Shown here: positions 1 to 64,000 of the stretch, piece after piece | How the letters are laid out: each line of letters begins with the position of its first letter | Position numbering within the stretch: position 1 is the first letter of the stretch | DNA from: Escherichia virus TH42 | Sequence record: MT446413.1 | Reading direction: 5' to 3' (one strand) | Length of the DNA: 64,000 bases | Made by a program: the position numbers and the translations under genes | Notes under the pieces: generated by a model | What the model was told of the DNA's origin: nothing | What the model saw: only the letters and a program-made list of their open reading frames with translations | Database searches by the model: none

Positions 1-228
1 TACAGACTTAGAACGCCCCATTTCAGGGTCATAGACTTTGACTCGCTTGGCTGTTGAGCCAGTAACTTGCAACACTTTGAGAAGATAACCTTGATTTCCA
101 ATAGACCATGCAACAACATCACGATTCTTGATATAACGACCAAGCATATCACGATGATAGAACTGCTGCATAACTTTAGCTTTGCTAATCTCTTCAGATG
201 GCGGGGCCACTTTACTCAAATCTAACAT
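1..228 (-). CDS. hypothetical protein, N-terminal part (gene runs past window start)
   Basis: Minus-strand ATG at 226-228 (MLDLSKVAPPSEEISKAK...) with open frame to position 1; absent from ORF track because no stop in window. Confidence 0.3.
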   Translation of the reverse strand, partial: MLDLSKVAPPSEEISKAKVMQQFYHRDMLGRYIKNRDVVAWSIGNQGYLLKVLQVTGSTAKRVKVYDPEMGRSKSV

Positions 229-298
229 AACTCTCTCCTGTTTCATACAATATTCTTATACTGTATATACATTTGAGAGTTATCATATCTACTACCAA

Positions 299-514
299 CT
301 AGTAATAAACCTTGCTGGATATGAATCCAGCACTGTTCTGGATATTTTCAATCCAACGATGAATCTCCACCTTTTCAGCGATTCCTAAAGCTTTTGTAGC
401 TTTTATAGTTTTCTTAGCAAGACGAGCCTCTTGTCTTGTGTTGAATAATTGAATACAATCACCACCAAGAGCTTTGTTAGCCCATTTAGTACGAACTGCC
501 CATAATTTATCCAT
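299..514 (-). CDS. small hypothetical protein, KVYY-tail paralog family
   Basis: 71 aa; shares NTRQEAR-x2-KK core and C-terminal KVYY with 514..726 and 935..1183. Confidence 0.4.
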   Translation of the reverse strand: MDKLWAVRTKWANKALGGDCIQLFNTRQEARLAKKTIKATKALGIAEKVEIHRWIENIQNSAGFISSKVYY

Positions 515-726
515 TAGTAATGTACCTTTCCGCTGATATAGAAACGACCTGATTTAAAGTCTTGAGCTTTGTGGATAGTGATCTTATTAATTGTGCTTTC
601 ACAACTTAACAAGAACTTCTTATGAGCGCGAGCTTCTTGACGGGTATTCCTAATACCCATTGACTCTGTACCACTGCTCCAGTGAATACGAACTACCCAA
701 CGTCTTTTCATTGTTCCAAACTCCAT
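514..726 (-). CDS. small hypothetical protein, KVYY-tail paralog family
   Basis: 70 aa; IRNTRQEARAHKK ... ISGKVHY; tandem paralog. Confidence 0.4.
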   Translation of the reverse strand: MEFGTMKRRWVVRIHWSSGTESMGIRNTRQEARAHKKFLLSCESTINKITIHKAQDFKSGRFYISGKVHY

Positions 727-917
727 TATCTGTCAACCGATTTAGGGACAAACTGCATTACACAGACCTGATTACGAGGGAGATTTATTTCACAAGCGGC
801 TCTTCTCGTCTCAATCTTAACGCTAGAATCTGGACCAACGTTAGATATAAATACTCCCATAGCAAATGCCCCAACTACAAAACCAATAGCTAAGTAAGTA
901 GCTTTTTCTTCTTTCAT
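726..917 (-). CDS. small membrane protein
   Basis: 63 aa; N-terminal hydrophobic helix ATYLAIGFVVGAFAMGVFI. Confidence 0.35.
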   Translation of the reverse strand: MKEEKATYLAIGFVVGAFAMGVFISNVGPDSSVKIETRRAACEINLPRNQVCVMQFVPKSVDR

Positions 918-934
918 CTTGGTTATACACCTTA

Positions 935-1183
935 TTAGTAATATACCTTTTCATTGATAACTAAAGTGTCGTAATTCTCTGTCTGAGAGTGGACCGCTTT
1001 ATGTATAGTGGCAACTACATCAACAGCATCTTTAAAACGTCGGTAGTGGTTTATAGTTACCTGTTTGAGACGTCTAGCCTCCTCTCTTGAGGGAAGCTGA
1101 GTTTTCAGAACAGTGATTTTACCTGTTGAAAGCTTGGTAATCACAACTTTCAGTGCCCAACAATCCAGAGCAGCCTTTTTCAT
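935..1183 (-). CDS. small hypothetical protein, KVYY-tail paralog family
   Basis: 82 aa; PSREEARRLKQ ... INEKVYY. Confidence 0.4.
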   Translation of the reverse strand: MKKAALDCWALKVVITKLSTGKITVLKTQLPSREEARRLKQVTINHYRRFKDAVDVVATIHKAVHSQTENYDTLVINEKVYY

Positions 1184-1192
1184 TTTTAATCC

Positions 1193-1726
1193 TTATACAC
1201 CTTTAGATGCAACTACACCACTACTACCGTTATAACGACCCTTCACTGCATAGGAATCATCACCAGCGTGAGAGTGTTCAAACATAACCATTTGACCAAC
1301 ACGCATCCCAGCACGAACTCGTAAGCTGTGGTTGTGAGTAACATTATGGAACTCAAAGGTCAGCTTACTGTTGTTAAACCCTGCATCAGCCCAACCAGCA
1401 TGGAGGTGGTTCAAGCCACAGCGAGCCATTGAGGAGCGGAGTACAAACAAACTTGAGATATTATCTGGAAGGTTAAACTCTTCCATTGAGTGAGCTAAGA
1501 AGAATTGTCCCGGAGTGATGACAATACCATCTTCAGGGATTTTCACTTCTTTCCACTTGAGATTTTCTTTAGCATCAATGTCAACAATGCCGTCAGCCTG
1601 TTCTTCAACAAGGATAGTATCACCAATACGGATATCCACGCTAGCAGCGTTAACATATTTATGCTCCGCATCTAAAAAGCCATTATCAATAACGTTGTGT
1701 AGTTCTTGAGAACCTAAAAGACTCAT
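1193..1726 (-). CDS. dcd: dCTP deaminase
   Basis: 177 aa; dCTP deaminase/dUTPase-fold motifs (SVDIRIGDT, FVLRSSMARCGLNH, GWADAGF). Confidence 0.8.
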   Translation of the reverse strand: MSLLGSQELHNVIDNGFLDAEHKYVNAASVDIRIGDTILVEEQADGIVDIDAKENLKWKEVKIPEDGIVITPGQFFLAHSMEEFNLPDNISSLFVLRSSMARCGLNHLHAGWADAGFNNSKLTFEFHNVTHNHSLRVRAGMRVGQMVMFEHSHAGDDSYAVKGRYNGSSGVVASKGV

Positions 1727-3159
1727 GAGTTTCTGTTTCCTTGTACAGATGATGCCAAATTGTTAATCATGTTACGAGCTGTTTCACGAGTCAGCGTAAC
1801 ACCTGCTAAGTTACTATCAAGTTCACCAACTAATTCACGAGCTGTTGCTCGGAGTTCTGCACCAAGTGCAGTGTTAGAATGAGCCAGACCATTACGACGA
1901 CCAACAGGTCGAGCGTCGTTAGCTAAAGATGCAAAGCCAGTACGAGCAGCTTCACGAGCCGCTATAGCTGCTACCCGATCTTCTGTAGGGGTTGGCAAAT
2001 CACCAACTTCTACACGTTCTATATCACTAGAACGTAGACCCTGAACAACAGAGCTAACTGTTTCCCATGAACGACGGGAACGCTGCAAATCACCCATAGA
2101 TGGAGAAGAAGCAGGTCGAACAGTTACTCCACCTGTATCATGAGTGACGTGCCATGTACGAGTACCCATTCCAGAAGAACGGGCACTACCAAAACTACCA
2201 GTGAAAGTATCACGAGGTGCCTCTGTAGCAGGTGCTGCGAATCTTGTCTGTTGCCAAGAGTCACGTCTGTCAGTTCCCGGAGTCCAAGGCTGCGTAATTG
2301 CTTCAACACCAATAGTGGTTAATTCACTAGACCAATCTGTCTGTAGGTTAACCTCTTCATCCAGATAGTTACGACCCGCTTCCTGAGGAATATTTAATAC
2401 AGTTTCCATCATCTTCAAGGTGTAGTGGCGACGTTGATTCTGATACAAGTTTACACCAGCCATAGGCCCAACTAAATCACTGATCAGATGAACTTCTGGT
2501 TCACCAAAAGCTCCCATTGCAAGGTGCATATACTCAGTAGAACTGCTGTAAACTGCAACTGTTGCTTCAGGCCACTTTTTGTGGACATACTTCATGTCAC
2601 GACTTGTCACCACAGGGATATCATTAGTATATGCCATTGCAAACATACCTTCGTTCGACACATACATATCATCGAGAGTCATAAACCCTTGACAAATCAT
2701 AGGGAAGCGACCTCTCAGAGTATCCATATCCAGAGGGAGGTTAATCATCATCTGAATCTTCACTTCGTCAATCTCCACTTCCAAAATCTCTTGGAAAGTG
2801 AAAAGTGCTTCAGCGTAATTTGTCCCACTAACAGGCTGAACTAGGCGAGATGTAGTTTGAAGCCCTTTACTCTCTGTCCAAGACAAGAAGTTGTCAAGGA
2901 ACAGTGCAGCATTACCCACGTTAGCAGGGCTGTTTTCCTGACGAGTGTTCCAACGAAATCCTCCTTGAACTAGGAAGATATCAACGTCATTCGGAGTTCG
3001 ATTTTGGAAGAACGTATCACGGATAGCACCACCCGCAATAACAGGATAGATACCATCAGGGACTACGTTATCTCTGATCAAATTACGAATCAGGTCAAGC
3101 CCTACACTGAGGGCTTCTCCTTCTTGAAGGTTTAATTCAGACAATGGAATCTTAATCAT
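1723..3159 (-). CDS. nucleotidyltransferase (CCA-adding / poly(A) polymerase head-domain family) with low-complexity C-terminal tail
   Basis: 478 aa; N-terminal VIAGGAIRDTFF...NDVDIF matches the Pol-beta NTase motif GGAVRD-x-LLG...DxD; last ~150 aa Arg/Ser/Ala-rich low complexity. Confidence 0.5.
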   Translation of the reverse strand: MIKIPLSELNLQEGEALSVGLDLIRNLIRDNVVPDGIYPVIAGGAIRDTFFQNRTPNDVDIFLVQGGFRWNTRQENSPANVGNAALFLDNFLSWTESKGLQTTSRLVQPVSGTNYAEALFTFQEILEVEIDEVKIQMMINLPLDMDTLRGRFPMICQGFMTLDDMYVSNEGMFAMAYTNDIPVVTSRDMKYVHKKWPEATVAVYSSSTEYMHLAMGAFGEPEVHLISDLVGPMAGVNLYQNQRRHYTLKMMETVLNIPQEAGRNYLDEEVNLQTDWSSELTTIGVEAITQPWTPGTDRRDSWQQTRFAAPATEAPRDTFTGSFGSARSSGMGTRTWHVTHDTGGVTVRPASSPSMGDLQRSRRSWETVSSVVQGLRSSDIERVEVGDLPTPTEDRVAAIAAREAARTGFASLANDARPVGRRNGLAHSNTALGAELRATARELVGELDSNLAGVTLTRETARNMINNLASSVQGNRNS

Positions 3160-3161
3160 TT

Positions 3162-3710
3162 CTACATTTTCCAGTTGAGAGATGGGGGATTCTTATAATC
3201 AAATCCTGCCATTTGGCAAAGACACATGTAAACCTTAACTGTTAAGTTAACGTCTTGCTCACAATATGTGAACATGTCTTCAGTGAATGCATCCCATGCT
3301 TCTTCCTGCTCACCATAATCACCCTTCAGTTCACCCAGAAATTCGCCCCATTGCTTGAGGCCATGACCACGAGGGCCATGTCTAGGGTCGCCTTTGGGAT
3401 ATTCTGGATTATCTCCAATACGGTCAGGCTTGAGATAACGACTCAGGCAAAGTGTATCAAAGACATTGAAGTGGAAAGGTATTACATGAGAGTAGAATTT
3501 AAAGAGAGCTGGTAGGTCAAAATCTATGATGTTGTGTCCTACAACTATATCAGCTTCCTTCAGTTTGTGAAGAGCTTCTTCAATTTGGTGAGGGCGATAC
3601 CCCCACCGTTCACCTGTAAGAACATCAAATATCCAGATACACCAGACATTTTGGATGCCCTCATAGAGATTATCACCCTCGATATCGAAGGCGAATATTT
3701 TCTTTACCAA
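3162..3710 (-). CDS. DnaQ-like (DEDDy) 3'-5' exonuclease
   Basis: 182 aa; Exo I FDIEGD, Exo II HNIIDFD, Exo III YCEQD motifs. Confidence 0.75.
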
Positions 3711-5494
3711 GGTCGTGCCTCCCCGTCTTGTGTGAGCAGAGAAGCTGCATCCTCACCATTGGTCAAGACAAACGGATTAGCTTCATCAACTTCGTGATCT
3801 TCTCGTTCTACAAGTCGACCTGTTTCATTGATATACTTGGTGTAGCAAACACCTGTCTGACCGTAGTTACGCTCCTTGAGAAGTCGTATGATTGACAAGT
3901 TCTTGCCTAACCCATCCGCTTGCTTATCTCGCTCAAAACCGATGATGCACTGACACCAACGCATCAGTGAACGTGAACCAGTGAACTGAACTTCTTTCAC
4001 CTGCCCACCTTCTTCGTGAGGAGCACCACCTGCCGGAGCATTCAAGTGAGATAATACAAAAGCAGTGAAGTCTAATTCCTTACACATACCAGCAAGCTCT
4101 GAAGCAATCTTACTGATTTCTGTATTCACCTCAGATGGAGTTAGGTGAGAAACTAATGCAGTGATGTTATCAAGAATGATAAACTTACACTGATTCTCAA
4201 CTACCCAGAAGCGAATACACTGCTTAATATCATCCCACTCATTCTGTCCGAAGTTGTCATACAAGAAGAACTTGTCAGCGTAACGGAGTGCTTCGTCACG
4301 TAGCTGAGATTCCTCATATTCAACATCAGGTCGGTGGAAAGGTACAGATGCTGATTTACCTGCAATGTTTTTAACAGACATGCCTACCTTCTCTTCCAAG
4401 AAGAAGCCACCACCATTAAAACCATGCTCAAGGCAAAGCCATGCTACCAGTTCGTGTGCGATTAAGGTTTTACCTGAACCAACACCACCACCGATTGCAA
4501 CCATCTCTCCCCAACGAATGCCGAAGGTCATTTCATTCAGAGTTTTCCACGGATAAGGAATACCCCATTCCGCTTTCTTCAGAGCGTCTTCTAAACAATC
4601 AAAGACAGTAACAGCACCAGCAGGTGATTCCCGCTTCGCTGAATATTTCAGATTGTTGAATAGCTCTTGACCTCGACCAGCGAGTAACATGTCATTTGCA
4701 TCTTTGATTTCCTTCTCTTGACCATTGTAAGTGAAGGTTCCTTTCGGAATACGAGCAAATTTAACATGGGGATATAATGCACGACCTTTAGTTAATGCAA
4801 TCTCACCTGCATCATCATTGTCCATGCAGAGCACAATCTCCTCAAAACCATTCAAGAAGTCACGGTTACGTGAGAGAACGGAAGAGATTGAACCTGCACC
4901 AAACGGTAGAGATACACACGCAGGTTTGATGTTTGTAGCGTTCGTGAACGCAGTGAGCACATGGAAGCCAGACATACAAGAGAGTGGGTCTTCAAAGATG
5001 AAGAGCTTCTTGTTGTACACGTCCCCGCGTTGTGCTTGAGCCATACCGAATAGGTCAGCTTCTTTAACACTGCCGATGTAATAGAATTTCTTGCTGTCTA
5101 GAAGCTTAACTTCATAACCAACAATGTTTCCATCACGTTCACGAGGGAAGAAGTAACTATCAGGAGTTTGCCCATCTGTCTGACTCAAACCAATACGGCA
5201 TTCATACCGTTCAGAGACAGCTTTAGGAATCAAACGACGAGTAAGCTCACCCTGAGGCAGCTCTAAGCAATCGTCTAAGATCTCTCGGAGTTCTTCAGGG
5301 GATAGTTCTTTCTTTTCATTCGGTGTAGGAGTTGTTCCCTTTTCGAAAACTTCATAACTACCACAACGATTACAACTGCCCCACTCTTCACCGGACTCTT
5401 CGTTTCGGAAGAGAATCATGTGATTGTGGGTCTTATCACGACCATGAGAGATACATTCTTTACAACCTGTATCCCCTAAAATGATCTTTGACAT
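3704..5494 (-). CDS. DNA primase/helicase (T7 gp4-like)
   Basis: 596 aa; N-terminal Cys4 zinc motif (CKEC...CNRC), TOPRIM-like middle, Walker [10 protein letters not shown] and DnaB-like helicase C-terminus. Confidence 0.85.
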
Positions 5495-5530
5495 GCTCTA
5501 TCCTCCTTGGAATTCCTTGAGCAGACTTCT

Positions 5531-5737
5531 TCAATAAAACGAACGTATTTCTTCCCACACATCATCTTGAAGACTTTTAAAACCCTGTAAAGCTGATTGG
5601 GTTCTCATGATAAAATCTTCAGAATGTTTATTGCGGTCAAGCATACTGACAAACTTGTCATAGCGGTTAATCTTCCACCGTAACTTTAAGTAGTCAGACT
5701 CGAGCTTTCTCAGCTTCTGTCGCTCAGTTACTGTCAT
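5531..5737 (-). CDS. hypothetical protein
   Basis: Start placed at internal ATG (MTVTERQKLRKLE...) preceded by AGGTGA SD; the longer track ORF (to 5836) would overlap the upstream gene by >100 nt. Confidence 0.3.
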   Translation of the reverse strand: MTVTERQKLRKLESDYLKLRWKINRYDKFVSMLDRNKHSEDFIMRTQSALQGFKSLQDDVWEEIRSFY

Positions 5738-6155
5738 CCTGATCACCTGCCAGATACGCTGTCCAGTCGCCAGATTCAACCAGAACATCTTGTTCTTCGT
5801 CGATATGATAAATCCATGCTTCCACAGTTTCACCACTATCCAGCACTACTGGAATTAGTGTACGATTGTAGAAAGTGTATGGATTGTCTTTACCACGATA
5901 ACCTTCCAGACCGTCATACGGACCTTCCAAACCAGCTTGAGTTGTTTCAAATACTTCCACACGAACAGGCTTGCCATTGCTGTCGTGCTCCAGAGACACA
6001 CTTGGGAAGTATGCTGTGCAATACTGATACAGGTTACAGTTGTTCACTGTCCAACCCTCACCAATAGACACACCACCGGCACGAGCATTGATAGCGTGGT
6101 TGTGTTGACCTTTTCTCAAGCTGCCGTAAGTTGCTACTAATACTTTATCAGACAT
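5724..6155 (-). CDS. gamma-glutamyl cyclotransferase-like (GGCT/AIG2 fold) protein
   Basis: 143 aa; N-terminal ATYGSL motif and size typical of GGCT family. Confidence 0.5.
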   Translation of the reverse strand: MSDKVLVATYGSLRKGQHNHAINARAGGVSIGEGWTVNNCNLYQYCTAYFPSVSLEHDSNGKPVRVEVFETTQAGLEGPYDGLEGYRGKDNPYTFYNRTLIPVVLDSGETVEAWIYHIDEEQDVLVESGDWTAYLAGDQDDSN

Positions 6156-6220
6156 TATATTACCTTTTGTGTTTCAGTTAAATTTGAACTAGCCCCCTCT
6201 TCCGAAGAGGCTAAAGCAAA

Positions 6221-6406
6221 TTATTCTACTTCGAAGTGTTTGATCACACCAGTCAACACGTCAGATTGGAATGTACCTACCAACTCTACTCCTCGGAAGA
6301 AGTTAACACTTGTTCCAAGTGATTCAAAGCGATCTGCTTGAATATCTAGAGATTGAATATTACCTTCTGAGTTTACTGTACGAAACATGATTGTGTATTT
6401 ATTCAC
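6221..6406 (-). CDS. hypothetical protein
   Basis: 61 aa ORF, co-oriented and tightly packed (stop overlaps next start). Confidence 0.35.
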   Translation of the reverse strand: MNKYTIMFRTVNSEGNIQSLDIQADRFESLGTSVNFFRGVELVGTFQSDVLTGVIKHFEVE

Positions 6407-6645
6407 AGAGTTGTTACTCCCTTATCTTCTTGTGCAATTGCGATGATACGCTCAACACATTCCATTGAATATTTATCACCTCGTTTAAGGAAGGTGACAA
6501 TTGCAGAGAACTGATTACCAATCATTCTCTTGTTTGTGATTCCAAACTCTTCACAGAGTTGGTTAATAGCTTTACGAGAACCAACAATCAGAGGTTCTTT
6601 TTGTTCGGTCATTCCACGACTGATCAAATCTTCGATAGACAACAT
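6403..6645 (-). CDS. hypothetical protein
   Basis: 80 aa ORF in operon context. Confidence 0.4.
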   Translation of the reverse strand: MLSIEDLISRGMTEQKEPLIVGSRKAINQLCEEFGITNKRMIGNQFSAIVTFLKRGDKYSMECVERIIAIAQEDKGVTTL

Positions 6646-6665
6646 TACAAATTCCTTTTGTTTAA

Positions 6666-7913
6666 TTACAGAGTTACTGCCACTTCACTACCTTCAACAG
6701 TTACAGACTCTAACTTACGAGGGTTGTGGACTTGTTGCGGATGAACCGGAACGTTCCAGCCACTGCGGTAGAAGTTACGACCATCGCAGAACAGAATGAC
6801 ATTGGCAGACATTGCATTAGGTTGCAGGTTGTTATGAACATGACGAATATCTGCAATCCAGTAACCACGAGACAACACATAACCAGTAGGTGCATTACGG
6901 ATTGTCTGAGTATTCATCTGACCTTCCAGTTGCATTTCTTCAGGAACTACATCCACTGAATCAACCGGCTGTGCGACTTGGCCTTCCAGTGCGAAGTTTT
7001 CATCATCAGCACTTTCACTGTCAGCAACCAATTCACCATCTCCATCTTCAATTGGAGCTTCAACAGGAGTCTGGTAAACCACTTTATACTGAGGAGTATA
7101 GAGAGGGTTTTGAGCTTTAACAAACTCAAGGATGTTGTGACGGTAGGTATCCAGAGTTGTACCAGTCAGGCCCGGTGCTGTATTAACTTCCAGTACCCAT
7201 GCTTCTCGACCTTTGGTAATGATATCAACTGCACCAAAATCCAGACCCATCGATTCAACGGCCTTCACTGCGTTGATCAGAGATGTATCGTTCGGAACAT
7301 CCGTAAAAGAGCTTGAGTAAACCCAACCAGTGTGATGGTTACGAACATCTTCACGATAGTTAGGGTCTTCACGATAACCATTACGACGAATTTTCTTCTG
7401 AACATAGGTGATTGCACCTTTGAACACATGGACACGCCATTCACGACGTGGGCCTTGAATACCTTTGGTGTACAGTTCAGCTTGACCAACTGAATCACGA
7501 GGCTCAACAACAATAATACCCGAACCAGAGTGACCAGTCAGTTCATGACGTTCATACACAATGTTGCCAGAGTTTGACCACTCCTGAGCAATCTCTTGAA
7601 CATCTGTATACTCAACAGTTTTAACACCTGCTTGGTCCATCACGCTGAAAGCACGACGTTTGTTCGCTGCCATGTGTAAGGCTGCGGTACGGTTAAGAAC
7701 AGTTGCAGAACCAAAGAAGGATTCAGGATAGCGGCGGTTTCCGTAGTTCACAACCACATCACCCTCACGAGAACGCCAGCGACTGTTCTCAGAAAGAAGA
7801 CCCATTACGTTAGCGTTGATACGTTCATCACGGATAGTATCACTAATGGCAGTTACCAGAGCGTTAACAGAATCAGAAGGGCCATACGGAAGAACACGGA
7901 TACGAGTAGTCAT
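6666..7913 (-). CDS. ATP-grasp family ligase
   Basis: 415 aa; ATP-grasp C-terminal signature DFGAVDIITKGREAWVLEVNTAPGL, upstream GSGIIVVE; acidic C-terminal extension. Confidence 0.65.
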   Translation of the reverse strand: MTTRIRVLPYGPSDSVNALVTAISDTIRDERINANVMGLLSENSRWRSREGDVVVNYGNRRYPESFFGSATVLNRTAALHMAANKRRAFSVMDQAGVKTVEYTDVQEIAQEWSNSGNIVYERHELTGHSGSGIIVVEPRDSVGQAELYTKGIQGPRREWRVHVFKGAITYVQKKIRRNGYREDPNYREDVRNHHTGWVYSSSFTDVPNDTSLINAVKAVESMGLDFGAVDIITKGREAWVLEVNTAPGLTGTTLDTYRHNILEFVKAQNPLYTPQYKVVYQTPVEAPIEDGDGELVADSESADDENFALEGQVAQPVDSVDVVPEEMQLEGQMNTQTIRNAPTGYVLSRGYWIADIRHVHNNLQPNAMSANVILFCDGRNFYRSGWNVPVHPQQVHNPRKLESVTVEGSEVAVTL

Positions 7914-7915
7914 TT

Positions 7916-8146
7916 TTAGATACCTTTTAGTTTAAGAATTTCGTTACGACAGGATTGAATTTTAACTTCGATTTCCCAATACTTGGCGAACATCTCGTCT
8001 TCTTGGTCATCGCTTGGTGAATCAATTAGGTTAAAAGCAAACGGATACAGCTTTCGCTGCTCCGTTACCAGTTGTTGAAGTCGGAGTTGTTGATACTCCA
8101 GCATTGTCAGGTGAGGCTTAGCTCCCTTGCTTGACATGAGGCTCAA
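7916..8146 (-). CDS. hypothetical protein
   Basis: 76 aa ORF in operon context. Confidence 0.35.
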   Translation of the reverse strand: MSLMSSKGAKPHLTMLEYQQLRLQQLVTEQRKLYPFAFNLIDSPSDDQEDEMFAKYWEIEVKIQSCRNEILKLKGI

Positions 8147-8351
8147 CTTTAATCCCCTTCAATTTCACATAGTCAGCCAACACGTTGTTGATAACGGTTG
8201 GGAAAGGGATTTCAACTGGAGAGTTAACCAGTCCCCCAATACCTTCTTGCATCCATTTCTGAATAGCTCGAAGGTTATCACATCCTGTGCTTGTCATTGG
8301 GATACGTCGAGTGGTTACAACGTTATCCAACATCAATTTACGAACTTCCAT
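8118..8351 (-). CDS. hypothetical protein
   Basis: 77 aa ORF in operon context. Confidence 0.35.
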   Translation of the reverse strand: MEVRKLMLDNVVTTRRIPMTSTGCDNLRAIQKWMQEGIGGLVNSPVEIPFPTVINNVLADYVKLKGIKVEPHVKQGS

Positions 8352-8362
8352 AACTTCACCTC

Positions 8363-10366
8363 TTAATGTTTACCTTTACAGTAATCTGAATTACAGATCA
8401 CCCTGTTTTCTTTGTTTAGTGAGCAAACTTCTGCATCACGCCACGGAATTTGTTTATAACAGACTGCACAAAACCCAATTGAAGTCCAGAGGGCTTTTGT
8501 GAACTCAGCTGTTCGTTGTCCGTCGTAACTGACAACTGTTTTTCGGAGAGTTGTTTGCTTTTCTGGAAATGTTTCCGCTTTCTCAGCGGGCACCTCCTTT
8601 GGGGCATTCTTTGGACCATAAACAGAGATGGCATAGGTATCGCCACCACGTTTTTCCAAGTAAGAGTTTGGAACATCAGACAATTCAATGTCACCAGAAC
8701 GTTTAGCTGAGCTGACCATTACAATCATCCGGCTAAGCATACGCTGATCAACACGAACTGCTACTTCAGGGCGACGTGGGTTGGTTGTGTCAACTGCTTT
8801 AGTCCAAATGTAACCTTCAGACAATGTAGTGTTAGTCACTTTGTCTTTGATCTCTTTGGCACAGACATAACAAATATCTTCACCACGAAGTTTACTCATT
8901 TCGTTATCAAACTCGAAATCAGTTTTAACATTGCCACATACAGCACAGACACCCAAAGGAATGTCTTCATCTTCTTCAGACGGTTTGGACAATGCTTCGA
9001 AACAGGCCGGATGCCAATATGCTTGGTAAGCGAACACAGCTTTCTTAGCATCTTTCCATTCAATGTGCTTGTCACAACCGCCACAATCACCATGAGAATG
9101 TGATTCCCAGAACTTACGGGTGACTTCCACACCATTCTTAGTGATGAAGGAGTCTTCTAAATCAAAAGGGATATCATCATCAAAATCAGCGGTGGTGCTT
9201 TGAGGCTCCTTATCGGTAGCATCAACAAACAGCCCTGAAGTGAGTACGAGGCGAATCATACTGTCCACTTCGGAGATACAAGCAACCGTCCCGCGATACA
9301 CCACCTTTGGGTTTTCGAGAGCCTTCAAGTATTCACTCTTGGCTACATTATGAACATCACCCTCAACATACTCTTGAGCAGCGTCATCATAAATATAACC
9401 AACCATCTTACCACGGTCAGTGTTGTTGTAAGCGTGGAACTCGTGAGGGATGATATCCACACGACCGTCACGACGATACGGAAGACCACGATCGGCAGCC
9501 AGTTTATTCTGATCTTCAATCGCTTTACGACGACGAATGTCTCCGCTTGTCACGCCGGGCTTGTCGTCTTTGTTTCCGTAAATGTCGCTTGTGCTGCTGC
9601 TTGATTTGTTTGTCTGTTGGTTCTGATACAGAGAGGAGTTCGAGTAATAGCCGCCCCAGCGACTCGTTACCGTAAAAACCGGAAGCTTGTGCTCCACCTC
9701 TTGAGTCAGAGTCATACGGTTGCCAGACAAATCAAAGATGTATTCAGTTCCCACTTTACACTCAAAGTGATCATTGATACGGTTCTTGTGTGACTTGGAA
9801 CGATTAAGAATCCACATCAACATATCTTCTTCAGAAGCACCAAACCAATCCAGACCACAACGGGCCAGATGGAAAGGACGTTCATCATTACGAATGATAT
9901 GCAGAGTATTGTCTTTGGCGTCATGCCAGATTAAAGTGAACGCACCATCCAACTTCTGGATAGTCTCTGCTGCACCAATGGTGTTGATTGAATGACAGAT
10001 GTTTTCGCTATCAACTTCGAAATTCTTATGATCTGGTAATAGTTCCTGATCTAACAGTGTACCATTATGAACCAGAGTAATGTCACCATGAGAGAAAGGG
10101 TGAGCATTTCGAGCATTGACAGCACCACGTGTGGCATGTCGGCTATGACCAACAATCCACGATGGAGGAACTACATAGTTCGTAAGCCCCTTAGTAAGAT
10201 TCGTGTACCCTGTCTGGAGCATAAAGGCATAGGAAGGAAGTGCTTCTTTATAAGAAAATACTTTTTCATCACCTTTACGCTGACCGAACACACCAGTTGA
10301 GTGCTGACCACGGAAGACTCCAGCATACAGAAGCTGGTTGAATACGTCTAAGTCTGTGGAGGTCAT
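8363..10366 (-). CDS. class II (Ntn) glutamine amidotransferase domain protein with C-terminal multi-Cys zinc-ribbon region; true start probably AUU at 10396
   Basis: N-terminal ~250 aa align to PurF/GlmS-type GATase (RGQHSTGV, VGHSRHATRGAVNARNAHPF, ITLVHNGTL); C-terminal half has several CxxC pairs; nucleophile Cys lies upstream of first ATG. Confidence 0.7.
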   Translation of the reverse strand: MTSTDLDVFNQLLYAGVFRGQHSTGVFGQRKGDEKVFSYKEALPSYAFMLQTGYTNLTKGLTNYVVPPSWIVGHSRHATRGAVNARNAHPFSHGDITLVHNGTLLDQELLPDHKNFEVDSENICHSINTIGAAETIQKLDGAFTLIWHDAKDNTLHIIRNDERPFHLARCGLDWFGASEEDMLMWILNRSKSHKNRINDHFECKVGTEYIFDLSGNRMTLTQEVEHKLPVFTVTSRWGGYYSNSSLYQNQQTNKSSSSTSDIYGNKDDKPGVTSGDIRRRKAIEDQNKLAADRGLPYRRDGRVDIIPHEFHAYNNTDRGKMVGYIYDDAAQEYVEGDVHNVAKSEYLKALENPKVVYRGTVACISEVDSMIRLVLTSGLFVDATDKEPQSTTADFDDDIPFDLEDSFITKNGVEVTRKFWESHSHGDCGGCDKHIEWKDAKKAVFAYQAYWHPACFEALSKPSEEDEDIPLGVCAVCGNVKTDFEFDNEMSKLRGEDICYVCAKEIKDKVTNTTLSEGYIWTKAVDTTNPRRPEVAVRVDQRMLSRMIVMVSSAKRSGDIELSDVPNSYLEKRGGDTYAISVYGPKNAPKEVPAEKAETFPEKQTTLRKTVVSYDGQRTAEFTKALWTSIGFCAVCYKQIPWRDAEVCSLNKENRVICNSDYCKGKH

Positions 10367-10473
10367 GTTGCCCCCAGCTAATACGATACCACAAATTTTC
10401 TAATCCACCTGAAGGGTAAACCCTTTCATCTAATTAACCTTTAAATGCGCCCTTTATCAGAGCGCCCATTGTG

Positions 10474-11574
10474 TTACAGCAGTCGTTCTAATTGCATTTC
10501 CAGATGGTCTGGAATGTAACCAGTGACGTTATCATCACTGCTACCTGATTCACGCATCAGAGCAAACATGTGACGAATTTCACGAACCGTTGCGATTCGA
10601 GTGTTTTCAATCTGAGGGGTGTAATAGGTCAGGATCTCTTCGTAAACAGAGTTGGCATTACCACGTACATATCCCAAGAAACCGTAGAAGTCGCCCATAT
10701 CACGCAAGTTGATAAGGATTTCACCATCAGGTCCAGTCTGCTGTACACGAACACGACCAACCAGAGTAACAGAATGTTCACGACAGAACAGAATATCACG
10801 AGCCAAACGATAACCGCCAGTCAGGTCATCATCATTAGGTGTGTAGTCCAGAGGCAGATACTGAATCATAGGAGCGAAGCGTAGCTCATTCAGTTTCTCA
10901 ACATATGCTTCATTATCCAAATCTGCATACTCAACAGCCAGTTTCTTGAGAACCAAGAAGCGGTTGACCAGATTAAGGAGTTGGCTTTTCTTCCACTTTG
11001 GCTCTGAGATACGAAATTCAACAGAACCAAACTGAGCCAGAGGTAATAGGTTAAGGGAGGTGTACTTGTCCCAGCTATTAACAAGAGTATTGAAGAAGGC
11101 TTCACCATCTCGGTTGAACGCTGCGGAAGCATTCATTACCTGTGCTTGAACAACAGCAAAGGCAGGACAGAAGTTGCTACGATAGCGATGGTATCCAGAA
11201 CATTTGAACATCATCTTTTCATAGAACGTCCATCCAAGAATTACTTTCTTCAGGATGTTACTATCAGCGTCACGCATATCCATATGAACGTGAGTAGAGC
11301 AGCGCCAAGTCCCTTCAGCTTCAGAGTCTTGTACTGCTTCACTCAGATTGTTAATAGCACTAAGCAATTCTACACCGTTGTAAGGCCGTGCACAAACCAT
11401 CTCACAGCCATCACGAAGTGAACCATCTTCAGTACAAACCCAAAGGTCTGCATCAATTTCAGAGGTTCCTTCAACTTCCAGCTCGATGCCAATACCACAC
11501 TGAAAAGCGATGCTTGGGTGCGGCTCAGCCAGACGAGCATTACGGTATCCAAAAACTTGTGCTACGGTTGTCAT
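10474..11574 (-). CDS. amidoligase (Amidoligase_2-type, glutamine-synthetase-like fold)
   Basis: 366 aa; GIGIELEVEG, EDGSLRDGCEMV, CSTHVHMD motifs. Confidence 0.7.
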   Translation of the reverse strand: MTTVAQVFGYRNARLAEPHPSIAFQCGIGIELEVEGTSEIDADLWVCTEDGSLRDGCEMVCARPYNGVELLSAINNLSEAVQDSEAEGTWRCSTHVHMDMRDADSNILKKVILGWTFYEKMMFKCSGYHRYRSNFCPAFAVVQAQVMNASAAFNRDGEAFFNTLVNSWDKYTSLNLLPLAQFGSVEFRISEPKWKKSQLLNLVNRFLVLKKLAVEYADLDNEAYVEKLNELRFAPMIQYLPLDYTPNDDDLTGGYRLARDILFCREHSVTLVGRVRVQQTGPDGEILINLRDMGDFYGFLGYVRGNANSVYEEILTYYTPQIENTRIATVREIRHMFALMRESGSSDDNVTGYIPDHLEMQLERLL

Positions 11575-12197
11575 AACGTTTCCACCAACTCTACATTATA
11601 TGATGACAGATCTGAAGAAATATGCTTGAACTTCTCCAGAAGATTTAAAGATTGACGACCATTGTCGCCGTAACCAGCAGAAAGATCAACTTGACCTACA
11701 AGTGCCCCTTTGTAATAAACTTTACCATCGACAGGGTTGATGTAGATGAAGCGAGTAACCAGACCTTCGAAGTCAGGATTAAACAGATTATACACCAGCT
11801 CTCCCGGAATCGAACGACCCATTGAAGGAGGTGCACCACGTAATTTGTTCCCCATCAGACCCTTAGCTCGCTGACGAACAGGGTTGATATGAGTCCAGCT
11901 TACCATGTTGTTGCCGTGTTGTAAGTATCCCACATCTGGAGATTCCAGAATAAGGCTTTGATCAAACACAGGAATGCCCTGAACAACCTGTCGTTCAAAC
12001 TGCCCTTCGGCGTTCTTAGACCAGCGTTCAACTTCAAAAGTTAAGGCCATTTCTGCTTCGTGAGAGAAGTCATCTTCTCCAAAGCGGTTTGCTTGGTTCA
12101 CGTTGAGTACATAAAGAGGTAAATTAATCCCTCGTTCTGCACGTTGGGCAATCCATGTTCCGCAATAATAATGCTGAAAATCTCTTAACAGGCTCAC
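11571..12197 (-). CDS. hypothetical protein (amidoligase cluster member)
   Basis: 208 aa; start overlaps upstream stop; no motif recognised. Confidence 0.4.
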   Translation of the reverse strand: MSLLRDFQHYYCGTWIAQRAERGINLPLYVLNVNQANRFGEDDFSHEAEMALTFEVERWSKNAEGQFERQVVQGIPVFDQSLILESPDVGYLQHGNNMVSWTHINPVRQRAKGLMGNKLRGAPPSMGRSIPGELVYNLFNPDFEGLVTRFIYINPVDGKVYYKGALVGQVDLSAGYGDNGRQSLNLLEKFKHISSDLSSYNVELVETL

Positions 12198-12206
12198 GAT
12201 AACACC

Positions 12207-13013
12207 TTAGATAATCTGGAGTTTAGAGGAGAATTTATCCGCTTCTTTAACATCGTTGCTATTGATGATGTTGTGAAGCTTTTCGATAGGCAGACGGGAG
12301 TGCAGAGACATGAGAATTTCCATATCACAGCCCTGAATAACCTTATCAACTTGATCGTAAACAAACTTACGAGTGGACTGTTCACCAATCCAGAAGTTCG
12401 ACAGAGAACGATATTCAATACCGTAATCTTTATAACGAATAGCAGATGCCTTGCCGTAAAGTTCTTTACGACGAGTGTCCTTATCCATAATTACTGCTGG
12501 AAGTGACAGGAAGTAATCACACAGAACACCCAGCATCATCTGAGTCTGTCGAGTTACTTCCAAAGACCCTGCAACACCGAGGTGTACGTGACCGCCAGCA
12601 GTACGCAGACCTTTGTCTGTCGCTACCGGAGATGGGTTTTTCTGACCAGTGAAGGCGTTGAAATCAGGAGTACAGCCAAACACAAAGGCTGATGGATGGA
12701 ATGATTGCAGCTCTTCAGAAGTGTACACATGAGAACTAATCCCAAGTGCAGCTTCCATACCACGTTCATTAAGAACTTTGTTGGTCAGATCAATACCACG
12801 CTGGATGTTATCATCAAACGCTTCGAACCCTTTCTGTGGGTTAATATCGAATTCAGCCAGAACGTTGTCTTCTTGAAGACGAACATCAGGGGCCAGATCG
12901 ATTTTGTTATCTTTAGAACAGCCCAGCTTACCAGCCACAGAGGTGATAACACCAGAAGCAGTACGAACAAACATTTCAGGGTCAGAACCAATAAGGAAAG
13001 CACGCTTAGTCAT
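12207..13013 (-). CDS. putative COOH-NH2 ligase-type amidoligase
   Basis: Start at internal ATG with GGAG SD (track ORF begins at GTG 13058); MTKRAFLIGSDPEMFV and GGHVHLG resemble GCS2/COOH-NH2 ligase family; tentative. Confidence 0.45.
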   Translation of the reverse strand: MTKRAFLIGSDPEMFVRTASGVITSVAGKLGCSKDNKIDLAPDVRLQEDNVLAEFDINPQKGFEAFDDNIQRGIDLTNKVLNERGMEAALGISSHVYTSEELQSFHPSAFVFGCTPDFNAFTGQKNPSPVATDKGLRTAGGHVHLGVAGSLEVTRQTQMMLGVLCDYFLSLPAVIMDKDTRRKELYGKASAIRYKDYGIEYRSLSNFWIGEQSTRKFVYDQVDKVIQGCDMEILMSLHSRLPIEKLHNIINSNDVKEADKFSSKLQII

Positions 13014-13956
13014 TGTAATACTCCACAAGTTCATCAAAAAGGGAAACAACACGGGCACCAGCTTCTTCTGGTGTCATTGAGGAAGGTACTGCTTGCATCA
13101 AGCGTTCAATAAAACTGCGAACAGTAATTCTGTCCATACGCTGATCTAATACTTCACGTTTATGGCCTGCACACATTGACCAGAGACGCAACCACTCACT
13201 CATACTTTCGTAATAGTCAGGGTCTTGGTCACGACGACGAGCCATACGGCGGAGAACTCCGTCATTATGGTTTCGTACATAACCATCTCTGTTATCGTCA
13301 ATACCAAATACATTCTGAACCCATACGTTTTCAGAAAATTCATCAGTTGAACAGACCAGTGGCAAGAATGCGATTGCACTCATATCGCCAGTAAAATAGG
13401 TCGCTGCTGATTCATCATCAGTGTCTACATCATTTGAATAAGACCAACGACCAAAGAAGTTACGACTCAAACCGGCTAAACGTAAAGCTAAGCTGATTCG
13501 TTGTCGCTTGAGTAACTCTTCCTTGTCTTGAACGCCTTCCTGAAGGAACTCCATTCCCATAAAATCTCCATCCAGATAACTCCGGAGGGTCATTAATCCA
13601 GTAAACACCTTGTCTGCTGGGTGGTCTCGAAGGTTCACGGCAACTGAGTTCACCGAAGTGACAGAGAACATGTTTTTATAGCAAGACATTGAGTTAAAAA
13701 TGTCTGTTGCTTCAACTAAAGCTCTTTCGATATCTTTAGCTGGTACGCCATAAAAATTGTGAGGCCAGAAGTTAATAACTCCAATTTCTGAAGTTCTATC
13801 ACGAAGGCTTGAGAGATTGATACTGTCGCCATTAATGTCTGTAACAGAATACATATGCTGACAGTTGAAAGTACCAAAACAAGCTCGCCCTCTGAACACT
13901 GACTCACCAAAGTCCCCTGATGGTGTTACCGGAGCAGTCGATGCGGAGATTGACAT
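13006..13956 (-). CDS. hypothetical protein (amidoligase cluster member)
   Basis: 316 aa ORF, co-oriented, overlaps neighbours by a few nt. Confidence 0.45.
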   Translation of the reverse strand: MSISASTAPVTPSGDFGESVFRGRACFGTFNCQHMYSVTDINGDSINLSSLRDRTSEIGVINFWPHNFYGVPAKDIERALVEATDIFNSMSCYKNMFSVTSVNSVAVNLRDHPADKVFTGLMTLRSYLDGDFMGMEFLQEGVQDKEELLKRQRISLALRLAGLSRNFFGRWSYSNDVDTDDESAATYFTGDMSAIAFLPLVCSTDEFSENVWVQNVFGIDDNRDGYVRNHNDGVLRRMARRRDQDPDYYESMSEWLRLWSMCAGHKREVLDQRMDRITVRSFIERLMQAVPSSMTPEEAGARVVSLFDELVEYYND

Positions 13957-13964
13957 ATTCGCCT

Positions 13965-15182
13965 CTATTTATTGAAGAATAATTTTTCCAAAATGTTTTC
14001 CCACTCTTCTGAGGGACGTACTGTATAATTACTACCTGTCAGTCCATTGGACATACTACTGATAATGTTATACATGTTGTAGCTTCGAGCTGAAGCTGTT
14101 TCATTGTTCCAGTTATAACCGAACACAATTTTAGCAAAAGATGTTTCAGATTCAGCCACCTCTCGGATAAATTCAACCAAGAGTGACTTTTCTGTGATGA
14201 TTGGTCGGGTATCTTCCGACAGATGGCAATATTGAGGCAAAAGGATTGGCAAGAACATCGAATTGTTCACTCGACAATCACGAACACCTTCACTGCGATA
14301 GATCAGACTGGAGAAGTCTTCATCACGCAGGTGGCCTTCACCTTCAGTGTATTCACACTGTCGCCATTTGGTCTGGCGAGGCTCAACCATTGTACTACCA
14401 ACACCCACTGTATACAGAGATGCTTGGAAGATACAGGAATCGTAATCATTCCCTGTTAAAGCAACACGTTCGTTACCGAACACATCCACTGAAGAGTTGA
14501 TCAGTCGGCTGAATGCAAGAGAGGCTAAAGGAGACCAGCCCTTCTTATACATCTTGTTCAACATTTCATACACAGCAGATTTTTCATCATCTGTATAGAA
14601 TGTGCGATTCAACATCAGATAGAACAGAGCACGATCAGCGGGACAGCCATCAGTACAAACACCCATGAACCCTACTTCATGCCATACCAGACATGAGTCA
14701 AGGTCTTTATCCATGAATGCTGCAAAGGTTTCCATAACAACACGATCAGTGATATCAGGACGGTTGTTTTCTTCTGCCCATGTTTCCACATGAGAAGGAG
14801 GACGAGGGTCTTCATTTTCTAACCCTTCACGGAAATACTGAGTAGCGATATATTCAGTATCACCATAACATCTTACACCGTGAGCTGGAAGATGTGTTCC
14901 GGAGTTCCAGATATACTTGATTTCAGACATAGGCAACATATTCTCAAGAACGTTCTCTTCAGCAGTGCCTTGACGAACCATCATATTTCCACTCCACACC
15001 TTGATGCGGATATTCCAGCCGAAATTACTATCGTATGTATTATAGTAATCAGGATCACCATCTTCATCTTCGTCATAATCACCACCCTGATAGTAACCTG
15101 CTTTCAGGAAACCATAACAAGGGGGCCAGACGGTTACAACGTCTTCTGATTCTTTCCAGCTTTGAAGTGTTACAGGGAACAT
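13965..15182 (-). CDS. hypothetical protein (amidoligase cluster member), acidic N-terminal tract
   Basis: 405 aa ORF; DYDEDEDGDPDYY tract; no motif recognised. Confidence 0.45.
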   Translation of the reverse strand: MFPVTLQSWKESEDVVTVWPPCYGFLKAGYYQGGDYDEDEDGDPDYYNTYDSNFGWNIRIKVWSGNMMVRQGTAEENVLENMLPMSEIKYIWNSGTHLPAHGVRCYGDTEYIATQYFREGLENEDPRPPSHVETWAEENNRPDITDRVVMETFAAFMDKDLDSCLVWHEVGFMGVCTDGCPADRALFYLMLNRTFYTDDEKSAVYEMLNKMYKKGWSPLASLAFSRLINSSVDVFGNERVALTGNDYDSCIFQASLYTVGVGSTMVEPRQTKWRQCEYTEGEGHLRDEDFSSLIYRSEGVRDCRVNNSMFLPILLPQYCHLSEDTRPIITEKSLLVEFIREVAESETSFAKIVFGYNWNNETASARSYNMYNIISSMSNGLTGSNYTVRPSEEWENILEKLFFNK

Positions 15183-15193
15183 CTTTTACCTCT

Positions 15194-15556
15194 TTACTCT
15201 GCTACCAAAAGGCTCAGAGATTTACGAATGTAGGCAATGCTACGGAAGTTTCGATAGTTCTCTTGGAAGCGCATCTTTTCAAATTCTGCTTCCTGAAGTT
15301 CTACCTCTGCTGCATTGTATCCTGCCACAGCCAAACTCACCACATCCTGAGGTAAGGTATTACGACGACGAATAAGATATTTATTCGCCTTTAGTTTGCT
15401 TTGTGCACGAGCCATTTTGGCCTTTGCCGCCTTAATGCCATGAGCAATCCAGAGCAGTTGCTGCTCCAAATCATTCTCGTCCATGCCACCCAAATCATTT
15501 GCTACTTTATGCAGCGTAGACAGGTTCACATGGCCTTTGATGGGGCGTAGGTTCAT
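15194..15556 (-). CDS. hypothetical protein
   Basis: 120 aa ORF; start ATG overlaps stop of upstream small ORF (ATGA). Confidence 0.4.
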   Translation of the reverse strand: MNLRPIKGHVNLSTLHKVANDLGGMDENDLEQQLLWIAHGIKAAKAKMARAQSKLKANKYLIRRRNTLPQDVVSLAVAGYNAAEVELQEAEFEKMRFQENYRNFRSIAYIRKSLSLLVAE

Positions 15557-15720
15557 AACTTCTCCTGTTTATCACATTGATTGGTCAGCCAGTTGTAAGC
15601 CCCTCTGTTGTTCTTGCTTAACTCACAAGATGCAAAAGAATAGGTTCTGACAAACCCCACGGTGGCTAAGCAAATAAAGATTGCTGCCAATAAGAACTTA
15701 ACTTTCAACTTATTATCCAT
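15553..15720 (-). CDS. small membrane protein (unlisted 55-aa ORF)
   Basis: ATG 15718-15720; MDNKLKVKFLLAAIFICLATVGFV... hydrophobic N-terminus; stop TGA overlaps next ATG; below ORF-track size cutoff. Confidence 0.35.
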   Translation of the reverse strand: MDNKLKVKFLLAAIFICLATVGFVRTYSFASCELSKNNRGAYNWLTNQCDKQEKL

Positions 15721-15740
15721 ACAACCTCTTCTTTGAACTT

Positions 15741-15765
15741 AAAAAAGGACTCTCCTAAGAGAGCC
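15741..15765 (-). terminator. intrinsic terminator (minus strand)
   Basis: Minus-strand RNA GGCTCTC-TTAG-GAGAGTCC followed by UUUUUU. Confidence 0.45.
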
Positions 15766-15904
15766 AAGCTTTAAGGCCAATTAAATAGATATCACCCAAT
15801 ATCTGTGGATAACCTGCTCTTAAAATATTCTATCCGACGGATGTTCGAGGACTATTCCTCTCCCTAGCATCGGCCCCATACGGGTAAGATTAAATTAAGT
15901 TTAG

Positions 15905-15956
15905 GTTAGTTGAGCCAGAATAGCTCACATAGCCCTCTGATACTCACAAGGGCTAT
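15905..15956 (-). repeat. conserved composite RNA element, copy 1 (8-bp hairpin + TCAACTAACC on minus strand)
   Basis: Plus: GGTTAGTTGAG...ATAGCCCT-ctgatactcaca-AGGGCTAT; immediately 3' of gene 15962..16210. Confidence 0.5.
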
Positions 15957-15961
15957 AGATG

Positions 15962-16210
15962 TTACTCTGTGGCTCCGTCAAAGCGAAGGATTGCTGTTGG
16001 AACAGGGATTACAACCATATCAAAATCTAAGCGGAAGAGGTGTCCTGTGCTCAGTTGAACTGCTGTTACAGGCTTAGCAATTCCTGAGACTTCTGCGGAA
16101 GGGATTCTGATAAAGAATTCTCCCGGATACTCAGGTGAATGAAACACTTCTCCCGCTGTCATATTTACCAACTTAATGTCGGGTACGGGTTGTTTATTTT
16201 CAATTTGCAT
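15962..16210 (-). CDS. small protein, PG(D/E)xF paralog family
   Basis: 82 aa; MTAGEVF...PGEFF and C-terminal VIPVP; followed by conserved hairpin element. Confidence 0.45.
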   Translation of the reverse strand: MQIENKQPVPDIKLVNMTAGEVFHSPEYPGEFFIRIPSAEVSGIAKPVTAVQLSTGHLFRLDFDMVVIPVPTAILRFDGATE

Positions 16211-16443
16211 TACAGACCCTTCTTGGCACGATCTTTGGCAGTTTTGCCAGTGCGGATACGATGGGAAACATTAACCAGCTCACCACCTTCGACGATAGTT
16301 ACGCTTTTGTTTTTCGCAATATCAAACACAGACTTCTCTGTTCCGCCTAGACGAATCTGACGCGGTTCACTTTGGGTCTGAGTTGACTTGGACTGGAACT
16401 GGAACGGCTGACGGATGGCATCAATTGCGCTAACTTTAGACAT
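16210..16443 (-). CDS. hypothetical protein
   Basis: 77 aa ORF in operon context. Confidence 0.4.
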   Translation of the reverse strand: MSKVSAIDAIRQPFQFQSKSTQTQSEPRQIRLGGTEKSVFDIAKNKSVTIVEGGELVNVSHRIRTGKTAKDRAKKGL

Positions 16444-16471
16444 GTTTTTATTACCTTAAATTAAAGAGAGA

Positions 16472-16885
16472 TTAAACAACGAATTGGAACGCTTCGTATC
16501 CAAACTTATAAGAGAAGTCATGCTTGAATTTCACTACACGACCACGGTCACGGAAAGATTTCAGACGAGTGATGAACCCAGCCATCGGCTCAAGGTCAAT
16601 AGGGCTACGAATCTTCATAGCTACAGAGTGCAGCTTGAAGCGCTTACCAGTGCTACAGGCCATCATCACATACTCCATACGAGTAGTCCAGATGTTGAGC
16701 ACCATGCTTGTTTTCTCCGCTGACCAACCAGTCTTACGGGCGATTTCCTTATGGATGTTAAGCTCCAAAGGAAGAGGGAATTGCTTGTTGAATGAAGCCG
16801 GATAAAGTTTGACCAGAAGATCAATGTTTTCTTTATACGTGAGGTAGGCCAATTTTTTGCTTACGTTGGGGAATTTCCCAGCCAT
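16472..16885 (-). CDS. ProQ/FinO-like RNA-binding protein
   Basis: 137 aa; KKLAYLTYKENIDLLVKLYPASFNKQFPLPLELNIHKEI...NIWTTRMEYV parallels the ProQ N-terminal domain (FP-CF, PLKIGI, YT-x2-W-x-Y). Confidence 0.5.
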   Translation of the reverse strand: MAGKFPNVSKKLAYLTYKENIDLLVKLYPASFNKQFPLPLELNIHKEIARKTGWSAEKTSMVLNIWTTRMEYVMMACSTGKRFKLHSVAMKIRSPIDLEPMAGFITRLKSFRDRGRVVKFKHDFSYKFGYEAFQFVV

Positions 16886-16904
16886 TTTTGAAGCTCCAAA
16901 ACAG

Positions 16905-16962
16905 CGCCGAAAAGAGAGGCGTCATAGTAGCTAAAGGGAGGAGAGAAGAGGGCTTATTTACT
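16905..16962. repeat. ~45-nt direct repeat, copy 1
   Basis: GCGTCATAGTAG ... AGAGAAGAGG(G)CTTA-TTTACT shared with 23476-23522. Confidence 0.45.
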
Positions 16963-17070
16963 TGCCTTTTTCTGTCCGTTAATGTACCAGATAACTGAGC
17001 CATCAGGCTGTCGCTGACCAAAGCCTTTCAGGTTAACCATTTCTTCTTCAGAGTAGGCACGTTTTCTCAC
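16954..17070 (-). CDS. possible small protein (38 aa, GTG start)
   Basis: GTG preceded by AGGAG SD at 7 nt; followed by the 45-nt repeat; track ORF 16833..17021 in another frame judged less likely. Confidence 0.25.
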   Translation of the reverse strand: MRKRAYSEEEMVNLKGFGQRQPDGSVIWYINGQKKASK

Positions 17071-17083
17071 TGATTTTCTCCTG

Positions 17084-17341
17084 TCAATAGAAGGTGTGTG
17101 TAGAGTCGTCGTTCATAGATAACCAAACGAAGAAGACAATCACACAGAAAGCAATAATACCGAGAATTGCAAGGATTATAGTGTTAGCTAATGTGATATC
17201 TAACACGCTTTGCAGATACATAAAGAACTGTACGACACCACATATCATTAGCACGACACCAACAACAATGAGGAGCCAATATGTGCAGAGAAGGGCTGCA
17301 TCCAATAGTGACACATATTTTGGATGATCTTTACGTTTCAC
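17084..17341 (-). CDS. membrane protein (two predicted TM helices)
   Basis: 85 aa; LLCTYWLLIVVGVVLMICGVV and ILAILGIIAFCVIVFFVWL. Confidence 0.45.
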   Translation of the reverse strand: MKRKDHPKYVSLLDAALLCTYWLLIVVGVVLMICGVVQFFMYLQSVLDITLANTIILAILGIIAFCVIVFFVWLSMNDDSTHTFY

Positions 17342-17597
17342 TAACCTTCTCCACTAAATCCAGAGTTGCTGATTCAAATACAACACCAACTGGCATATTA
17401 GGTGCCATATTACGAACGTACCCACTCTGCATAGACACGGCTCGAGAGTATTCAGAACCGTTAGAGCTTTTGTTTACTTTCATGTAAAGGGTTTGTTCTT
17501 TATCTTCTTTAAGGGTAAAGAAAGAACCGGGAAGAAGTCCCTGAACGGTTACAGGGATATCTGCAACACGAGTCTTATTGATAGTAAGGACTGTCAT
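17331..17597 (-). CDS. small protein, PG(D/E)xF paralog family
   Basis: 88 aa; GLLPGSFFTLK ... LYMKV. Confidence 0.45.
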   Translation of the reverse strand: MTVLTINKTRVADIPVTVQGLLPGSFFTLKEDKEQTLYMKVNKSSNGSEYSRAVSMQSGYVRNMAPNMPVGVVFESATLDLVEKVSET

Positions 17598-17600
17598 TAT

Positions 17601-17855
17601 TTATTCCTTAATAATTGCTTCAGCTTTAATAGGAATAACAGCAACATCTTTACGAGGCGCTGTCGCTCGGCCTGTGTTAAGACAGGCTACAAGTCTATGC
17701 TCGTCCGCACCCTTAATGCACAAGCGAGTGGAGAACTCTGTAGAGAGTAAGATGTATAAATCACCATCTTCACTGTTAGGGTACATGAAGCAATCCCCAA
17801 GTCGCAAAGCACTGAGGGGTATTGAATTTTTACCTGCTGGCATGTTAACTTTCAT
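17601..17855 (-). CDS. small protein, PG(D/E)xF paralog family
   Basis: 84 aa; LSALRLGDCFMY ... LYILL ... VAVIPI. Confidence 0.45.
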   Translation of the reverse strand: MKVNMPAGKNSIPLSALRLGDCFMYPNSEDGDLYILLSTEFSTRLCIKGADEHRLVACLNTGRATAPRKDVAVIPIKAEAIIKE

Positions 17856-18069
17856 TTAACCACCTTTAGTTATGGACCAATTTATGAGAGAACTCTCGGA
17901 AGAATGCTTTCATAAATAGGGGGGAGGGGACGAATCCTCCCATATCCTATTAATTAATGTTGCATGTAAGACCTAACAATCCGATGCTGTAGTGGATAGC
18001 GTAAAACGCTTACCGGCATTAAACCCAGCCCATGAGGGGCTTATGTGATTAAAATGCTCAACATTGAGC

Positions 18070-18110
18070 GGTTAGTTGATAGGAGATCTGAAGTCCTATC
18101 TCAAAGGACT
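18070..18110 (-). repeat. related composite element, copy 3 (different hairpin, same GGTTAGTTGA flank)
   Basis: Plus: GGTTAGTTGATAGG...AGTCCT-atctcaa-AGGACT. Confidence 0.35.
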
Positions 18111-18132
18111 CTCGTAAGAATCCTTCACGATA

Positions 18133-18399
18133 TTACTTAGTAATAAAGACTGTCACCTTATCCATTACCCAGCCTATCAACATAAGTAAAGGTAAGAAGA
18201 GGATAAAGATCAGCATAAAAGGCCAGAAGAATATCACCGTCCAAATAGAGTATTCATCAGGCTTACCACTCCATGAGGAATGGAAGAAGTTGTAGAGTGT
18301 ATTGGTTTTAAAGCACCATTTAACTACAATGGCTGCCAACCACCAACCAATAACATAAATCAGGAGGACATACGCTGCTGTAACCATTGACCGTTCCAT
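18133..18399 (-). CDS. membrane protein (multiple TM helices)
   Basis: 88 aa; highly hydrophobic (VLLIYVIGWWLAAIVV, FFWPFMLIFILFLPLLMLIGWV). Confidence 0.45.
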   Translation of the reverse strand: MERSMVTAAYVLLIYVIGWWLAAIVVKWCFKTNTLYNFFHSSWSGKPDEYSIWTVIFFWPFMLIFILFLPLLMLIGWVMDKVTVFITK

Positions 18400-18614
18400 T
18401 GATAGTTGCGAGTTACCACGTTTCCGTGGATAAGGAAGTGCTGGCGGCGAAGGATATCTTTAACGTTGTAGTAGGCAGCGTTACCGAGATGGCCTTCTTT
18501 GATAAGCCAGCGCAGATTACGAATATCAACCAACAACATGCTTACTTGTTGCTTGCATGAAGTCTGAGCCGCTGTTTCAATCAGAGATTTCGTATCAGAA
18601 TAATGACCAGACAT
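18360..18614 (-). CDS. hypothetical protein
   Basis: 84 aa ORF; overlaps downstream gene start. Confidence 0.35.
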   Translation of the reverse strand: MSGHYSDTKSLIETAAQTSCKQQVSMLLVDIRNLRWLIKEGHLGNAAYYNVKDILRRQHFLIHGNVVTRNYQWNGQWLQQRMSS

Positions 18615-18615
18615 A

Positions 18616-18915
18616 TCACCACTCCTTACCTGTTGTTGTCACAGAACCACCACACCACAATGCCGTATCAATCACAACCTTGTCTGGTGTAGACTTCTCT
18701 TCGTTGATAGACGGGTTGGCATTAGAACAGGTTGCCCCGTTGTAGCGCATATCAATCTCACCACTAGGAACCTTGTTCCCTGAATGCCAGCGAGATACGC
18801 ACACACCTTCTACCGATAATGCACACCATCCATCAGGACGATGCTGTACACAGCCTGTAAGAGCTACACAGGCGATAAAGATACAGGTTAAGGTAATTAC
18901 ACCACCCCAGCTCAT
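18616..18915 (-). CDS. Cys-rich lipoprotein
   Basis: 99 aa; signal peptide with lipobox LTGC ([12 protein letters not shown]); six further Cys. Confidence 0.55.
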
Positions 18916-19052
18916 GATCCCTCCTGAAGCGCCTTACGGCGGCTATCTCGCCAAGCCATCCATAGGTAGGTTTTAAGTTCTTCTCTTTCTTCTTCGCTGA
19001 ACAAAGGAGAAGTAAAGATATCATCGAACCACTCATTAAACTCAGGGGTCAT
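18912..19052 (-). CDS. possible small protein (46 aa), translationally coupled to lipoprotein gene
   Basis: ATG with GGAGG SD; [31 protein letters not shown]...; stop TGA overlaps lipoprotein ATG; preferred over track ORF 18833..19036. Confidence 0.3.
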
Positions 19053-19072
19053 AAACCCTCCTATTTGATTTG

Positions 19073-19224
19073 GTGGACTATCTGGAATCGAACCAGAAGC
19101 TCACTAAGAAAGCAATTCCCACTGTTATAAAAGCACTTGCCTCAACAGGGATACACTAACTCTGGTGCCGTACCCATACTAGCCCTTGTTTAAAATTGGT
19201 CGGGACGGAAGGATTCGAACCCTC
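19073..19224 (-). other. two tRNA 3'-half-like motifs (T-arm plus acceptor 3' strand) with no detectable 5' acceptor partner
   Basis: Minus strand TCTGG-TTCGATT-CCAGA (~19081-19097) and GAGGG-TTCGAAT-CCTTC-CGTCCCG-A-CCA (~19197-19224, CCA encoded). Confidence 0.3.
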
Positions 19225-19248
19225 TTACGTTGATTTAAAAGCTCTTAG

Positions 19249-19327
<79 letters not shown>

Positions 19328-19350
19328 ATTAAGAGCTTTCAATATTTTGT

Positions 19351-19560
19351 TTAACTGAAAATACGCAAGGCCACATCATGACCGATATGACCGGGAACTT
19401 TGTGCTGCTCTATTTTCAAACAGAGTTTACAAACACGAGACACACGAGACTCTTTCGCTTCGACTGGAGTGTCTTTAGCGTGAGTGATGTGTAGGTTTTC
19501 AGTGATCACCCACTCGTGTTTACATCCAGAATCTTCGGGCTTTTTCTTACGAAAGAACAT
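19351..19560 (-). CDS. small zinc-finger-like protein (tandem paralog 1 of 3)
   Basis: Start at internal ATG (MFFRKKKPEDSGCKHEWVITE...CKLCLK); H-x-H/E-W and CxxC pattern shared with the next two ORFs. Confidence 0.4.
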   Translation of the reverse strand: MFFRKKKPEDSGCKHEWVITENLHITHAKDTPVEAKESRVSRVCKLCLKIEQHKVPGHIGHDVALRIFS

Positions 19561-19568
19561 AATACCCC

Positions 19569-19733
19569 TTAGATCAGATCTGTTTTCTTGTGCAGACCAC
19601 ACACTTTACAGCGAGAGTAGATACGCAACCCTTGTCGCTCTCTGTCAGTAAGTTTATTTGTGATCGTCAGTTCATAAGTATGAAGATCTTCCCACTCATG
19701 GAAATGAAAGAAACGTTTGAACCATTTAATCAT
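19569..19733 (-). CDS. small zinc-finger-like protein (tandem paralog 2 of 3; unlisted 54-aa ORF)
   Basis: MIKWFKRFFHFHEWEDLHTYELTITNKLTDRERQGLRIYSRCKVCGLHKKTDLI; ATG 19731-19733; below track size cutoff. Confidence 0.4.
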   Translation of the reverse strand: MIKWFKRFFHFHEWEDLHTYELTITNKLTDRERQGLRIYSRCKVCGLHKKTDLI

Positions 19734-19742
19734 AATGATTCC

Positions 19743-19904
19743 TTAGATTACATCACGATGACTAACATCACCACACACCTTACACTGAATAACGTAACGT
19801 GTGCCCTTGTCATTGTTCCCATCTGAATCTGTATAGACCAGAGGACGGGTGTTAATAATCTTCCAATCATGACAATGGAAGACACGCTTTAGCCATTTAA
19901 TCAT
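19743..19904 (-). CDS. small zinc-finger-like protein (tandem paralog 3 of 3)
   Basis: Start at internal ATG (MIKWLKRVFHCHDW...CKVCGD). Confidence 0.4.
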   Translation of the reverse strand: MIKWLKRVFHCHDWKIINTRPLVYTDSDGNNDKGTRYVIQCKVCGDVSHRDVI

Positions 19905-19905
19905 A

Positions 19906-20196
19906 CTAAGCACACGCCGGTAATTCAATTAACTGAGGAGTACGACAAGGGCCATCCTCATACACACCTACTAGTGTTGGCATGTAAGGCCCAGCGCACT
20001 GGTATTCATCGAACAGTTCGTTATAGGTAGGCTTCCACTTCCAAGCCCACACATAGCCCATTCGATCAATGGCAATGTAACGAGTGTTCAGAGGAACCTG
20101 CATCATCACATCACCAACTGCTATTACTTTCGTAATAACTGCTGCTCGGAAGTTTGTCTTCATAGTCTCACCGCTTAACCATAAATTGATACTCAC
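19906..20196 (-). CDS. hypothetical protein
   Basis: 96 aa ORF in operon context. Confidence 0.4.
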   Translation of the reverse strand: MSINLWLSGETMKTNFRAAVITKVIAVGDVMMQVPLNTRYIAIDRMGYVWAWKWKPTYNELFDEYQCAGPYMPTLVGVYEDGPCRTPQLIELPACA

Positions 20197-20359
20197 GGAT
20201 CGAGTCTACGTACTCCAACACCGCAGACTCTAACGTTTCCCACACCGAAGCCGCCCCCTCGCCTACGAGAACCTCCCATAACTCCGGTGATATCTGCGTT
20301 AGTTTTATCGTCGGTTTACCCGCAGCCTTACTCACCCCTAAAATAATTTCTTCCTGCAT
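20168..20359 (-). CDS. hypothetical protein
   Basis: 63 aa ORF; overlaps downstream gene by 29 nt. Confidence 0.3.
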   Translation of the reverse strand: MQEEIILGVSKAAGKPTIKLTQISPELWEVLVGEGAASVWETLESAVLEYVDSIREYQFMVKR

Positions 20360-20385
20360 AGTCTCACCTCTATTATATTCACCAG

Positions 20386-20694
20386 TTAATCCGACAATGC
20401 CGCCATCATTTTATTCATTTTAGCCACACCTTTACGGATAAGTGGCATGAACTCATCGGCCAGTTCAGTGGATAAAAGTTTAAGACCACCTGATTTAATT
20501 CCATTCACTGCCTTCTCAACCTCATCCGACAGCAATGTCATTGTTAACAATGGGGATTTTATTACCACAGTAAAGCCCGGTTCGTACCGTGAGTGACTGT
20601 AGGTGAACTCTAAGTGAGTGACACCGGGCATCTTAGACATTTGAGCACGGATATCTACATTAGGGTTACAGTGGGTTGAAGATGAAATTGTCAT
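20386..20694 (-). CDS. hypothetical protein
   Basis: 102 aa ORF. Confidence 0.4.
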   Translation of the reverse strand: MTISSSTHCNPNVDIRAQMSKMPGVTHLEFTYSHSRYEPGFTVVIKSPLLTMTLLSDEVEKAVNGIKSGGLKLLSTELADEFMPLIRKGVAKMNKMMAALSD

Positions 20695-20942
20695 GGCTTT
20701 TTAATCTCAATCTGGACGTTGACAACAAATACAGTATGGTTTGCACTGTACACCGAAGTGCCTATGATTGGTTTGTCATCACTGAGGATTTCAACAGCGT
20801 GCTCAAGGTTAATCTTCAGATGAAGTCGACCTGATTCCATGAAGAAGTCACCAGCACGAATCTCACCAAACTTGGATGGCACACCGATAGAGGGTATCAG
20901 TATGTCAGTACGACCTTTACGGTCAAATAAACGATTGAACAT
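20691..20942 (-). CDS. small protein, PG(D/E)xF paralog family
   Basis: 83 aa; FGEIRAGDFFMESGRLHLKI ... VFVVNVQIEI. Confidence 0.45.
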   Translation of the reverse strand: MFNRLFDRKGRTDILIPSIGVPSKFGEIRAGDFFMESGRLHLKINLEHAVEILSDDKPIIGTSVYSANHTVFVVNVQIEIKKP

Positions 20943-20951
20943 ATCAACCCC

Positions 20952-21161
20952 TTATGTGATATCAACCTCAAACCAACAGGTAAGAGCTTTTTCATTGTTG
21001 CGCTTTGGTTCAAAGGATTTAGTAACTGATAACACCCGTCGCTGTTGTCCATCAAACCAGATAGTTTCATTTCTTTCAGGAAGTAGGTTGTGTGCAGCAC
21101 AAACGATTTCACCTAGCACAACCTGTCTGCCATCTTGTTTACGAACTAAATGAATGTTCAT
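20952..21161 (-). CDS. hypothetical protein
   Basis: 69 aa ORF. Confidence 0.4.
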   Translation of the reverse strand: MNIHLVRKQDGRQVVLGEIVCAAHNLLPERNETIWFDGQQRRVLSVTKSFEPKRNNEKALTCWFEVDIT

Positions 21162-21204
21162 ATCAACCTCTCTTATTAGTTTAAGTAAGAGTTATCCCTT
21201 AATT

Positions 21205-21235
21205 AAAACAACAAAGGCCACCCCGAAGGGCAGCC
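21205..21235 (-). terminator. intrinsic terminator (minus strand)
   Basis: Minus-strand GGCUGCCC-UUCG-GGGUGGCC (8-bp stem with G-U pairs) then UUUGUUGUUUU. Confidence 0.55.
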
Positions 21236-21627
21236 TCTTATTAATTATCCACCGTAAAACCAATCACCTTGACGTTTACGGATGTTAGTTGTCAGACGAA
21301 GCATGGCAGACTCAATCTTCAGAGCACCATTTGCTACTGCATCCATACGTTCAGGACGGTTCATACGCTTGGTTGACTTCTTCATAACGTTCTCTCTTTG
21401 TTAGTGGAGGCAGGATTGCCAGTTAATATAAAGGGAAGCCCTACACGTTAAGGCTTCCGCTTGTACAAACTGTCGAGAACTCTCTACCCCTAGATTGTTC
21501 TCTATCCCAAACCGATACATACCCCTACATATCGGAATGCCATTCGAAAATTAACAGGTTTTAGTCTATCACCGGATGTTTGAGACAAGTCTCGCCCTAG
21601 CGGTGAGCCATATGGCACTGAGATTAT

Positions 21628-21678
21628 GGTTAATTGAGGAACACCCTCACATAGCCCTCTGATAATCACAAGAGCTAT
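21628..21678 (-). repeat. conserved composite RNA element, copy 2
   Basis: Plus: GGTTAATTGAGG...ATAGCCCT-ctgataatcaca-AGAGCTAT; the G-to-A change keeps pairing only in the minus-strand RNA (U-G wobble); 3' of gene 21688..21912. Confidence 0.5.
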
Positions 21679-21687
21679 AAGTCGATG

Positions 21688-21912
21688 TTACTTGTTGGTC
21701 AGTCTAACATTAGGTACACGATATACCTCTGTTGGTTTACGATCAGAGGAACGTTTACCAGTGTAGAGGTTAACAAAATAGGTTTTGTGTTCCCCATAAC
21801 ACGAAGTACACATGTAGTATTGGGTTTCAGCAGTATTAAACTGGAAGACTTCACCCGGCTCTAAATCACCGAGAGTTACAACCGCTGGTGTATTGTCGAT
21901 ATCAATCTTCAT
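21688..21912 (-). CDS. small protein, PG(D/E)xF paralog family
   Basis: 74 aa; LGDLEPGEVFQF ... VPNVRLTN; followed by conserved hairpin element. Confidence 0.45.
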   Translation of the reverse strand: MKIDIDNTPAVVTLGDLEPGEVFQFNTAETQYYMCTSCYGEHKTYFVNLYTGKRSSDRKPTEVYRVPNVRLTNK

Positions 21913-22143
21913 TTAACCACCAATATTCGTTACTTGTACATTAGGTACAGAGATAACTTCATGATCTTCAGGTATCTGGAACAAAGTCCCCTGACCAAGA
22001 CCAACGACACGGTGCATACCCTGCACATAGGTGTCTGTCTTTAGGTAGAGGTGTTCAGTGTTATTTTGTAATCGGAATACGTCACCCGGACGTAACTCAC
22101 TAAGCTTTTTAGTAACAACTTCAGAGGAGAGATTGATTTTCAT
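21913..22143 (-). CDS. small protein, PG(D/E)xF paralog family
   Basis: 76 aa; LSELRPGDVFRL ... VPNVQVTN; tandem duplicate of 21688..21912. Confidence 0.45.
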   Translation of the reverse strand: MKINLSSEVVTKKLSELRPGDVFRLQNNTEHLYLKTDTYVQGMHRVVGLGQGTLFQIPEDHEVISVPNVQVTNIGG

Positions 22144-22299
22144 TTGATTAACACCAAATCAGTACGACGTTCGAAGGAAGGAGAGGATTCACCATTCCAC
22201 TGAACAAGATAACAGAGAACACCATCAATCGTTGTTCTCCGACGAATAACACCTGTTTGAGTACCGCCAACAAGGCGAACAGTGTGACCAGTGGTAAAC

Positions 22300-22605
22300 T
22301 TAACCTTTGAGCGCATCCTCTGTTTCCTCATTCTGGCGTTTAATTTCTTCAGTGAGTTGCTTATTGAGATCTTGAATACGCTTAATCTCCCAACCCAAAG
22401 AAGCCAAACGATCATTACGTGCTTCAATTTGCTCCTGCATCTTAACCAATTTGGAACGAACATCAGCATTAAAGACTTCCTCTTGCTTAAGAAGGAACTC
22501 ATAACGACGCTTCCAGCTTGCTGACTTATTACTTAAAGCAATAAATCCCAGAGTAGAAATCGTTACAGTGAGTACGAGAAGGAACTTATAAACCTCTAAA
22601 GACAT
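22300..22605 (-). CDS. i-spanin-like membrane protein (N-terminal TM helix plus coiled coil)
   Basis: 101 aa; FLLVLTVTISTLGFIAL then heptad-rich charged segment; adjacent to cell-wall hydrolase gene. Confidence 0.4.
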   Translation of the reverse strand: MSLEVYKFLLVLTVTISTLGFIALSNKSASWKRRYEFLLKQEEVFNADVRSKLVKMQEQIEARNDRLASLGWEIKRIQDLNKQLTEEIKRQNEETEDALKG

Positions 22606-22668
22606 ATCTTTATCCTCTTAAAGTAAGATATTATAAGAAATATTATTTAGAATTTATTATTTCTAAAC

Positions 22669-23193
22669 TTAATTTCTATCAATAATTTTCAGAGGTCTAT
22701 ATACAGTCATTACCTCTGGTTCCGAATCACTACCACTTTTTGCAGAGAAAATCATAAGTAGGTGATTTATAAGGGAATTTAGTTTGTCAATCTTGGCACC
22801 TATGAACCAGTCACGGGCACTATTATTGAACACTAAATCACCACAATACATTGGATTGGTATACCACTTTGGCACCCCTTCGCTCTTACTCTGAAAGTAT
22901 GTACCGCTATACAAAGGCACATAGCTTTTCTTCAGTGCACGTCTTGCAAGCTGCTCGCTCTCCCTGATTGACTTCTTTGTCAGAGGATTATCATCACGAA
23001 TTAGCTTTACATAACGTTTAAAAGGCTTCTCCTTCTTTAATAAGACGGGTATCCACTCGAACTGGTTTCGTTGTTTTATAACCTGCTCGGCAGTCAGTTT
23101 TCGTTGTGACATTCTGTTTATTACGGTATCCGCTACTAATGCTTTGCAAGCGGTTGGCTGATTCCCTGCCTCATAATAAATAGTCAATGTCAA
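22669..23193 (-). CDS. SleB-type cell-wall hydrolase (candidate endolysin)
   Basis: 174 aa, TTG start; motifs ALVADTVINRMSQ, NQFEW, PLYSGTYF resemble Hydrolase_2 (SleB) family. Confidence 0.55.
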   Translation of the reverse strand: MTLTIYYEAGNQPTACKALVADTVINRMSQRKLTAEQVIKQRNQFEWIPVLLKKEKPFKRYVKLIRDDNPLTKKSIRESEQLARRALKKSYVPLYSGTYFQSKSEGVPKWYTNPMYCGDLVFNNSARDWFIGAKIDKLNSLINHLLMIFSAKSGSDSEPEVMTVYRPLKIIDRN

Positions 23194-23244
23194 AAGTAGC
23201 TGGGCTGTCGTTATCAGAACTTACTACCCCCTTGTTTTACGGGC

Positions 23245-23272
23245 ATAAAAAAGCCCCATCCGAAGACGGGGC
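23245..23272 (-). terminator. intrinsic terminator (minus strand)
   Basis: Minus-strand GCCCCGUC-UUCG-GAUGGGGC then UUUUUUAU; two weaker hairpin+U-run structures at ~23327-23350 and ~23432-23452. Confidence 0.5.
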
Positions 23273-23475
23273 GACCTGAAAAGTGAACATGACCTCACTC
23301 GTTTAAGAACCCTCTCAAAGACTCTTAAAAAAGCGGCCTCATTAGAGGCCCGGTCAAATGACCATCCAATAGGGATTGAACCATGCCAATGATTCACAAA
23401 GGGCTTTCCCTTTAGGCATCACTAGCTACGCAAAAAGCCGCACAAAGGCGGCAGGCACAAAGACGCCCTAGAAGA

Positions 23476-23522
23476 GCGTCATAGTAGTTGACTACAGGTG
23501 TAGAGAAGAGGCTTACTTTACT
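23476..23522. repeat. ~45-nt direct repeat, copy 2
   Basis: GCGTCATAGTAG identical 12-mer plus AGAGAAGAGGCTTACTTTACT; overlaps stop codon of 23513..23956. Confidence 0.45.
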
Positions 23523-23956
23523 CTCGCTTCCTTGATAGGGTCTATGTATTTTTCGACTCCCCATTTATGCTGACTATCAGCGTAGAAAACATCCGGTGCA
23601 CATTGGCTGGTAGTAGGGAAAGCTTTCGGTGGCTTAGTGCTACCTTTATTCTTCTGCTTACCCTTAGTGCGGCCGTTACAATAGATTTCTAAACGTTTCT
23701 CTTCTTCTGTTTTCGCTGCACCGTTGGTTAACAAGGAACGTTTATGATCAGCAAGAAGAAGTGCATCAGCACGGTGAACACGACGCCCTAACACCTTTGC
23801 TACGGTAGACGGTTTATGTTCTTGAGCGGCTTGTTTGATAGCTCTACGTTTAAGGCTACGTTTGCTAACGTGGTTAGTAGCGACTGGCTTATCTTTTTCC
23901 AGTTCACTCATCGAGAACACACGCCCGCCTTTCATGCTGATTTTAGATTTAGCCAT
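23513..23956 (-). CDS. basic hypothetical protein
   Basis: 147 aa; Lys/Arg-rich, possible nucleic-acid binding; no motif recognised. Confidence 0.4.
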   Translation of the reverse strand: MAKSKISMKGGRVFSMSELEKDKPVATNHVSKRSLKRRAIKQAAQEHKPSTVAKVLGRRVHRADALLLADHKRSLLTNGAAKTEEEKRLEIYCNGRTKGKQKNKGSTKPPKAFPTTSQCAPDVFYADSQHKWGVEKYIDPIKEARVK

Positions 23957-24026
23957 TGCTTTATTCCTTTCGCTGATAAATTATATCGTGCAAGCCTTAC
24001 CACATAGCAAGGCTTAACCAAATAAC

Positions 24027-24236
24027 TTAATCAATCAAACTAAACGACTTCCAGCTACGCGTAATTGCTACCCGTTCGCCATCAAAGAGAACACTTACAG
24101 AGATTAGCTTACCGCGACAACTGGATACCGTGGTAATACGTCCGGTTAGTGCCTTACCTTTATTCAGATAGTGATAGCGGACACGACGCCCTAGTAGTCG
24201 AGTAGCTTTCTTCTCTAATGTGCTTAAGCTGGTCAT
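24027..24236 (-). CDS. hypothetical protein
   Basis: 69 aa ORF. Confidence 0.35.
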   Translation of the reverse strand: MTSLSTLEKKATRLLGRRVRYHYLNKGKALTGRITTVSSCRGKLISVSVLFDGERVAITRSWKSFSLID

Positions 24237-24457
24237 TAAACAACCTCTTTATATTGGAGTGATCTTACACGACGATACATTACAGAAGATGCATTAATCG
24301 CCGCTTGTTTTCTTTCGTGCTCATGCTGGTTTTTGTGTATCTTATCCATCTCGGCATCATTACGACGACGCTGTAAGATTCTGCTACACTTGCGATGGTT
24401 ATTGTTAGCACGTGCTTTCTTACAGATAGGGCACAAGTGAGATTGAGTTAAGATCAT
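24236..24457 (-). CDS. hypothetical protein with CxxC pair
   Basis: 73 aa; LCPICKK...HRKC. Confidence 0.35.
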   Translation of the reverse strand: MILTQSHLCPICKKARANNNHRKCSRILQRRRNDAEMDKIHKNQHEHERKQAAINASSVMYRRVRSLQYKEVV

Positions 24458-24678
24458 TTTCGCAGTCCTAACTTACGAAGGAATCGGCCTAGCTTAGTTT
24501 CCTGCGTGATAGTGTAAGTAACAGAGTTTTCAATTAATGCTTGTTCTTGAATCGGTGACGGATACCATTCACCGGTAAGGATGCATTTACACTCGATTCC
24601 ATACTTATCGGTTTTACGATAGGTCATGTTGTTTAAGATATTACGATACATCTTAACTTCTGTTTTCAATTTTGGCAT
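24454..24678 (-). CDS. hypothetical protein
   Basis: 74 aa ORF. Confidence 0.35.
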   Translation of the reverse strand: MPKLKTEVKMYRNILNNMTYRKTDKYGIECKCILTGEWYPSPIQEQALIENSVTYTITQETKLGRFLRKLGLRK

Positions 24679-24732
24679 GGTGTTTATCTCTTTTTAGTTT
24701 CTTTGATTAGTACACTGAATCAATGCACTAGT

Positions 24733-24766
24733 AAAAGAAAAGGCGCTACCCTTTCGAATAGCGCCT
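24733..24766 (-). terminator. intrinsic terminator (minus strand) after 24787..25689
   Basis: Minus-strand AGGCGCUA-loop-UAGCGCCU followed by UUUCUUUUAC. Confidence 0.45.
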
Positions 24767-24786
24767 TATATGTTCTTTATTGTAGG

Positions 24787-25689
24787 TTATGCAGCTTGTT
24801 GGCGTGCTGCCATGATCTCGGCAGCTTTACGCAATACTTCTTCCTCGTCTGCCGCCGCTTTCTCGTTCGCTTTGACAGTAGAAGCTGTAGAGATACGACC
24901 GCGAAGGTTAGACAATTTTTCAGTCATTTCGTTGATCGCTTTTTCCATTTCATCAGCGTATGAGTCCAGCGATTCAAGCTCTTTAACTGAGGCATTGATC
25001 AGATAGTCATCGCTGATAGATACAGTTGATGCGGTTACTTTCTTAAGGAGTGAATCAAAAGTTTTCTTAACTTTGCCTACTTCTTCACTCAATGCGATAG
25101 TGTTATCAGAAGATGCACCGTTGCGCTCGTCTGCCAACAAGGCCGCTTCAATACGGATGGCAGCTAAACGATCAGTTAGAGCGTAAATATCCTGATTAAA
25201 GTTTTCGTTAACCTTCTGGTTAATCTGATTTGCTACCGGAACGTTGTCGTTGCAGCCTTTATAGAAAGCTGGATTATCGACCTGTACATCTTCACCTTTA
25301 GCAAAGCGTTCGAAGGAGTTAGACCAGCGGGCACGGTTTTGCTCCATTTTGGTTTTAACCTGTTCCGGTTTAGCATCTTCTTTCGCTTTCGCTTCACCTT
25401 CCAGATTAATCCATTTCTTTTTACCGTTCGCCCCGTCGCTGTTGTACTTGATAGGAGTGAGGAAAGAGATTGCAACCGCAATCACATCTAAATCACGGTA
25501 ACGCTCAGTCAGTAAGAAATCTACCGCCCCCTGCAATACATCCAGCTTCTTACCGTTAGCACGGAAGTGCTGCAAATGACCTAACAGGAAGTTAGAAACA
25601 TCTTGCTTAATCGCTGCGTTGTTGCTACGGATATTGTTAGCCAGTGCGTTAAAGCCAGATTCGTTAACCAGATTGAAAGATTTAGCCAT
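24787..25689 (-). CDS. hypothetical protein (first gene of leftward block)
   Basis: 300 aa ORF with AAGG SD; Ala/Lys/Glu-rich, probably helical; terminator hairpin immediately downstream. Confidence 0.5.
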   Translation of the reverse strand: MAKSFNLVNESGFNALANNIRSNNAAIKQDVSNFLLGHLQHFRANGKKLDVLQGAVDFLLTERYRDLDVIAVAISFLTPIKYNSDGANGKKKWINLEGEAKAKEDAKPEQVKTKMEQNRARWSNSFERFAKGEDVQVDNPAFYKGCNDNVPVANQINQKVNENFNQDIYALTDRLAAIRIEAALLADERNGASSDNTIALSEEVGKVKKTFDSLLKKVTASTVSISDDYLINASVKELESLDSYADEMEKAINEMTEKLSNLRGRISTASTVKANEKAAADEEEVLRKAAEIMAARQQAA

Positions 25690-26594
25690 GATAATTTACC
25701 TTTTAATTAAAACGCTCTATGCGCCGCTCTCTATGAGCTATTCAAGTCACAATGACTTAACACTAATCACTAACTATTAGTAACCAGTGGTAAATCAGGC
25801 GGACTTATCAGGAGTTAACCTTGCCGCCTAACTTTCCATGATGTTTCATCCGGTGGATTCTATTAATCGCTATAAACGAAGCCGATTTGCCAGCGATGAT
25901 TAATCATCATAATAAGGCAGTGTGCCCATCTCTAATTAGCTAACGTTCTAGCCGATGGTAATGCTGTTTACTTTACGTTCGCTCCGCGATACCCTTTTAT
26001 ATTAACTCTCTAAGCCGACTTATCACCTACTACGGGAAAGTATATGGCAAAGAGTCACTAACCGCCTGATAGATTGGCGTTTGATTATCTCTCTCGCGAT
26101 TTACTACAGTGCATTGTTATGTACTCACATCTTATTGACGTGTTTCAAACAACTTGCTTAGTAAACACTCACACTTAAACCTTATTATTAAATAGCAATT
26201 TGCTACTCTTTAACCTTCACACCGTCGCTCGCTATTGAGCGTTAATTCGTCGGGATTGACTACCCTGATTAACGTCTATTACCGTAGCACTTTACTAGCA
26301 CCGCCGCCGCTACCCTTTAACCGTAGGTGATTAGCTTAAGCCTTGCATGTACTCGATAACTTCGTTTATCAGTGGCATCGTTTCCAGTAAGGGAATGTAA
26401 AGCGGTTTTCTCTGATATTTTAGAGCGCCTTACATCGTTTTATCTGGCATAACTTGCAATGGTTATTATTGCTCGTTATGTTCAACCGATATAGGAAGAA
26501 GTTTAAATTGTTAAAGAGCGGTAAATCTATCGAAGTGCTTTCTCACTTCCCGCCACCGTTCGCCGTGGTTTCGCGTTTCACTAGTTGCCTAGTG

Positions 26595-26645
26595 AGTGCT
26601 CATTATGAATCATCCCGTTTAGCGTGTCAACCACTTTTTTTAAAT
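26595..26645 (-). promoter_or_regulatory. sigma70-type promoter (leftward)
   Basis: On minus strand: A-tract, -35 TTGACA (26625-26630), 17-bp spacer, -10 CATAAT (26602-26607). Confidence 0.45.
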
Positions 26646-26897
26646 CTTTTTCTCGTCTATTCTTTCGAATGACCAGTTAATCACACATTGGATTAACAAG
26701 ATTGTAAGCGGTTGCGCTTAACTTTCTGATTCATATTTTTAAAGAGCGGTGCGGTTTTCATGACTCCGCAAACATTTTCATTTTGAAGTCTACTTATGCA
26801 CTAACGGGGCGACTACACCCGACCTACACGCTGCACTATGTGCCACCTTTCCCGCGCTACGTCACTTAGGGGAACTGTTTAGCAAGTTGCCTTGCTT

Positions 26898-26947
26898 AGT
26901 GAACATTCTAACAGAGTGTTTCACCTTGTCAACTCTTTTTATCATCT
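26898..26947 (-). promoter_or_regulatory. sigma70-type promoter (leftward)
   Basis: On minus strand: A-rich upstream, -35 TTGACA (26927-26932), 16-bp spacer, -10 TAGAAT (26905-26910). Confidence 0.45.
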
Positions 26948-27129
26948 TCTTTTATTCTATTCCCTTATCTCGCGTGAATCTTTGCGAAAGGGCAAGATGA
27001 TAATTTGTTAAAGAGCGTTAAATCTGTCGCCGTCTTCCTCGGCTTCGTGCCTTGAGTGTTCCCACTCCTTCCAGTTTAAGCCTTTTTACATGATGCTAAT
27101 CATCTATCTGGAAGTGTTCTGTACTGCTG

Positions 27130-27180
27130 AGATCACATCTTATCATAGTGATTCGACGTGTCAACAACTATTTTTCGATT
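27130..27180 (-). promoter_or_regulatory. sigma70-type promoter (leftward, weaker -10)
   Basis: On minus strand: -35 TTGACA (27159-27164), 16-bp spacer, -10 TAAGAT (27137-27142). Confidence 0.35.
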
Positions 27181-27225
27181 AATGCATCTTGATAAACTAG
27201 CGACCATTGAGGCCGCTAACCTACC

Positions 27226-27465
27226 TTAGTTCATACGTTTAAAGGTTAAATCTTTATCCGTACTTACCAGCGATAACACCGCGATAGATTTGCCATTGTC
27301 GGCATCAGCTATCATTTCTTTCGCTTGCTGTAACGTGCTACCGACTATTCTCATAATCATGTTAGTAACGTTAATGCTAGTGCAAGTGATTTGCGTGTCT
27401 TTGCTTGAGAAGGTGTAAATGTTCATGGATAAATCCTCATTATGGCATGGTTGGGAGTTTATCAA
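27226..27465 (-). CDS. hypothetical protein
   Basis: 79 aa ORF, TTG start. Confidence 0.35.
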   Translation of the reverse strand: MINSQPCHNEDLSMNIYTFSSKDTQITCTSINVTNMIMRIVGSTLQQAKEMIADADNGKSIAVLSLVSTDKDLTFKRMN

Positions 27466-27928
27466 GATACACTAATCGAATTTTTAAAGAGCTAGTAAAC
27501 AAAGTTTGCCTTGAGAGAATCTAGTACACTGTTAAACGCTGATTTCTTTGAAGTATCGACCTTATAGGCCGCCAAATCCACGCATGAAAGAGGAATCGAC
27601 TAGGATAATCAACTAAGTGCCTTATAGTAATGACGCTTGTTAGCACCACTCCTAAGCAAACCTTGTTTTTAAAGAGCAAGGCTAAAAGTCTAGCCTATCA
27701 GGCTTGTTACCGACTGCATAACTAAACCTGAGATTCAAATATAAATCTATCAAGCAAAGAAAGCAATACCTTTTTCTAAAATAATTTCACTTTCTTTTAG
27801 GTATAGATGAGCACGCGCACGAATAACATCAGGGGAGGAAGAAAACAAGCCTTATAATCGAAAATAAGGCATACAGGAGGCGTTCTAACGAGCTAAACAG
27901 GGGCAAGATGTGCAATCACCTTAGAAAT

Positions 27929-27953
27929 GAAAAAAGCGCCTCAAAAGGGCGCT
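27929..27953 (-). terminator. intrinsic terminator (minus strand) after 27974..28315
   Basis: Minus-strand AGCGCC-CUUUUGA-GGCGCU then UUUUUUCAUUU. Confidence 0.5.
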
Positions 27954-27973
27954 TAGGAAGTCTTACGGGTTGG

Positions 27974-28315
27974 TTACGGATTGGTGCAAGTGCCGTTACC
28001 GGATGATATTTCGTTCATCGACTCATCGAACAACGTCATACTAGACCGCATCATGTGATCAATAGTAATTTGTTTGCCTGTAGCTTCGTTAACAAGCATC
28101 GCATATTTGCTATCAACAACCTTGTTGTCGTAGTCATTCAGGTCAATCAATACTACCTTGCTGGACTTCTTGCCAGTGTCGTAATTTTCCATAAGGTAGG
28201 TACATTGCAGGCCATCGAGATTAGCCTCATTGAATACGGCAGCATAAGACACGGAAGAAACAGCGAACAAGGCAGCACATACAGCTAATTTAATTTTCAT
28301 AATCCAATCCTCCAA
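27974..28315 (-). CDS. secreted/periplasmic small protein
   Basis: 113 aa; signal-peptide-like MKIKLAVCAALFAVSSVSYAAVF (internal ATG probable start); terminator downstream. Confidence 0.45.
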   Translation of the reverse strand: MEDWIMKIKLAVCAALFAVSSVSYAAVFNEANLDGLQCTYLMENYDTGKKSSKVVLIDLNDYDNKVVDSKYAMLVNEATGKQITIDHMMRSSMTLFDESMNEISSGNGTCTNP

Positions 28316-28427
28316 TACGATTGGGGCAATCCTTAAAAAGAACGTGCAACATAAGAAATCATGTCATAGGTAAATAACATGATACAGAAAGCAATCAGGC
28401 AATGCAAAAAGTATTTATGAATCACCA

Positions 28428-28676
28428 TTAACGATCCTCGACGGTTAACAGTTCTTCCAGTGATAGACCGGATTTAACCAGCAAATCACGATATTCGTTA
28501 GCATCCATCGGATCAAGGCCGGACAACCGGGCAATAGTCATGCGTGCATGTGCTGAAGACAAGGAAGCCAAAGCACGGATAGGAATCAGTACAAGCCCAT
28601 ATTTACCGCTGATAACCAAATCACCATGCTGGATGCACATATGGGAGTTTATTACGGTTGCAAATGATTCGTTCAC
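28428..28676 (-). CDS. hypothetical protein
   Basis: 82 aa ORF. Confidence 0.35.
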   Translation of the reverse strand: MNESFATVINSHMCIQHGDLVISGKYGLVLIPIRALASLSSAHARMTIARLSGLDPMDANEYRDLLVKSGLSLEELLTVEDR

Positions 28677-29536
28677 TGGATAGCCTCACAATTAGCAAAG
28701 TTAATAAAGGTTGTATAAACTGCTACACCGTCATTGTAAGCAGTGGTAGCGAGTACAGTTTCACTAACATCACCATAGCTAACGAGATTAGTCACGAACT
28801 GTAATTTCTCTTTCTCAACCTTCTGATATAGAGAGTATGTAACCATGTCATGATCACTATCAGCACGCTTTAAATTAATAACCGACTGAATGCCTGATTT
28901 CTCACTTAACGGGGTAAGAGTGACACGCACATCTTTTACGGTTACAGAGTTAAAATGCACCTTCCAGAATGAATCATTACCATCACTGCCAACGTCACGG
29001 CAAGCCATATCAGGAGCATTCTTAAACGTGCTAACAAAGGATTGAAGACCTGTAGAAAGAGAGTCTTTTGCCTGCACATTGGTAGCGATAGCACTAACAC
29101 TGATAGCTGCAACCAGCGCATAACTTGCAAGGTTGACAGACTTCATAATCTTACTTGCAATAGAAGGCTTACTATCTTTCTTCTTCTTGTTCTGAACAGC
29201 TTCAACCATAGCAGACAAGCGGGATAATACTGCGTTAACATCGCGGCAAGATTCAGGCCAATCATTCTGAGTCCAACTATCTAAATTAGCCTGAATGTAA
29301 CAGTTGATAGCATCTTGCATATCTGTAAAACCATTCTCTTTCATTGACTGCTCATCTTCACACTGTAAGGCGTTCGCAGCGGAATCTATGATAAGACAAG
29401 CCAGAATGACAGAGTTTTTAAAGCTGGTGCGAGCTTGCTGGTTATCCATCCATTGAGAAGGCACACCAACGGAAAGACCTAACAGAGAAAGTACATCATT
29501 TGCCTGATTCAAGTATTTAATTGCTAACTTTGACAT
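28673..29536 (-). CDS. hypothetical protein
   Basis: Start at internal ATG (MSKLAIKYLNQ...) with AAGGA SD; track ORF begins at TTG 29569. Confidence 0.45.
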   Translation of the reverse strand: MSKLAIKYLNQANDVLSLLGLSVGVPSQWMDNQQARTSFKNSVILACLIIDSAANALQCEDEQSMKENGFTDMQDAINCYIQANLDSWTQNDWPESCRDVNAVLSRLSAMVEAVQNKKKKDSKPSIASKIMKSVNLASYALVAAISVSAIATNVQAKDSLSTGLQSFVSTFKNAPDMACRDVGSDGNDSFWKVHFNSVTVKDVRVTLTPLSEKSGIQSVINLKRADSDHDMVTYSLYQKVEKEKLQFVTNLVSYGDVSETVLATTAYNDGVAVYTTFINFANCEAIQ

Positions 29537-29824
29537 TTCATTAATCCTTTCGGTTGATGTGAACTGCAAACTACAGTCGCAACTATATATTAAAGGAAAA
29601 ACATGTCAACCACTTATTTTCAAACTATTTCATAACTCATTGAATCTAAAAGGAATTTAATTTACTAAACTTTCTTACTCAGAGGTACAGCTTACTAACA
29701 GAATGTTACTTTATAACGCTTATAGAACGGGTAGCAGATCAACGGTAACGACAGATGGGTAGAACGTGCCGCATAGGTTAGCCAATGGGTAAGAAGCCTA
29801 ACGAGGAAGGGGAAACGGGTAGGA

Positions 29825-29835
29825 TATAATGTAAG
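29825..29835 (+). promoter_or_regulatory. TATAAT / TAATGTA-type promoter element in control region
   Basis: ggaTATAATGTAAG: TATAAT 29825-29830 overlapping TAATGTAAG 29827-29835. Confidence 0.3.
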
Positions 29836-30059
29836 TTAGTTACAGGTAACAGGTCAGACCATGCGGGAGTTAATTACCAGTCAAATAATTTACTCAAACA
29901 ACAAAAGAAAAAGACCAACAGCACGCTGAAAAAGAAAAAGATTAAAAGAAAGGATTAACATAATCACTTAAGTAAACAATAACCAGTCTAAACATACATA
30001 CATCAATAATCCACTCATAAATAATCACATAAGTTATTACATTCAAACTATGGGGAGTG

Positions 30060-30082
30060 TGTGGGTTGATATAATTGCATGG
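30060..30082 (+). promoter_or_regulatory. extended -10 promoter (rightward)
   Basis: TGaTATAAT at 30067-30075. Confidence 0.4.
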
Positions 30083-30544
30083 TGTTACCATGTGGGTATC
30101 ATTAATGTTCTTACTATTAATACCGGTTAGTTATAGTCTTCTATTAGTATGCCTGTACAGTACATCAGAGTCTAGCCTTTCATCCCTTCTCAACATGAGT
30201 AAGAGAAATACGGGTAGGAAATCACTGGTTAGATATACATGGGTAGATTCGCATTACTAGATAATGCTCATGGGTAAATAATGCATGTCTAATATCAATG
30301 GGTAGGGTATTTATGGGTAGGTGTGCCACTGAACGCAGATAGGGCAAGGCTTAGAGCTTAAAGGCTGATTGATTTCCTAAAGGCGATTGCATTCCCTATA
30401 ACCCTTTTTTAAATGAGGACTCCCCCTTTTACCAAAACACGCTCGGAGGGGCTAGGTCCACTCGGTCAAATCAGAATTTTAAACCCTTATATATAACTAT
30501 ATGCCCCAACGTTAGTTGTGGATTTAAGAGTGAGGAACAACTTT

Positions 30545-30709
30545 ATGTGGAAATTGAAGATGATTATCAGGCAGATTAAATGTAATCACGAGTACTACCC
30601 AATCCGGATATCGAGAGGTGATGAACGGTTACATGCTTATTACAAGAGTACATGGAGGTGTGCAGATTGTGGTAAGGTTAAGAATAGTAAATGGGTGGAT
30701 AGGCCTTAA
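30545..30709 (+). CDS. small zinc-ribbon protein
   Basis: Start at ATG (MWKLKMIIRQIKCNHEYY...RCADCGKVKNS) with GAGG SD; track ORF begins at GTG 30518. Confidence 0.35.
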   Translation: MWKLKMIIRQIKCNHEYYPIRISRGDERLHAYYKSTWRCADCGKVKNSKWVDRP

Positions 30710-30831
30710 CATGACATGGCCTTTATGAAGTCCCCTTTACATCAGCGTACATGGGTTCATACATGGGTGGGCCTTTAGATGAGTAAGCCTTTATGGGTTG
30801 ATCACTCTCGTTTATCAGAGGAGATATAAAA

Positions 30832-31080
30832 ATGATTCTAGACTTTTTATCAGAGCTGCTTCCTTACTTCCGCACTGAAAGATGTGCATTTGTATTTGAT
30901 GAAGGGGAGGAGGTATTGAGTTGTTTGGGTAGATTAGTAGACCTAGATGACGATGAAGATTTTGATGCTACGATGGATATTAGTTCATTGGGCTGGTTGT
31001 ACATGAGATGCTTTGTAACCTACAAGGCTGAGACGTTTAAAGACTATCGTTATAACACGGAAGGAGAGAATGATGAATAA
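30832..31080 (+). CDS. acidic hypothetical protein
   Basis: 82 aa ORF; DLDDDEDFD tract. Confidence 0.4.
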   Translation: MILDFLSELLPYFRTERCAFVFDEGEEVLSCLGRLVDLDDDEDFDATMDISSLGWLYMRCFVTYKAETFKDYRYNTEGENDE

Positions 31081-31726
31081 TATGACAGGAACTAATACAC
31101 TGAATGCAATCTACGAGAACATGGGATGTAAAGGCGAGGTTGTTTACAATGGTAATCTCCGTCCCTTATCAGAGGACACTCTCTATCTGAATCGTGTTCA
31201 TGAAACCACTGGAGGTAAATCCCGAGTTGAGATGGTAAAACAATTGGCTCATGGTTCTGTGTATGGTCATGCTCCTTCAACCCGTGAACTATGGGAAAGT
31301 TTGATTCCTCGTACAGAAGCTAAAGATGTGAAAGATTATTTTACTGTAGCAAAAGAAGTTAAACGCAAGTGTCCATCCAATTTAGAAGTTGTTCCGTATG
31401 TATCTGACAAACATGCACACCTACCGGATTATGCCCGTGAGATGATTGAGATGATAGAAGAAGCTGAGTATGAAGCTCTGAATAATTATTTAAATTCGAA
31501 AGATCAGTGGTCACGTAATGTAGTAATTGATGAAGAAGGTAATGAAGTAGTTACGTGGGTACATGCTAGTGAACAAGCTCTGGACCCCGAGCTTGAAGAA
31601 TACAAAAAATTTTTGGCGTCCTCTTCTTTTGATGTAGAGAATGACAAATCTGTTCCAGTGACTTGGGAAGGTGAAACTGTAGCTCTCCAGACTTTGTTCA
31701 ACCTACACGTAGGTAATGTAGATTAA
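31070..31726 (+). CDS. hypothetical protein
   Basis: 218 aa ORF; intrinsic terminator follows. Confidence 0.5.
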   Translation: MMNNMTGTNTLNAIYENMGCKGEVVYNGNLRPLSEDTLYLNRVHETTGGKSRVEMVKQLAHGSVYGHAPSTRELWESLIPRTEAKDVKDYFTVAKEVKRKCPSNLEVVPYVSDKHAHLPDYAREMIEMIEEAEYEALNNYLNSKDQWSRNVVIDEEGNEVVTWVHASEQALDPELEEYKKFLASSSFDVENDKSVPVTWEGETVALQTLFNLHVGNVD

Positions 31727-31737
31727 TAAAAGGTGTT

Positions 31738-31762
31738 GCCTCCTCTAGTGGGAGGCTTTTTG
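31738..31762 (+). terminator. intrinsic terminator
   Basis: GCCUCC-UCUAGUG-GGAGGC then UUUUUGUU. Confidence 0.5.
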
Positions 31763-31771
31763 TTATAACGA

Positions 31772-31780
31772 TAATGTAGA
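31772..31780 (+). promoter_or_regulatory. candidate phage-sigma-dependent promoter motif (TAATGTAGA)
   Basis: Matches TAATGTATA-like motif just upstream of 31792 gene start. Confidence 0.3.
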
Positions 31781-31791
31781 AGGAGTATAAG

Positions 31792-32259
31792 ATGTTTGGA
31801 GAAAAAGGAGAACTCACGCCTGCACAGGTAGCTGAGGTTACAGGAAGATTACCCGGTGTAACTGATGAATTGGAAAACCGTGGTATGGAGCCAAGCACAG
31901 GGAAGTTCCAAAAGGGAAATAAGTTCGGACGACCCAAAGGTAGTAGAGGTAAGTTGACACAGCTCATGTTGGACCGAGTTGCTTCAAGTCATCTGTCCCC
32001 TGATGAAGTGTTGATTCAAATTTATGAAGATCCAAATATTCCACCTGATCTTAGATTCAAGGCTGCAAGTAAAGTTGCAGATCTGGTATATCCGAAGGCA
32101 GCTTCTGTTGAGATTAAGATTGAGGAAGAGAATGTAATTAATGAAGATTCATTGAACGCACAAATCAAGGACTTCTTGGCTGGAGCATTAGGTGCAGATG
32201 TGCTACCTCCAGAGGACTCTGAGGACGCTGAAAAGGAGGAGGAAGCGGACGAGAGTTAA
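31792..32259 (+). CDS. candidate terminase small subunit
   Basis: 155 aa; immediately upstream of terminase large subunit; acidic C-terminus; assignment by position only. Confidence 0.4.
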   Translation: MFGEKGELTPAQVAEVTGRLPGVTDELENRGMEPSTGKFQKGNKFGRPKGSRGKLTQLMLDRVASSHLSPDEVLIQIYEDPNIPPDLRFKAASKVADLVYPKAASVEIKIEEENVINEDSLNAQIKDFLAGALGADVLPPEDSEDAEKEEEADES

Positions 32260-32325
32260 TAGGAATAAAGGGGAGGGTTCTTTTCGCGAGGGATCTCTCC
32301 CTTTTCTATTTTAATTGGAGGAAAC

Positions 32326-33867
32326 ATGTCATTAGATAAAGAAATATATGAAGCACTAACTGGAGACAAACTATCGGTAGAGGAGAAGAAGGCTCTGCTT
32401 GAAATGCTGAAGGATAGAGATCAATGGAGAAAGTATAATAGGATTCTTTCTTTTAAAGCATACCAGTTTCAGAAAGACTTTTATGCAGCGGGACTGAAGC
32501 ATCGCTTTAGATTCCTGTGTGCAGCTAACCGTGTTGGTAAATCTTACAGCGAGGCATACGAGTTTGCTTGTCATGTCACAGGTCGCTACCCAACTTGGTG
32601 GACAGGATATAGATTTAATCGACCCATATTGGCTTGGGCAGTAGGGATTACAGGGGACTCTACAAGAAAGGTATTGCAAAAGGAATTGTTTGGAACACCT
32701 ATCGGAAAGGATACAAACTTATTAGGGACGGGTGTTATTCCTCGTGATGCTATCGTCATTGACACGATAGAACGAGATGGAAACAAATTACAGATCGTAC
32801 AAATCAAGCACCAAAATGCTAGAGGCGAATTTGATGGGCTGAGTACGTTAGAGTTTCGTTCTACCCAACAAGGTGAACACACATTAATGGGTGCTACAGT
32901 GGATTACATTTGGCTGGATGAAGAAGATCCTTATGAAAGTATGGCAATCTTCTCTCAGTGCGTAACACGTACACTTACTACTAAAGGTTTAGTTACGATT
33001 ACAGCTACACCAGAGAACGGATTAACAGAGCTGGTGGACAAGTTTATGAAAGGTGAAGGGGACGAGAACACAGGTTCTCTATATTTCCAAAATGCTTCTT
33101 GGTGGGATGCTCATGTGGACCTAGGTGGTCACATCTCTGACCAAGATATAAAGGATATGACAGAAGGTATTCCGGCATGGCAGCTAGAGATGCGCTCTAA
33201 AGGTATGCCTCTGTTGGGTTCAGGTTTGATTTATGATGTATCTGATGATTCAATTAAGTGTGACCCGTTTGAAATTCCTGATACGTGGAAACGTGTTTGT
33301 GCCATTGATATTGGTATTGATCACCCGACGGCAGCTGTATGGTCAGCTTATGATGCTAACACCGATACAATCTACATTTATGACTGCTATAAAGAAAGTG
33401 GCTTTACTCCAGTGTATCATGCACCAGCTATTAATGGTCGTGGTCAGTGGATTCCAGTCATTCTTCCTCACGATGCTGATAACATTGAGAAGGGAAGTGG
33501 TGCTTCTGTAGCACAATTCTATAAAAATGCAGGAGTAAACGTACAAAATGATACCTTCCATAACAAGATCGGAATGGATGGTAAGAAGAACTTCTTTGTG
33601 GAGCCAGGAATTACTGATATTCGTGAGCGTATGATGTCAGGTCGATTCAAAGTCTTTAATACTACCGCATGTGCTAAGCTCTTTGAAGAGAAAGCACGTT
33701 ACCATCGAAAAGTTGGTAAGATTATTAAAGAACATGATGACCTTATGGACGCAATGCGATATTCAGCTTGTTCTGTTACACACAGAGGTCGGTCTAAGCA
33801 TGACGCTAGCTATGGTAGCTCGTCGCTTTATCAAGAAAATATTAACAGATGGAATCAAAGCTACTAA
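32326..33867 (+). CDS. terminase large subunit
   Basis: 513 aa; Walker A-like CAANRVGKS, ATPase plus C-terminal nuclease-type acidic residues; precedes portal. Confidence 0.75.
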   Translation: MSLDKEIYEALTGDKLSVEEKKALLEMLKDRDQWRKYNRILSFKAYQFQKDFYAAGLKHRFRFLCAANRVGKSYSEAYEFACHVTGRYPTWWTGYRFNRPILAWAVGITGDSTRKVLQKELFGTPIGKDTNLLGTGVIPRDAIVIDTIERDGNKLQIVQIKHQNARGEFDGLSTLEFRSTQQGEHTLMGATVDYIWLDEEDPYESMAIFSQCVTRTLTTKGLVTITATPENGLTELVDKFMKGEGDENTGSLYFQNASWWDAHVDLGGHISDQDIKDMTEGIPAWQLEMRSKGMPLLGSGLIYDVSDDSIKCDPFEIPDTWKRVCAIDIGIDHPTAAVWSAYDANTDTIYIYDCYKESGFTPVYHAPAINGRGQWIPVILPHDADNIEKGSGASVAQFYKNAGVNVQNDTFHNKIGMDGKKNFFVEPGITDIRERMMSGRFKVFNTTACAKLFEEKARYHRKVGKIIKEHDDLMDAMRYSACSVTHRGRSKHDASYGSSSLYQENINRWNQSY

Positions 33868-33875
33868 ATATAGTG

Positions 33876-33895
33876 GGGAGGCTAGTCCTCCCTTT
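33876..33895 (+). terminator. weak terminator-like hairpin after terminase gene
   Basis: GGGAGG-CUAGU-CCUCCC then UUU only. Confidence 0.3.
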
Positions 33896-33934
33896 AGTAG
33901 TTTACTCCAAGCTATCAACCGAGGGAGAGATTAG

Positions 33935-36178
33935 ATGGCTAAGAAGAAATTTAGTGAAGATATTTTGGATGAATTACGCGTTGACCTTCAACGTCGATTC
34001 AATTATGCACAAGGTTATGTAGACCTCGCTGTAAAAGGTTATTCTCGTGAAGCATGGGAATACTTCTACGGAAACTTACCAGCTCCAGTAACTGCTGGAA
34101 GCTCTAGTTGGGTAGATCGTACAGTATGGGAGTCTGTTAACGGAACTCTCCAAGATATCATTAACGTATTCTGTTCAGGCGATGAAGCGGTGACGTTTGT
34201 TGCGGACAACCAAGCAGATTCGGATGCAGCTGATGTAGCAACTAAGCTGGTAAACCAAATCTTGCTTCGTGATAATCCGGGATATAACATCATTTCCTCA
34301 GCGGCTCAGGAATGTCTGGTTACACGTAACTCTTTTATCAAATACTATTGGGATGAACAAACCTCCACTCAAACAGAAGAGGCTGAGGGCGTACCTCCAG
34401 AAGCTTTGGCTGCATACGTACAAGGTATGGAAGCAGGCGGACTTCAAGATTTAGAAATCTTTACCACTGAAAACGATGATGGAACAGTGGATGTTAAAGT
34501 AACTTACAAACAAACAGTAAAACGTGTTAAAGTAGAATATGTTCCTTCAGAGCAAATCTTTGTTGATGAACATGCTACCTCTTTTGCAGATGCTCAGTAT
34601 TTCTGTCATCGCACACGTAAATCTAAAGATGATTTATTAGCAATGGGCTTCCCTAAAGACGAGATCGAAGCGTTTAACGACTGGACTGATACAATGGACA
34701 CCACTCAGTCTACAGTTGCTTGGTCACGTACTGACTGGAGACAGGACATTGATGCAGACATTGGTGTGGACACTGAAGATGTGGCTTGCATGGTTTGGGT
34801 TTATGAGCATTACATCCGTACAGGTGTATTGGATAATAACAAAGAATCTAAACTCTATCAAGTAATCCAAGCAGGTGAGCATATTCTCTCTTGTGAAGAA
34901 GTAACTAGCATTCCGTTTGTTACTTTCTGTCCTTACCCTATTCCGGGTTCCTTCTATGGTCAATCCGTGTATGACATTACTAAAGATATTCAAGACCTAC
35001 GTACAGCACTTGTCCGTGGTTACATTGATAACGTTAACAACGCAAACTATGGTCGATATAAAGCCATTGTAGGAGCCTATGACCGTCGTTCTTTACTAGA
35101 CAACCGTCCGGGTGGTGTAGTTGAAATGGAGCGTCAGGATGCGATTGATCTCTTCCCTTACCACAACCTACCTCAAGGTATTGATGGTCTGTTAGGAATG
35201 TCTGAAGAGTTGAAAGAAACTCGTACAGGTGTTACTAAACTTGGTATGGGTATTAACCCTGATGTATTTAAGAATGATAACGCATATGCAACCGTAGGTT
35301 TAATGATGAATGCTGCACAGAACCGTCTCCGTATGGTCTGTCGTAACATTGCTCATAATGGTATGGTTGAATTAATGCGTGGTATTTACAACCTTGTCAG
35401 AGAAAATGGTGAAGTTCCTTTACAGGTTCAAACCCCTCGTGGCATGGTTGAAGTAAATCCTAAACAATTACCAGCTCGTCATAATTTACAAGTTGTTGTA
35501 GCTATCTCTCCTACTGAGAAATCAGAACGTGCACAGAAACTGATTAGCCTGAAGCAATTGATTGCTGCTGATGCTCAGCTTGCACCTCTCTTTACTCTGG
35601 AGCAAGATCGTTATATGACTGCACAGATCTTTGAGTTGATGGGTATTAAAGACACTCATAAATATCTTATGCCTCTTGAACAGTATCAACCTCCTCAGCC
35701 TTCTCCGATGGAAATCCTCCAGCTCGAGATGACTAAAGCTCAGGTTGAGAACGTACAGGCTTCTTCTCAGAAGATGATTGCTGATGCATTCGACCAGCGT
35801 GAACGTACTACGTTTGAACAGCAGAAAGCTGCGGACGAGTTCAGCTTACGTCAAGAAGAATTGCAATTCAAGCAAGAGAATGCTGCTGATCAGATGACTC
35901 TTGAAAATCGTAAGGAAGATAACTCAGCTACTCTTGAACAAGCTAAGCATAAGCTTTCTCTCCTTCAGCAACAGGTTCGTCAATATGAATCTATACTGAA
36001 AGAACTTCAGATGACTATGAATCATCAGGTTGATCTTGAGAAGGTAGACCAGCAAGCTAAAATTCAAGATAAGACTTTGGAACTCCAAAAGAAAGAAGCA
36101 AATGAAACTAAGAAAGAACAACAAAGTTCTCTCAAAGATTCTAGGATTCCTAATAGAAAGCTTGGTAGTAGAAAATAA
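33935..36178 (+). CDS. portal protein
   Basis: 747 aa; position between terminase and scaffold; coiled-coil C-terminus. Confidence 0.55.
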   Translation: MAKKKFSEDILDELRVDLQRRFNYAQGYVDLAVKGYSREAWEYFYGNLPAPVTAGSSSWVDRTVWESVNGTLQDIINVFCSGDEAVTFVADNQADSDAADVATKLVNQILLRDNPGYNIISSAAQECLVTRNSFIKYYWDEQTSTQTEEAEGVPPEALAAYVQGMEAGGLQDLEIFTTENDDGTVDVKVTYKQTVKRVKVEYVPSEQIFVDEHATSFADAQYFCHRTRKSKDDLLAMGFPKDEIEAFNDWTDTMDTTQSTVAWSRTDWRQDIDADIGVDTEDVACMVWVYEHYIRTGVLDNNKESKLYQVIQAGEHILSCEEVTSIPFVTFCPYPIPGSFYGQSVYDITKDIQDLRTALVRGYIDNVNNANYGRYKAIVGAYDRRSLLDNRPGGVVEMERQDAIDLFPYHNLPQGIDGLLGMSEELKETRTGVTKLGMGINPDVFKNDNAYATVGLMMNAAQNRLRMVCRNIAHNGMVELMRGIYNLVRENGEVPLQVQTPRGMVEVNPKQLPARHNLQVVVAISPTEKSERAQKLISLKQLIAADAQLAPLFTLEQDRYMTAQIFELMGIKDTHKYLMPLEQYQPPQPSPMEILQLEMTKAQVENVQASSQKMIADAFDQRERTTFEQQKAADEFSLRQEELQFKQENAADQMTLENRKEDNSATLEQAKHKLSLLQQQVRQYESILKELQMTMNHQVDLEKVDQQAKIQDKTLELQKKEANETKKEQQSSLKDSRIPNRKLGSRK

Positions 36179-36187
36179 GGACACTAA

Positions 36188-36424
36188 ATGAATACTAGAC
36201 AACAATTCAATAAAGAGCATGCCGCCGCTTTGGCGGCTCTCAATCATAACGGCATTCTTGACGCAGCATTAGAGGCATTAAAAGAAACCCTCATGAAAGA
36301 CATAGTTTTAACTGATGTGCATGAGTCAAAGAAACGCGAAGAGTGTTATCAAAAGTATAAAATGGTTGGTAGCTTAAAAGAGGTCATAAAAGCTGCTATC
36401 AATAGTGCAGGAGATAATTCCTAA
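36188..36424 (+). CDS. hypothetical protein
   Basis: 78 aa ORF between portal and scaffold. Confidence 0.4.
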   Translation: MNTRQQFNKEHAAALAALNHNGILDAALEALKETLMKDIVLTDVHESKKREECYQKYKMVGSLKEVIKAAINSAGDNS

Positions 36425-37503
36425 TGGCAAATGAATTTTTAGACCCAAACGATTTTAAATCATTCCTCCAACTTGATGACTTGAAAGGATCTTTTAAAGA
36501 AGACCTAAGTCGATTAGAATCTGAACAAGAACCAGAAGTGGACATTGACAGTGAGTTTCCAGAAGATACTGGAGATAACTTTGACTTTGATTCCGACCTT
36601 CTCGGTAAGGGTGATGAACTCACGTTCGAAGATGAAGAAGGATGGGATGATTCAGAAGAGGAAGGAGAAGACGATGAAGGTGATTCAGACGACGACTCTG
36701 ATGAAGTTGTTGAAGATGAAGAACCAAGTGATGTAGATCACGATGATTCTACTGACAGTGAATACGAAGAAGGTGACGCTTTCGACGTAGATTATGAAAC
36801 TGTTATCACCCTTCCTGATGGTCGTGAGATGACTATTGAAGAGTTATCAAATGGCTATGTTACTGGCTCCGATATGACTGAACGGGAAGCTGTTCTTCAG
36901 CGTCATGTTGAAGCTTTTGAAGAGCGTGTAGGTGGTTTAGCGGATGTATTAGAATTAGCGTCCTTAGAAGCAGACCGAGTAATTGAAGATTATAACGGTT
37001 TTGATTGGGACAAGCTAGCAGTTGAAGATCCACAAGCCTATGTTGAAAACAAACGCTTTTTAGAGAAGTACACTGCTCGTCGTCAGCAGCTTGAACAAGC
37101 GCAAGTTAAGATCAAGCAAGATGCAGCAGCAAAAGAACAGCAAGCCTTCCAAGCTAAATGTACCGAATGTGTTAATGTATTGAAACGTGAAATTCCTAAT
37201 TGGGATGACAGTGTTTATCAGAATCTGATGCAATATGCAATTGATCTCGGTGCTACAGAAGAAGAAGTCTTGAAAGAGAATCGTCCGTCTATTTTCCTAG
37301 CTTTGCACAAAGCATACCAATTCGATAAAGGTAAGCAACAAGTAATGGCTAAGATTAAACGTCCGGGTTCTCCACGTAAGGTTGTGAAGTCCGACTCTTC
37401 TAAGTCTCGTACTTCCAATACGCCAGACAACGCTAAGGTTGCCAAGGCATTTTCAGAGGGTCGAATTCGTCACGAAGATGCATTTAAGTATCTCGTAGAT
37501 TAA
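36424..37503 (+). CDS. scaffolding protein
   Basis: 359 aa; extremely acidic N-terminal half (poly-D/E), helical C-terminus; directly upstream of capsid gene. Confidence 0.5.
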   Translation: MANEFLDPNDFKSFLQLDDLKGSFKEDLSRLESEQEPEVDIDSEFPEDTGDNFDFDSDLLGKGDELTFEDEEGWDDSEEEGEDDEGDSDDDSDEVVEDEEPSDVDHDDSTDSEYEEGDAFDVDYETVITLPDGREMTIEELSNGYVTGSDMTEREAVLQRHVEAFEERVGGLADVLELASLEADRVIEDYNGFDWDKLAVEDPQAYVENKRFLEKYTARRQQLEQAQVKIKQDAAAKEQQAFQAKCTECVNVLKREIPNWDDSVYQNLMQYAIDLGATEEEVLKENRPSIFLALHKAYQFDKGKQQVMAKIKRPGSPRKVVKSDSSKSRTSNTPDNAKVAKAFSEGRIRHEDAFKYLVD

Positions 37504-37543
37504 TCGACAAATTATTTTTAAATAGTATAGGAGCTAACATAAC

Positions 37544-38602
37544 ATGGCAAATCCAACTTTATTTGTATCTTACGACCAGAACGGTAAAAAACTTTCTTTT
37601 GCTAACTGGATTTCTGTCCTCTCTCCGCAAGATACTCCGTTTGTGTCTATGACTGGTAAAGAGTCTATCAACCAGACTATTTTCAGCTGGCAGACCGATG
37701 CACTGGCAAGTGTTGATGCTAACAACGCACACGTTGAAGGCTCTCGCGCTGATGACGGTGAAATGCAACCGACTGTTATCAAATCTAACGTAACTCAGAT
37801 CCTGCGTAAAGTAGTTCGTGTTTCTGATACTGCTAACACCACCGCTAACTACGGTCGTGGTCGTGAACTGATGTATCAGCTGGAGAAGAAAGGTAAAGAG
37901 ATTAAACGTGACCTCGAGAAAATCTTGCTGTCCGGTCAGGCTCGTACCGACGTTCTGGCTGACCAGTATCTGACTAACTCAGCAGCTGATCCTGCTCTGG
38001 CTGGTCTGAATGACACTCATGCAGCTCGTAAGACTGGTGCTTTCCAGTTCCTGTGTGCCCATGGTGGTCTGTCTGGTAGCGTTGTTGATAAGACTAAGAA
38101 CGGTCCTGCTGACCCGGATACCGGTGCAGTAACTGTTAAAGTTGCACAGAACGCATCTAACCCTACCACTAACGTAGGTTTTGATGAAGCAGATATCTTT
38201 GATATGACCCTTCAGCTGTATACCGCAGGTTCTGAAGCTGATATCATCATGATTAACCCTGCTCACGCTAGCGTTTTCGCTAAGCTGCAGGAAAACTCTG
38301 TTGGTTCTCGTCAGCGTATCTTTGAGAACACTAAACAATTCATCTACGAAGTTAATAGCATCACCGACCCGCTGGGTCAGAGTTATAAAATCATCGTTAA
38401 CCGTTGGATGCCTACTGATGCAGTTTACTTCTTCCGTAGCTCTGATTGGACGCAGATGGTTCTTCGTGCACCGAAGCGTACTGAACTGGCTAAAGACGGT
38501 TCTTACGAGAAGTGGATGATCGAGATGGAAGTTGGTCTGCGTCACCGCAACCCGTATGCTTCCGGTGTTCTGTTCACTGCTGCGGGAAAGGTAGCGGCGT
38601 AA
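37544..38602 (+). CDS. major capsid protein
   Basis: 352 aa; position after scaffold; strong SD; slippery heptamer and stem-loop at 3' end leading into an Ig-like frame. Confidence 0.6.
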   Translation: MANPTLFVSYDQNGKKLSFANWISVLSPQDTPFVSMTGKESINQTIFSWQTDALASVDANNAHVEGSRADDGEMQPTVIKSNVTQILRKVVRVSDTANTTANYGRGRELMYQLEKKGKEIKRDLEKILLSGQARTDVLADQYLTNSAADPALAGLNDTHAARKTGAFQFLCAHGGLSGSVVDKTKNGPADPDTGAVTVKVAQNASNPTTNVGFDEADIFDMTLQLYTAGSEADIIMINPAHASVFAKLQENSVGSRQRIFENTKQFIYEVNSITDPLGQSYKIIVNRWMPTDAVYFFRSSDWTQMVLRAPKRTELAKDGSYEKWMIEMEVGLRHRNPYASGVLFTAAGKVAA

Positions 38603-39405
38603 CAGTTGACAGCGTAACTGTTAGCCCTGCGTCAGTGGCAAGTCTACTGACCGGGGCTACCCAACAGTTTACAGCTCAAGCAGAACTAAGCGACGGCTCC
38701 ACATCAACTACTGGCTTTGATTGGTCAGTATCCGGTGGTGGGGCTATTTCTGCTTCTGGACTGTTCACTGCTCCGGGTTCGCCTCAAACCGCTGATATCA
38801 CAGTGACTGCTACGCTTAAAGGTGTATCAAGTACTGCCGTTATTTCGGAAATTAAAGCTCCAATCCCTGACCCAGCTTCCATTGCTGTAACTGGGGGTGG
38901 TCTAACTGGTGATACTCTCACCATAACTGTTCCAGATGCTACCAGCCTGACTGCTTCTGTATCTCCTGCTGGTGCACCTCAAGGTGTTACTTGGGAAATT
39001 GCAGATCCGACTAAGGCTACGGTAACAACTGCTGGTCGTGTAACTGCTGTTGCAGCAGGTAGCACTACCCTTACAGTTAAATCTTCTACTAAACCTTCTG
39101 TCACTAAAGTGATTAATGTTGTTGTCAACCCCCAGCCTCCAACTATCGCGGCTAAAGCTGCTATTACTGGAAAATCTGGTGGAGACAGTGTCGCTTTTAC
39201 AGACATGTTTACTGTTCAACGCTCAGCTGCTAGTGACTATAATTTTGTAGTAACTCCATCTGCTGCTGGTACAGTGAATGCTGCTGGTCAGCTCACTTTA
39301 GCTGGTACGGCTAGCGGTAACGTAACTGTTAAAGCTACTCATAAAACTCAGACCTCAGTAACTGCAACTTCTACTATCACTGTTGTGGAATCAGGGTTAC
39401 CCTGA
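37544..39405 (+). CDS. predicted capsid-Ig-like fusion produced by -1 programmed ribosomal frameshift at 38584-38590
   Basis: -1 frame ORF 38512..39405 encodes Big_2-type Ig-like repeats and has no start context of its own; G_GGA_AAG heptamer 12 nt before capsid stop; stem-loop 38600-38623. Confidence 0.45.
38584..38623 (+). other. -1 frameshift signal (slippery heptamer GGGAAAG plus downstream 8-bp stem-loop)
   Basis: GGGAAAG at 38584-38590 in capsid zero frame (G GGA AAG); hairpin TAACAGTT/AACTGTTA with 8-nt loop starting 9 nt downstream. Confidence 0.5.
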
Positions 39406-39467
39406 GAACTGACCTAGGTTCTACAGTGTTCAAAACTTACACCATTAAATCTGGTGCTTAAAACTAA

Positions 39468-39492
39468 GGCTGCCTTCGGGTGGCCTTTTCTC
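39468..39492 (+). terminator. intrinsic terminator after capsid/Ig-like ORF
   Basis: GGCUGCC-UUCG-GGUGGCC then UUUUCUCAUUUU. Confidence 0.55.
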
Positions 39493-39519
39493 ATTTTAAG
39501 ACCCTTATAAGGAGATATG

Positions 39520-39528
39520 TAATGTATT
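39520..39528 (+). promoter_or_regulatory. candidate phage-sigma-dependent promoter motif (TAATGTATT)
   Basis: TAATGTATA-like motif ~35 nt upstream of 39562 gene, just after capsid terminator. Confidence 0.35.
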
Positions 39529-39561
39529 CTCTTTGTCTATACATAACTAGGAGGACACACT

Positions 39562-40308
39562 ATGGCAATGCCTGAAGTTCAGTATCCTATCAATACCTAT
39601 GGCTGGCTTAAAAAGGCTGTGTCACTCTGGGCCGATAGGGATGATGGTGAATTTGTAGATCAAATTCCAAACTTTATTAACTTTGCAGAGAAAGAAATCT
39701 ATCGTAACTTACGAATCCCTCCTCTGGAAAAAGAAGTATATTTAGATATCAAGGATGGTATTGCTTTTATCCCTCCTGACTTTTTAGAAGCACAGTGGAT
39801 TATGAGAGCTTCAAATGGAATGATGTTCAGAGTAACCTCTCCTGAAGAACTTGACTGGTTGAAGAGAAATAACTCAGTCAACCCATCCAATTGGAATCAA
39901 GGGGAAGTTGTTTTTGCTCGTTTAGGTAGTCGGTTTATGTTCTACCCTCTAATTGATGCAGATACTCCTGTTTATCCTGATGATGGAGCACCTGAAATCC
40001 CTGCTGAGAATGCTGTAGTTTTAAGTTATTATGCAGACCCACCGGAGTTCCACTCTGATGAAGATACCAGTGCTATTCTAACTATTGCTCCTGAGCTGCT
40101 TCTATATTTTACTCTGCGTCATGCTTCTTTATTCGTTCAAGATGATAATGGAGTTCAAAAGTGGTCAGCACTTGGTAAAGCAATCCTTGACGAGATTGTG
40201 GAGCAGAGTAAGAAAGCAGAATACTCAGGTTCCCCTCTAGTAATCCCTAATACTATTAGCCGTCTTAATAGCTCACGAGAAGTGTACGGCATTCGTAGAT
40301 ACAGATAA
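39562..40308 (+). CDS. virion structural protein (head-tail joining or tail tube candidate)
   Basis: 248 aa ORF between capsid and tail fibre genes. Confidence 0.45.
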   Translation: MAMPEVQYPINTYGWLKKAVSLWADRDDGEFVDQIPNFINFAEKEIYRNLRIPPLEKEVYLDIKDGIAFIPPDFLEAQWIMRASNGMMFRVTSPEELDWLKRNNSVNPSNWNQGEVVFARLGSRFMFYPLIDADTPVYPDDGAPEIPAENAVVLSYYADPPEFHSDEDTSAILTIAPELLLYFTLRHASLFVQDDNGVQKWSALGKAILDEIVEQSKKAEYSGSPLVIPNTISRLNSSREVYGIRRYR

Positions 40309-40317
40309 GGAGAACAT

Positions 40318-42951
40318 ATGATCGTTTATAACAACCAAGAACCTACTACAGTAAATAATGTAGGCCAATTTGGTGCAACAGAAGGCTCTATCGGAGCCTA
40401 TAAACAAGCAGCTGAGTATGCTGCTGATTCTAAATATTGGGCACTTTTAGCTGAGTCTAAGTTTGGTACAGTTGATGATCTTATTGCTGAAGTAGAGAAA
40501 CTTTATAAGCAAGGTATTCTATTACAGCAAGATATTGAAGATCTGAAACAGGACTTTAAAGATCAAGATGCTCGACTGATGCAACTGATTGCACAGACTA
40601 ACGCAGCTGTTGCTAATGCTAACAACTCTATTGCTTTGATTAACCAAAAACTGATTGAAGTCGATCAGCAACTTGATATCCTGTTGGCTATGAAAGTTAC
40701 AGTGACCACTCTTCCTCCGGGTTCTGAAGCTACTGGTTCTTTCAATAACCAAACTGGTGAAATCAAGCTAGGTATTCCTGAAGGTGAGCCGGGTCGTGAT
40801 GGTTCTGTAACCGACTTAAACACTGCCCCAACGGGGGTTCCAGAAGCAGGGGATATTGGTTTTTATGTTGACCCTGATGACAACAAAGTGTATAAAACCA
40901 GCCTCAGTAATATCGCTAACTTAATCCCTTCTGTTCGTTCTATCAAAGTTAATGATGGTCCAGAACAAACTGGAGATGTAGCCCTTACTCTTGATAAGAA
41001 CGTTGTTGGCCTAGGTAACGTTCTGAACGTTGCTCAATATAGTCGTCAAGAGATTAATGACAAATTCGATAAACCTATTAAAATATATCAAACTAAAGCT
41101 GATGCTGATGCAAATGCTCAATATCGTCAAACAGGCGAATCTGTTATGGTTTGGGAAAACACTCAATATGTTTTCTACACCGTTTCAGCTAATAAAACAC
41201 TAATTCCAGCTAAAACCGAAGGTCGTATTATTACAGTTAACTCACGATCTCCTGACTCATCTGGCAACATTGATATTACTATTCCTACAGGGAACCCTTC
41301 TTTGTATCTCGGTGAGATGGTTATGTTCCCATATGACCCAGCTAAGAATATCTCTTACCCCGGTGTACTACCTGCTGATGGTCGCTTGGTTTCTAAGGAA
41401 AGTGCTTTAGATTTAGGTCCATCTTTGGTCAGTGGCCAATTACCAGTAGTTAGTGAAACTGAATGGCAGTCCGGTGCTAAGCAGTATTTCTCTTGGGGTA
41501 AACTGGCTGATGGTTTTACTGATGCAGACTCTAGCAACTTCATCAGCATCCGACTTCCAGATTGGACTGGTGGGGAAGCTATTCGTGCTCCAGACGCTGA
41601 CAAAGATTCTCAATATGACGGGTCTGTTCAATCTCAGAAACCTTATGTGGTTACTGTTAACAATCAAGCTCCTGATGAAGCTACAGGTAATGTTACTATT
41701 TCTAGAACTACTCTAGGAGCTGCTTCTTCTGGTGCAAACTCAGACATAACCTCTATTACAGGACTTACGACTGCTCTCTCTGTTTCTCAGGGTGGTACAG
41801 GTGGTAAGACAGCAACCGAAGCCCGTGGAAATTTAGGGTTGGATAAGATTGATCAACAGGAATCTGAAACTAAGATTTTATCCCCTGACAAAAGTACTTA
41901 CATGTTTGTAGATAATGCCGGCTGGGGTTGTTATAATAACACAACAGGAACAGTTGCACTTACTGTAGAACGTGGAGGCACTGGAGCTACTGATGCTGCT
42001 ATCGCTAGAACAAATTTAGGCCTTGGCTCAATTTCTACCTTAAGCAACGTCCCTGTTGCTAGTGGTGGTACAGGTGCAACTAATGCAGCTGGAGCAAGAA
42101 CTAATCTTGGATTAGGGAACATCTCTACACTAAATAACGTCCCTGTTGCTAGTGGTGGTACAGGTGCAACTAATGCAGCTGGAGCAAGAACTAATCTTGG
42201 ATTAGGCAACTCAGCCACAATGAACACTGGAACAAATAGTGATAACGTTCTTAAGGTAGGTGATTTTGGTATTGGGAGACCTGATGGTGCTTTAGTTTTT
42301 GATACAACGTCCCAAGACGCCCTTCTTGCATCACTTGGCAACTACGGTCTTAGTGTCTTTAGAAATAACCAACAAATTCCAGCTCCTTGGGACATATGGA
42401 ATTATTCCTCAAACCTTTTCTTTAAGGCAGGTGATACGTACAGTATGATAAGTATCCCATTTGAGAGTGCTGGCAAGATAAAAGTTTTTGGTGGTGCTGA
42501 GGGGCAGGGATGGAAAACTTCGAGGACGGTATACGATACCGTAAATACAACTGTTGACGTCAATGGTTTTATTAAAGCAGCGTCACCAATAGTAAAAGTG
42601 TTTCATGATGGAAGTTTTGAAACAAATGAACAATCAGATGGAGTTAGTGTTAAAAGAATTTCAGCTGGAGTGTATTTAGTTTCAGGATGCCTAGGTCTCA
42701 ATTCAGATGCAGGGTGGGGTGGGGTTAATGGTGGTTTTGAGATACCGTGTGATATTAACAAACAAGCGAAAGTATGGCTTGATTACGAAGTGAAAGAAGA
42801 TGGTTCTATTCTGGTAAAAACTTACCACAGAACACATCCTACTTCTCCCGTCTTTGCTCGTAATGAGATTGAAGGATATTCTGATGGGGACCCTATTGAC
42901 ATACCGAAAGATACTTTCATCTCTGTTCGTATTGAAATGCCATCTAAGTAA
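40318..42951 (+). CDS. tail fibre protein
   Basis: 877 aa; four copies of the phage tail-fibre repeat GGTG-x-T-x-A-x-AR-x-NLGL, two of them near-identical at DNA level. Confidence 0.6.
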   Translation: MIVYNNQEPTTVNNVGQFGATEGSIGAYKQAAEYAADSKYWALLAESKFGTVDDLIAEVEKLYKQGILLQQDIEDLKQDFKDQDARLMQLIAQTNAAVANANNSIALINQKLIEVDQQLDILLAMKVTVTTLPPGSEATGSFNNQTGEIKLGIPEGEPGRDGSVTDLNTAPTGVPEAGDIGFYVDPDDNKVYKTSLSNIANLIPSVRSIKVNDGPEQTGDVALTLDKNVVGLGNVLNVAQYSRQEINDKFDKPIKIYQTKADADANAQYRQTGESVMVWENTQYVFYTVSANKTLIPAKTEGRIITVNSRSPDSSGNIDITIPTGNPSLYLGEMVMFPYDPAKNISYPGVLPADGRLVSKESALDLGPSLVSGQLPVVSETEWQSGAKQYFSWGKLADGFTDADSSNFISIRLPDWTGGEAIRAPDADKDSQYDGSVQSQKPYVVTVNNQAPDEATGNVTISRTTLGAASSGANSDITSITGLTTALSVSQGGTGGKTATEARGNLGLDKIDQQESETKILSPDKSTYMFVDNAGWGCYNNTTGTVALTVERGGTGATDAAIARTNLGLGSISTLSNVPVASGGTGATNAAGARTNLGLGNISTLNNVPVASGGTGATNAAGARTNLGLGNSATMNTGTNSDNVLKVGDFGIGRPDGALVFDTTSQDALLASLGNYGLSVFRNNQQIPAPWDIWNYSSNLFFKAGDTYSMISIPFESAGKIKVFGGAEGQGWKTSRTVYDTVNTTVDVNGFIKAASPIVKVFHDGSFETNEQSDGVSVKRISAGVYLVSGCLGLNSDAGWGGVNGGFEIPCDINKQAKVWLDYEVKEDGSILVKTYHRTHPTSPVFARNEIEGYSDGDPIDIPKDTFISVRIEMPSK
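42050..42210 (+). repeat. near-identical tandem DNA repeat inside tail fibre gene
   Basis: cgtccctgttgctagtggtggtacaggtgcaactaatgcagctggagcaagaactaatcttggattagg occurs twice ~90 nt apart. Confidence 0.5.
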
Positions 42952-42996
42952 AACTAAGAATGCCCTCTCTTCAGAGGGCTTTATGGAGGATTATAA

Positions 42997-45174
42997 ATGT
43001 CTAGAGAGTTAATGCCCAAGTCTGGGATAATGATGCCTCATGTTGTAGTATCACGAGATGCTGCTGTTGTCGGTGTATCTACTGTTGATGGTGCCGCTGG
43101 CGCTATCGACCTAACTAATAAATATTTACAGAAGACTGCAGCTGAAAACACCTATATGACAAAAACTGAAGGTGCTACTAAGGTTTATGTTTCAGACTCT
43201 ATTGCCCCTATTATGGAAGGTGCTCTGTTTAAATCTGATCCTTTTGTAGCTAATGATGTACCATTCCGTGCTGCTGGGGCTAATGGTGTAGAGTCTGTCG
43301 ATATGATTAAAGTTACACCAGAGAACACTATCAAAATCGGTAGCTACGCTTCTTCTGTTCAGGGTGTAGAAGTTCACACTGCTGGTCGTCTTCAGGTTGT
43401 GGATTTGAATGACGGTGGTGTAGAAACTAAATATCCTGTCTACTCAAAACGGTATCGTCCTGAGATTGATGAACTTCCTTTTGCAGCGATCGGTTCATAT
43501 GTCAAGGATTCTAAAGGACGCACTATTGGTGTAACTCGTACTGGTATCAACTCTGATATAACTCAGATGACTCAGAAAGTAACCTTCACACAACCAGTAA
43601 CTGTTGCAGATGCTGTAGGAGATTATGATGCAGTTACCTACCGTCAACTTAAGAATCAGGGTGGTGGTTCTGGTGGTCCTACCATGAGTGGTATCTCCAA
43701 CTTTGGTATTGGTGATTTCCATCTTCGTGATAGTCGTGCTTTCATTCCTGCATTCGAAGTTGTATCCGATGGTCAGCTACTGAATCGTGCTGATTACCCT
43801 GATCTTTGGGCTTATGCCCAGCTGTTAACTCCTATCACAGATGCTGCTTGGTTGGCTGATGCACAGCAACGAGGTAAATATTCAACTGGTGATGGTTCTA
43901 CTACCTTCCGTGTTCCTGATAGGAATGGTGTTCAGAGTGGCTCTCTGAAAGAACTCTTTGCTCGTGGTGATGGTGGTAATAGTAGTAATAATGGAATGGC
44001 TTATGATGCGGCACTTCCTAACATCGTAGGTTACACTGCCCACACTCTTTTAACTGCTGCGAGTAATCAAGGACAGGTTGCTACCGATGGAGCTTTTACC
44101 TCTACAACCTCAACCTCAGGTGTTTGGCCTTTGTCTGGCGGCGGCGGTCTTTATACCAACATTCAGCTTAACGCTAACAACAGTGATGCTACTTATGGTC
44201 GCTACGGAATCACAGCGAATGCTATCCCTCGTAACTTCATTGGTGTTTGGACTATCCGTGCTCATGGTGGGTTTGTAGCAGCTAATACTTCTTGGGCTGT
44301 TATTAACAGTGATACCTCTCGACCTTCAGCTGGTTCAAAAGCGACTGGTGGTTCTATCTTATCTCAGTATAAAATAGGCTCTGATGTAGAAGCTGAGACT
44401 TACTTGAAAACTGATGCTTATATCAACGGAACTTACTACGGAGTTATTGGTGTTATTAACAAAACCAAAGGAGTGACTTCTGAGCTAACCTTTGGTGATG
44501 ATGGCATCCTAAACTCTAACAAATACAGAGCAAGGCAAGTCTCGGGTTTGAGTTGGAATAATACAGGAGTTGAGAAGGGTACTTATGCAATTGAAGATGT
44601 TAACATAGGAACTAACTATAACTTCAACAGTATAATCAGTGCTGCACAATCTTCTAATTCTGGTTACAGAACTTCTACTCATATCGGTCAAATTCATAAT
44701 GACGGTGGCTCTTTTGCTCAATCCTGCTGGCATGTATCAGGAGATGAAACTAACCAATATGGTGTTCGTCTTGCCATCCAACCTAACTATGAAGATATTT
44801 ATTACTACTTCTGGGCACCAGATGTTTCTCGAACCTACACTCTTCAGAAGAATGCTGTCTCTGATGAACGTCTTAAGCGTGACATTTACGATCTTGATGC
44901 GTCTAGGCCTATTGAAATTTTGAAAGGTTTGACTTTCCGTTCCTTTGTCTATAAGGATGATGAAAAGCAGAGAACTCGTCGTGGTGTTATTGCACAGGAG
45001 GCAGAGAAGGTAGAACCTCTGTATGTTAAGACGATTAACTTCTATGACCCTGATGGTAGCAAGAAAGATCAGAAACAGCTGGATACAACTCCTATGCTTC
45101 TTGATACAATGGCGGTAGTTCAAGACCTCCTAAAACGTGTTGAAGAGTTAGAAGCTAAACTGGCTGCTAAGTAA
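42997..45174 (+). CDS. tail fibre/spike with C-terminal intramolecular chaperone (peptidase S74-type) domain
   Basis: 725 aa; C-terminus SDERLKRDIYDL...GVIAQEAEKVEPLYV...coiled coil; terminator follows. Confidence 0.7.
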   Translation: MSRELMPKSGIMMPHVVVSRDAAVVGVSTVDGAAGAIDLTNKYLQKTAAENTYMTKTEGATKVYVSDSIAPIMEGALFKSDPFVANDVPFRAAGANGVESVDMIKVTPENTIKIGSYASSVQGVEVHTAGRLQVVDLNDGGVETKYPVYSKRYRPEIDELPFAAIGSYVKDSKGRTIGVTRTGINSDITQMTQKVTFTQPVTVADAVGDYDAVTYRQLKNQGGGSGGPTMSGISNFGIGDFHLRDSRAFIPAFEVVSDGQLLNRADYPDLWAYAQLLTPITDAAWLADAQQRGKYSTGDGSTTFRVPDRNGVQSGSLKELFARGDGGNSSNNGMAYDAALPNIVGYTAHTLLTAASNQGQVATDGAFTSTTSTSGVWPLSGGGGLYTNIQLNANNSDATYGRYGITANAIPRNFIGVWTIRAHGGFVAANTSWAVINSDTSRPSAGSKATGGSILSQYKIGSDVEAETYLKTDAYINGTYYGVIGVINKTKGVTSELTFGDDGILNSNKYRARQVSGLSWNNTGVEKGTYAIEDVNIGTNYNFNSIISAAQSSNSGYRTSTHIGQIHNDGGSFAQSCWHVSGDETNQYGVRLAIQPNYEDIYYYFWAPDVSRTYTLQKNAVSDERLKRDIYDLDASRPIEILKGLTFRSFVYKDDEKQRTRRGVIAQEAEKVEPLYVKTINFYDPDGSKKDQKQLDTTPMLLDTMAVVQDLLKRVEELEAKLAAK

Positions 45175-45180
45175 AGGACT

Positions 45181-45198
45181 GCCCCTTCGGGGGCTTTT
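45181..45198 (+). terminator. intrinsic terminator after tail fibre gene
   Basis: GCCCC-UUCG-GGGGC then UUUU. Confidence 0.55.
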
Positions 45199-45267
45199 AG
45201 AAGTTAAATTAGTGAATAGGTAATGAAACTAATATATCTAAAAGGATAAACACATAGGAGAAAGAAG

Positions 45268-45486
45268 ATGAAATTAATGAAACAAATCACATATGGACTG
45301 GCTTGCTTAGGTACCGGTTTTGTAGTATCTACAGCAATCCCTGTTAGTGCTGTCAGCTCCCATTCAGTTATTGAAGCTCCAGTAGAAAAACTTAGCGCTG
45401 AATGTAAGCAAAGAACTATCCAGAATAATCTCGTAGTTATTTGTCCAGATGCCCAATCTTCAGCGTTGAGAAAAGTTCTACCTTGA
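45268..45486 (+). CDS. small secreted/membrane protein
   Basis: 72 aa; N-terminal hydrophobic segment ITYGLACLGTGFVVSTAIPVSAV; directly upstream of lysozyme. Confidence 0.4.
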   Translation: MKLMKQITYGLACLGTGFVVSTAIPVSAVSSHSVIEAPVEKLSAECKQRTIQNNLVVICPDAQSSALRKVLP

Positions 45487-45514
45487 TACAATAATAAAAA
45501 TAGAGGAGGTCAAG

Positions 45515-46006
45515 ATGGACGCTATCGCATTGCCACCTGTACAGCATAATTTAAGTCCTGAGGGTTTGGAGTTCATTATGAAGCATGAAGGTATGAGAAC
45601 CCGTGCTTATCAAGACTCCGCTGGCATATGGACTATATGTGTCGGAGCAACGCGCGATATGAATGGGTATCCAGTCAGAAAAGGATTAACGTATTCTATA
45701 GAGGATTGTTTGATATTACTAGATCGTGACACTCAAGACTCTGTTCGTGCTACTCAGAAAAATATAAGGGTTCCTTTGTTTACTAATGAGTTTGATGCTT
45801 TAACCTCTTTCAACTTTAATGTTGGTGGTACAGCTCTCGCTACTTCTAAACTAAGGAAAGTGATCAACGGAGATGTTAGAGGTGATGTTTACTCTGAGTT
45901 TTTGCGTTGGGATAAAATAACAGTCAGAGGTGTAAAACAACAGAGTCCGGGACTTCACAACCGAAGGGTTGCAGAAGCAGACCTATACACCACAGGTAAA
46001 TACTAA
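45515..46006 (+). CDS. T4-type lysozyme (GH24)
   Basis: 163 aa; catalytic region EGMRTRAYQDSAGIWTICVGAT. Confidence 0.75.
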   Translation: MDAIALPPVQHNLSPEGLEFIMKHEGMRTRAYQDSAGIWTICVGATRDMNGYPVRKGLTYSIEDCLILLDRDTQDSVRATQKNIRVPLFTNEFDALTSFNFNVGGTALATSKLRKVINGDVRGDVYSEFLRWDKITVRGVKQQSPGLHNRRVAEADLYTTGKY

Positions 46007-46018
46007 TGGAGGTGCCTT

Positions 46019-46822
46019 TTGGCTATTGAAACTACAGCGGTAGTAACTACCGATTTAAACCCCCTGTACCCTCGTGACAGGGATTATATTTATGAAGGGG
46101 CGGCTCAACTCCGCCTTATCAAACAAGTCTTGATTAACACATTCCCTAACATCACTGAACCAGTGAACCTTTCTTCTGAATCCTTTAAGGCTTTGTCAGA
46201 GAAAATCACTTTTACTGGTGATGCTATGGATGTTGGTAATCTGATGATTAAAAACCTGACTCCGGGCACTGGTGATAAAGATGCTGTAACCAAAGGTCAG
46301 ATGGAAGCTTTCATGTTGAATTGGATGCAGAATAAACTATATCGTATTGGTGCTTACTACATCACTGAAGAAGATATTAACCCCGGTGATTCTAGCTCTC
46401 TCGGCTTTGGCTCTTGGGCTAAAGTTACTGGTGTTGTTATGGGTACTGGTGTTGTCAACCCCGATGGGTCTGTTCCTAACGCCCAACGTGTTGAGTTCCA
46501 AGCAGGCGGTACAGGTGGTCGTGTGTTTAATACAGTTCGTACTGAGAATATGCCTCTAACTACAATCAATGGTTCTAGTTTCCAAGTTAGCTCCTACTCT
46601 CACGCACACAACATTACGATGGGCCGAGGGGATGCTAGTGGTCATAACAGCAGCCCTAACTGGTATAGTCCGGGTGGTGGTTATACTCAAGTAACTGACA
46701 CAAACACTCACTCACACTCAATCTCAGGTTCTGTTAGTTTTGGTTATGATGACATTTCTCGTCAACCTATCAACACATTACCGCCATTCCGAGCAGCACA
46801 TATTTGGAGACGTATTAGCTAA
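46019..46822 (+). CDS. tail protein (fibre/baseplate-like)
   Basis: 267 aa; GDKDAVTKGQM motif common in tail-fibre N-termini; Gly/Ser-rich C-terminus. Confidence 0.5.
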   Translation: MAIETTAVVTTDLNPLYPRDRDYIYEGAAQLRLIKQVLINTFPNITEPVNLSSESFKALSEKITFTGDAMDVGNLMIKNLTPGTGDKDAVTKGQMEAFMLNWMQNKLYRIGAYYITEEDINPGDSSSLGFGSWAKVTGVVMGTGVVNPDGSVPNAQRVEFQAGGTGGRVFNTVRTENMPLTTINGSSFQVSSYSHAHNITMGRGDASGHNSSPNWYSPGGGYTQVTDTNTHSHSISGSVSFGYDDISRQPINTLPPFRAAHIWRRIS

Positions 46823-46831
46823 GGAGGTAGC

Positions 46832-49800
46832 ATGGCTCTCTATCCAATTAAATCACTAGGCGCAGTTGGGGTTATCGCTGACCAAGCACCTACTGACTTA
46901 GCACCAAATGCTTTCACTAACGCTATTAATGCTCGGTTTGTTGAGCAGAGGGTCTTTAAGACGGGGGGCAATGCCCCTCTTTCTTATGTAGACGAAGATA
47001 AAGATCTGACTCCTCTCTCATTCCTTTCAATGCCTTTCGACTATTATAGCGCAGGTAATAGCTTTCTTGTGGTAGGTACAGATAAGAAACTGTATAAACT
47101 TACCGACGAGAGTTTAACTGATATCAGCCGTAAGGTTGCTACAGCGACAAAGAAAGCATCAGCGACAATTAAGATTTATCCAGTAGTCTCAAATATTGTT
47201 CCTAAAGAGACTTCTGTATCTATGAATTTTAACCAGACCAAGATTCTCGAAGTTGAAGTCACCCCTACAGATGCTCAAAATGCTAATCTAGTTTGGGAAG
47301 TAAGCAACTCTTCTTACGGCAGTATTGAAGTTGACCCTACTGACTCCAAGAAGGCTACCCTAACTTCTAAGTCTGTTGAAGGTAATTTAGTTGTGACAGT
47401 GAGCACATCTGATGAATCTATCTCAGCTCAGATTGCAGTTAATATCATTGATGGTGATTCAGGTATCTATTTGAGCCAAGACACTTTGACTATGCGTAAA
47501 GGTGGTACATCAACCCTTACAGCAATTACAGGCAAACCGTCTGTAACTTGGTCTTCCTCTAACCCATCGTTAGTTTCTGTTTCTCCTAATGCTAATACAA
47601 AGACAGTTGTTCTTACAGCTCTTGGAGAAGGACAGGTAACTATAACTGCTGATAATGAGACAAAGACTGCATCTTGTATAGTAACAGCAATACCTCAAAT
47701 TGATAGCATCACATTAAGTCAGACAGATATTCAAATGAGCCGTGGTACTCAGTACATCCTAACTGCAACAGTTAGTCCAGCTAACGCACCCAACCAAACA
47801 ATCACTTGGACTTCTTCTAATACCAACATTGCTACAGTAAGTGGTACAGGTACAGAAGCTACAATAACTGGATTGCTTGCAGGGTATACAGAGATTACAG
47901 CAGTTACAGCGGAAGGAGGTCGTTCAGCAGTTTGTACTGTACGTGTTGATTTATCTTCTCGTCTGGCAAGTAGGGCTATGTCAGCAATGACTATCACTAC
48001 AGAAGCTCCTGTAGAAGAACCAATGGTTGGCTCAGAAGAGGTAACATACTTCGACACTGATAACATTGGTATTGATACGACAGGAATGGCAGAAGGGAAT
48101 AACTTCTACGACTACTCTAACGTCATGGACTTGGAAGGTTTTGGTAGAGCAGCAATGCTTGCTAATGATCCACCTTTGACTGGAGTTACTCTTGATGTTA
48201 TTGATGCCTCTCTTGATGTAGGTGAAGAGATTGTTATCACAGCTACAGCATCTCCTACTGGAAGCTATACTTACAAGTGGACAGTTGATAAGAGTGGTTA
48301 TGTTTCTACTACTTCTACAACTGACTCAACTTTGAAACTTACTGCTATTCGTAAGGGTGAGGTTAAAGTGACTTGTACTGTAAGCCAGATGGTTCAGAAA
48401 GACTATGATGCGTTTGAAGATTATCCTTGGTATCATGCGATCATCTCTAACTGTGCAGTAGCAACTACTCACTACGAAACTCCTCAGGTTAAGGAATTCG
48501 ATTCTGAATACTTCACTGATCTTCCGGGATGGGGTGAGCAGACGGTTGTTGATGCAGATGGTAATCCTTCTGTTAAGAAGTATAACTGGAAATGTGAACG
48601 AGTGAGAGCTTTTAACAATAGACTGTTTGCTCTGAATATGAGAGAGTCTAATGCCTCTGGTGTTACTACTCACTACCCTCTTCGTTTGCGTTGGTCTAAC
48701 TTTGCAGAGGAAAACAAAGCCCCTCAGCTTTGGGATGATTATGCATATGACCGAGCAGTGAGTTCTGACCTAGCAGCTAACATCGTAGGACAGACAGAAG
48801 CTCTTGAGAATGGTTATGCAGGATATATTGATTTGGCTGACTCTAATGGTAGTTTGTTAGATGTTCTTCCTCTGAAAGATTATCTGTTCGTTTACACTGA
48901 GTTTGAAACTTATATCGGCTCTCCTACCAACAACACCTATCAGCCTTTGATGTTTAAAAAGCTGTTTAACGATTCAGGAATACTTGCTCCTGAGTGTGTG
49001 GTGGAAGTTGAAGGTGGTCACTTTGTGGTAACTCAGAACGACGTCATTCTACACAATGGTGCTTCTAAGAAATCTATTGCTTCTAACCGAGTGAAGAACA
49101 TGCTCATTAATGAGATTTGTCTGGTGAACCCAATTGCTACACGAGTTCATCTTCATCAGGATAAGAAAGAAGTATGGGTTCTTTATGTAGGTCCGGGTGA
49201 GCCTAAGGAAAGTTTTGCCTGTACTAAAGCAGCAGTATGGAATTATGAGTTCGACACTTGGTCTTTCCGTACGATTCCTTATTCTTATTGTATCGGTCTT
49301 GTTGATCCTCCGGTTCTGGAACGCGGTCCTATCTGGGCTGATTTCCAAGAGATCACTTGGGATGACCCTTCGATTGACAAACTGGTGTGGAGAAAAGATG
49401 CAACTAACTTCCGTCAGCGAGTTACAATCATAGGTTCTTTCTTGAAAGGATTCTACCAAGTTGATATAGGAGCTTTGGATTATATCTATGACAGAACAAA
49501 CGATGTGGTTATAGAGAAGCCTCTGGAAATGAGACTAGAGAGAACGGGGATTGATTTTGATAACGTCACTAATGAATGGAATCAGAAACACATTAACCGA
49601 TTTAGACCTCAAGTAACAGGAACGGGGACTTATACTTTTGAAGCAGGTGGTAGTCAATTCTCTAATGAGTATGGACACAACCACTCTACTAAAGAGTTTA
49701 GGGTTGGTGTGGATCGTCACGTAGCAGTCAGACTGAACCATCCATACCTATTCTATAATGTTATAGATAATGATGTTAACAGTAATGCGTCTATGAATGG

Positions 49801-49837
49801 TTTAACCATAGAGTTTGCTGTTGGCGGTCGAAGATAA
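46832..49837 (+). CDS. large virion protein with several Ig-like (Big_2-type) domains
   Basis: 1001 aa; repeated ~80-aa Ig-like units in N-terminal 400 aa (e.g. GQVTITADNETKTASCIVT, YTEITAVTAEGGRSAVCTVRV); terminator follows. Confidence 0.55.
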   Translation: MALYPIKSLGAVGVIADQAPTDLAPNAFTNAINARFVEQRVFKTGGNAPLSYVDEDKDLTPLSFLSMPFDYYSAGNSFLVVGTDKKLYKLTDESLTDISRKVATATKKASATIKIYPVVSNIVPKETSVSMNFNQTKILEVEVTPTDAQNANLVWEVSNSSYGSIEVDPTDSKKATLTSKSVEGNLVVTVSTSDESISAQIAVNIIDGDSGIYLSQDTLTMRKGGTSTLTAITGKPSVTWSSSNPSLVSVSPNANTKTVVLTALGEGQVTITADNETKTASCIVTAIPQIDSITLSQTDIQMSRGTQYILTATVSPANAPNQTITWTSSNTNIATVSGTGTEATITGLLAGYTEITAVTAEGGRSAVCTVRVDLSSRLASRAMSAMTITTEAPVEEPMVGSEEVTYFDTDNIGIDTTGMAEGNNFYDYSNVMDLEGFGRAAMLANDPPLTGVTLDVIDASLDVGEEIVITATASPTGSYTYKWTVDKSGYVSTTSTTDSTLKLTAIRKGEVKVTCTVSQMVQKDYDAFEDYPWYHAIISNCAVATTHYETPQVKEFDSEYFTDLPGWGEQTVVDADGNPSVKKYNWKCERVRAFNNRLFALNMRESNASGVTTHYPLRLRWSNFAEENKAPQLWDDYAYDRAVSSDLAANIVGQTEALENGYAGYIDLADSNGSLLDVLPLKDYLFVYTEFETYIGSPTNNTYQPLMFKKLFNDSGILAPECVVEVEGGHFVVTQNDVILHNGASKKSIASNRVKNMLINEICLVNPIATRVHLHQDKKEVWVLYVGPGEPKESFACTKAAVWNYEFDTWSFRTIPYSYCIGLVDPPVLERGPIWADFQEITWDDPSIDKLVWRKDATNFRQRVTIIGSFLKGFYQVDIGALDYIYDRTNDVVIEKPLEMRLERTGIDFDNVTNEWNQKHINRFRPQVTGTGTYTFEAGGSQFSNEYGHNHSTKEFRVGVDRHVAVRLNHPYLFYNVIDNDVNSNASMNGLTIEFAVGGRR

Positions 49838-49843
49838 CAACTA

Positions 49844-49866
49844 GGGAGCTTCGGCTCCCTTTTATT
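49844..49866 (+). terminator. intrinsic terminator after 1001-aa gene
   Basis: GGGAGC-UUCG-GCUCCC then UUUUAUU. Confidence 0.55.
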
Positions 49867-49874
49867 GTTTATAA

Positions 49875-50897
49875 TTGGAGGTACTTATGGGTGCTGGAGG
49901 TTTTCGTAAGAATACTGGAAGAAACAACACCACACTTCCCTACAACGTTGGGTTTTTAAACAATGTAGAGGATACGGATAAATATAACGTTGCAGTTTAT
50001 GATGAATTGCAGAAAGTCAGTACAGCAACTAACCAGATGTTCCAAGCAATCGACGAGATTCATGAAGAAATAGATGTTCGTATTAAAGCTCTTAATGCAA
50101 TGAACCTACAGTTTGATGAACTTGAGAACCGAATTACTACAGAGATTGAAACAGCTATTGCTGATATTCAAACACAGATGGGTAATCTTTCTACTGAAGA
50201 CATTTGGGATAGAAGCACTAACCCTCCGACTAAACTGGATGGTACAGTTGCAGGTTTCAAAACTTCTATTGAAGGTAATGATTTAAAGATTCAGACAGTA
50301 CAAGGTATTGTGAATGAACAAGGACAAGAGATTGCTTTAGTTCAGACAGAACTTACTGCTCAAGGTACTCAGATTGCTGAAGTGGATGGTAAGGTTACTA
50401 CTGTACAGAATTCTCTTTCTCAATACATGAGACTAGATAGTTACGAAGCTACATGGGGTGTCAACTCTTCTATTAATGGTCAGTACGCTGGTGTTAAACT
50501 AACTAACAACGGCACGAACAGCCAATTCCAAGTAACGGCTAATAAATTTATTGTTGGTGATGGCAACTCTGGTAATACTCCTTTTGTTTTTGAAGGTGGT
50601 AGAGCTAGAATGGAATTCGCTGATATCAAGAATGTCAACATTACAACTGCTCAGATTGCTAATGCTCGAATCCAATTTGCTCAGATTGATAACGTATGGA
50701 TTCAAGATGGACAGATTGCTAACCTTACTGCTAACAAGATTACTGCTGGCTCTATGAGTGGTTCAAACTGGAGACTTACTGTTGGCGGGGATTTTGTGAT
50801 GGGTGGTACAGGCGGTTCTCAGTTGTGGATGAACGGTAATAGAATAGATTTTTATGATGGGAGTGGAACTCTTCGTATAAGAATAGGGAGTTGGTAA
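49875..50897 (+). CDS. tail fibre-like protein
   Basis: 340 aa; N-terminal coiled coil then repeat-like IANARIQFAQIDNVWIQDGQIANL. Confidence 0.45.
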   Translation: MEVLMGAGGFRKNTGRNNTTLPYNVGFLNNVEDTDKYNVAVYDELQKVSTATNQMFQAIDEIHEEIDVRIKALNAMNLQFDELENRITTEIETAIADIQTQMGNLSTEDIWDRSTNPPTKLDGTVAGFKTSIEGNDLKIQTVQGIVNEQGQEIALVQTELTAQGTQIAEVDGKVTTVQNSLSQYMRLDSYEATWGVNSSINGQYAGVKLTNNGTNSQFQVTANKFIVGDGNSGNTPFVFEGGRARMEFADIKNVNITTAQIANARIQFAQIDNVWIQDGQIANLTANKITAGSMSGSNWRLTVGGDFVMGGTGGSQLWMNGNRIDFYDGSGTLRIRIGSW

Positions 50898-50898
50898 T

Positions 50899-51933
50899 AT
50901 GGCATATGGAATATGGACAAGCCCTGTTGGTCCGGGTCCGGCGGCACCTGCTGATATTTACATCGATAGTGGTAGCACGTTTCCTCAACTCAAGAATAGA
51001 GTTAGCGGTAACTTTGCATTTAGTGGAAACATTTGTGACCTCCCTATAAACGGGTGGGATGGAAGTGGTCAAATAGTTATTGTCCCAACAGGCTCTGTGG
51101 TATGGGAAAGATACATACCGCCTAATGTGACCTCGGACGTATACTGGATAGACAACATCTCAGTTATTAATAACTCTACTTTTCGAGTTACTATGGATTA
51201 TAATGTTAATGGGTGGGTATTTGATATGGCTTTTAATGTGTATCAGATATGGCCTAGAGCTAATAGAAACTACGGAATTACTTTTTCTAACACAGCTGAT
51301 TACTTCTCTATTTCTGACTCTGGCACTGTTGGTCAGTGTATCTGGGCTTGGGAAGGTGACATAAACGGCTCTCTTCAGATACCAGATATTGGAGGTTTTG
51401 ATATGAGCCGGGCAACTGTTTATGCAAACTGGAGTCACGGAGGGGCGGGGTTGTTGTATAACCCATCTAACAGGGTTGTTTATGTGTACCAAAACAGGTC
51501 TCACGATAACAGTAACACAAACCAAACAGGATCTATTGGTGGTGTTAGGATTGCTGTTTTCTGCGATGGTTCTGGGGTACCAACCCACAACGGTGGCCTA
51601 AACATCTTTTCCCCAAATGGGTCTCAGTGCGTATTCTCTACCTATAGAACCCCTTTTAGTGTTGAAGGGTTTATGCCTATGAGTGGAGGTAATACATCTC
51701 TGGCCTATCCAATGATACCACTGTCTTATGGGGCTGGGGCTATACGAGGAAGTGCTAGTGGTTGGTACTTTCAACACACAAGATCTCATATGATGAATGG
51801 ATCTTCTTTTGGGACAGGGTATGGAAGAATGATATACTCTTGGTCAAATCAGTATGATCTCGGTGGTGGGGGTGCTCTAGGATTAAGTATTCCGGTATTA
51901 GACGCCAAGAAGATTTTTAGAAGCATACAATAA
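50899..51933 (+). CDS. virion structural protein
   Basis: 344 aa ORF, start adjacent to upstream stop. Confidence 0.45.
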   Translation: MAYGIWTSPVGPGPAAPADIYIDSGSTFPQLKNRVSGNFAFSGNICDLPINGWDGSGQIVIVPTGSVVWERYIPPNVTSDVYWIDNISVINNSTFRVTMDYNVNGWVFDMAFNVYQIWPRANRNYGITFSNTADYFSISDSGTVGQCIWAWEGDINGSLQIPDIGGFDMSRATVYANWSHGGAGLLYNPSNRVVYVYQNRSHDNSNTNQTGSIGGVRIAVFCDGSGVPTHNGGLNIFSPNGSQCVFSTYRTPFSVEGFMPMSGGNTSLAYPMIPLSYGAGAIRGSASGWYFQHTRSHMMNGSSFGTGYGRMIYSWSNQYDLGGGGALGLSIPVLDAKKIFRSIQ

Positions 51934-51942
51934 GGAGAGGAT

Positions 51943-52737
51943 ATGGATAGGATTTTAGGAGTTTCAGAACTAGATCCACTGGTTCAACAAGCTGCTAAGA
52001 AGTATGGTATTCCTGCTGCTCTTGTTCATGCGGTCATTCAGAGGGAGTCTAGTGGTAAGCCCTCTGCCGCTTCAGGAACAGGGCCAGTAGGATTGATGCA
52101 GATTAGTAAAGGTTTGGCTAAAGATTATGGTTACAAATTAGAAGATCGTCTAGACCCAGCTAAGAATATCGACATGGGTGCTAGATATATCAGGGACAAC
52201 CTAAAAGCGTTTAATGGTGATGTAAGAAAGGCAATGGTAGGTTATTCAGAAGGGACTGGTGGAGCAAAACAAATGTTCGCTGGTAAGAGAGGGTTTACAC
52301 CTCAAGCTCTCGATTCTATGAATAATAAAAACTTCCTCCCTTTCTATACAGCCAATGATGCTGCTGGTCAGGTAGCTAATCCGGTTGGGGCTTTACAGTC
52401 AGCACAGCCAGTGAACCAGTTCTCTCCTGAATTGGTTACTAAAGAAGGTGCTGCTAATTCCCCTACTCAAGCTGAGATTGCTGCTGCTAAGACAGGTGCT
52501 CTAGGTGGTTCTCCTGCTGAGTTCTATTCCGATGCTGTAGCAGAGACTGGGGAAGATCAGAAACCACAACAGAACTTCGGTAATGCTGCACTAGCTGCTG
52601 CTGCGATGTTAGCAGGGAAGGCTCCTAAGTCTCAAACAGTTCAGAGAGCACATGCACCAACTCAAGCAGGTTCTCAATACAGCCCACAGACACAAGCCGT
52701 TCTTAGACGTTTGGCAAGTGTTGGTGTTATTAAATAA
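51943..52737 (+). CDS. lytic transglycosylase (SLT domain) virion protein
   Basis: 264 aa; AALVHAVIQRESSGKP...GPVGLMQIS motif. Confidence 0.7.
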   Translation: MDRILGVSELDPLVQQAAKKYGIPAALVHAVIQRESSGKPSAASGTGPVGLMQISKGLAKDYGYKLEDRLDPAKNIDMGARYIRDNLKAFNGDVRKAMVGYSEGTGGAKQMFAGKRGFTPQALDSMNNKNFLPFYTANDAAGQVANPVGALQSAQPVNQFSPELVTKEGAANSPTQAEIAAAKTGALGGSPAEFYSDAVAETGEDQKPQQNFGNAALAAAAMLAGKAPKSQTVQRAHAPTQAGSQYSPQTQAVLRRLASVGVIK

Positions 52738-52749
52738 TAAGGAGGACGT

Positions 52750-53799
52750 ATGTCTTTATTCGGGTCTGCTTCTAAGACTAAAACTACAGTGGCTCCATCC
52801 TCTCAGGTTGATGCTCTGTTAAAACAGATTGTGGCTAATGCTCAGAATATGAACAGCAATGATGCTGGATTTATTTCTCAGCAACTAGCTGGCCTTAACC
52901 CTAACCAACAAGCTGCTCTATCTAACTTAGCTAACTCTTCCACCTTGAATCAACTGAGTAATATGTACACTCCTCGGACACAACAAGGTCTGGATCAGAT
53001 GAACACTTTGGCTCAGAGATATCAAGACTTGGCTAATAGTTCAATCAGTGCTAGTGATGTTAACAAGTTCAGTTCTGGTCTAAACAATTCTGCACTGGCT
53101 CAGGCAACAGGAAAGGCTGCATCTAACGTATCTCTTGGTAATGGTTCTGATTCAGGATCTCTTCGTAGGGCTGCTGCTCAGGGTGCTGCTTTGAATTCTG
53201 CTAATACCAACCTGTCTCGTACTATCTCTGGTAAGAACTTAGGTGTTGACGCTTTAAGATCTAACAGTTCCTTCCAGCAAGGCCTTCTGAACGCACAAAC
53301 AGGGTTGGCTGGACAAAACCTTAACCTCGGCTCTCAAGGCACTCAGGCAGCTCAACAGGCTATCCAGAATCAACTTACTGCTGGTAACTTACAACAGCAG
53401 CAAGATCAGACTCAAGCTGACCTTAATTGGCAGAATGCTATTGGTAGTCAACAGTACGGATGGAATCAACTCAACAACCAATTAAATGTATTAAACTCAG
53501 TAAGCCCTATGGCTGGTTATACAATTACTAATAAAGGAGCCTCTCCTAACACATCCCAGCAAATTCTTGGTGCTGGAGTGACTGGTCTAGGTATTGCTGG
53601 TAGATTGGGTGCTTTCACTCCTAGTCAACAAACTCAGAATGCTTGGAACTCTTATAATGCTTCGGGTGGTCAATCTGGTATGGCTGGTCCTATGATCGGT
53701 GGGTCTAACCTATCCAATCAGAGTAATCAGAATAACTGGTTGTCTACAGCTGGGAGTAATATTTTGGGTGGTGTTCTAGGTGCCTTCGGGGCAAACTAA
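52750..53799 (+). CDS. internal virion protein (Q/N/S/A-rich)
   Basis: 349 aa low-complexity protein in internal-protein block. Confidence 0.45.
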   Translation: MSLFGSASKTKTTVAPSSQVDALLKQIVANAQNMNSNDAGFISQQLAGLNPNQQAALSNLANSSTLNQLSNMYTPRTQQGLDQMNTLAQRYQDLANSSISASDVNKFSSGLNNSALAQATGKAASNVSLGNGSDSGSLRRAAAQGAALNSANTNLSRTISGKNLGVDALRSNSSFQQGLLNAQTGLAGQNLNLGSQGTQAAQQAIQNQLTAGNLQQQQDQTQADLNWQNAIGSQQYGWNQLNNQLNVLNSVSPMAGYTITNKGASPNTSQQILGAGVTGLGIAGRLGAFTPSQQTQNAWNSYNASGGQSGMAGPMIGGSNLSNQSNQNNWLSTAGSNILGGVLGAFGAN

Positions 53800-53810
53800 G
53801 GAGGTAAATA

Positions 53811-54782
53811 ATGGCAGGTTTATTCGGTGGAGGGGGTAGCTCTTCTACTTCCAAAATGACAAGACCTGAATATATTCAATCCTATATTGACCAACTGGTT
53901 AATCAGGTGAATAACACAAGTTCAGGCGATTATGTTTATAGAGATAATGTAGGTTTCAATCAGAACCAAACTGAGGCTCTGAATAACCTTTCTCAATCAG
54001 GAGCACTTGGTGCTCTGTCTTCTCAATATATGGATGCTGCTCAATCTGGTCTGGGATATCTCGACCAAGCCAATTCAGGCTATAACAACCTATCTAACTC
54101 TGGTCAAATTACTGGTGAACAGATTGGTGCCTTGGCTGGTCAGCTCTATGACGATGAAGCTGTTCAGGCTGCTATTACAGCTAACAATGAACAGACACAA
54201 CAGGATTTGGCTCGTAATGCTCTACCTCAGTTGGCTCAGCAATATGCTGGACAGCAAGGTTCAGGTGCTAGAATGGCTAAATCTTTTGCTCAAGGTGATG
54301 CTCTTAATCAGATGCAGAACACAGCAACCAATATTACCAACAGTGCTTATGATTCAGCTCTTAATCAAGCTCAAAGCATTCTGTCAGGTAATAGACAATC
54401 TCAAGCTTCTGCTCTAAGTGGACTCTCTGGAATTGGTAGTTCTTTATCTAATTTAGGAACCCAAGCAGGTCAACTATCCCAGCAGCAGATGCAGAATCAG
54501 TGGGCAGCAGGTTTGCAGCAACAGCAACAGCAACAAGCTGGTCTGGATAATGCTTATACAAACGCTCAGAATGCAGCCAATTGGGGCTGGCAAGACATTA
54601 ACAACCAACTCGGTGCAGCTGGTGTTCTCAACGGTGCTTTAGGTACTACAACTACTAATAAGGTTTCAGGTGGTGGGAGTGGTTTCTTAGGTGGTGCTAT
54701 GAGTGGCGCAGCAGCAGGCTCTTCCTTCGGACCTTGGGGTGCATTAGCAGGTGGGGTTATCGGTGGGTTGGCTAGTTCTTAA
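53811..54782 (+). CDS. internal virion protein (Q/N/G-rich)
   Basis: 323 aa low-complexity protein. Confidence 0.45.
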   Translation: MAGLFGGGGSSSTSKMTRPEYIQSYIDQLVNQVNNTSSGDYVYRDNVGFNQNQTEALNNLSQSGALGALSSQYMDAAQSGLGYLDQANSGYNNLSNSGQITGEQIGALAGQLYDDEAVQAAITANNEQTQQDLARNALPQLAQQYAGQQGSGARMAKSFAQGDALNQMQNTATNITNSAYDSALNQAQSILSGNRQSQASALSGLSGIGSSLSNLGTQAGQLSQQQMQNQWAAGLQQQQQQQAGLDNAYTNAQNAANWGWQDINNQLGAAGVLNGALGTTTTNKVSGGGSGFLGGAMSGAAAGSSFGPWGALAGGVIGGLASS

Positions 54783-54796
54783 TTAGGAGATTAATT

Positions 54797-56428
54797 ATGC
54801 AACAAACATCTTACGCGTATCTTCGTAGTCAAGACCCGCGAAATCAGATTTATGGTGATCGTCAGAGAGGGGTTACGGCCTCTCCTTACATGTCCAGACC
54901 TGCTGGTCCAGCAGCTGACTTATCTATGTATCAGCGTCCAGCTCTTCCTGCTGTCTTAGGAGCTACAGTTGAACAAGCACAGGCTGACCAAGAAGCTATG
55001 ATGAATCCGGGATTCAAGCAACGTCTTTATGAACAGCAGGGTATTTCCACTCCTACTAGTTTGGCTGGTATTGATGCTGGCATTAATCCGGGTGATGAAG
55101 GCTCTATGATGCCTGCTGATGTAGCTCCTGCTTCTAGCCCTCTTCCGGTTACAGCTCCTGCTAAACCAATTGAAGAGTCGGATAAAGAGTTTGCCCCTGA
55201 ACAAGTACAACAGGCACAAGGTGTCATGAATACTATCGCTTCTGGTGTTCCTCAGGGTGAAGGTATGAGTGGTGCTACTCGTGCTGCTGACCAAGAACGT
55301 GTGAATCAGGATATTCTTAAAGTTGCACAATCTAAGAACCCGGCAGATGCGTGGAAGACTATGCAGAAACAGCCTTTCTATCAAAACTCTAGTTTCTATA
55401 CAGGATTGATGGGTGTGGGTCTTTCTATTATGTCTGGTAAATCTCCGATTGAAGCATTCCAGATTGGCTCTGGTATGGCATCTCAGGATGAAGCTAAACA
55501 ACAATTAGAACTGAACCGTGATAACCTGATCGAACAAGGTTACTCTCAGGATTCTGTAGCTGCTGCTGTAGCTGCTGGTGACCCTTCTCTTCTGAAGATG
55601 CGTCAGATTAGTCCTCAAGAGAAGATGGCTCTAGCCGCTCAAGATGAAGCTCGTGCTAATCAAGAGTGGGATAGACGTCAACAGATTCAAGAGAATTCGA
55701 TGCGGGAACGTGCTGCTGAAACCCGTCGTGCTGCTGAACAACGTGCTGATGCTCAGTTTGAGAAGCAGAAAGAGTTGATTGGTTATCGTGATCAAGTTAA
55801 GGCAGACCGTGCAGAACAAGCTGCTCAAAGTTTTAACTTTAACCCGAAAGAAGTTCGTCTTGCTCAGAACACTGCTGAAGGTACGGTTGCTAAGCAATGG
55901 GCAGAGAAGGCAGGACTGTTTAACCAGTCTCATAAAGACTTGGATTTGGCAGACAAAGCAGTTAAGGATGGTGATTATCAGACTGCTCGTTCTGCGTACA
56001 TGCAGGCTATCATGAACTCCGCGAGAGCTGAGATTGGTGCTAACCGTTCTCTGCAAGCTGATGACTTGTCACACTTCGCAGAAGACCCATCCATTCTTGT
56101 TAAGGTAGGTAACACTTGGTCTCTTAAAGCTGGTTATCGTCCATCCGATGCCGCTCTTTCCTATGCCCGTAAGCAAGCAACTGTTGGTGCTTCTTCTGCT
56201 GAGAAAGGTGTTAAGGATTCTAAGAAAGCAACTATTGAAGCTTATGTTGGTTCTGGTATGGACAAGAAACGTGCAACTGCTCTTGTTAACCGAGCTATTC
56301 CTTCTGCTGGTTTCTATGACCCTCTCGGTGTATTCGAAGCAGAGTCTGAAGCAGCTGTTGGTGGTTCAGCAACCAATCCTAAACTTAATGGTGCTTTGTC
56401 TTCTAACACTGATTGGATGACTCAGTAA
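54797..56428 (+). CDS. internal virion protein
   Basis: 543 aa ORF. Confidence 0.45.
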   Translation: MQQTSYAYLRSQDPRNQIYGDRQRGVTASPYMSRPAGPAADLSMYQRPALPAVLGATVEQAQADQEAMMNPGFKQRLYEQQGISTPTSLAGIDAGINPGDEGSMMPADVAPASSPLPVTAPAKPIEESDKEFAPEQVQQAQGVMNTIASGVPQGEGMSGATRAADQERVNQDILKVAQSKNPADAWKTMQKQPFYQNSSFYTGLMGVGLSIMSGKSPIEAFQIGSGMASQDEAKQQLELNRDNLIEQGYSQDSVAAAVAAGDPSLLKMRQISPQEKMALAAQDEARANQEWDRRQQIQENSMRERAAETRRAAEQRADAQFEKQKELIGYRDQVKADRAEQAAQSFNFNPKEVRLAQNTAEGTVAKQWAEKAGLFNQSHKDLDLADKAVKDGDYQTARSAYMQAIMNSARAEIGANRSLQADDLSHFAEDPSILVKVGNTWSLKAGYRPSDAALSYARKQATVGASSAEKGVKDSKKATIEAYVGSGMDKKRATALVNRAIPSAGFYDPLGVFEAESEAAVGGSATNPKLNGALSSNTDWMTQ

Positions 56429-56448
56429 GACCTAAGTCCTATCTCTTA

Positions 56449-56457
56449 TAATGTATA
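56449..56457 (+). promoter_or_regulatory. candidate phage-sigma-dependent promoter motif (TAATGTATA, exact)
   Basis: Exact TAATGTATA 37 nt upstream of the 1472-aa gene start. Confidence 0.4.
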
Positions 56458-56493
56458 TAGGAGGTAGGACATTTTTATTTATAAGGAGAAATT

Positions 56494-59400
56494 ATGGCTA
56501 ACTTAAAACCGTGGGAAGAAGCTTCTAAAAGCCCTGCGTATTTGAATGCCTCCCCTGAGCAACAGTCTCAGATGCGAGAACAGTATAAAGCAGCGGGTGG
56601 AACGATTCCTGAGGCTGCTCCAGCTCCTAAACAAGAAGAGCAACCGGGGTTGGTTGGTGATTTTGCCCAAGGTGTGTCCAACGCTATTCAATCAGGTGGT
56701 GCAAACATTGCAGCTAGTGCTGCTAGAGGTATTGGTGGATTAGTTGAGATTGGAGAAAATCTAGCTGGTACACAGACAAGTTATGGTAAGCGTATTCAAG
56801 ACAACTCTAAAAACTTACTAGAAGAACGTCTTTCTCAAATCGAAGATGGTGTAGGTAAATCTGTAGGTCAGTATGCTGGCGTTGCCGCTGATATCGGTCT
56901 TACGGTCGCTAACCCAGCTGTAGCTGCTGCTGTTATTGCAGCTCGTGAAACAGGTAGGGCTTATGCGGACCAAACTCCAGAAGAGGGTGAAGAGAAGTCT
57001 GTTCTTGATGCTGGTCTAGTTGGTGGTGCTAACTTTGCAGCTCAGAAGATTCTTCCGGGGATGACAGGAACTGCTTCTACTACTCTAGGTCGTGTTGGTC
57101 AGAGTGTAGCATCTAACGCAGTGGCTGGTGCTAAAGGTGGTGCTCTTGTAGGTGCTGCTGAAGCACAGAACAAATATGGTGATGACACTACTCTTGCTAA
57201 CATTATTGAAGGTGCTGTAGAAGAAGGTGCGATGGGTGCTGCTTACGGTGGGGCTATCGGTGGGGTTCATGGATTGATAAGTCGTCCTAGTCCTCAAGTC
57301 TTTGACCGTACTCCAGAACACGTTAAGACTGACATTGCCGCTGAAGATGAAGCTATTCGCTCAGCTAAAAATGCAGACGAACTAAGAGAGGCTTACTCTA
57401 AAGCTGATAACGCTAACACAGCTTCCGCTCTTAACCTCCTCGATGAGAACGGTTTCCGTGTTACTGATGCTGTGGCTATGGACTCCCCTGCTGCTCAGCG
57501 TATCCTTAATACTGATCAAAGTCGTGCTGAGAAGGCTGCTACTATTCTGGAAGATCGTTCTAATGTTCCGGGTTTAAATCCTCTTGCTGCTCCTAATAAA
57601 AAGCAAGGTAAAGCTAACGCAGACAACGAACATAACCAGAAACAAGCTGTGGCAATGAAAGATGCAATGGCTGATTATACAAAAGACAACACTAAATCTC
57701 TGTCTGATGTTCTGGATAATCTTGATCGTGAATTAACAGCTGCTCGTGCCAGTGGTGATTTTACTGGTAGTGCTATGGACATTAAGAATCGTACCCAAGC
57801 AGATCGTGATTTCATTGATGCTTATAAAACTTTCTATAACGAAGCTAATCGATTCAAAGCTCGTGATGGTGAAGACTTTAATAACTTCATAGAGAAAGCT
57901 ACAGAGCTTCAGAAACTGGCTGATAATGTATCTCCAGAAATGAAAACTGCTATTGGTGGTTTGAAGAAACTTAAAGGAATGCCTGAAGGTTTCAACCCAA
58001 TCCAAGATGCTTTCACTCTGAATAATACAGCTAAGTTAATGAGTAATCAAGACCGTGGTTGGACTTCTCTGACTGCTGATGGTTTTAAAGAAGCTGCTCC
58101 TCCAGTTCTGATTAAGAATCCTCTTGGTGCTGCTAAGCATGTTCTTAACCGTTTCCGTTCTGACCGTGCTCGCTCTCAACGCGAAAGCCAGCAGGCTGCT
58201 AACAGTGAAGCTATTCGTTCTCTTGCTCGTAGTGATATGGAAGTAACTCGTGCTCGTGCTCAGGCTGATGAAGCCCGTGCTGCGATGGAGAAAGAACCTG
58301 AAGTTGATGACATTAAATTTAAGACTCAAAATGACACGGAAATCGAACCGGTTCGGGAGCCTTCTGCTACTACTGTGACGGAAGAAATTTCCTCTCCAGA
58401 AACCTCTCCTTTAACTGCTCGTGATTTGGTCGCACAGAGACGTGCTTTGAAGGAAGCTGAAGCTAGACGTCAAGAAGCCGAAGCTAATAAGGTTCAGGAA
58501 GAACCAACTCCAGAGCCAGTTCCACAAGAACCAGTTACTACCGCAAGGGATTTAGTTGCCCAGCGTCGTGCTGTTGCAGAAGCTCGTAAACGTCAAGAAG
58601 CAGAAGAGGCTAGCAAGGCTGCTGAGAGCGTTCCTGAGGAGCCTACCGTTCAAGCCGAGCCATTACCTACCCGTGCTCCTAAAGCTCCTGAGATTGAGCC
58701 TGAGCCTGTTAAACCAGCTACTGGAATAGAACGTCTAGCTGCTATGTCAAGTGCTGCCCGTCAAGCTACTAAAGATCGTGCAGATCGCTTTGCTCGTTCC
58801 CTGTATACGGCAGGTGCTAAGGCTAAAGCCACAGCGGAGAATTTCCTTTCTTATAAAGGTGACCCGAAAGAGTTGATGCGTCGTATCCGTCAGGAAGACC
58901 AAGCTAACAACGCTGAACGTCATGCTGAGATGGCTCGTAACCAGCTTGCTTCTCAACAGGGTATTGCTGCTGCTAAGTCACAACGTGTTCGTTCTTCGTT
59001 TGCTGATTGGGTTAAGGAACGTGGTCTACCTTCTGATATTGCTACCAAGGCATTACGTGCTGAGGAGAAAGGTATTGGTGGGAACGTGACTAGTCTGGAT
59101 TCACTGAAGCGTAGGTCTGAACGTCTGTATCAGAAACAGCGCGATGATGAATTTAACAAGATGTATGAAGAAGCTCTTGCAGAGAATAAGAAGCTTGATA
59201 AAGCTGATGCTCCTAAACTGGTTGACCAGAAGAAAGAGTTACACAGCGAAATCAATTTACTTCTTGATGCAGAGCCATTACGTCCAGCTCAAAAAGATGC
59301 TATGCGTAAGTTGATGGAAGACTTTGTAGATGGGAAGTTTAAAGCTTCAGAGAAGGCTGGAAGGGAAGATGCTTTGGAAGTGGGACAGATGAAGGATATA

Positions 59401-60912
59401 TGGGATGGATTCATTAACACATATAACCGTGAAGTTAACATGTTCAACAAAGCTAATAAGAACTCTCAGTACGAAGCAGCAGCTAAACATTTGCAAGCAC
59501 GTCAAGAACGTCTTGAGACGCTCCGTAACAGAGCTAAAGCTCGTAGTGATGCCAAGGCAGCAATAGAGACAGAAAGACAGTCTCTCGAGGCTATAGCGGC
59601 TCAGAAATCGGAGATGGAGAACCTGTTGAAAGATTTACCAGAGTCGGTACGTGAGTCTCAGGAAGGTCGTACACTGAAACAGTTAGCAGCTCACCACGAT
59701 AAGAACTCTCCTGTACCACCGGAGCGTTTCCGTAGTATTATCGAACGTATCCACAACGCAGAAAGTGATTACATTGACCGTAAGCGTCGTCTCACTGAAG
59801 CGGAAGAAGATGCTCGAGAAGCTAAGTGGAATAAGATGTATGAACAGGCGGAAGAGATGAACCGTAAATACGACATTGATTCCCGTGTACAACGTGACAA
59901 GAAGCTCAAAGAAGCTCAGGAAGCAGAGAACGATCGCATGGCAATACAACGCCAACGTGATGACATTCATAAGCGCCTGATGCGTTCTATGGAGGATAAA
60001 GGGATTCCTAAAGAAGATGCAGAAATCTTTGCAGGTTCTTATATGGATAACCGTTACTCTCTTCTGGAGAAACCTATGACTCCTACTGAGCACCAGAATG
60101 CTCGTTCTCGTATTGAATCGGATATTTCAAAGTTTGCTAAGGATTTTGAGAAGATGACACCAATCGAGAAAGATATTGCTAAGGCAACTGGTGATATGGA
60201 TGGGAAGGTAGAGGTGGATGCAGACACTTCGAAAGCTATCGAAGATGCGAAGAAGGTAGATTCTGAGTTGAAGAAACTTCAGGATGAGGAGTTGGAAATG
60301 GAGAAAGTTCGTTCGGCATTGCCAGAAGATGAAAGATCTCAAGCCTCCTCTGATATACTGGAAAGCATTAAGAAGCAGGAAGATGACTTTGCTAACAAAG
60401 CAGAGAAAGCTTTTATCGAAGGTAAAGACTTGCAGGAACTGGCTAGTGTAGCAGAGGTTCTAGATAGAGTTCATGGTGCTGACAAGGCTGGTAACAACCG
60501 TCGCTTTGTACGTGCATTACAAACTGCTGCGGAGAACAAGAAACAGTATGGGGATAATCCAGTGGCTTGGTTTAGTGCTGATGACTATTCTGCTATTGCT
60601 AAACTTGGGGCTGCTTCAGCGGGTGGTAACAAATCTAGAGCACTGGAGAAAATCTTTGGTTCTACTGCTGAACAAGCTAAAGGGAAACTTTTAGGGCGGG
60701 ATGATGTAGCGAAGATTAGACGTGTGATTGAAGAGAATCCTGATGTTAAGATCCCTTCTTACAAGACAACTACTCGACAAGAGTATTTACAGTTCTTGGA
60801 GAAGTATAATGACGAGGGAGAGTTGAAAGTCAAACGTGGTTCTCTGTCTGACAAGTTGGAGAGAAGTAAGCGTCAAGCTAAACTCCGTGTTAGAGTTCGA
60901 GCTAAGGAGTAA
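56494..60912 (+). CDS. very large virion protein (internal core/ejection protein or tape-measure-like)
   Basis: 1472 aa, Ala/Glu/Lys/Arg-rich with long helical repeats; TAATGTATA motif upstream; bidirectional terminator downstream. Confidence 0.55.
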   Translation: MANLKPWEEASKSPAYLNASPEQQSQMREQYKAAGGTIPEAAPAPKQEEQPGLVGDFAQGVSNAIQSGGANIAASAARGIGGLVEIGENLAGTQTSYGKRIQDNSKNLLEERLSQIEDGVGKSVGQYAGVAADIGLTVANPAVAAAVIAARETGRAYADQTPEEGEEKSVLDAGLVGGANFAAQKILPGMTGTASTTLGRVGQSVASNAVAGAKGGALVGAAEAQNKYGDDTTLANIIEGAVEEGAMGAAYGGAIGGVHGLISRPSPQVFDRTPEHVKTDIAAEDEAIRSAKNADELREAYSKADNANTASALNLLDENGFRVTDAVAMDSPAAQRILNTDQSRAEKAATILEDRSNVPGLNPLAAPNKKQGKANADNEHNQKQAVAMKDAMADYTKDNTKSLSDVLDNLDRELTAARASGDFTGSAMDIKNRTQADRDFIDAYKTFYNEANRFKARDGEDFNNFIEKATELQKLADNVSPEMKTAIGGLKKLKGMPEGFNPIQDAFTLNNTAKLMSNQDRGWTSLTADGFKEAAPPVLIKNPLGAAKHVLNRFRSDRARSQRESQQAANSEAIRSLARSDMEVTRARAQADEARAAMEKEPEVDDIKFKTQNDTEIEPVREPSATTVTEEISSPETSPLTARDLVAQRRALKEAEARRQEAEANKVQEEPTPEPVPQEPVTTARDLVAQRRAVAEARKRQEAEEASKAAESVPEEPTVQAEPLPTRAPKAPEIEPEPVKPATGIERLAAMSSAARQATKDRADRFARSLYTAGAKAKATAENFLSYKGDPKELMRRIRQEDQANNAERHAEMARNQLASQQGIAAAKSQRVRSSFADWVKERGLPSDIATKALRAEEKGIGGNVTSLDSLKRRSERLYQKQRDDEFNKMYEEALAENKKLDKADAPKLVDQKKELHSEINLLLDAEPLRPAQKDAMRKLMEDFVDGKFKASEKAGREDALEVGQMKDIWDGFINTYNREVNMFNKANKNSQYEAAAKHLQARQERLETLRNRAKARSDAKAAIETERQSLEAIAAQKSEMENLLKDLPESVRESQEGRTLKQLAAHHDKNSPVPPERFRSIIERIHNAESDYIDRKRRLTEAEEDAREAKWNKMYEQAEEMNRKYDIDSRVQRDKKLKEAQEAENDRMAIQRQRDDIHKRLMRSMEDKGIPKEDAEIFAGSYMDNRYSLLEKPMTPTEHQNARSRIESDISKFAKDFEKMTPIEKDIAKATGDMDGKVEVDADTSKAIEDAKKVDSELKKLQDEELEMEKVRSALPEDERSQASSDILESIKKQEDDFANKAEKAFIEGKDLQELASVAEVLDRVHGADKAGNNRRFVRALQTAAENKKQYGDNPVAWFSADDYSAIAKLGAASAGGNKSRALEKIFGSTAEQAKGKLLGRDDVAKIRRVIEENPDVKIPSYKTTTRQEYLQFLEKYNDEGELKVKRGSLSDKLERSKRQAKLRVRVRAKE

Positions 60913-60920
60913 ATGAGAAA

Positions 60921-60957
60921 AGCCCCCAACCTGAAAAGGAAGGGGGCTTCTTTATTT
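60921..60957. terminator. bidirectional intrinsic terminator between convergent transcription units
   Basis: AGCCCCC-14 nt loop-GGGGGCT with T-rich runs on both sides (UCUUUAUUU on plus; UUUUCUCAUUU on minus). Confidence 0.55.
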
Positions 60958-61070
60958 CTAGATGTTAGAATCCATCGAATTCATCATACATCCCAATTTT
61001 CTTCTTGATGAAGGAGGTCTGGACGTTCATCAAACACTCCCCCAATCTTCTTCTTCGATCATAAGACCTC

Positions 61071-61307
61071 CTAGATTAAATCATAATACTTAATAATATC
61101 AGAGAGCTTAAACTCTCGAATGTCATTCTTGTCATTGTCCCAAGCGGTCATTATCCAACAAGGTTTGCCCCCATTATGATAACGGGAAGAAGCAACTGAG
61201 GTTCGTATAGGAACAACGGAGCGGTCTGCAATTTCACCTCTCCAATTACGATAGCTAAAGCGAAGAACTTGTTTCGTAGATACTTGATCATAGGTGTTTT
61301 CCTTGTT
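61071..61307 (-). CDS. hypothetical protein
   Basis: Start at internal ATG (MNKENTYDQ...) to avoid overlap with HNH gene; track ORF 61071..61430. Confidence 0.35.
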   Translation of the reverse strand, partial: NKENTYDQVSTKQVLRFSYRNWRGEIADRSVVPIRTSVASSRYHNGGKPCWIMTAWDNDKNDIREFKLSDIIKYYDLI

Positions 61308-61332
61308 CATAGATTCAAAGACTTCTCTTTCT

Positions 61333-61737
61333 TCAGGAGTCTCTAGATTTTTTAAATTCTCGTCTTGCATCATTCTCTTCCTTAGTTTTAATCTTATGAC
61401 AAGGCTCTTTACACAAGACTTGAAAGCCATCTACTTCAACCAAAGCTCTCTCGATGATTTCATCCCAAGAAGCTTCATGGTCCACTGGAACAATAGGGTT
61501 GATATGGTCAACAGCTACCTCTTTGAGAGGAGAGTCATTACCGCACATGGCACACTCATAGTGCATTGCCAGTTTACCAGTTTTGGGGTTGATCTTACGC
61601 TCTGTCTGAGCCTCTTTAAGAGAGTCAAACATAGGCTTCCACTTTCTAGTGAGAGAACGAATCCCTGACTTGATGAAGGAATTATATCGTGCTTCAGTCC
61701 ACTGACCAGAGCATCTAGTTTTCTCAGCTTTCGCCAT
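61333..61737 (-). CDS. HNH endonuclease
   Basis: Start at internal ATG (MAKAEKTR...); CAMCG ... VDHINPIV ... CKEPCH zinc-finger HNH motif. Confidence 0.6.
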   Translation of the reverse strand: MAKAEKTRCSGQWTEARYNSFIKSGIRSLTRKWKPMFDSLKEAQTERKINPKTGKLAMHYECAMCGNDSPLKEVAVDHINPIVPVDHEASWDEIIERALVEVDGFQVLCKEPCHKIKTKEENDARREFKKSRDS

Positions 61738-61915
61738 AACCCACATCCATGTCAGCATCTTCCCAAATACGTTTGTTAATACGATGTGATTCTTTTTCAG
61801 CACGAGGGATACGTCCTGTACGACGATCAAATGCTTGGTGTTTAATCTTCTGGTCTTTACGAGACTCACGATTAGAGGAATTTTCATCATACGAACGATA
61901 GTCAAATTTACCCAT
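61724..61915 (-). CDS. hypothetical protein
   Basis: 63 aa charged ORF between exonuclease and HNH genes. Confidence 0.3.
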   Translation of the reverse strand: MGKFDYRSYDENSSNRESRKDQKIKHQAFDRRTGRIPRAEKESHRINKRIWEDADMDVGYGES

Positions 61916-61925
61916 TATAATATCC

Positions 61926-62771
61926 TTATTCCCAAGATTTATCTAACCACGACCAATCAAAGAGGTCGCCTTCAGCTTGTCCAACGAAGAGCAATCGAGC
62001 ATTTTCTAACATCTTAGCTTCTGCTTCTTCCTCGAACCTCTTATAGTATTCCATTCGTATAATATGATAAAGAGTCCACTTATCGAATACCTTCTCAATA
62101 AGTTTGATAGCAGCTTTGCTACCAATACCCTTACGACGCATAACTAAGTTACCGCCCCACATCATTTCAACTTTCTCACCACATCCGGGGATGTTATCTG
62201 TACTGTCTCCAATCAACATCTGATAGAAGAAGTTCTGCCATGCTACTTCCTCTGATACGTAATGAGGGGGTACTTCTTTCTGTCGTTCACCGCAAGCCCA
62301 GCGGTAATGCCATCCGGGAGTGATTAACAAATCCTTATCACGAGTACAGATGATTGTGTTCTTTTCTATACGCTGTCGTTCAGCGAGTGCATCATCTGCT
62401 TCTCTACCAAACACCTCAACGTACTGATAATGTTCTTTGATGTAATCACTAACGTTCTGCCAGTGATGTGGTCTTTCTCCCGGAGGTCGGTTAGCTTTGT
62501 AACCTTGTTGCTGAGCAATATCAAATCGGAAGTTACCACCTTCACTAAAATAGAAGACAGTTCTTTCACAACCAGCTCTTGAGATGATTACATCAATCTT
62601 ATGTTGGAGACGTTCAATCAAGAATCCATAATCAACTGGAACACGACCTGTGTCTAGGAAAGGATGCTCTTGTGTAAGAGCACCAACTTCATACCTAAGA
62701 ACATCTGCATCCACAATTGCTACTTCAGGATAGATTACATCAGGCATAGAGATCTCTCCGTGTCTGTGCAA
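61926..62771 (-). CDS. 5'-3' exonuclease (T7 gene 6-like, FEN family)
   Basis: 281 aa; IVDADVL, YKANR, FGREADD, CTRDKDLL, GDSTDNIPGCG motifs. Confidence 0.8.
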   Translation of the reverse strand: MHRHGEISMPDVIYPEVAIVDADVLRYEVGALTQEHPFLDTGRVPVDYGFLIERLQHKIDVIISRAGCERTVFYFSEGGNFRFDIAQQQGYKANRPPGERPHHWQNVSDYIKEHYQYVEVFGREADDALAERQRIEKNTIICTRDKDLLITPGWHYRWACGERQKEVPPHYVSEEVAWQNFFYQMLIGDSTDNIPGCGEKVEMMWGGNLVMRRKGIGSKAAIKLIEKVFDKWTLYHIIRMEYYKRFEEEAEAKMLENARLLFVGQAEGDLFDWSWLDKSWE

Positions 62772-63336
62772 TACTGTATTCTAAATACTCCACCGCCTCT
62801 TCTACAGAACAATCATTAAAGAGAAGGTAGGTTGAAAGGTTCGCGCCTTCAATATAGGAACGAGAGTCTCCTTCAAAAGTACAGCCATCACGATGAATCT
62901 GAATTACTCGAACATGGAAATGTTTTTCCAGTTCTTCAACTTCTGCTTTAAATCCACCATCAGAGAATACAATAACATCATTCTGTGTTGGGATGCGTTG
63001 TTGAATACTGCTAACAGCAAGCTTACCCATGCAGGTGTCACCAAACATTGGTTTCAGGTAGTTCTCACTAGTCGCAATCATTAAATCTCGAACTGTCTTA
63101 CCGCCCCATTCAGGACGGCTATATTCTTTCCACTCACGGTCGTTGTATAGCTCCATGAACTCATAAAGAGGAAGTCCTAATGCAGCAGCAGCCACTCGAT
63201 ACATAGGCTCCTTAAAAGCCTTTACATGCGGTCTAAACTCAGTGTTACCGACGGTCTTCTCTAACCAAGCATTAGCGATTGTATCTTTACCACAACCCGG
63301 TGGTCCATTCAGAATTACTACTAACGGTTTACTCAT
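62740..63336 (-). CDS. P-loop nucleotide kinase (dNMP kinase-like)
   Basis: 198 aa; Walker A GPPGCGKDT near N-terminus, size and pattern of phage dNMP kinases. Confidence 0.6.
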   Translation of the reverse strand: MSKPLVVILNGPPGCGKDTIANAWLEKTVGNTEFRPHVKAFKEPMYRVAAAALGLPLYEFMELYNDREWKEYSRPEWGGKTVRDLMIATSENYLKPMFGDTCMGKLAVSSIQQRIPTQNDVIVFSDGGFKAEVEELEKHFHVRVIQIHRDGCTFEGDSRSYIEGANLSTYLLFNDCSVEEAVEYLEYSIAQTRRDLYA

Positions 63337-63986
63337 TATTGAATCATCCCTTGAAGATCTTCTTTATCAAAGTGCTTCTCTACTACAGCTTCATACAGAT
63401 CACGATTCTCTGCATAACGGCGATAGAAGGTTCCGTGTGAAATTCCTAACTGCTGCTGAATATGATCATGAGGAATTCCAAGGAAGAGCATAGAGAACAT
63501 GCTTGCCATTTTCTTGGTATCCATAATATCACTTAAGTCTTGGAAGAAGAAAAAGATTCTAGATTCCAAGAAGGGGTCTCCAGTAGAGTCATGCTTATCC
63601 ATCGCAATCTCTAAAGGACTTTCCCATGAGTTCATCTCAGGAGGTCTAAACATATCAGCCTCTGGAATAGAGTAGATACGTCGATCTCCAACTGTCTGAC
63701 GGTTAGAACGAATAGACCAGATGATATTCTTAACACGATAAGTCATGTGTTCAATATCTTTTTCATCAGTGAGCAGAAGTTCTTCTTGCTTTGCAAACAC
63801 AAAACGCCAAGCGTTCAGTAACACTTCCTGAGCAACATCCTCTGCTTCGTGATAATCTTTAATGTCATACATGAAATAGCGATGCACAACTTTCCAGTTC
63901 TCTCGATAGAATTCATCGAAGGTTGGATAATATTTAATAGGAATGCCATGAATACGATAGCGTGTGGGTGTTGTCTTCTTCTTCAT
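63336..63986 (-). CDS. ECF-like sigma factor
   Basis: 216 aa; region-2-like [18 protein letters not shown] and C-terminal [16 protein letters not shown]. Confidence 0.55.
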
Positions 63987-64000
63987 AAGTCGTCCTTAAC

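Follow-up and report, generated by a model that had tools for sequence, protein, structure and literature searches.

A structured RNA module between early genes of phiEco32-like phages, with a possible role in conditional termination

The hairpin and decamer that recur between early genes of Escherichia virus TH42 are almost certainly parts of a structured non-coding RNA module, carried on the minus strand within a sigma-70-driven early polycistronic mRNA. We analysed 64,000 nucleotides of this phiEco32-like podophage (MT446413.1; the window). The structured RNA measures 130-240 nt and the hairpin first flagged is only its helix 1 (H1), which was missed at first reading, as was a long-range helix that has the decamer as its 5' strand. 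From the stop codon of the gene before it, the module runs through the very stable H1, which begins 4-10 nt after that codon, and then H2, H3 and an H4-H5 arm, to a hairpin of terminator type that immediately precedes the next gene's ribosome-binding site (Table 1). The H4-H5 arm carries an invariant 7x7 internal loop, CUAGGGN/N'AACAUC, and in IGR1-type copies the long-range helix closes the core into a three-way junction. The phiEco32-like phages hold two or three copies each between early genes. The RNA is apparently undescribed so far; it has no match in Rfam and no copy was found in E. coli genomes. Its structure, strand, conservation and co-occurrence with a terminator are established by the comparisons given below.

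Table 1. Positions in the window of the module parts and of a candidate partner gene.
Feature	Position	Strand	Sequence or remark	Basis
Module 1, whole (IGR1-type)	15739..15966	-	from stop codon TAA in AGTAAC (15961-15966) to end of terminator U-tract	covariance-model match 15826-15969, 140.8 bits
H1, first-flagged hairpin	15929..15956	-	AUAGCCCU(U)/(G)AGGGCUAU	
H2	15911..15927	-	UGAGC/GCUCA	read from alignments
Decamer, copy 1	15904..15913	-	UCAACUAACC	exact match
Long-range helix, 5' strand	15895..15908	-	UAACCU-AAA-CUUAA	RNAalifold, minimum-free-energy fold, pair counts, duplex energies
Long-range helix, 3' strand	15810..15823	-	UUAAG-AGC-AGGUUA	RNAalifold, pair counts, duplex energies
H3	15875..15884	-	CCC-GUAU-GGG	covariation
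H4, internal loop, H5	15834..15873	-	CCGAUG/CGUCGG, then CUAGGGA/GAACAUC, then H5	motif count, covariation
H6	15787..15804	-	AGAUAU-UGGGUG-AUAUCU, G-rich loop	RNAalifold, minimum-free-energy fold
Intrinsic terminator	15739..15774	-	A-tract, GGCUCUC-UUAG-GAGAGUCC, U6; next gene's ribosome-binding site directly after	hairpin 15765-15748
Module 2, whole (IGR2-type)	21425..21692	-		covariance-model match 21561-21691, 120.3 bits; RNAalifold
Module 2 H1	21651-21678	-		
Module 2 H2	21635-21649	-		
Module 2 decamer	21628-21637	-		
Module 2 H3	21607-21616	-		
Module 2 H4-loop-H5	21569-21606	-		
Module 2 hairpins (2)	21512-21535, 21475-21502	-	UAGGGG loops	
Module 2 terminator-like hairpin	21425-21458	-	stem 21458-21434; poor U-tract	
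Module 3 (IGR3)	17912..18125	-	5' half of architecture only	
Module 3 H1'	18104-18125	-	UACG loop	
Module 3 H2'	18078-18100	-		
Module 3 decamer	18070-18079	-		
Module 3 possible partner	17972-17979	-	GUUAG	
Module 3 terminator-like hairpin	17912-17941	-	stem 17941-17922	
Phage ProQ/FinO-domain protein	16472..16885	-	candidate partner only	Pfam PF04352, 27 bits, E 4.5e-6

The repeat described in the earlier note is real: a repeat search aligns 15924-15957 with 21646-21679 over 34 nt at 94% identity, and an 18-mer from this stretch occurs exactly twice in the window against 0.03 expected. The coordinates first given were too short, since similarity between copies 1 and 2 runs about 90 nt beyond them. 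Both copies form the 8-bp stem and 12-nt loop that had been proposed (AUAGCCCU-12 nt-AGGGCUAU and AUAGCUCU-12 nt-AGGGCUAU), or 9 bp counting a U-G pair. The single stem difference had been called compensatory. It is indeed C-to-U on the minus strand, giving U-G there and A-C on the other strand, but the change is one-sided and phage-specific (C-G in 31 of 33 family members, U-G in TH42 only), so it is not strictly compensatory, and true compensatory changes become visible only when relatives are compared. The decamer TCAAYTAACC occurs exactly at 15904, 18070 and 21628, each time on the minus strand and between genes; 0.33 occurrences are expected and 0 of 100 shuffles reach 3, while with one mismatch allowed its count in the window is not significant. 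As noticed earlier, the third site keeps the decamer with a different hairpin; of the architecture only the 5' half is present there, the internal hairpins differ from those of modules 1 and 2, and the covariance model gives the site only 9.1 bits, too low to show homology of the core. It is also correct that no U-run follows the named hairpins, but a terminator-like hairpin 150-200 nt further on, which ends each intergenic region, was overlooked. IGR1 and IGR2 have the 5' core in common and not the 3' terminator region.

Structural covariation in homologous phages, set beforehand as the test, is present. The comparison covers 33 copies drawn from three phage groups: pairing is kept in 99.9% of 715 pair cells, compared with 32-46% for slid controls, and compensatory double changes are found in 13 of the 22 pairs, a number that 0 of 500 shuffles reach. 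About 51 pair cells are U-G, and these would be A-C if read from the opposite strand; together with the UUCG, UACG, GAAA and CUUG loops of relatives (UCCG also occurs) they mark the element as an RNA of the coding strand. Conservation of module 1 extends over about 100 phages, with 70-75% identity in 7-11-like Salmonella phages. In a diverged copy from a CVT22-like phage contig all helices persist although their sequences differ, and the internal loop is identical; in CVT22 the loop is degenerate, and no U-tract terminator was seen after the element when its sequence was read by eye. In L023 the sequences of H1 and H4 are fully replaced with pairing intact, which with the compensatory changes argues for selection on structure and not on sequence identity. 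It is this comparative evidence, and not the single substitution, that strongly supports selection on RNA structure in the minus-strand transcript.

Across the family, double changes are found in 6 of 9 pairs of H1, and covariation in 4 of 6 pairs of H4 and 2 of 3 of H3 (CCC/GGG, GCC/GGC, GGC/GCC). Pair 4 of H2 is C-G, U-A or G-C by lineage; the 3' arm of this helix overlaps the first bases of the decamer, and an alternative pairing, P1a, predicted by RNAalifold and by the minimum-free-energy fold, competes with it. For the internal-loop motif the window has two occurrences where 0.03 are expected, and H6 is absent in 7-11 and SE131. The long-range helix of IGR1-type copies is likewise predicted by both methods and is 96% paired, whereas slid controls do not exceed 60%; 3 of its pairs have changed on both sides. 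Its duplex energy is -17.4 in phiEco32 against -6.9 +/- 2.6 for shuffles (p ~0.003) and -15.2 in 7-11 (p ~0.007); for IGR2-type copies the duplex energy is no better than that of shuffles. Good support for the decamer as 5' strand of this helix is limited to copy 1.

The sites first flagged belong to the coding (minus) strand of an early operon driven by host RNA polymerase. Consensus early promoters occur in the window only at 29609-29582, 27164-27137 and 26932-26905, in agreement with the published early promoters of SU10; the modules are 5-11 kb from promoters, and a scan of the window found no consensus promoter within or between them. In phage 7-11 only two sigma-70 promoters were validated, at the far right end, and its authors inferred long polycistronic early transcripts (PMC8948821). 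The genes directly upstream of modules 1 and 2 are paralogues, as had been claimed, both matching phrog_7832 and phrog_7431. The gene upstream of a given module varies from phage to phage, and the modules are better conserved than their flanking genes. The operon also contains the ProQ/FinO gene, some 0.5 kb upstream of module 1; this gene is found in the clade of the window and in 7-11-like phages and is absent from Kuravirus proper.

We tentatively favor a cis-acting, terminator-coupled module that would provide conditional termination and 3'-end protection in the early operon. Such a punctuation device would control the ends and lifetimes of early transcripts. The terminator would halt a fraction of the polymerases, giving early mRNAs with 3' ends buried in a folded domain and carrying an A-tract/U-tail terminator of the type bound by FinO/ProQ-domain proteins. 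The conserved junction and internal loop may bind a partner, be it RNA polymerase, a host or phage protein or a small ligand, and this partner could set the level of read-through into the downstream (delayed) early genes. Termination, read-through control and a partner are all suggested by the sequence together with published work on relatives. We rank terminator control slightly higher than the processing site, stability site or protein-binding hairpin proposed in the earlier note, which is compatible with the data.

The ProQ-type 3' end of the IGR1 terminator, in which an A-tract pairs with the U-tail, and the nearby ProQ/FinO gene speak for this reading. A terminator is annotated at the module 1 position in SU7, 4E8 and 7-11, and its loop in relatives is UUCG or GAAA. 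In 7-11 it is the only strong one in the 11 kb examined, and Cronobacter phage A24 has neither element nor terminator at the same position. The U-tract is canonical in IGR1 alone, which speaks against the terminator reading; the end hairpins of IGR2 and IGR3 have poor U-tracts. Terminator-like hairpins are enriched in the window (22 against 8.6 expected), and because four also lie upstream of the first module (24767, 23452, 23350 and 23272) the modules cannot be the sole answer to read-through. No conserved alternative pairing was found between core and terminator stem; an AAGAG/CUCUU pairing is just 4-5 bp and is lost in 7-11-like phages, so no classical riboswitch or attenuator platform is visible. 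The HK022 put RNAs and lambda nut sites are likewise paralogous structured RNAs from early operons transcribed by the host polymerase; they precede intrinsic terminators requiring read-through and have covarying helices and conserved loops. No sequence or architectural match to them was detected, and the lambda boxA consensus is absent from the element by eye. Put has two hairpins in about 70 nt, close to its promoter; the TH42 element, unlike it, is a 130-nt multi-helix junction far from promoters, with its own downstream hairpin in each copy.

Endonucleolytic processing with stabilisation, as in the T7 early operon, is a possible but rather unlikely alternative that would split the polycistronic early RNA into units. 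The cut could be made by RNase III, in the H4-loop-H5 arm or in the long-range helix, which is quasi-continuous, or by RNase E in an AU-rich single strand. Of the two ends so created, the 3' end of the upstream mRNA would be shielded by H1 and the 5' end by the junction. The modules do lie between cistrons of a host-polymerase early operon, AU-rich single-stranded stretches adjoin stable hairpins, and by analogy the internal-loop arm may resemble the irregular hairpins with a conserved internal loop of the T7/T3 RNase III signals, intercistronic structures in sigma-70-transcribed early RNA whose leftover hairpin stabilises the upstream mRNA. However, a T7 site consists of one hairpin of about 60 nt, and the element joins a multi-helix junction to a stop-proximal hairpin and a terminator; with only 9-11 Watson-Crick pairs its H4-loop-H5 arm is of marginal length for RNase III, and an invariant 14-nt loop and three-way junction would be superfluous for a simple stabiliser. 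The position of H1 just past the stop codon also fits stabilisation, as do its loops in relatives: Kuravirus H1 is a 9-bp stem with cUUCGg and 7-11-like copies have UACG or UCCG, resembling the CUUCGG/UNCG hairpins (Tuerk et al. 1988 class, in PMC8948821) tied to mRNA stability in T4 (PMC8948821, discussion). Unlike these, H1 in the window has a loop of 10-12 nt and forms just one of the module's helices. In relatives, the outer stem and loop of H1 equal those of the T4 gene 60 take-off hairpin; the remainder of the gene 60 gap has no significant similarity to the element and, unlike in gene 60, there is no reading frame at H1 for ribosome landing.

Less probable still is a stable trans-acting RNA, either a 3' UTR-derived sRNA or a sponge with ProQ/FinO or Hfq as its binding protein; processing and the module's terminator would free it from the early transcript, and its targets during takeover would be host RNAs or proteins. 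The IGR1 terminator, whose A-rich 5' flank pairs with its U-tail (at least 4 U), has the signature of ProQ-specific 3' ends and resembles ProQ/FinO-bound 3' UTR terminators (PMC7367173), which would make it a putative ligand of the FinO-domain protein that is encoded nearby in TH42 and also present in 7-11-like phages. The conservation of the modules above that of their flanking genes also fits. But about 75 nt separate the conserved core from the terminator downstream of it, and IGR1 and IGR2 share the former and not the latter, whereas a terminator that served as the functional end should be the shared part; good U-tails are missing from IGR2 and IGR3. No conserved single-stranded seed was identified, the best candidate, the decamer, being paired in IGR1, and the modules have no promoter of their own. 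Kuravirus proper keeps all three modules despite lacking the phage ProQ-like gene, which also speaks against ProQ as the partner in terminator control.

It is improbable that the module is mainly a DNA-level recombination cassette, providing crossover points that shuffle small early genes with RNA structure incidental. Homology to Kuravirus genomes is patchy, with edges that coincide with those of IGR1 (15725-15968) and IGR3 (17912-18143), and the genes 5' of a given module vary. This recalls the T4-type PeSL cassettes, composite promoter/terminator repeats that mediate gene shuffling (PMC4122927) and lie as intergenic stem-loops/terminators at mosaic-segment boundaries in plastic early regions rich in small ORFs (PMC2839356, PMC4122927). 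PeSLs, though, are short and defined by an early promoter and stem-loop, whereas the far larger TH42 element has no promoter, is clearly selected for its RNA structure, with compensatory changes in all helices, and within one genome its copies share just one near-identical 34-nt stretch.

A DNA-level protein-binding site (DnaA box, palindromic operator ATAGCCC...GGGCTAT, cruciform or replication signal) is very unlikely: H1 is an inverted repeat, and the 3' strand of the long-range helix runs into UCCACA to give an exact consensus DnaA-box look-alike, TTATCCACA (15804-15812), conserved from Kuravirus to 7-11-like phages, but this is the single exact box in 64 kb, near-matches are not enriched, IGR2 has none, the RNA helix accounts for half of it, U-G pairs would not match in palindromic DNA, and the arms of H1 shift in sequence and spacing with pairing maintained.

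The elements in the three intergenic gaps IGR1, IGR2 and IGR3 are almost certainly structured RNA modules of the early transcript. The earlier note had started from a short repeated hairpin, and the repeat is real: IGR1 and IGR2 share 34 nt at 94% identity, and an 18-mer taken from it occurs exactly twice in the window, against 0.03 expected. The hairpin, which we call H1, is present with 8 bp (9 with a U-G pair) and a loop of 10-12 nt. The decamer TCAAYTAACC, reported as a flank repeated three times, has three exact matches (0.33 expected), each on the minus strand and in an intergenic gap of 240-300 nt, a count reached by none of 100 shuffles. The element is much larger than first reported, as the similarity of IGR1 and IGR2 runs on downstream of the decamer. 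When the two window copies are aligned with the homologous gap of the Salmonella phages pSal-SNUABM-01 and SE131, which belong to another family (Grimontviridae), conservation extends over about 230 nt, and the composite motif CTAGGG-N-AACATCC is found twice in the window against 0.03 expected.

Coordinates in the window of the features discussed
Feature	Position	Strand	Remark
IGR1	15739-15966	-	first copy
IGR2	21425-21692	-	second copy
IGR3	17912-18125	-	third site
34-nt repeat	15924-15957 and 21646-21679		
IGR1 terminator	15765-15748	-	7-bp G+C-rich stem, 4-nt loop, then CUUUUUU (U6)
IGR2 terminator-like hairpin	21458-21434	-	interrupted U-tract
IGR3 terminator-like hairpin	17941-17922	-	interrupted U-tract
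G-rich hairpin loops, IGR2	21475-21535	-	UAGGGG twice
G-rich hairpin loop, IGR1	15787-15804	-	UUGGGUG
Exact DnaA box	15804-15812	-	TTATCCACA
Near-consensus sigma-70 promoters	29609-29582, 27164-27137, 26932-26905	-	TTGACA-N16-TAnnnT; promoter scan
Promoter-like site touching IGR3	18156-18127		-35 not conserved
ORF-poor leader	25690-26905		about 1.2 kb
Strong intrinsic terminator	24767-24740	-	
Three tandem intrinsic terminators	23452-23253	-	within 200 nt
tRNA-Arg gene	19249-19327	-	
Two tRNA-like 3' halves	~19060-19240	-	by eye
Fourth conserved gap	16886-17083	-	
ProQ/FinO-domain ORF	16472-16885	-	137 aa
Small paralogous early ORFs	15962-16210, 17331-17597, 17601-17855, 20691-20942, 21688-21912, 21913-22143	-	at least six

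The architecture of the module was derived by reading 19 distinct copies. In these the stop codon of the upstream gene lies within a conserved AGUAAC, and H1 takes the form AUAGCC.../...GGCUAU. It is followed by H2 (GAGN/N'CUC), whose 3' arm forms the beginning of the decamer, then by a single-stranded AU-rich stretch, by H3 (a 3-bp stem with an RUAU loop) and by the 6-bp stem H4, which opens into an invariant 7x7 internal loop, CUAGGGN/N'AACAUC, before the short hairpin H5; N and N' of the loop covary as A..G or C..A. A competing pairing, P1a, is predicted between AGUAAC(AYC), stop codon included, and the loop of H2. It is incompatible with H2, and it covaries in IGR2 (C-G, U-G, U-A). Hairpins downstream of the core carry G-rich loops that echo the CUAGGG of the internal loop, in IGR2, in IGR1 and, as CAGGGGUG, at about 3215-3245 of a diverged metagenomic copy (L023); these could be repeated binding sites for one factor.

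In modules of the IGR1 type a long-range helix is added to this plan. The UAACCU of the decamer pairs with AGGUUA about 85 nt downstream, both in RNAalifold and in the single-sequence minimum-free-energy fold, and CUUAA is modeled to pair with UUAAG, so that H3 and the H4-H5 arm would be enclosed by the two helices in a three-way junction. The outer helix is invariant across copies and is thus uninformative on covariation, while the inner one has three pairs with double changes and is 96% paired, versus at most 60% when slid. The duplex energy compared with shuffled partners is -17.4 versus -6.9 +/- 2.6 in phiEco32 (p ~0.003), with p ~0.007 in 7-11, ~0.04 in pSal and ~0.06 in the window. For IGR2 the candidate, a 7-bp AAUUAAC/GUUAAUU in the window, is no better than shuffles and is broken in phiEco32, 4E8 and NJ01; in IGR3 the decamer has a 5-6-bp partner, GUUAG, inside an invariant block. 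Since the IGR2 partner is unremarkable and not kept in all relatives, we claim the long-range helix firmly for the IGR1 type only.

The fold has strong support from covariation. A covariance model built from the distinct copies read has hits of 116-145 bits, which number exactly two in each Gordonclarkvirinae genome and one in each 7-11-like genome; in the window it detects nothing beyond the two copies. With the copies added from metagenome and genome scans the final alignment holds 33 sequences, in which 99.9% of 715 pair cells are standard pairs and 13 of 22 pairs have changed on both sides, a level reached by 0 of 500 shuffles; pairing falls to 32-46% once the 3' partners are slid by 1-3 columns. 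H2 was kept outside the formal scoring, being split by the aligners; inspection shows C-G, U-A or G-C at its fourth pair, depending on the lineage. About 51 of the pair cells are U-G, which the opposite strand would turn into A-C. The loops of relatives are cUUCGg, UACG or UCCG in H1, CUUG in H5 of the IGR2 type and UUCG or GAAA in the terminator, all of them typical of stable RNA hairpins. From these U-G cells and RNA-type loops we conclude that the functional form is the RNA of the coding strand. Thermodynamic folding z-scores did not discriminate between the strands (minus -2.5, plus -3.7).

The stem difference between the window copies that had been called compensatory should be viewed in this light. 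Pairing is indeed kept as a U-G only in the minus-strand RNA, but the change is a single one-sided C-to-U substitution. The pair concerned is C-G in 31 of 33 members, G-C in one and U-G only in the second copy of the window. The change is thus one-sided and recent, consistent with an RNA structure and by itself no evidence for one.

The family reaches well beyond the window. A diverged copy (67 bits) lies on L023, a 48.7-kb contig (JBOFGJ010000684.1) binned as a Flavobacterium MAG, which is a CVT22-like (Zobellviridae) podophage of enterobacterial type; it was assigned to the relatives of Citrobacter phage CVT22 because it has an Srd-like gene and encodes a protein of 446 aa with 41% identity to one of CVT22. 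There the sequences of H1, H2 and H4 are entirely different with pairing kept, and H3, the internal loop and UUAAGAG are retained. The same contig carries an array of small paralogous ORFs, all ending in ...EENE. The match in CVT22 itself is weaker (26 bits, E 2e-4); its helices follow in unchanged order, and the loop is 4x3. A scan of 5,426 complete E. coli genomes gave no copy, and the extra IMG/VR matches from a relaxed pattern scan were set aside, as they agree with the pattern alone and with nothing beyond it. The third site shares the design only in part: its 5' half, decamer included, follows the same plan, with an H1-like hairpin carrying a UACG loop (two pair-preserving changes in one orthologue), a 7-bp H2 and then the decamer, but the model gives it 9 bits, aligning this half only, and the interior is different. 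IGR3 is about 76% conserved among Kuravirus genomes, and RNAalifold finds almost no covariation in it because the orthologues are too similar. On its sequence, IGR3 is best described as a module of the same design and not as a demonstrable homologue of the core.

The region that holds the modules is the early region. A sequence search with the 6.5 kb around them matches 134 phage records, the best of which (92-95% identity) are the phiEco32-like podophages Bas88, SU7, IME267 and ECBP2 of the Gordonclarkvirinae. Every credible ORF between 14 and 26 kb is on the minus strand, and the modules are therefore read on that strand. The three sigma-70 promoters in the table are the only consensus ones on the minus strand of the window and correspond to the published early promoters of SU10, upstream of CDS125 and between CDS120 and CDS121 (Table S2, PMC4281155). 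Given their positions, early transcription runs leftward as one long unit, and the three modules are 5-11 kb into it. From 14 to 26 kb there are more terminator-like sites than expected (22 versus 8.6) and fewer promoter-like ones (11 versus 23). Work on phage 7-11 confirmed no more than two sigma-70 promoters by primer extension, both at its far right end; its authors deduce that the early transcripts are long and polycistronic (PMC8948821). The third window promoter is followed by an ORF-poor leader, and the early unit also contains, upstream of the first RNA module, one strong intrinsic terminator and a tandem group of three, with no consensus promoter after them. Rfam 15 at its gathering threshold returned only a tRNA-Arg gene (36.4 bits) with an insertion of about 20 nt in the variable region, which is missed by ARAGORN, where nothing was found; relaxing E to 10 added only TarB and STnc100, below threshold and driven by the terminator. 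Just downstream of this tRNA, two tRNA-like 3' halves (T-arm, acceptor strand and CCA) can be seen by eye.

At the end of all three gaps stands a hairpin that the terminator scan accepts. H1 is not this hairpin; as had been stated, it is no intrinsic terminator, being followed by GUGAG... and no U-run, and the scan does not report it. The IGR1 terminator is canonical and is annotated as such in SU7, 4E8 and 7-11. Its upstream A-tract pairs with the U-tail, and UUUAAAG pairs with UUUUUUAAA around the stem in 11 of 11 orthologues. The IGR2 and IGR3 hairpins pass this simple scan but, with their interrupted U-tracts, are weaker than that of IGR1. The ribosome-binding site of the next gene lies directly 3' of the IGR1 terminator, and the promoter scan found no promoter-like site between them. 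In 7-11 the terminator of the element is the sole strong one in the 11 kb examined, and from the promoter positions in that phage transcription must pass domain and terminator to reach the downstream genes. Cronobacter phage A24 has the same downstream gene behind a 60-nt gap that lacks both element and terminator, so that the two travel together. A fourth conserved gap, outside the RNA family, holds a 38-aa ORF (the equivalent of phiEco32 gp94) and then a terminator-like hairpin, GCGCC...GGCGC UGUUUU.

We tentatively favor a function as a cis-acting punctuation module coupled to its terminator. The terminator would end part of the early transcripts, whose 3' end would then be folded and of the chaperone type. 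The level of read-through into the distal early genes would be set by a partner bound at the conserved junction and loop. This reading is ranked first because domain and terminator co-occur, because the promoter positions demand read-through, and because the invariant loops and covarying helices, which resemble the sensor domain of a riboswitch or attenuator, look like a riboswitch or a protein site. Against it stand the weak U-tracts of IGR2 and IGR3, the four terminator-like hairpins upstream of the first module, and the failure to find a conserved antiterminator pairing; by inspection the riboswitch-style pairing with the terminator arm has only 4-5 bp and is not conserved.

A bolder and rather speculative extension takes the three-way junction and its invariant CUAGGGN/N'AACAUC loop as an antitermination RNA that acts in cis and represents a new class in virulent phages. 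The put RNA of HK022 binds the transcribing polymerase as nascent RNA and suppresses downstream terminators without phage proteins. The modules are placed upstream of terminators that need read-through, a circumstantial parallel, and by analogy the junction might bind E. coli RNA polymerase directly, or it might serve as the sensor of a metabolite or of a factor from phage or host. Through the competition between H2 and P1a around the stop codon, the switch would be tied to translation of the upstream gene. If true, a strong mid-operon intrinsic terminator would become a timed switch from immediate-early to delayed-early expression.

Processing by RNase III or RNase E, with hairpin-protected ends like those of T7 early RNAs, is a less probable role. 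T7-type RNase III sites are irregular helices of about two turns that contain an internal loop. The arm here, made of H4 (6 bp), the 7x7 loop and H5 (3-5 bp), is short in comparison; the long-range helix (11 bp with a 3x3 loop) could stack on it. A stable small RNA bound by ProQ or Hfq we consider unlikely. The FinO domain of ProQ recognises terminator hairpins with a tail of at least four U, and ProQ-specific RNAs have an A-rich 5' flank pairing with the tail (PMC7367173), a form that the IGR1 terminator shares in its sequence. At 0.5 kb upstream of IGR1 lies an ORF whose product has a ProQ/FinO RNA-chaperone domain (Pfam PF04352, its 27 bits being just the gathering score). Homologues in the clade of the window are 94-98% identical and those in Salmonella phages of the 7-11 type 32%; none was found in Kuravirus proper, so the modules and this gene are not strictly co-distributed.

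It is improbable that the primary role is that of a recombination cassette like PeSL. As in that system, the modules are repeated in a plastic early region at mosaic and indel boundaries; they are islands of conservation in a patchy homology between the window and Kuravirus, in which block edges coincide with the edges of IGR1 and IGR3. Unlike the PeSL cassette, they have no internal early promoter (-35/-10). The sigma-70 scan found no promoter-like site inside them on the minus strand; one site touches IGR3, and a cTGACt-18-TATAtT match is confined to Kuravirus IGR1 and kept neither in the window nor in 7-11. The phage sigma phi32_gp36 uses a one-element promoter, tAATGTAtA, located 6-8 bp before the start (PMC8948821), and this motif is absent from the sequences of all three gaps.

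Least credible is a DNA-level site, as an origin would have a cluster of TTATNCACA boxes by an AT-rich unwinding region and the 64 kb hold one exact DnaA box, no cluster, and 23 near-matches versus 17.6 expected. That box is conserved from Kuravirus to the 7-11-like phages, and its 5' part is the 3' strand of the long-range helix, so that half of it is explained by pairing; GGUUAUCCACA, which holds the box, is conserved as part of this helix, and UCCACA itself is not so accounted for. Kuravirus H1 (AUAGCC..UUCG..GGCUAU; compared in phiEco32 IGR1, 6030-6164) is identical in its 6-bp stem and UUCG loop to the take-off hairpin of T4 gene 60. A translational-bypass element of that kind has a stop codon within its take-off hairpin, take-off and landing codons that match, and a reading frame that goes on past the gap. 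The rest of the gap is not significantly similar to that bypass element (p 0.1-0.6), IGR1 is non-coding by covariation and indels, and by eye it has stops in all three frames and no ORF for landing. We treat the likeness as membership of the general class of CUUCGG hairpins.

The elements are a new RNA family of a familiar general kind, a cis-acting structured RNA in a phage early operon, and no description of them was found in Rfam or in the papers examined on 7-11, SU10, SU7 and, its primary papers apart, phiEco32. Both phiEco32 and 7-11 serve as models of how phages take over transcription, by means of a sigma factor of their own and the gp79 protein, and their long early operons have to get past, or exploit, internal intrinsic terminators. 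A family with strong covariation, absent from Rfam and common to three phage groups with the same sigma-factor strategy, provides a concrete and easily mutated candidate for control of these terminators. Whatever their function, the modules deserve annotation as RNA features, not as empty gaps or spurious small ORFs. Early-gene cassettes are exchanged at boundaries that the modules mark, a point to heed when these therapy-candidate phages are engineered.

The first two copies do follow paralogous genes, as the earlier note proposed, both sharing phrog_7832 and phrog_7431. This link is not obligatory, since the upstream gene of a given module varies between phages and at least five unrelated PHROGs stand upstream in others. 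The small paralogous early ORFs of the window fall into phrog_7832, 7431, 6570, 9955 and 12612. One of them is modeled by AlphaFold (pLDDT 83.6) as an all-beta, SH3-like barrel, for which Foldseek gives weak matches only (E at least 0.027), to the EF-P/eIF5A N-domain, the Spt5 KOW domain and FeoA.

What the first reader, a model, noticed from the sequence alone, without database searches (positions are those of the whole stretch)
15962..22143. Six-member paralogous family of ~75-88 aa proteins with an N-terminal L-x-x-G-(D/E)-x-F motif
Seen in sequence: ORFs 15962..16210, 17331..17597, 17601..17855, 20691..20942, 21688..21912 and 21913..22143 share a motif (LRPGDVF, LEPGEVF, LRLGDCF, IRAGDFF, LLPGSFF, TAGEVF), a following LY-x-K-type strand and a C-terminal V-x-(P/V)-N-V strand; two are tandem duplicates. 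Inference: a small beta-rich domain expanded by duplication, which in phages often marks host-takeover or anti-defence effectors with diversified targets.
Basis: partly seen in the sequence, partly recalled or inferred. Interest (0 to 1): 0.5.

Follow-up and report, generated by a model that had tools for sequence, protein, structure and literature searches.

The report
Expanded small beta-barrel phage early proteins
Six small early genes of this phiEco32-like coliphage are true paralogues of one widespread, unnamed phage family with an SH3-like beta-barrel fold, whose function is untested but which looks like a swappable set of host-protein binders.

Summary
All six ORFs exist on the minus strand at the stated coordinates, in the early-gene cluster of a Kuravirus-like (phiEco32-like) coliphage.

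A profile built only from non-Kuravirus relatives recovers five of them over their full length (E 3e-14 to 8e-21). It recovers the sixth, 20691-20942, weakly (7e-4). Profile-profile comparison gives 96-99.5% probability for all six, against 0.5% or less for reversed controls. No other ORF in the window belongs.

The family is large: 484 clusters at 50% identity, mostly 70-90 aa. It includes N4 gp21, LUZ24 gp7 and nine phiEco32 genes. Pfam, NCBIfam, PADLOC and PDB sequences give no match, and its PHROGs all carry 'unknown function'.

Copy number runs from 5 to 9 among close relatives. Two members (A, E) are gene-sized divergent cassettes in a backbone otherwise 95-100% identical. All six are under purifying selection.

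The function is inferred, not shown. The best guess is non-toxic early binders of host or defence proteins. Interest is moderate.

The parts
21913..22143 (-). Member F (76 aa), closest to the family consensus; upstream gene of the tandem pair F-E
   Evidence: ORF. PHROG 16423 with cross-hits to 6570, 7832, 9955 and 7431. E 8e-21 against the non-Kuravirus profile. hhalign 99.5%. AF2 model pLDDT 87.6, pTM 0.73, six strands. dN/dS about 0.27.
21688..21912 (-). Member E (74 aa); starts directly after the stop codon of F; a divergent allelic cassette
   Evidence: 31.5% identical to F over 73 aa. E 3e-20. hhalign 99.4%. Only 55-58% identical to the Bas88 and ECBP2 copies although F next door is 95-100% identical. 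Absent from SU7 and PAS59.
20691..20942 (-). Member D (83 aa); divergent, with a 12-aa N-terminal extension and no T-G turn
   Evidence: PHROG 22099 only. E 7e-4 against the non-Kuravirus profile, N-terminal motif only. hhalign 96.3%, E 1.9e-9, over the whole domain, against 0.2% for the reversed control. AF2 pLDDT 81.8, and its BFVD hits overlap those of F; this model is not independent because the family alignment was used. dN/dS 0.07.
17601..17855 (-). Member C (84 aa); upstream gene of the tandem pair C-B; longer beta4-beta5 loop
   Evidence: PHROG 7832. E 2e-17. hhalign 98.9%. dN/dS 0.07, and 95-100% identical among relatives.
17331..17597 (-). Member B (88 aa); 3 nt downstream of C; extra C-terminal tail
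   Evidence: PHROG 12612 with weak reciprocal cross-hits. E 3e-14 over full length. hhalign 97.6%. dN/dS 0.18.
15962..16210 (-). Member A (82 aa); acidic (pI 5.0); a divergent allelic cassette
   Evidence: PHROG 6570. E 8e-18. hhalign 99.4%. 62-77% identical to the copies in relatives, with synonymous divergence (dS) about 0.9, whereas flanking genes are 96-100% identical.

Best explanation
The six genes are paralogues of one large, uncharacterised phage protein family. Each is a single-domain protein of about 75 aa with an SH3-like small beta-barrel fold. The family signature is MKI-x8-V-x-F-x-DL-xx-G-D-V-F ... L-Y-M-K-T ... A-V-N-L-x-T-G ... E-V-I-P-V.

Shown here:
- The six are homologous.
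- The fold class is SH3-like.
- They sit in tight early operons of a phiEco32-like phage.
- They are arranged in tandem, and copy number varies from 5 to 9 among relatives.
- Two members are exchanged as gene-sized cassettes.
- All six are under purifying selection.

Inferred, not shown:
- They are made early from host sigma70 promoters, by analogy with phiEco32.
- They are soluble, non-enzymatic binding modules. The conserved hydrophobic core and the two glycine turns hold the barrel, while the variable hairpins and surface give each paralogue its own partner.
- The partners are host proteins or anti-phage defence components.
- They may act as homo- or heterodimers, as suggested by recurrent tandem pairs and natural two-domain fusions.

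My confidence in family, fold and expansion is about 0.9. My confidence that they are protein binders acting on host or defence factors is about 0.45, and for anti-defence specifically about 0.25.
For: Homology:
- PHROG cross-hits.
- Subfamily hhalign results.
- The non-Kuravirus profile.
- 96-99.5% probability against the broad profile, with reversed controls at 0.5% or less.

Size and membership of the family:
- 484 clusters at 50% identity with E <= 1e-3, nearly all 68-97 aa full-length matches, and about a dozen two-domain fusions among the top 150.
- N4 gp21 matches at E 1.5e-20 and LUZ24 gp7 at E 1.6e-8.
- phiEco32 gp95-98, 104, 109 and 113-115 are members.

Fold:
- AF2 gives pLDDT 87.6 and pTM 0.73, all-beta.
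- BFVD matches are uncharacterised proteins of many phage groups.

A binding module rather than an enzyme:
- Only core and turn positions are conserved (G20, F23, Y33, V47, L49, G52, V63), and the hairpins are hypervariable with indels.
- The family's median pI is 5.8.

Early and accessory character:
- The phiEco32 early cluster is sigma70-transcribed and the most diverse part of the genome (PMC8948821).
- Relatives carry 5-9 copies.
- A and E are sharply bounded divergent cassettes against Bas88.
- A member in a T5-like Vibrio phage lies 1.5 kb from the genome end.

Functional genes: dN/dS is 0.07-0.3.

Not a growth inhibitor: LUZ24 gp7 was one of 13 early genes tested and did not inhibit growth (PMC4635203).

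Neighbourhood hints:
- A member pair sits directly upstream of a Gad2 homologue.
- Another pair sits next to a NAPRTase-family gene.
Against: - No interaction, phenotype or target is known for any member.
- The neighbourhood hints are two anecdotes, not a survey.
- Gene-wide dN/dS gives no sign of positive selection. The divergence of A and E looks like exchange of old alleles, not recent adaptation.
- C and D are highly conserved, which fits a housekeeping role in infection as well as it fits an arms race.
- The top structural neighbours are translation proteins (L2, EF-P), so a role at the ribosome or on RNA is not excluded.
- Dimerisation is only suggested by gene order and fusions. No multimer model was run.
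- Early expression is taken from phiEco32, not measured for this phage.
Confidence: 0.5

Rival explanations
1. They act on translation or RNA. As SH3-like barrels of the L2 / EF-P / KOW type, they would dock on the ribosome or on RNA to redirect host gene expression early in infection.
For: - The family turns 'DL-x-x-G' and 'NL-x-T-G' resemble EF-P domain I by eye.
Against: - Profile-profile comparison with EF-P domain I is at noise level, 2.7%.
- No EFP_N, KOW or L2 Pfam hit appears in 140 members.
- The hairpin that carries the modified lysine (PGKG) in EF-P is the most variable part here.
- The proteins are mostly acidic to neutral, with median pI 5.8 and only 12% above 8.5. That is unusual for RNA binders.
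Confidence: 0.12
2. They bind RNA polymerase. As Tudor-like domains of the CarD / TRCF-RID / UvrD-CTD kind, they would help switch transcription from host to phage.
For: - These phages rely on host RNAP and remodel it.
Against: [quoted passage not shown]
- gp79 is helical and unrelated.
- N4, which transcribes its early and middle genes with its own polymerases (my own knowledge), also has a member.
- LUZ24 gp7 is not growth-inhibitory.
Confidence: 0.06
3. They are antitoxin-like neutralisers. Like the SH3-like antitoxin VapX, each member would bind and block a host toxin of a toxin-antitoxin or abortive-infection system. This is a special case of the anti-defence reading.
For: - The proteins are small, acidic and non-toxic.
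- Members behave as allelic cassettes.
- Members lie next to Gad2 and NAPRTase-family genes.
Against: - There is no sequence relation to VapX or to any antitoxin Pfam family.
- No toxin gene is paired with them in the phage.
- The fold match is generic.
Confidence: 0.12
4. The resemblance is chance, or the ORFs are non-functional remnants of duplications.
For: - Pairwise BLAST scores are weak except for E-F.
- D matches only through its N-terminal motif in plain HMM searches.
Against: - Profile tests with reversed controls reject chance.
- The family has 484 clusters of full-length matches.
- The structure models are confident.
- dN/dS is 0.07-0.3.
- All six have ATG starts, and five of the six have clear ribosome-binding sites.
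Confidence: 0.02

Closest known systems
Uncharacterised phage proteins N4 gp21, LUZ24 gp7 and phiEco32 gp95-98/104/109/113-115 (PHROGs 6570, 7832, 7431, 12612, 16423, 9955, 8365, 22099)
   Same: They belong to the same sequence family, with the same length, motifs and predicted fold. They likewise sit among small early or middle genes.
   Different: None has a known function. The databases split them into at least eight separate 'unknown function' PHROGs and no Pfam family, so the unity of the family and its expansion are not recorded.
Translation-protein SH3-like domains (ribosomal L2 C-domain, EF-P/eIF5A domain I, KOW)
   Different: There is no detectable sequence relation (hhalign 2.7%; no Pfam hits). 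The family has no PGKG lysine loop, is a stand-alone protein rather than a domain, and is acidic to neutral.
Tudor-like RNA-polymerase-interacting domains (CarD, TRCF RID, UvrD C-terminal domain)
   Different: There is no sequence relation. phiEco32 members were not recovered with RNAP from infected cells.
VapX, the SH3-like antitoxin of VapD
   Different: There is no sequence relation. No toxin partner gene accompanies these genes, and they are phage early genes rather than a chromosomal toxin-antitoxin pair.
phiEco32 gp79, the small early/middle RNAP regulator of the same phage group
   Same: It is also a small protein of about 80 aa from the leftward-transcribed region of Kuravirus genomes that acts by binding a host protein.
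   Different: gp79 is alpha-helical and binds the beta' N-terminus and gp36 (PMC12276001). It is unrelated to this beta-barrel family.

Membership tests
Phage 'MKI...GDVF...YMK...TG...VIPV' small beta-barrel family (unnamed; several PHROGs) | Significant full-length match to a family profile built without the query's own clade | tested here: met
   F, E, A, C and B score E 8e-21 to 3e-14. D scores 7e-4 in HMMER but 96.3% (E 1.9e-9) in hhalign. Reversed controls give 0.5% or less.
Phage 'MKI...GDVF...YMK...TG...VIPV' small beta-barrel family (unnamed; several PHROGs) | Single domain of 70-90 aa carrying the near-invariant residues G20, F23, G52 and V63 (numbering of F) | tested here: met
   G20 and F23 are present in all six. 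G52, in the T/S-G turn, is present in five and missing in D. V63 is present in all six.
Phage 'MKI...GDVF...YMK...TG...VIPV' small beta-barrel family (unnamed; several PHROGs) | Predicted all-beta SH3-like barrel | tested here: met
   F model: pLDDT 87.6, six strands. D model: pLDDT 81.8. BFVD hits to other members have TM 0.7-0.87.
EF-P / eIF5A domain I and KOW (translation-protein SH3-like) | Fold similarity | tested here: met
EF-P / eIF5A domain I and KOW (translation-protein SH3-like) | Sequence-profile relation, and the conserved basic loop (PGKG lysine in EF-P) | tested here: not met
   hhalign gives 2.7% probability. No Pfam EFP_N or KOW hits appear in 140 members. The equivalent hairpin is hypervariable.
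Tudor-like RNAP-interacting domains (CarD / TRCF-RID) | Association with RNA polymerase | tested here: not met
   This rests on literature only. RNAP from phiEco32-infected cells carried gp36 and gp79 but none of the nine members (PMC12276001). It was not tested for the window's own proteins.
AbrB/SpoVT swapped-hairpin barrel (considered because of the L-x-x-G-D motif) | Pfam SpoVT-AbrB match, and a swapped-hairpin dimer fold with internal duplication | tested here: not met
Known anti-defence protein families (e.g. Gad2, Tad, Acb and others present in Pfam) | Sequence match to a described anti-defence family | tested here: not met
   There are no Pfam, NCBIfam or PADLOC hits. dbAPIS and AntiDefenseFinder were not available.
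VapX-type antitoxin | Adjacent cognate toxin gene and direct toxin binding | not testable with these tools

The most novel reading that the evidence does not exclude
The family is a pan-phage diversifying scaffold: a stable SH3-like barrel whose variable hairpins are re-tuned to block different host immune or hub proteins. Under this reading members work as homo- or heterodimeric pairs, which would explain the recurrent tandem pairs and fusions. They are also swapped between otherwise identical phages as cassettes that set which strains can be infected. The six genes here would then be six distinct inhibitors.
Probability: 0.2. Interest if true: 0.7.

Novelty: new variant of a known kind. Interest (0 to 1): 0.4.

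Why it matters
Most early genes of lytic phages are unexplained, and this result joins several of them. It ties at least eight 'unknown' PHROGs, and genes of the model phages N4, phiEco32 and LUZ24, into one family with a confident fold.

The work also shows that the family expands, contracts and is exchanged as cassettes between near-identical phages. That gives a concrete and cheap experiment: swap or delete A and E in Bas87- or Bas88-type phages and plate the mutants on wild E. coli strains and on defence panels.

If the members turn out to be inhibitors of host or immune proteins, the family would be a rich source of new inhibitors and a marker for accessory regions. If they do not, it remains a well-defined domain of unknown function that deserves a Pfam entry.

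Tried and rejected
1. Relation to phiEco32 gp79, the known small RNAP binder. Rejected: gp79 is helical.
2. AbrB-like or cradle-loop 'GD-box' barrel with an internal duplication. The split-half hhalign gave only a weak signal (up to 43%, controls 3.3% or less), and the model is an SH3-like barrel. Rejected as a fold assignment and kept only as a curiosity.
3. Descent from EF-P domain I. Rejected at sequence level (2.7%).
4. The search for related loci with family alignments A3 and A5.
5. A degenerate DNA pattern (GDVF...AVNLxTG) scanned over IMG/VR. It gave 13 loci, of which only 4 held members, so it was too inefficient for a neighbourhood survey.
6. The third homologous-protein search, run with the broad alignment. 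It added only a few sequences.
7. CRISPRi-ART and transposon-mutagenesis papers. They hold no Kuravirus or N4 gene-level data that I could use, and PTXU04 did not look like a relative.
8. The afdb50 fold library. Not installed.
9. A model of a natural two-domain fusion, to test dimer packing. Not run, because MAFFT aligned all single-domain sequences to the first half only, so the second half would have been folded almost without an alignment.
10. Literature searches for N4 gp21, Kuravirus paralogues, and SH3-like anti-defence proteins. Nothing specific was found.
Full report
**Where we are.** The 7 kb around the finding is 91-95% identical to many phiEco32-like podophages of E. coli (Kuravirus and Suseptimavirus, subfamily Gordonclarkvirinae). 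The best matches are HC-25922, IME267, Bas87, Bas88, ECBP2 and SU7, and every gene under the match is annotated 'hypothetical protein'. In phiEco32 this leftward-transcribed right-hand part of the genome is the early cluster. It is read by host sigma70 RNA polymerase, is the most variable part of the genome, and is assumed to serve host takeover (PMC8948821; PMC9965538).

**The observation.**
- All six ORFs are present on the minus strand at the stated coordinates. I label them A 15962-16210, B 17331-17597, C 17601-17855, D 20691-20942, E 21688-21912 and F 21913-22143.
- All start with ATG, and five of the six have a clear purine-rich ribosome-binding stretch upstream.
- F-E and C-B are adjacent, with gaps of 0 and 3 nt.

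**Is the similarity real?**
- Raw BLAST is convincing only for E-F (31.5% over 73 aa). A-F and C-F are modest but colinear.
- PHROG profiles give each protein its own family, all of 'unknown function'. A, C, E and F cross-hit each other's families at E 1e-5 to 1e-9. B does so weakly but reciprocally. D does not.
- Using orthologues from the protein database, hhalign between subfamily profiles gave F-E 97.4%, F-A 97.2%, E-A 91.7%, F-C 85% and F-D 82.5%. All are colinear, and all reversed controls were below 1%.
- A full HMMER scan of 1.84 billion cluster representatives found 484 proteins at E <= 1e-3. Nearly all are 68-97 aa and matched end to end.
- A profile made only from those distant relatives, with no Kuravirus sequence, recovers F, E, A, C and B at E 8e-21 to 3e-14 and D at 7e-4. 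The next best of 383 ORFs scores 0.36, so the window has no seventh member.
- Against that broad profile, hhalign gives 99.5, 99.4, 99.4, 98.9, 97.6 and 96.3% for F, E, A, C, B and D, with reversed controls at 0.5% or less.
- One caveat applies. The distant relatives were originally fished with a profile that included the six subfamilies, so the test is not fully independent. However, hits of 40-50 bits across all profile positions cannot come from one subfamily alone.

Similar variants that match mainly through the N-terminal half exist in phiEco32 (gp98, gp109).

**What the family looks like.**
- The consensus is MKI-x8-V-x-F-x-DL-xx-GDVF-x8-LYMKT-x~10-NAVNL-x-TG-x-L-xx-F-xx-D-x-EVIPV-x-AELVI.
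- Conserved positions are hydrophobic core residues and two glycine turns (G20 100%, F23 99%, G52 98%, V63 91%, L49 89%, V47 86%), plus an acidic residue after G20 and a basic residue at position 35.
- The hairpins 24-31, 37-45 and 53-62 are hypervariable, and the middle one carries indels.
- No constellation of residues suggests catalysis.
- Median pI is 5.8.
- There is no match in Pfam (six proteins and 140 members), NCBIfam, PADLOC or PDB sequences.

**Fold.**
- AlphaFold2 with the family alignment gives a confident all-beta model for F (pLDDT 87.6, pTM 0.73, six strands).
- The fold class is therefore clear, but no specific relative emerges.
- The eye-catching resemblance of the two turns to EF-P domain I does not survive a profile comparison (2.7%).
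- A weak internal-repeat signal between the two halves of the domain (up to 43%, controls 3.3% or less) is recorded but not relied on.
- The D model (pLDDT 81.8) retrieves largely the same phage proteins from BFVD as F does. It was built with the family alignment, so it is only a consistency check.

**Distribution and dynamics.**
- Structure and sequence searches place members in Kuravirus, N4-like phages (N4 gp21, E 1.5e-20; EP335 has three), LUZ24 (gp7), T5-like Vibrio phages, and assorted Proteus, Serratia, Erwinia, Klebsiella and Cronobacter phages.
- In the syntenic early region, copy number is 6 in this window and in Bas88, 7 in ECBP2 and PAS59, 5 in SU7 and 9 in phiEco32. phiEco32 has runs of four (gp95-98) and three (gp113-115).
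- Tandem pairs recur in three of five unrelated metagenomic loci, a fourth locus holds a two-domain fusion, and about a dozen of the top 150 hits are two-domain fusions.
- Against Bas88 the backbone is 95-100% identical, and divergence is confined to a few sharply bounded blocks. Two of these are exactly genes A (65-85%) and E (60-83%), while F next to E is 100% identical.
- Pairwise dN/dS is 0.07 for C and D, 0.18 for B, and 0.2-0.3 for A, E and F.
- The genes are therefore functional. The divergence of A and E, with synonymous divergence (dS) about 0.9-1.3, is exchange of old alleles, not demonstrable recent positive selection.

**Function.** Nothing is known experimentally except one negative result. 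LUZ24 gp7 was among 13 early genes expressed in P. aeruginosa and did not inhibit growth (PMC4635203 and its Table S2). A second indirect point comes from phiEco32: RNA polymerase purified from infected cells carried only gp36 and gp79, not any of the nine members (PMC12276001).

Two metagenomic members lie directly beside genes linked to counter-defence:
- a Gad2 homologue;
- a NAPRTase-family gene. Enzymes of this family take part in phage NAD+ salvage against NAD-depleting defences; that link is my own knowledge, and the example is an anecdote.

My best reading is that these are non-toxic, early-made binding modules. Their variable surfaces target different host or defence proteins, and they possibly act in pairs. 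I put this at about 0.45 overall and at about 0.25 for anti-defence specifically. Roles at the ribosome or on RNA, binding to RNA polymerase, and antitoxin-like neutralisation are the rivals. Chance or junk is excluded.

**Novelty.** The fold is ordinary, and the individual genes are already catalogued as hypothetical proteins. Three things are not recorded:
- they form one large family spanning several model phages;
- they are expanded to 5-9 copies in Kuraviruses;
- single members behave as swappable cassettes.

I rate the finding as a new sequence family within a known fold and a known kind of gene (small early phage accessory proteins), with moderate interest.

Noticed in passing
window 19249-19327 (minus strand); surrounding block 19087-19386: Rfam calls a tRNA here (36.4 bits, gathering score 29), but ARAGORN finds none. 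The sequence differs from the tRNA-Arg that relatives carry at this spot: only the T-arm and the ends of the acceptor stem align, and the D region is longer. The whole block is non-homologous to Bas88.
   Followed up: partly
window 19569-19733 and 19743-19928 (minus strand); possibly also 19351-19602: This is a second tandem paralogue pair of 54 and 61 aa, 41% identical (E 1e-13). Both share (I)KW(F/L)KR.FH.H.W ... C-K-V-C-G, which looks like a small zinc-ribbon-type motif. The third ORF is only weakly similar. These genes have the highest dN/dS in the region (0.44-0.47) and are 49-98% identical among relatives.
   Followed up: partly
window 20167-20700: An insertion of about 540 bp relative to Bas88 carries two ORFs. 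ORF 20168-20359 (63 aa) is absent from all four relatives compared. ORF 20386-20694 (102 aa, PHROG 3566) is present only in PAS59. The insertion abuts the stop of family member D.
   Followed up: partly
window 18616-18915 (minus strand): A 99-aa ORF with a lipoprotein-like N-terminus (L-T-G-C) and PHROG 4281. It is another local divergence hot-spot: 75-78% identical to relatives, dN/dS about 0.33, in a backbone more than 95% identical.
   Followed up: no
window 15500-24000, minus strand: Terminator-like hairpins are about twice as frequent as in shuffled sequence (13 against 6.3 +/- 2.6). Several lie between gene blocks, for example 21238-21213, 21458-21434, 23272-23253 and 15765-15748. The 520-bp stretch 21162-21687 upstream of the next gene block has no convincing ORF.
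   Followed up: no
family-wide; F residues 14-36 against 46-68: The two halves of the domain carry similar hairpin motifs, L-x-x-G-D-V-F-...-L-Y-L-K and L-x-x-G-x-L-F-...-V-I-S-V. Split-half hhalign gives up to 43% probability, against 3.3% or less for reversed controls. This hints at an ancient internal duplication but does not establish it.
   Followed up: partly
L004 406-1017; L024 350-1675: In metagenomic phage contigs, tandem pairs of family members lie directly next to a Gad2 (anti-Gabija) homologue and next to a NAPRTase-family gene.
   Followed up: partly

What the first reader, a model, noticed from the sequence alone, without database searches (positions are those of the whole stretch)
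16472..16885. Phage-encoded ProQ/FinO-like RNA chaperone
Seen in sequence: the 137-aa protein parallels the ProQ N-terminal domain (hydrophobic LAYL start, FP-x-x-F, PLELNI, then NIWTTRMEYV matching the conserved YT-x2-W-x-Y segment). Established knowledge: ProQ/FinO proteins bind structured RNAs and 3' ends and modulate sRNA and mRNA stability. Inference: the phage may carry its own RNA chaperone to act on host sRNA networks or on its structured transcripts, such as the hairpin elements and tRNA-like RNAs nearby.
Basis: partly seen in the sequence, partly recalled or inferred. Interest (0 to 1): 0.55.

Follow-up and report, generated by a model that had tools for sequence, protein, structure and literature searches.

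The report
Phage-encoded FinO-domain RNA-binding protein

The parts
16472..16885 (-). CDS (with stop codon) of the 137-aa FinO-domain protein, pI 10.0, net charge +13
   Evidence: ORF; Pfam PF04352 at 27.0 bits, equal to the cut-off; PHROG 18901 full length; dN/dS 0.078; charge; the only FinO-domain ORF in the window
16556..16858 (-). FinO domain proper, about residues 10-110: helices 10-27, 44-52, 56-66, 70-79, a beta-hairpin at 81-95, and helix 98-110. Contains Y72 and R82 (3'-end pocket), S55 (N-cap), T67 and R107, plus the deviant N43 and S60
16475..16555 (-). C-terminal extension, residues 111-137: a basic helix (114-128; R112, R114, R116, K119, K121, K127) and an aromatic tail, outside the canonical domain
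   Evidence: Confidently modelled helix; partly conserved in the 7-11 and Erwinia phage homologs, including the EAF motif
16894..16897 (-). Shine-Dalgarno-like GGAG, 8 nt upstream of the ATG
   Evidence: Read directly from the sequence; SU7 annotates an RBS at the same place
16954..17070 (-). Upstream neighbour: 38-aa ORF (GTG start, AGGAG RBS), homolog of phi32_94. Marks the left edge of the indel that carries the FinO gene
   Evidence: phrog_14557 full length, E 1e-27; alignment to phiEco32
16210..16443 (-). Downstream neighbour: 77-aa ORF, homolog of phi32_93. Marks the right edge of the indel
   Evidence: phrog_6662; homology to phiEco32 resumes at its start codon
15748..15765 (-). Intrinsic terminator (7-bp stem, UUAG loop, U6 tail) that probably ends the transcription unit containing the FinO gene. 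It is a generic candidate ligand only
   Evidence: Terminator scan; SU7 annotates a terminator here; compensatory change in the stem

Best explanation
The gene encodes a minimal, divergent FinO-domain RNA-binding protein made early in infection. By analogy with RocC, ProQ, FinO and NMB1681, it most likely grips the base of a terminator-type hairpin together with its 3'-terminal nucleotide. The pocket would be formed by Y72, R82, T67 and the N43 turn, with the S55 helix N-cap contacting the stem phosphates. Binding RNA 3' ends this way would shield the bound transcripts (phage, and possibly host) from 3'-end decay by polyadenylation and exonucleases, or would promote RNA-RNA pairing. Shown here: homology, fold, conservation of the pocket residues, purifying selection, and accessory-gene status. 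Inferred: early expression (by synteny), RNA binding, the binding mode, and the targets. The usual basic stripe on helix 3 is absent (A56, S60, N64), so stem contacts must differ from ProQ. They may be supplied by the family-invariant R69 and the basic C-terminal helix.
Against: The Pfam score is exactly at threshold and covers only 74 of 109 model positions. Pairwise BLASTP against ProQ is not significant. The turn Gly described as universal (ProQ G37, where G37A is deleterious; RocC G52) is Asn here. The helix-3 Arg (ProQ R58, where R58A abolishes binding of all seven tested RNAs; RocC R75) is Ser here, and the K54 and R62 equivalents are Ala and Asn (PMC10168233, PMC9674577). No partner RNA was identified. 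The conserved structured element at the end of the operon also occurs in about 80 phages that lack the gene, and is absent from a complete FinO-bearing Erwinia phage genome. The gene is dispensable for the phage group, being found in 21 records against 108 that share the flanks. No expression or binding data exist.
Confidence: 0.6

Rival explanations
1. Competitor of host ProQ. The phage protein occupies the 3' ends normally bound by E. coli ProQ (or titrates the same RNAs). This would dismantle ProQ-dependent host regulation as part of host takeover, rather than stabilising phage RNAs.
For: The 3'-end pocket is the same as in ProQ. The gene sits in the early arm of mostly host-takeover genes (PMC8948821). 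ProQ-family proteins repress phages and other mobile elements according to the review PMC9977716.
Against: No data. The stem-contact surface differs from ProQ, so target overlap is uncertain. Most relatives infect the same host without the gene.
Confidence: 0.12
2. Dedicated matchmaker for one phage-encoded antisense RNA/mRNA pair, in the way FinO serves FinP-traJ and FopA serves Inc-repZ.
For: FinO-domain proteins on mobile elements typically have a single cis-encoded RNA partner (PMC7491321, PMC9977716). The early arm contains conserved structured non-coding elements.
Against: Those elements are present in phages lacking the gene and absent from other FinO-bearing phages. No convincing antisense promoter and terminator pair was seen around the gene. 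The KASIA phage paper likewise found no FinP-like partner (PMC8541194).
Confidence: 0.13
3. The FinO fold has been repurposed. With the essential helix-3 Arg and the turn Gly replaced, the protein no longer binds RNA in the canonical way and instead binds a protein or DNA.
For: N43 and S60 replace residues whose mutation abolishes RNA binding in ProQ and RocC (PMC10168233, PMC9674577). None of the three helix-3 stripe positions is basic.
Against: The Tyr/Arg pocket, N-cap Ser and conserved Thr are strictly maintained across a family that is otherwise only about 30% identical, which points to selection on the RNA 3'-end site. The protein has net charge +13. Asn, like Gly, readily adopts turn conformations (general structural knowledge). 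R58-equivalent loss is common in the whole phage subfamily, where only 8/43 are basic, which suggests a tolerated alternative binding solution.
Confidence: 0.13
4. Chance resemblance, and not a FinO domain at all.
For: The Pfam score sits on the threshold and BLASTP against ProQ is not significant.
Against: Every other line of evidence.
Confidence: 0.02

Closest known systems
Minimal ProQ of Neisseria meningitidis (NMB1681, PDB 3MW6)
   Different: About 19-25% identity. NMB1681 is chromosomal and a global RNA binder. The phage protein has Asn in place of the turn Gly, lacks the helix-3 Arg, and carries a distinct basic C-terminal helix.
Legionella RocC FinO domain (PDB 7RGS/7RGT/7RGU, bound to the RocR terminator)
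   Different: RocC G52 corresponds to N43, R75 to S60 and N115 to G103. RocC has a long C-terminal region and one dedicated sRNA partner. No partner is known here.
E. coli ProQ (the host's own FinO-domain protein, NTD PDB 5NB9)
   Same: Same domain: hhalign 98.9%, profile E 8.6e-9. Y70 and R80 are conserved.
   Different: About 20% identity and not significant by BLASTP, so this is not a recent capture of host proQ. There is no linker or Tudor-like C-terminal domain. The K54/R58/R62 stripe is replaced by A/S/N.
Plasmid FinO (1DVO) and FopA
   Different: No long N-terminal helix (FinO) or basic N-terminal domain (FopA). No FinP- or Inc-like antisense partner was found.
Phage FinO-domain proteins already in databases: SU7 gp91 (UniProt A0A8F3C9D8), Salmonella phage 7-11 G0X555, Erwinia Kolesnikvirus 'ProQ', Aeromonas LAh_8 'putative RNA chaperone', Shewanella KASIA_p031
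   Same: Same family. The SU7 protein is a 96% identical ortholog, and the others are 28-37% identical. All are from virulent phages, and where described they lie in early regions (PMC8541194).
   Different: None has been characterised. The Suseptimavirus-type clade is the one with the Gly-to-Asn change. Other groups place the gene next to NAD-salvage genes, which the window lacks.

Membership tests
ProQ/FinO domain (Pfam PF04352) | Sequence matches the family HMM at or above the gathering threshold | tested here: met
   27.0 bits against a cut-off of 27, E 4.5e-6. This is borderline for the protein alone. All 43 family members match, with a best E of 1e-26. hhalign against the ProQ NTD gives 98.9% probability.
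ProQ/FinO domain (Pfam PF04352) | FinO fold: a helical domain with a beta-hairpin | tested here: met
ProQ/FinO domain (Pfam PF04352) | Tyr and Arg of the 3'-nucleotide pocket (ProQ Y70/R80; RocC Y87/R97) | tested here: met
   Y72 and R82 align to them, and each is conserved in 42/43 family members. Their role is described in PMC9674577 and PMC10168233.
ProQ/FinO domain (Pfam PF04352) | Helix N-cap Ser/Thr that contacts hairpin phosphates (ProQ S53; RocC S70) | tested here: met
   S55 aligns to it. The position is Ser or Thr in 31/43 family members.
ProQ/FinO domain (Pfam PF04352) | Near-universal Gly in the beta-turn that shapes the pocket (ProQ G37; RocC G52) | tested here: not met
   N43 in the window protein. 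Across the family the position is Gly 38, Asn 4, His 1. G37A is deleterious in ProQ (PMC10168233).
ProQ/FinO domain (Pfam PF04352) | Conserved Arg/Lys on the N-capped helix that contacts the RNA stem (ProQ R58; RocC R75, about 80% Arg in the family) | tested here: not met
   S60 in the window protein. Only 8/43 members of the phage subfamily are basic at this position.
ProQ/FinO domain (Pfam PF04352) | Binds structured RNA, specifically a terminator hairpin with a 3' tail | not testable with these tools
   Requires EMSA, three-hybrid or CLIP experiments.
Enterobacterial ProQ proper | FinO N-terminal domain plus a basic linker plus a Tudor-like C-terminal domain (about 230 aa) | tested here: not met
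   The protein is 137 aa. The only other Pfam match up to E 10 is a sub-threshold DUF7343 hit. The model shows one domain plus one extra helix.
FinO/FopA-type plasmid systems | A cis-encoded antisense RNA partner co-distributed with the protein | tested here: inconclusive
   No antisense unit was evident. The nearby conserved structured element is not co-distributed with FinO genes. No transcriptome data are available.
Minimal FinO-domain proteins (NMB1681 type) | [quoted passage not shown] | tested here: met
   The domain spans about residues 10-110 of 137, followed by a 27-residue C-terminal helix and tail.

The most novel reading that the evidence does not exclude
A lytic-phage FinO-domain subfamily that has kept the RNA 3'-end pocket but rebuilt the stem-binding surface (no helix-3 arginine; invariant R69-x-E-Y; a basic C-terminal helix). 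It would act as an early host-takeover factor that caps the 3' ends of selected transcripts, protecting phage mRNAs from poly(A)-dependent decay or evicting host ProQ. This would be the first functional phage member of the family and would show a new way for the FinO domain to read RNA.
Probability: 0.3. Interest if true: 0.65.

Novelty: new member of a known kind. Interest (0 to 1): 0.4.

Why it matters
FinO-domain proteins (ProQ, FinO, RocC, FopA) are one of the main classes of bacterial RNA chaperones and have been studied only from chromosomes and plasmids. In the library searched, phage versions are mentioned only in genome papers, as rare and uncharacterised. A 137-aa, well-folding protein from a culturable E. 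coli phage group (the BASEL phages Bas87 and Bas88 carry 97% identical orthologs, and Bas86 belongs to the same group) would be a convenient model. It could address how a virulent phage handles RNA 3' ends. It could also show how a FinO domain binds RNA without the arginine that is essential in ProQ and RocC. The domain assignment itself is already in UniProt, so the value lies in the residue-level divergence and the tractable host, not in the discovery of the domain.

Tried and rejected
(1) phmmer of the single protein against PDB sequences gave only chance hits to a mannosidase, E about 1.2; the family profile was needed. (2) NCBIfam gave nothing meaningful. PHROGs gave only 'unknown function' families. 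PADLOC gave nothing for the protein or its neighbours. (3) The word-indexed homolog search with the single protein found only the near-identical cluster. The exhaustive search and the profile search were needed. (4) Pairwise BLASTP against E. coli ProQ was not significant. (5) All neighbouring genes are of unknown function, so there is no guilt-by-association. (6) Cognate-RNA hypothesis: the conserved structured element at 15722-15961 was tested as a partner. It occurs in about 100 phiEco32-like phages, most of which lack the gene. A covariance model of it found nothing in a complete FinO-bearing Erwinia phage genome or at the other FinO loci. It is rejected as a specific partner, though it remains a generic possible ligand. 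(7) NAD-salvage linkage: Prs and NadV flank the homologs in other phages, but a tblastn with one such Prs (the L012 gene) found nothing in the window. (8) The DnaA-box 9-mer in the element occurs at chance frequency.

Full report
THE OBSERVATION. The quoted motifs are present (LAYL 12-15, PLELNI 39-44, NIWTTRMEYV 64-73). The one inaccuracy is 'FP-x-x-F': the segment that aligns to ProQ's FPHCF is YPASF (28-32). Against the SU7 ortholog there are 15 synonymous and 5 non-synonymous differences, giving dN/dS 0.078, so this is a translated gene under purifying selection.

WHERE THE WINDOW COMES FROM. The window is from a phiEco32-like E. coli podophage of the Gordonclarkvirinae, closest to Bas88, ECBP2 and SU7 (Suseptimavirus type; 92-96% nucleotide identity). 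In every close GenBank record the gene is 'hypothetical protein'.

IS IT A FINO DOMAIN? SEQUENCE EVIDENCE. On its own the protein hits Pfam ProQ/FinO (PF04352) at 27.0 bits, exactly the gathering cut-off, with E 4.5e-6, covering residues 18-87. NCBIfam gives nothing, PHROGs gives only families of unknown function, and phmmer against PDB sequences gives only chance hits. BLASTP against the E. coli ProQ N-terminal domain is not significant. Taken alone the case would be borderline, but the family context settles it.
- tblastn finds homologs at 28-37% identity in Salmonella 7-11-like, Erwinia Kolesnikvirus, Aeromonas and other phages.
- These homologs score 37-69 bits on PF04352.
- An exhaustive HMMER search of 1.84 billion representatives returns 42 relatives, and all 43 sequences including the query match PF04352, with a best E of 1e-26.
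- A six-sequence profile hits every solved FinO-domain protein by sequence: ProQ-NTD 5NB9 at 8.6e-9, RocC 7RGS/T/U at about 2e-7, NMB1681, 6S10 and FinO 1DVO.
- hhalign of the 43-member family against the ProQ N-terminal domain gives 98.9% probability, E 1.5e-17, over 92 columns at 20% identity.

RESIDUE-LEVEL TEST. The RocC-RocR crystal structure defines the binding mode (PMC9674577). The 3'-terminal nucleotide sits in a pocket built from Tyr87, Arg97 and a beta-turn stabilised by the near-universal Gly52. Three consecutive stem phosphates are read by a helix N-cap (Ser70) helped by Arg75. In E. coli ProQ, R58, Y70 and R80 are essential for all seven RNAs tested, G37 is universally conserved, and K54 and R62 contribute moderately (PMC10168233).

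The mapping by MAFFT and hhalign is as follows.
- Conserved: Y72 = Y70/Y87 and R82 = R80/R97, each present in 42/43 family members. S55 = the N-cap Ser. T67 = T65/T82. R107 = RocC K119.
- Not conserved: N43 replaces the Gly (family counts: Gly 38, Asn 4, His 1). S60 replaces R58/R75 (only 8/43 family members are basic there). A56 and N64 replace K54 and R62.

The window protein therefore has no basic residue at any of the three helix-3 stripe positions. It is nevertheless very basic overall (pI 10.0, net +13). It shares a family-invariant R69-x-E71-Y72 signature (R69 = RocC R84) and carries an extra basic C-terminal helix. My reading, which is inference, is that the 3'-end pocket is under selection and so recognition of RNA 3' ends is retained, while the stem contacts are made differently from ProQ. 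The alternative, that the fold has been repurposed, cannot be excluded computationally.

GENOMIC SETTING. The gene lies in the leftward-transcribed arm of small ORFs. Late structural genes run rightward from about 32 kb. In phiEco32 and SU10 the corresponding arm is the sigma70-dependent early cluster, described as the most variable part of the genome and probably devoted to host takeover (PMC4281155; PMC8948821). Early expression here is therefore inferred from synteny, not shown.

The gene is a clean presence/absence polymorphism. Homology to phiEco32 runs through the 38-aa ORF (phi32_94 homolog) and about 65 nt beyond it. It resumes at the start codon of the 77-aa ORF (phi32_93 homolog). 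About 440 nt containing the FinO gene are missing from phiEco32. Only 21 phage records carry an ortholog at 90% identity or more, whereas 108 share the flanking DNA, and KBNP1711 lacks it. The gene is accessory. At 20% identity it is not a recent capture of host proQ. No second FinO-domain ORF exists in the window. All neighbours are of unknown function and none matches defence-system models.

SEARCH FOR A PARTNER RNA. FinO-domain proteins on mobile elements usually serve a cis-encoded RNA (PMC7491321). The three-gene block ends in about 240 nt of non-coding sequence (15722-15961, minus strand) closed by a strong terminator at 15748-15765. This stretch is conserved at 84% or more in about 100 phiEco32-like phages. 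It is still 70% identical in 7-11-like Salmonella phages, where it is also intergenic. Its consensus fold has 61 pairs, 12 of them with compensatory double changes. No Rfam family matches.

A covariance model of the element finds a second, shorter paralog at 21536-21683 (-), 56.6 bits, again just after a gene end, with compensatory stem changes and identical loop sequences. However, the element is present in most phages that lack the FinO gene. It is absent from a complete FinO-bearing Erwinia phage genome and from the other FinO loci scanned. It is therefore not a co-inherited partner, and at most it is one of many possible hairpin-plus-U-tail ligands.

WHAT IS KNOWN. UniProt already names the SU7 ortholog (96% identical) and the 7-11 and Aeromonas homologs 'ProQ/FinO domain-containing protein', and some GenBank records say 'RNA chaperone ProQ'. 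[quoted passage not shown] The Shewanella phage KASIA paper notes that such genes are rare in phages, that its gene lies in the early region, and that no FinP-like partner was seen (PMC8541194). No paper in the searched library links ProQ with the Kuravirus/Gordonclarkvirinae group, the SU7 genome paper does not mention the gene, and I found no experimental study of any phage FinO-domain protein.

VERDICT. The protein is a new, divergent member of a known family. The domain call is already in automated databases, and function and targets are unknown. The most likely mechanism is binding of terminator-type RNA 3' ends early in infection (confidence about 0.6). The alternatives are competition with host ProQ, a dedicated matchmaker role, or a repurposed fold. 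Interest is moderate. The surprising part is not the domain itself but the loss of the 'essential' arginine and the 'universal' glycine alongside strict retention of the 3'-end pocket, in a small protein from a tractable E. coli phage.

Noticed in passing
window 15722-15961 (-) and 21536-21683 (-): Two paralogous copies of a structured non-coding element, each placed just after a gene end in the early arm. The longer copy is conserved at 84% or more in about 100 phiEco32-like phages and at about 70% in 7-11-like Salmonella phages. Twelve of its 61 predicted pairs show compensatory changes, and it ends in a hairpin plus U6 terminator. The loop sequences GCUAGGG.GAG, AACAUCC and AUAGA are shared by both copies. 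No Rfam family matches. It may be an intergenic processing or stabiliser element or an sRNA. This is untested, and it may be more novel than the protein.
   Followed up: partly
window 15804-15812 (-): A perfect TTATCCACA (the DnaA-box consensus, from my own knowledge) lies in an invariant, predicted-unpaired part of that element in all six phages aligned. As a single 9-mer it occurs at chance frequency in the window: 51 of 100 shuffles give at least one.
   Followed up: partly
window 16954-17070 (-): A 38-aa ORF (GTG start, AGGAG RBS) matches phrog_14557 over its full length (E 1e-27) and is the homolog of phi32_94. It is not annotated in the SU7 record.
   Followed up: partly
window 19249-19327 (-): A tRNA-like gene found by Rfam (36.4 bits) but missed by ARAGORN. 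It has a UCU (Arg) anticodon loop and good acceptor and T arms, but an atypical D-arm and a long extra arm. It differs from the canonical tRNA-Arg(UCU) at the syntenic place in SU7.
   Followed up: partly
L002 (7-11), L003 and L005 (Erwinia phages), L012 (metagenome contig): In other phage groups the FinO-like gene repeatedly sits beside NAD-salvage genes: ribose-phosphate pyrophosphokinase and nicotinamide phosphoribosyltransferase. A tblastn with the L012 Prs gene found no homolog in the window. This may reflect an inherited module rather than a functional link.
   Followed up: partly
window 16860-16885 (-) compared with L008 about 520-560 (phiEco32): The first ~25 nt of the FinO-like ORF, including the palindrome GGGAAATTCCCC, align to a hairpin (GCGTAGGGAATTCCCTCTACGC followed by a T-run) in the phi32_94-phi32_93 spacer of phiEco32. 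The indel boundary therefore seems to lie inside the 5' end of the ORF. The direction of the event (gain or loss) is not resolved.
   Followed up: no
BFVD hits G0X575 (Salmonella phage 7-11) and K4F7Y7 (Cronobacter phage GAP52): Phage 7-11 appears to encode a second protein with a FinO-like fold (125 aa, 'uncharacterized', Foldseek E 2.6e-6) in addition to G0X555. GAP52 has one as well. The window has only one.
   Followed up: no

Follow-up and report, generated by a model that had tools for sequence, protein, structure and literature searches.

The DNA analyzed here is a 64,000-nucleotide stretch (hereafter the window) of Escherichia virus TH42 (MT446413.1), a phiEco32-like podophage of the Gordonclarkvirinae whose nearest genus is Suseptimavirus, and it carries two copies of an intergenic repeat for which the minus strand is the coding strand in both cases (Table 1). 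The small ORF upstream of copy 1 is below the default ORF-list length and is the homologue of phi32_94 and ECBP2_0093, which are annotated in relatives. The blastn homology to Kuravirus spans this ORF and the copy 1 element and stops at 16905-16913, and different genera have unrelated genes downstream of copy 1; gene content also varies on either side of copy 2. The canonical intrinsic terminator that stands just downstream of copy 2, and which is not part of the repeat, is kept in Kuravirus ∼45 nt past its own copy 2.

The preliminary description had proposed a direct repeat placed immediately 3' of two unrelated genes, and the repeat is real: gapped local alignment of 16898-16962 with 23458-23522 gives a score of 28 over ∼65 nt, whereas 3978 random pairs of 85-nt segments averaged 8.1 (sd 1.6) and reached 19 at most, and the best non-self match of copy 1 across the whole window is copy 2. 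The exact 12-mer GCGTCATAGTAG that the copies were said to share is indeed found in the window at 16919 and 23476 only, and taken alone it is weak evidence, with seven matches at two or fewer mismatches against 3.6 expected. On the minus strand, copy 1 reads ...AGT AAA TAA GCCCTCTTCTCTCCTCCCTTTAGC TACTATGACG CCTCTCTTTTCGGCGCTGTTTT and copy 2 reads ...AAG TAA GCCTCTTCTCTACACCTGTAGTCAAC TACTATGACG CTCTTCTAGGGCGTCTTTGTG. The further claim that each copy starts at or just after a minus-strand stop codon holds for both copies in the window (TAA 16956-16954 and TAA 23515-23513), but the conserved unit does not include the stop codon in phiEco32 or where a phage has an additional gene upstream of copy 2.

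Table 1. Positions of the repeat copies, their component features, and neighboring genes in the window
Feature	Position	Strand	Remarks
38-codon ORF	17070..16954	-	GTG start, AGGAG ribosome-binding site; stop codon abuts copy 1
Copy 1	16898..16962	-	between the 38-codon ORF and the ATG (16885) of a 137-aa gene; from gapped alignment to copy 2
Pyrimidine tract, 20 nt, CCCTCTTCTCTCCTCCCTTT	16933..16952	-	5' side of copy 1 core
Copy 1 core TACTATGACG	16920..16929	-	predicted nick between 16926 (T) and 16925 (A)
Weak hairpin CGCC-N9-GGCG, then CTGTTTT	16905..16921	-	overlaps 3' end of copy 1 core
147-aa gene	23513..23956	-	stop codon directly before copy 2
Copy 2	23458..23522	-	directly 3' of the 147-aa gene; conserved in relatives
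Copy 2 core TACTATGACG	23477..23486	-	predicted nick between 23483 (T) and 23482 (A)
Hairpin GACGCTC-TTCTA-GGGCGTC, then TTTGTG	23462..23480	-	-11.4 kcal/mol; resembles a weak terminator
Canonical intrinsic terminator GCCGC-CTTTGT-GCGGC-TTTTT	23432..23452	-	from terminator scan
Late gene	56494..60912		1472 aa; phi32_26 homologue
Third core TACTGTGACG	58371..58380	+	predicted nick between 58374 and 58375; inside the late gene

Conservation in related phages, which had been suggested as a check on the repeat, was found throughout a sample of 12 genomes from three genera (Kuravirus, Suseptimavirus, and Nieuwekanaalvirus), every genome having both copies at the same two intergenic positions. Copy 1 is at the homologous position in each of the 11 relatives whose sequence covers it, and at least copy 1, including the core 10-mer, is found in each of the seven metagenome relatives. 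The sole invariant block in the 23 intergenic copies from the 12 genomes is TACTRTGACG, the flanks being variable, and the one core position that varies among relatives (A or G) is the R of the tf consensus considered below. The core 10-mer is conserved beyond the background level, as expected of a DNA word under purifying selection. The pyrimidine tract of copy 1 is partly shared with copy 2, but other sequence replaces it in the EP335 and KBNP1711 forms of copy 1, and copy 2 of KBNP1711 has lost both tract and hairpin while retaining the 10-mer; the core motif is thus independent of the tract. A hairpin can be formed by 22 of the 23 intergenic copies, through differing pairings, and its covariation cannot be scored because one arm is the invariant motif. 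As intrinsic terminators, the hairpins of both elements fail the terminator scan, the stem of copy 1 being only 4 bp, and copy 2 of KBNP1711 is hairpinless.

The core occurs a third time, within the coding sequence of the late gene. Around this site the mean identity among ten genomes is 69%, with indels, and the longest substring common to all ten is the 15-mer TACTGTGACGGAAGA. The three four-fold-degenerate positions of the motif are invariant in the ten genomes, and in the codon preceding it the amino acid changes (ACT/AGT/GCT) while the final T is constant. In the window and in phiEco32 alike, the three sites divide into two on the minus strand and one on the plus strand, each of them on the strand that is locally sense.

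In Pseudomonas phage tf, 14 ligatable nicks have been mapped at 5'-TACT/RTGMC-3' (PMC3517423), with G as the next base at 12 of these sites in the tf genome, and in phage Rembedalsseter there are 13 nanopore coverage drops at WACTRTGAC (PMC11780129). The core of copy 1 is the tf consensus plus the next G and is the same in all copy-1 sequences, and copy 2 (TACTATGACG) and the third site (TACTGTGACG) match TACTRTGMC plus G as well. Against a uniform expectation, the 10-mer is found three times in the window (0.24 expected) and in phiEco32 (0.30), 11 times in Salmonella phage 7-11 (0.34), and 10 times in tf (0.18). In 7-11 the present analysis found the 9-mer enriched, with 13 occurrences compared with 1.4-2.7 expected (P about 3e-9), split 12 to 1 between the strands and with most near the early-gene end. 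Other observations count against a nick-site reading in our phage: three occurrences of the 9-mer could arise by chance (1.2-2.4 expected), the count of one site in the relative GAP52 is likewise at chance level, and Dougherty et al. reported no motif enrichment beyond their 61-phage cluster. One-mismatch variants are strongly depleted in the window, but phiEco32 has no such depletion.

The ORFs of tf, phiEco32, and the window have ∼17 collinear core genes in common (PMC3890496), and ∼17 collinear homologous core genes also link tf and 7-11 with phiEco32 and the window. Those shared with tf include TerL (37% identity), DNA polymerase (40%), and primase-helicase (47%), together with the portal, the major capsid protein, exonucleases, and the amidoligase cluster. 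By this sequence kinship, the phage belongs to a lineage that carries the tf-type nicking system. Both tf and 7-11 have a T7-endonuclease-I-like protein, for which no counterpart was detected in phiEco32 or in the window.

A GenBank record from this group, OQ555404.1, is 70,042 bp long, ∼7 kb shorter than its relatives. It begins with AGCCTTTC, the same eight bases that open the phiEco32 record at the left end, and it runs from the physical left end to finish exactly at TACT^ATGAC of copy 2, with a last base equivalent to 23482 and a minus-strand reading that begins ATGACGCTC.... The terminus is a single observation from one record, and its coincidence with the tf cut position is a hint of a real strand break.

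The identity of the core with a mapped consensus, its conservation, the lineage kinship, the enrichment and strand bias in 7-11, and the end of OQ555404.1 lead us to propose, with a probability of about 0.65, that the two copies are two of three conserved recognition sites for a phage-encoded, site- and strand-specific nicking activity. The sites were not previously reported as nick sites for phiEco32-like E. coli phages; our literature search found no paper linking these phages to nicks and no nick mapped in them, and none has been reported for 7-11 either.

The preliminary description had interpreted the repeat as a shared 3'-UTR element, namely a processing site, a terminator-associated motif, or a promoter for the next gene. 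The promoter fails, as no sigma-70-like promoter is present at either copy: by sequence inspection the TACTAT in the core has no usable -35 hexamer upstream, and the gp36 consensus tAATGTAtA (PMC4331800, PMC4281155) is absent at both copies. An RNA-level 3'-UTR element in early mRNAs, whether a terminator or attenuator, an RNase processing or stabilizing site, or a means of anti-Shine-Dalgarno control of the next gene, would suit the placement of both copies directly past stop codons on the transcribed strand, and the persistence of the hairpin despite changed pairings. It is borne out in part at copy 2, where in the phage's own clade UUUGUG and then the canonical terminator come after the hairpin, and where the SU7 record annotates the equivalent hairpin as a terminator (an ARNold prediction). 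Pairing between CCUCCUU and the AAGGA Shine-Dalgarno downstream of it is possible in phiEco32 copy 1, the only one of four folds tested that stands out (z -2.8); those of copies 1 and 2 in the window and of copy 2 in phiEco32 do not surpass shuffled sequences. The terminator-like form is restricted to Suseptimavirus copy 2, with Kuravirus hairpins having no U-run, and a covariance-model search of 14000-27000 with Rfam 15 (E up to 5) gave no match at either copy, the only convincing match being a tRNA at 19249-19327. Phage early-operon terminators and RNA hairpins, such as T7 RNase III sites, are similarly found at gene 3' ends on the transcribed strand, and copy 2 in its own clade resembles a rho-independent terminator in having a hairpin and then a short U-run, but the stems here are short (4-7 bp), the U-run is missing in most relatives, and the conserved part is an unpaired box, neither stem nor U-run, that is also intragenic and there has no tract or hairpin flanks. 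That TACTRTGACG alone is invariant, and that KBNP1711 copy 2 keeps it, points to a DNA motif and not an RNA 3'-UTR element, as do the third copy in a coding region and the identity of the block with a mapped nick consensus. An RNA element would leave that identity and the record terminus at copy 2 unexplained, and we consider it quite unlikely.

The same conservation and lineage evidence would apply to a conserved DNA-binding site with another role (replication initiation or priming, a transcription regulator box, or a packaging pause) and no standing nick, in which a motif inherited from a nicking lineage was repurposed. Such a site would agree with the presence of a few strict sites on both strands, unlike the many one-strand sites of tf and 7-11, and with the inverted repeats adjacent to the motif, which are typical of protein-binding or origin-like sites; we nevertheless judge it unlikely, given that OQ555404.1 ends exactly at the tf cut position, that promoter-like features were not found at the sites, and that no candidate binding protein was identified. 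It is very improbable that the repeat arose when a short intergenic cassette was copied once and then persisted without function, as a neutral duplication or recombination scar. Both copies are at junctions of conserved and variable gene blocks, the genes downstream of copy 1 are unrelated, and gene content around copy 2 is variable, but a scar would not explain a 10-mer that is invariant over three genera while neighboring bases change, and it gives no account of the intracoding third copy, the 7-11 enrichment, or the match to the mapped consensus.

If the three sites are nick sites, then by analogy with tf, Rembedalsseter, and phiKF77 the T4-R5 phosphodiester bond of 5'-TACT/RTGACG-3' would be cut late in infection, leaving a ligatable 3'-OH/5'-P nick that would be packaged into the virion. 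The minus strand would be interrupted at 23483/23482 and 16926/16925, ∼6.9 kb and ∼13.4 kb from the right physical end, and the plus strand at 58374/58375. The nicks would presumably be sealed postinjection, and one left unsealed would not block transcription, since each of the three sites is on the sense (non-template) strand of the genes around it. Physical nicking in phiEco32-like phages is our inference, as would be any statement on its timing, enzyme, or purpose. The pyrimidine tract and small hairpin of the intergenic copies are secondary on this reading and may provide an extended recognition context or have a second, transcript-level role, for example weak termination at copy 2. A more speculative and, to us, doubtful extension is that a minimal three-site nicking system came from the common ancestor of LUZ24-like, 7-11-like, and phiEco32-like podophages, and that the intergenic cassettes are functional cis-elements for 3'-OH priming, with the 3'-OH ends of a cassette (pyrimidine tract, nick, and hairpin) priming strand-displacement synthesis or recombination. 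Such a role, if true, would explain why the cassettes are found at junctions where early-gene modules have been exchanged between genera.

The proposed sites share with those of tf and Rembedalsseter (LUZ24-like/Krylovvirus/Bruynoghevirus) a core identical down to the variable R and the G after it; the strand that carries copies 1 and 2 is syntenically equivalent to the nicked strand of tf, both copies are in the early-gene part, and tf-type sites also tend toward gene boundaries. The tf-type phages differ in having 8-15 sites, compared with three per genome here, and in having all sites on one strand, while here two are minus and one is on the opposite physical strand. The tract and hairpin of the two intergenic copies have no counterpart at tf sites, and the host here is E. 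coli; the nick sites here are predicted ones, while those of tf are mapped. Phage 7-11 (Moazamivirus), a relative of phiEco32, has the same motif in the same extended context, (A)C-TACTRTGAC-G, with 12 of 13 sites on the strand equivalent to that of copies 1 and 2 and toward the early-gene end, and one further plus-strand site in late genes, as in the present phage, but its sites are many, mostly intracoding, and without tract and hairpin flanks. The nicks of T5/BF23 (R/GCGCRGG) and of phiKMV-like phages (CGACxxxxxCCTA/CTCCGG) are likewise sequence- and strand-specific interruptions in packaged phage DNA, but their motifs and phage lineages are unrelated, and the comparison is an analogy only.

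Phages have been known to package DNA with programmed nicks for ∼50 years, first T5 and then phiKMV-like and LUZ24-like phages, and we know of no function for the nicks, nor of the tf-type nicking enzyme. In practical terms, nick sites can truncate or mis-terminate assemblies of such phages, as OQ555404.1 suggests. When tf, 7-11, and phiEco32 are compared, the candidates for the nickase narrow to the ∼17 shared core proteins, among which the shared nucleases are TerL and a FEN-like 5'-3' exonuclease, or to a small undetected protein. If the three sites are nicked, the nicking system would extend to a well-studied E. coli phage family, in which phiEco32 offers good genetics and an already mapped transcription program, and where there are only three sites, two of which lie in non-coding DNA and could be mutated without altering any protein.

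The direct repeat is real and functional, and its constrained unit is, judging from the aligned sequences, a 10-bp DNA word identical to the mapped nick site of a related phage lineage; we place at roughly 0.65 the probability that copies 1 and 2 are two of three conserved, predicted programmed nick sites. The exact 12-mer that the copies share is by itself weak evidence for a repeat, and the strong evidence is the gapped alignment of the two copies, which scores 28 compared with 8.1 ± 1.6 and a maximum of 19 for random pairs (n = 3978). Across the whole window, nothing other than copy 1 itself matches copy 1 as well as copy 2 does, and both copies start after minus-strand stop codons, so that the preliminary description was right on the repeat and on its placement. 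A third near-match, in coding sequence and with two mismatches, was not accepted as a copy. Directly downstream of copy 1 is a 137-aa gene with a match to the Pfam ProQ/FinO RNA-chaperone family; it is unrelated to the phiEco32 gene at the same position.

Positions of the repeat copies, the third site and other features discussed (window unless another genome is named)
Feature	Position	Strand	Remark
Copy 1	16898-16962	minus	TAA-GCCCTCTTCTCTCCTCCCTTTAGC-TACTATGACG-CCTCTCTTTTCGGCGCTGTTTT
Copy 2	23458-23522	minus	TAA-GCCTCTTCTCTACACCTGTAGTCAAC-TACTATGACG-CTCTTCTAGGGCGTCTTTGTG
38-codon ORF ending before copy 1	17070..16954	minus	annotated phi32_94 / ECBP2_0093 in relatives
147-aa gene ending before copy 2	23513..23956	minus	
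137-aa gene	16472-16885	minus	Pfam gathering cut-off, E 4.5e-6, 27 bits
End of Kuravirus homology	16905-16913		
Near-match to repeat	28033		
34-nt direct repeat	15924-15957; 21646-21679		94% identity; minus strand GTAACATC..TATAGCCCTTGTGAGTATCAGAGGGCTATGTGAG
43-nt direct repeat	19692-19734; 19863-19905		81% identity; 171 nt apart
tRNA gene	19249-19327	minus	Rfam tRNA, 36.4 bits; tRNA-Arg annotated in relatives
Three terminator-like hairpins	23250-23455	minus	stems at 23452, 23350, 23272
Third site	58371	plus	inside ORF 56494..60912
Last base of OQ555404.1	23482		
Physical left end	near 30174		AGCCTTTC...
phiEco32 repeat copies	63070; 70592	minus	
phiEco32 third site	27941	plus	inside gene 26
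tf_29 (phage tf)	16115-16429		conserved reading frame 16126-16413
phi32_58 (phiEco32)	42583-42900		

By megablast of 15-25 kb, the window belongs to a phiEco32-like podophage of the Gordonclarkvirinae, nearest to the Suseptimavirus group (Bas88, with 95.6% identity, followed by TH43, IME267, SU7 and ECBP2), and its 14-27 kb region holds small early genes on the minus strand. Both copies keep their intergenic positions in phiEco32, SU10, Paul, LAMP, EP335, KBNP1711, SU7, ECBP2 and HC-25922, and likewise in an IMG/VR contig, which bears out the conservation expected in related phages; for NJ01 the sequence compared covers copy 2 only. Over 23 intergenic copies the sole invariant block is TACTRTGACG (R = A or G). 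Upstream of this core, copy 1 of both EP335 and KBNP1711 has other sequence in place of the pyrimidine tract, and copy 2 of KBNP1711 retains the 10-mer although tract and GACGC...GCGTC hairpin are gone. In EP335, Paul and LAMP a further gene, of 57 aa, separates copy 2 from the 147-aa gene, so the stop codon does not belong to the element. Each copy lies where conserved DNA meets variable DNA: Kuravirus homology extends across the small ORF as well as copy 1 and ends there, the genes downstream are unrelated from genus to genus, and the gene content around copy 2 varies among relatives. An exact-pattern scan of IMG/VR with the full repeat matched ECBP2 only, and 17-mer scans of IMG/VR and metagenomes returned mostly chance matches together with seven real relatives, which added no new core variation and carried copy 1 in all seven contigs and copy 2 in one.

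The preliminary description had proposed a shared 3' UTR element, acting as a processing site, a terminator-associated motif or a promoter for the next gene. As a promoter, TACTAT or TACTGT within the core could serve as a -10 hexamer for sigma-70 or sigma-S, but it lacks a -35; a promoter scan found no sigma-70-like promoter at either copy, and the gp36 promoter consensus tAATGTAtA (PMC4331800, PMC4281155) is present at neither, so that the sigma-70, sigma-S and gp36 promoter readings were all rejected. At copy 2, a promoter was also rejected because transcription would run straight into two terminators. A short hairpin, in which GAC(GC) of the motif forms the 5' arm, is possible in 22 of the 23 copies through differing pairings, and metagenome contig L094 forms one through yet another pairing. 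A short U-run follows the hairpin only at copy 2 of the Suseptimavirus group, and the SU7 record annotates this hairpin as a terminator, which leaves a possible secondary role for it; a canonical terminator comes next. Otherwise the 3' UTR/terminator idea did not hold: Kuravirus hairpins are without a U-run, and among four copies folded against shuffles, both window copies and phiEco32 copy 2 were no better (z of +1.2, -0.9 and -1.1), with only phiEco32 copy 1 standing out (z of -2.8). An Rfam scan of 14-27 kb returned a tRNA only, and nothing at copy 1 or copy 2.

Several other elements of the region were recorded alongside. Downstream of copy 2 lie three successive terminator-like hairpins; the sequence between them has hardly any convincing coding potential, so that a multi-terminator or small-RNA region is possible. 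Another intergenic direct repeat (34 nt), located among minus-strand genes, forms a hairpin of 10-13 bp and is conserved across the family: SU7 and ECBP2 carry two copies each, and phiEco32, SU10, EP335 and Paul carry one. The early region also contains a further direct repeat, of 43 nt.

The invariant core is identical to the consensus for the localized single-strand interruptions in the DNA of Pseudomonas phage tf, in which 14 ligatable nicks, found by run-off sequencing and primer extension, all lie at 5'-TACT/RTGMC-3' (PMC3517423). In the Pseudomonas phage Rembedalsseter, 13 strand-specific nanopore coverage drops occur at the near-identical motif WACTRTGAC, and 61 LUZ24-like genomes are enriched in this motif, with about nine per genome on one strand (PMC11780129). 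The agreement extends to detail: the only variable core position in the phiEco32-like family is the R of the nick consensus, and the G after the 9-mer, found at 12 of the 14 sites in the tf genome, is present in all copies of the family. By synteny, the nicked top strand of tf matches the window minus strand, which carries copies 1 and 2. The link is biologically plausible, since tf, phiEco32 and the window have about 17 collinear core genes in common by ORF-level blastp (see also PMC3890496), including those for the terminase large subunit (37% identity), portal, scaffold, major capsid and tail proteins, the 5'-3' exonuclease, DNA polymerase (40%), 3'-5' exonuclease and primase-helicase (47%), and an ATP-grasp/GATase/amidoligase/COOH-NH2-ligase cluster. 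The tract and hairpin shared by copies 1 and 2 have no counterpart at the sites of tf or of Salmonella phage 7-11 (NC_015938), a relative of phiEco32; they may widen the context for recognition, be a relic of shared ancestry, or serve an additional function in the transcript.

The whole phiEco32 genome holds exactly three TACTRTGMC sites, namely the two intergenic copies and one inside gene 26, whose homologue is the third site of the window. Here ten genomes from three genera have no longer substring in common than the 15-mer TACTGTGACGGAAGA, which lies in surroundings only 69% identical, with indels. Three four-fold-degenerate positions within the motif are constant in the ten genomes, and the preceding codon is ACT, AGT or GCT, so that the amino acid varies and the final T does not; by this pattern of conservation, the 10-mer is under selection as a DNA word even without an accompanying hairpin or tract. 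The 10-mer occurs three times in the window against 0.24 expected under a uniform model, three times in phiEco32 (0.30), 11 times in 7-11 (0.34) and 10 times in tf (0.18), whereas the window count of the 9-mer, three, is within chance. In 7-11 there are 13 TACTRTGMC sites compared with 1.4-2.7 expected (Poisson P about 3e-9); the minus strand carries 12 of them, including seven in the last 14 kb adjoining the early genes. The motif is followed by G at 12 of the 13 and preceded by AC at 11, the same extended context (AC-TACTRTGAC-G) as at copy 2 (tcaacTACTATGACG) and the third site. This suggests that 7-11 would be a heavily nicked phage. The three sites of the window fall on both physical strands and all on the local sense strand, and the relative GAP52 has one site only. 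One-mismatch variants of TACTRTGMC are rare in the window (16 compared with 34.5 expected under a third-order Markov model, below 300 of 300 permuted-pattern controls) and similarly in tf (10 compared with 22.9), but not in phiEco32 (37 compared with 41), and this depletion was therefore dropped as evidence.

Record OQ555404.1 (phage HC-25922) also bears on copy 2. It is titled "complete genome" and has 70,042 bp, about 7 kb less than its relatives; what is missing is the right end, with the early promoters. The record opens with AGCCTTTC, the same 8 bases as the phiEco32 record at the left end, and its minus-strand reading begins ATGACGCTC..., exactly after TACT of copy 2. Its extent would be that of the 70-kb minus-strand piece expected from a nick at copy 2, and we estimate the probability that a random record terminus would coincide with any of these positions at below 1%. 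As it stops exactly at the predicted nick, the record is probably a truncated assembly. The physical left end defined for phiEco32 and HC-25922 lies inside the window, and the source record is thus circularly permuted or joined across the terminal repeat.

Among the genes compared across tf, 7-11, phiEco32 and the window, no nickase candidate was singled out: tf lacks a homologue of the phiEco32 HNH genes phi32_30 and phi32_31, and the T7-endonuclease-I-like protein of tf and 7-11 has no detectable homologue in phiEco32 or the window. The most conserved protein among tf, 7-11 and phiEco32 is tf_29/phi32_58 (about 60% identity), which is basic, of low complexity and about 105 aa, without a Pfam match; in tf its conserved reading frame is not the annotated one. 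The nick motif itself is already known, and our literature search found no paper that ties phiEco32, Kuravirus or 7-11 to nicks, so its presence in this lineage of enterobacterial phages appears to be new to the literature. If copies 1 and 2 are indeed nick sites, these phages would offer a tractable E. coli system for the long-standing question of what purpose nicks serve in phage genomes.
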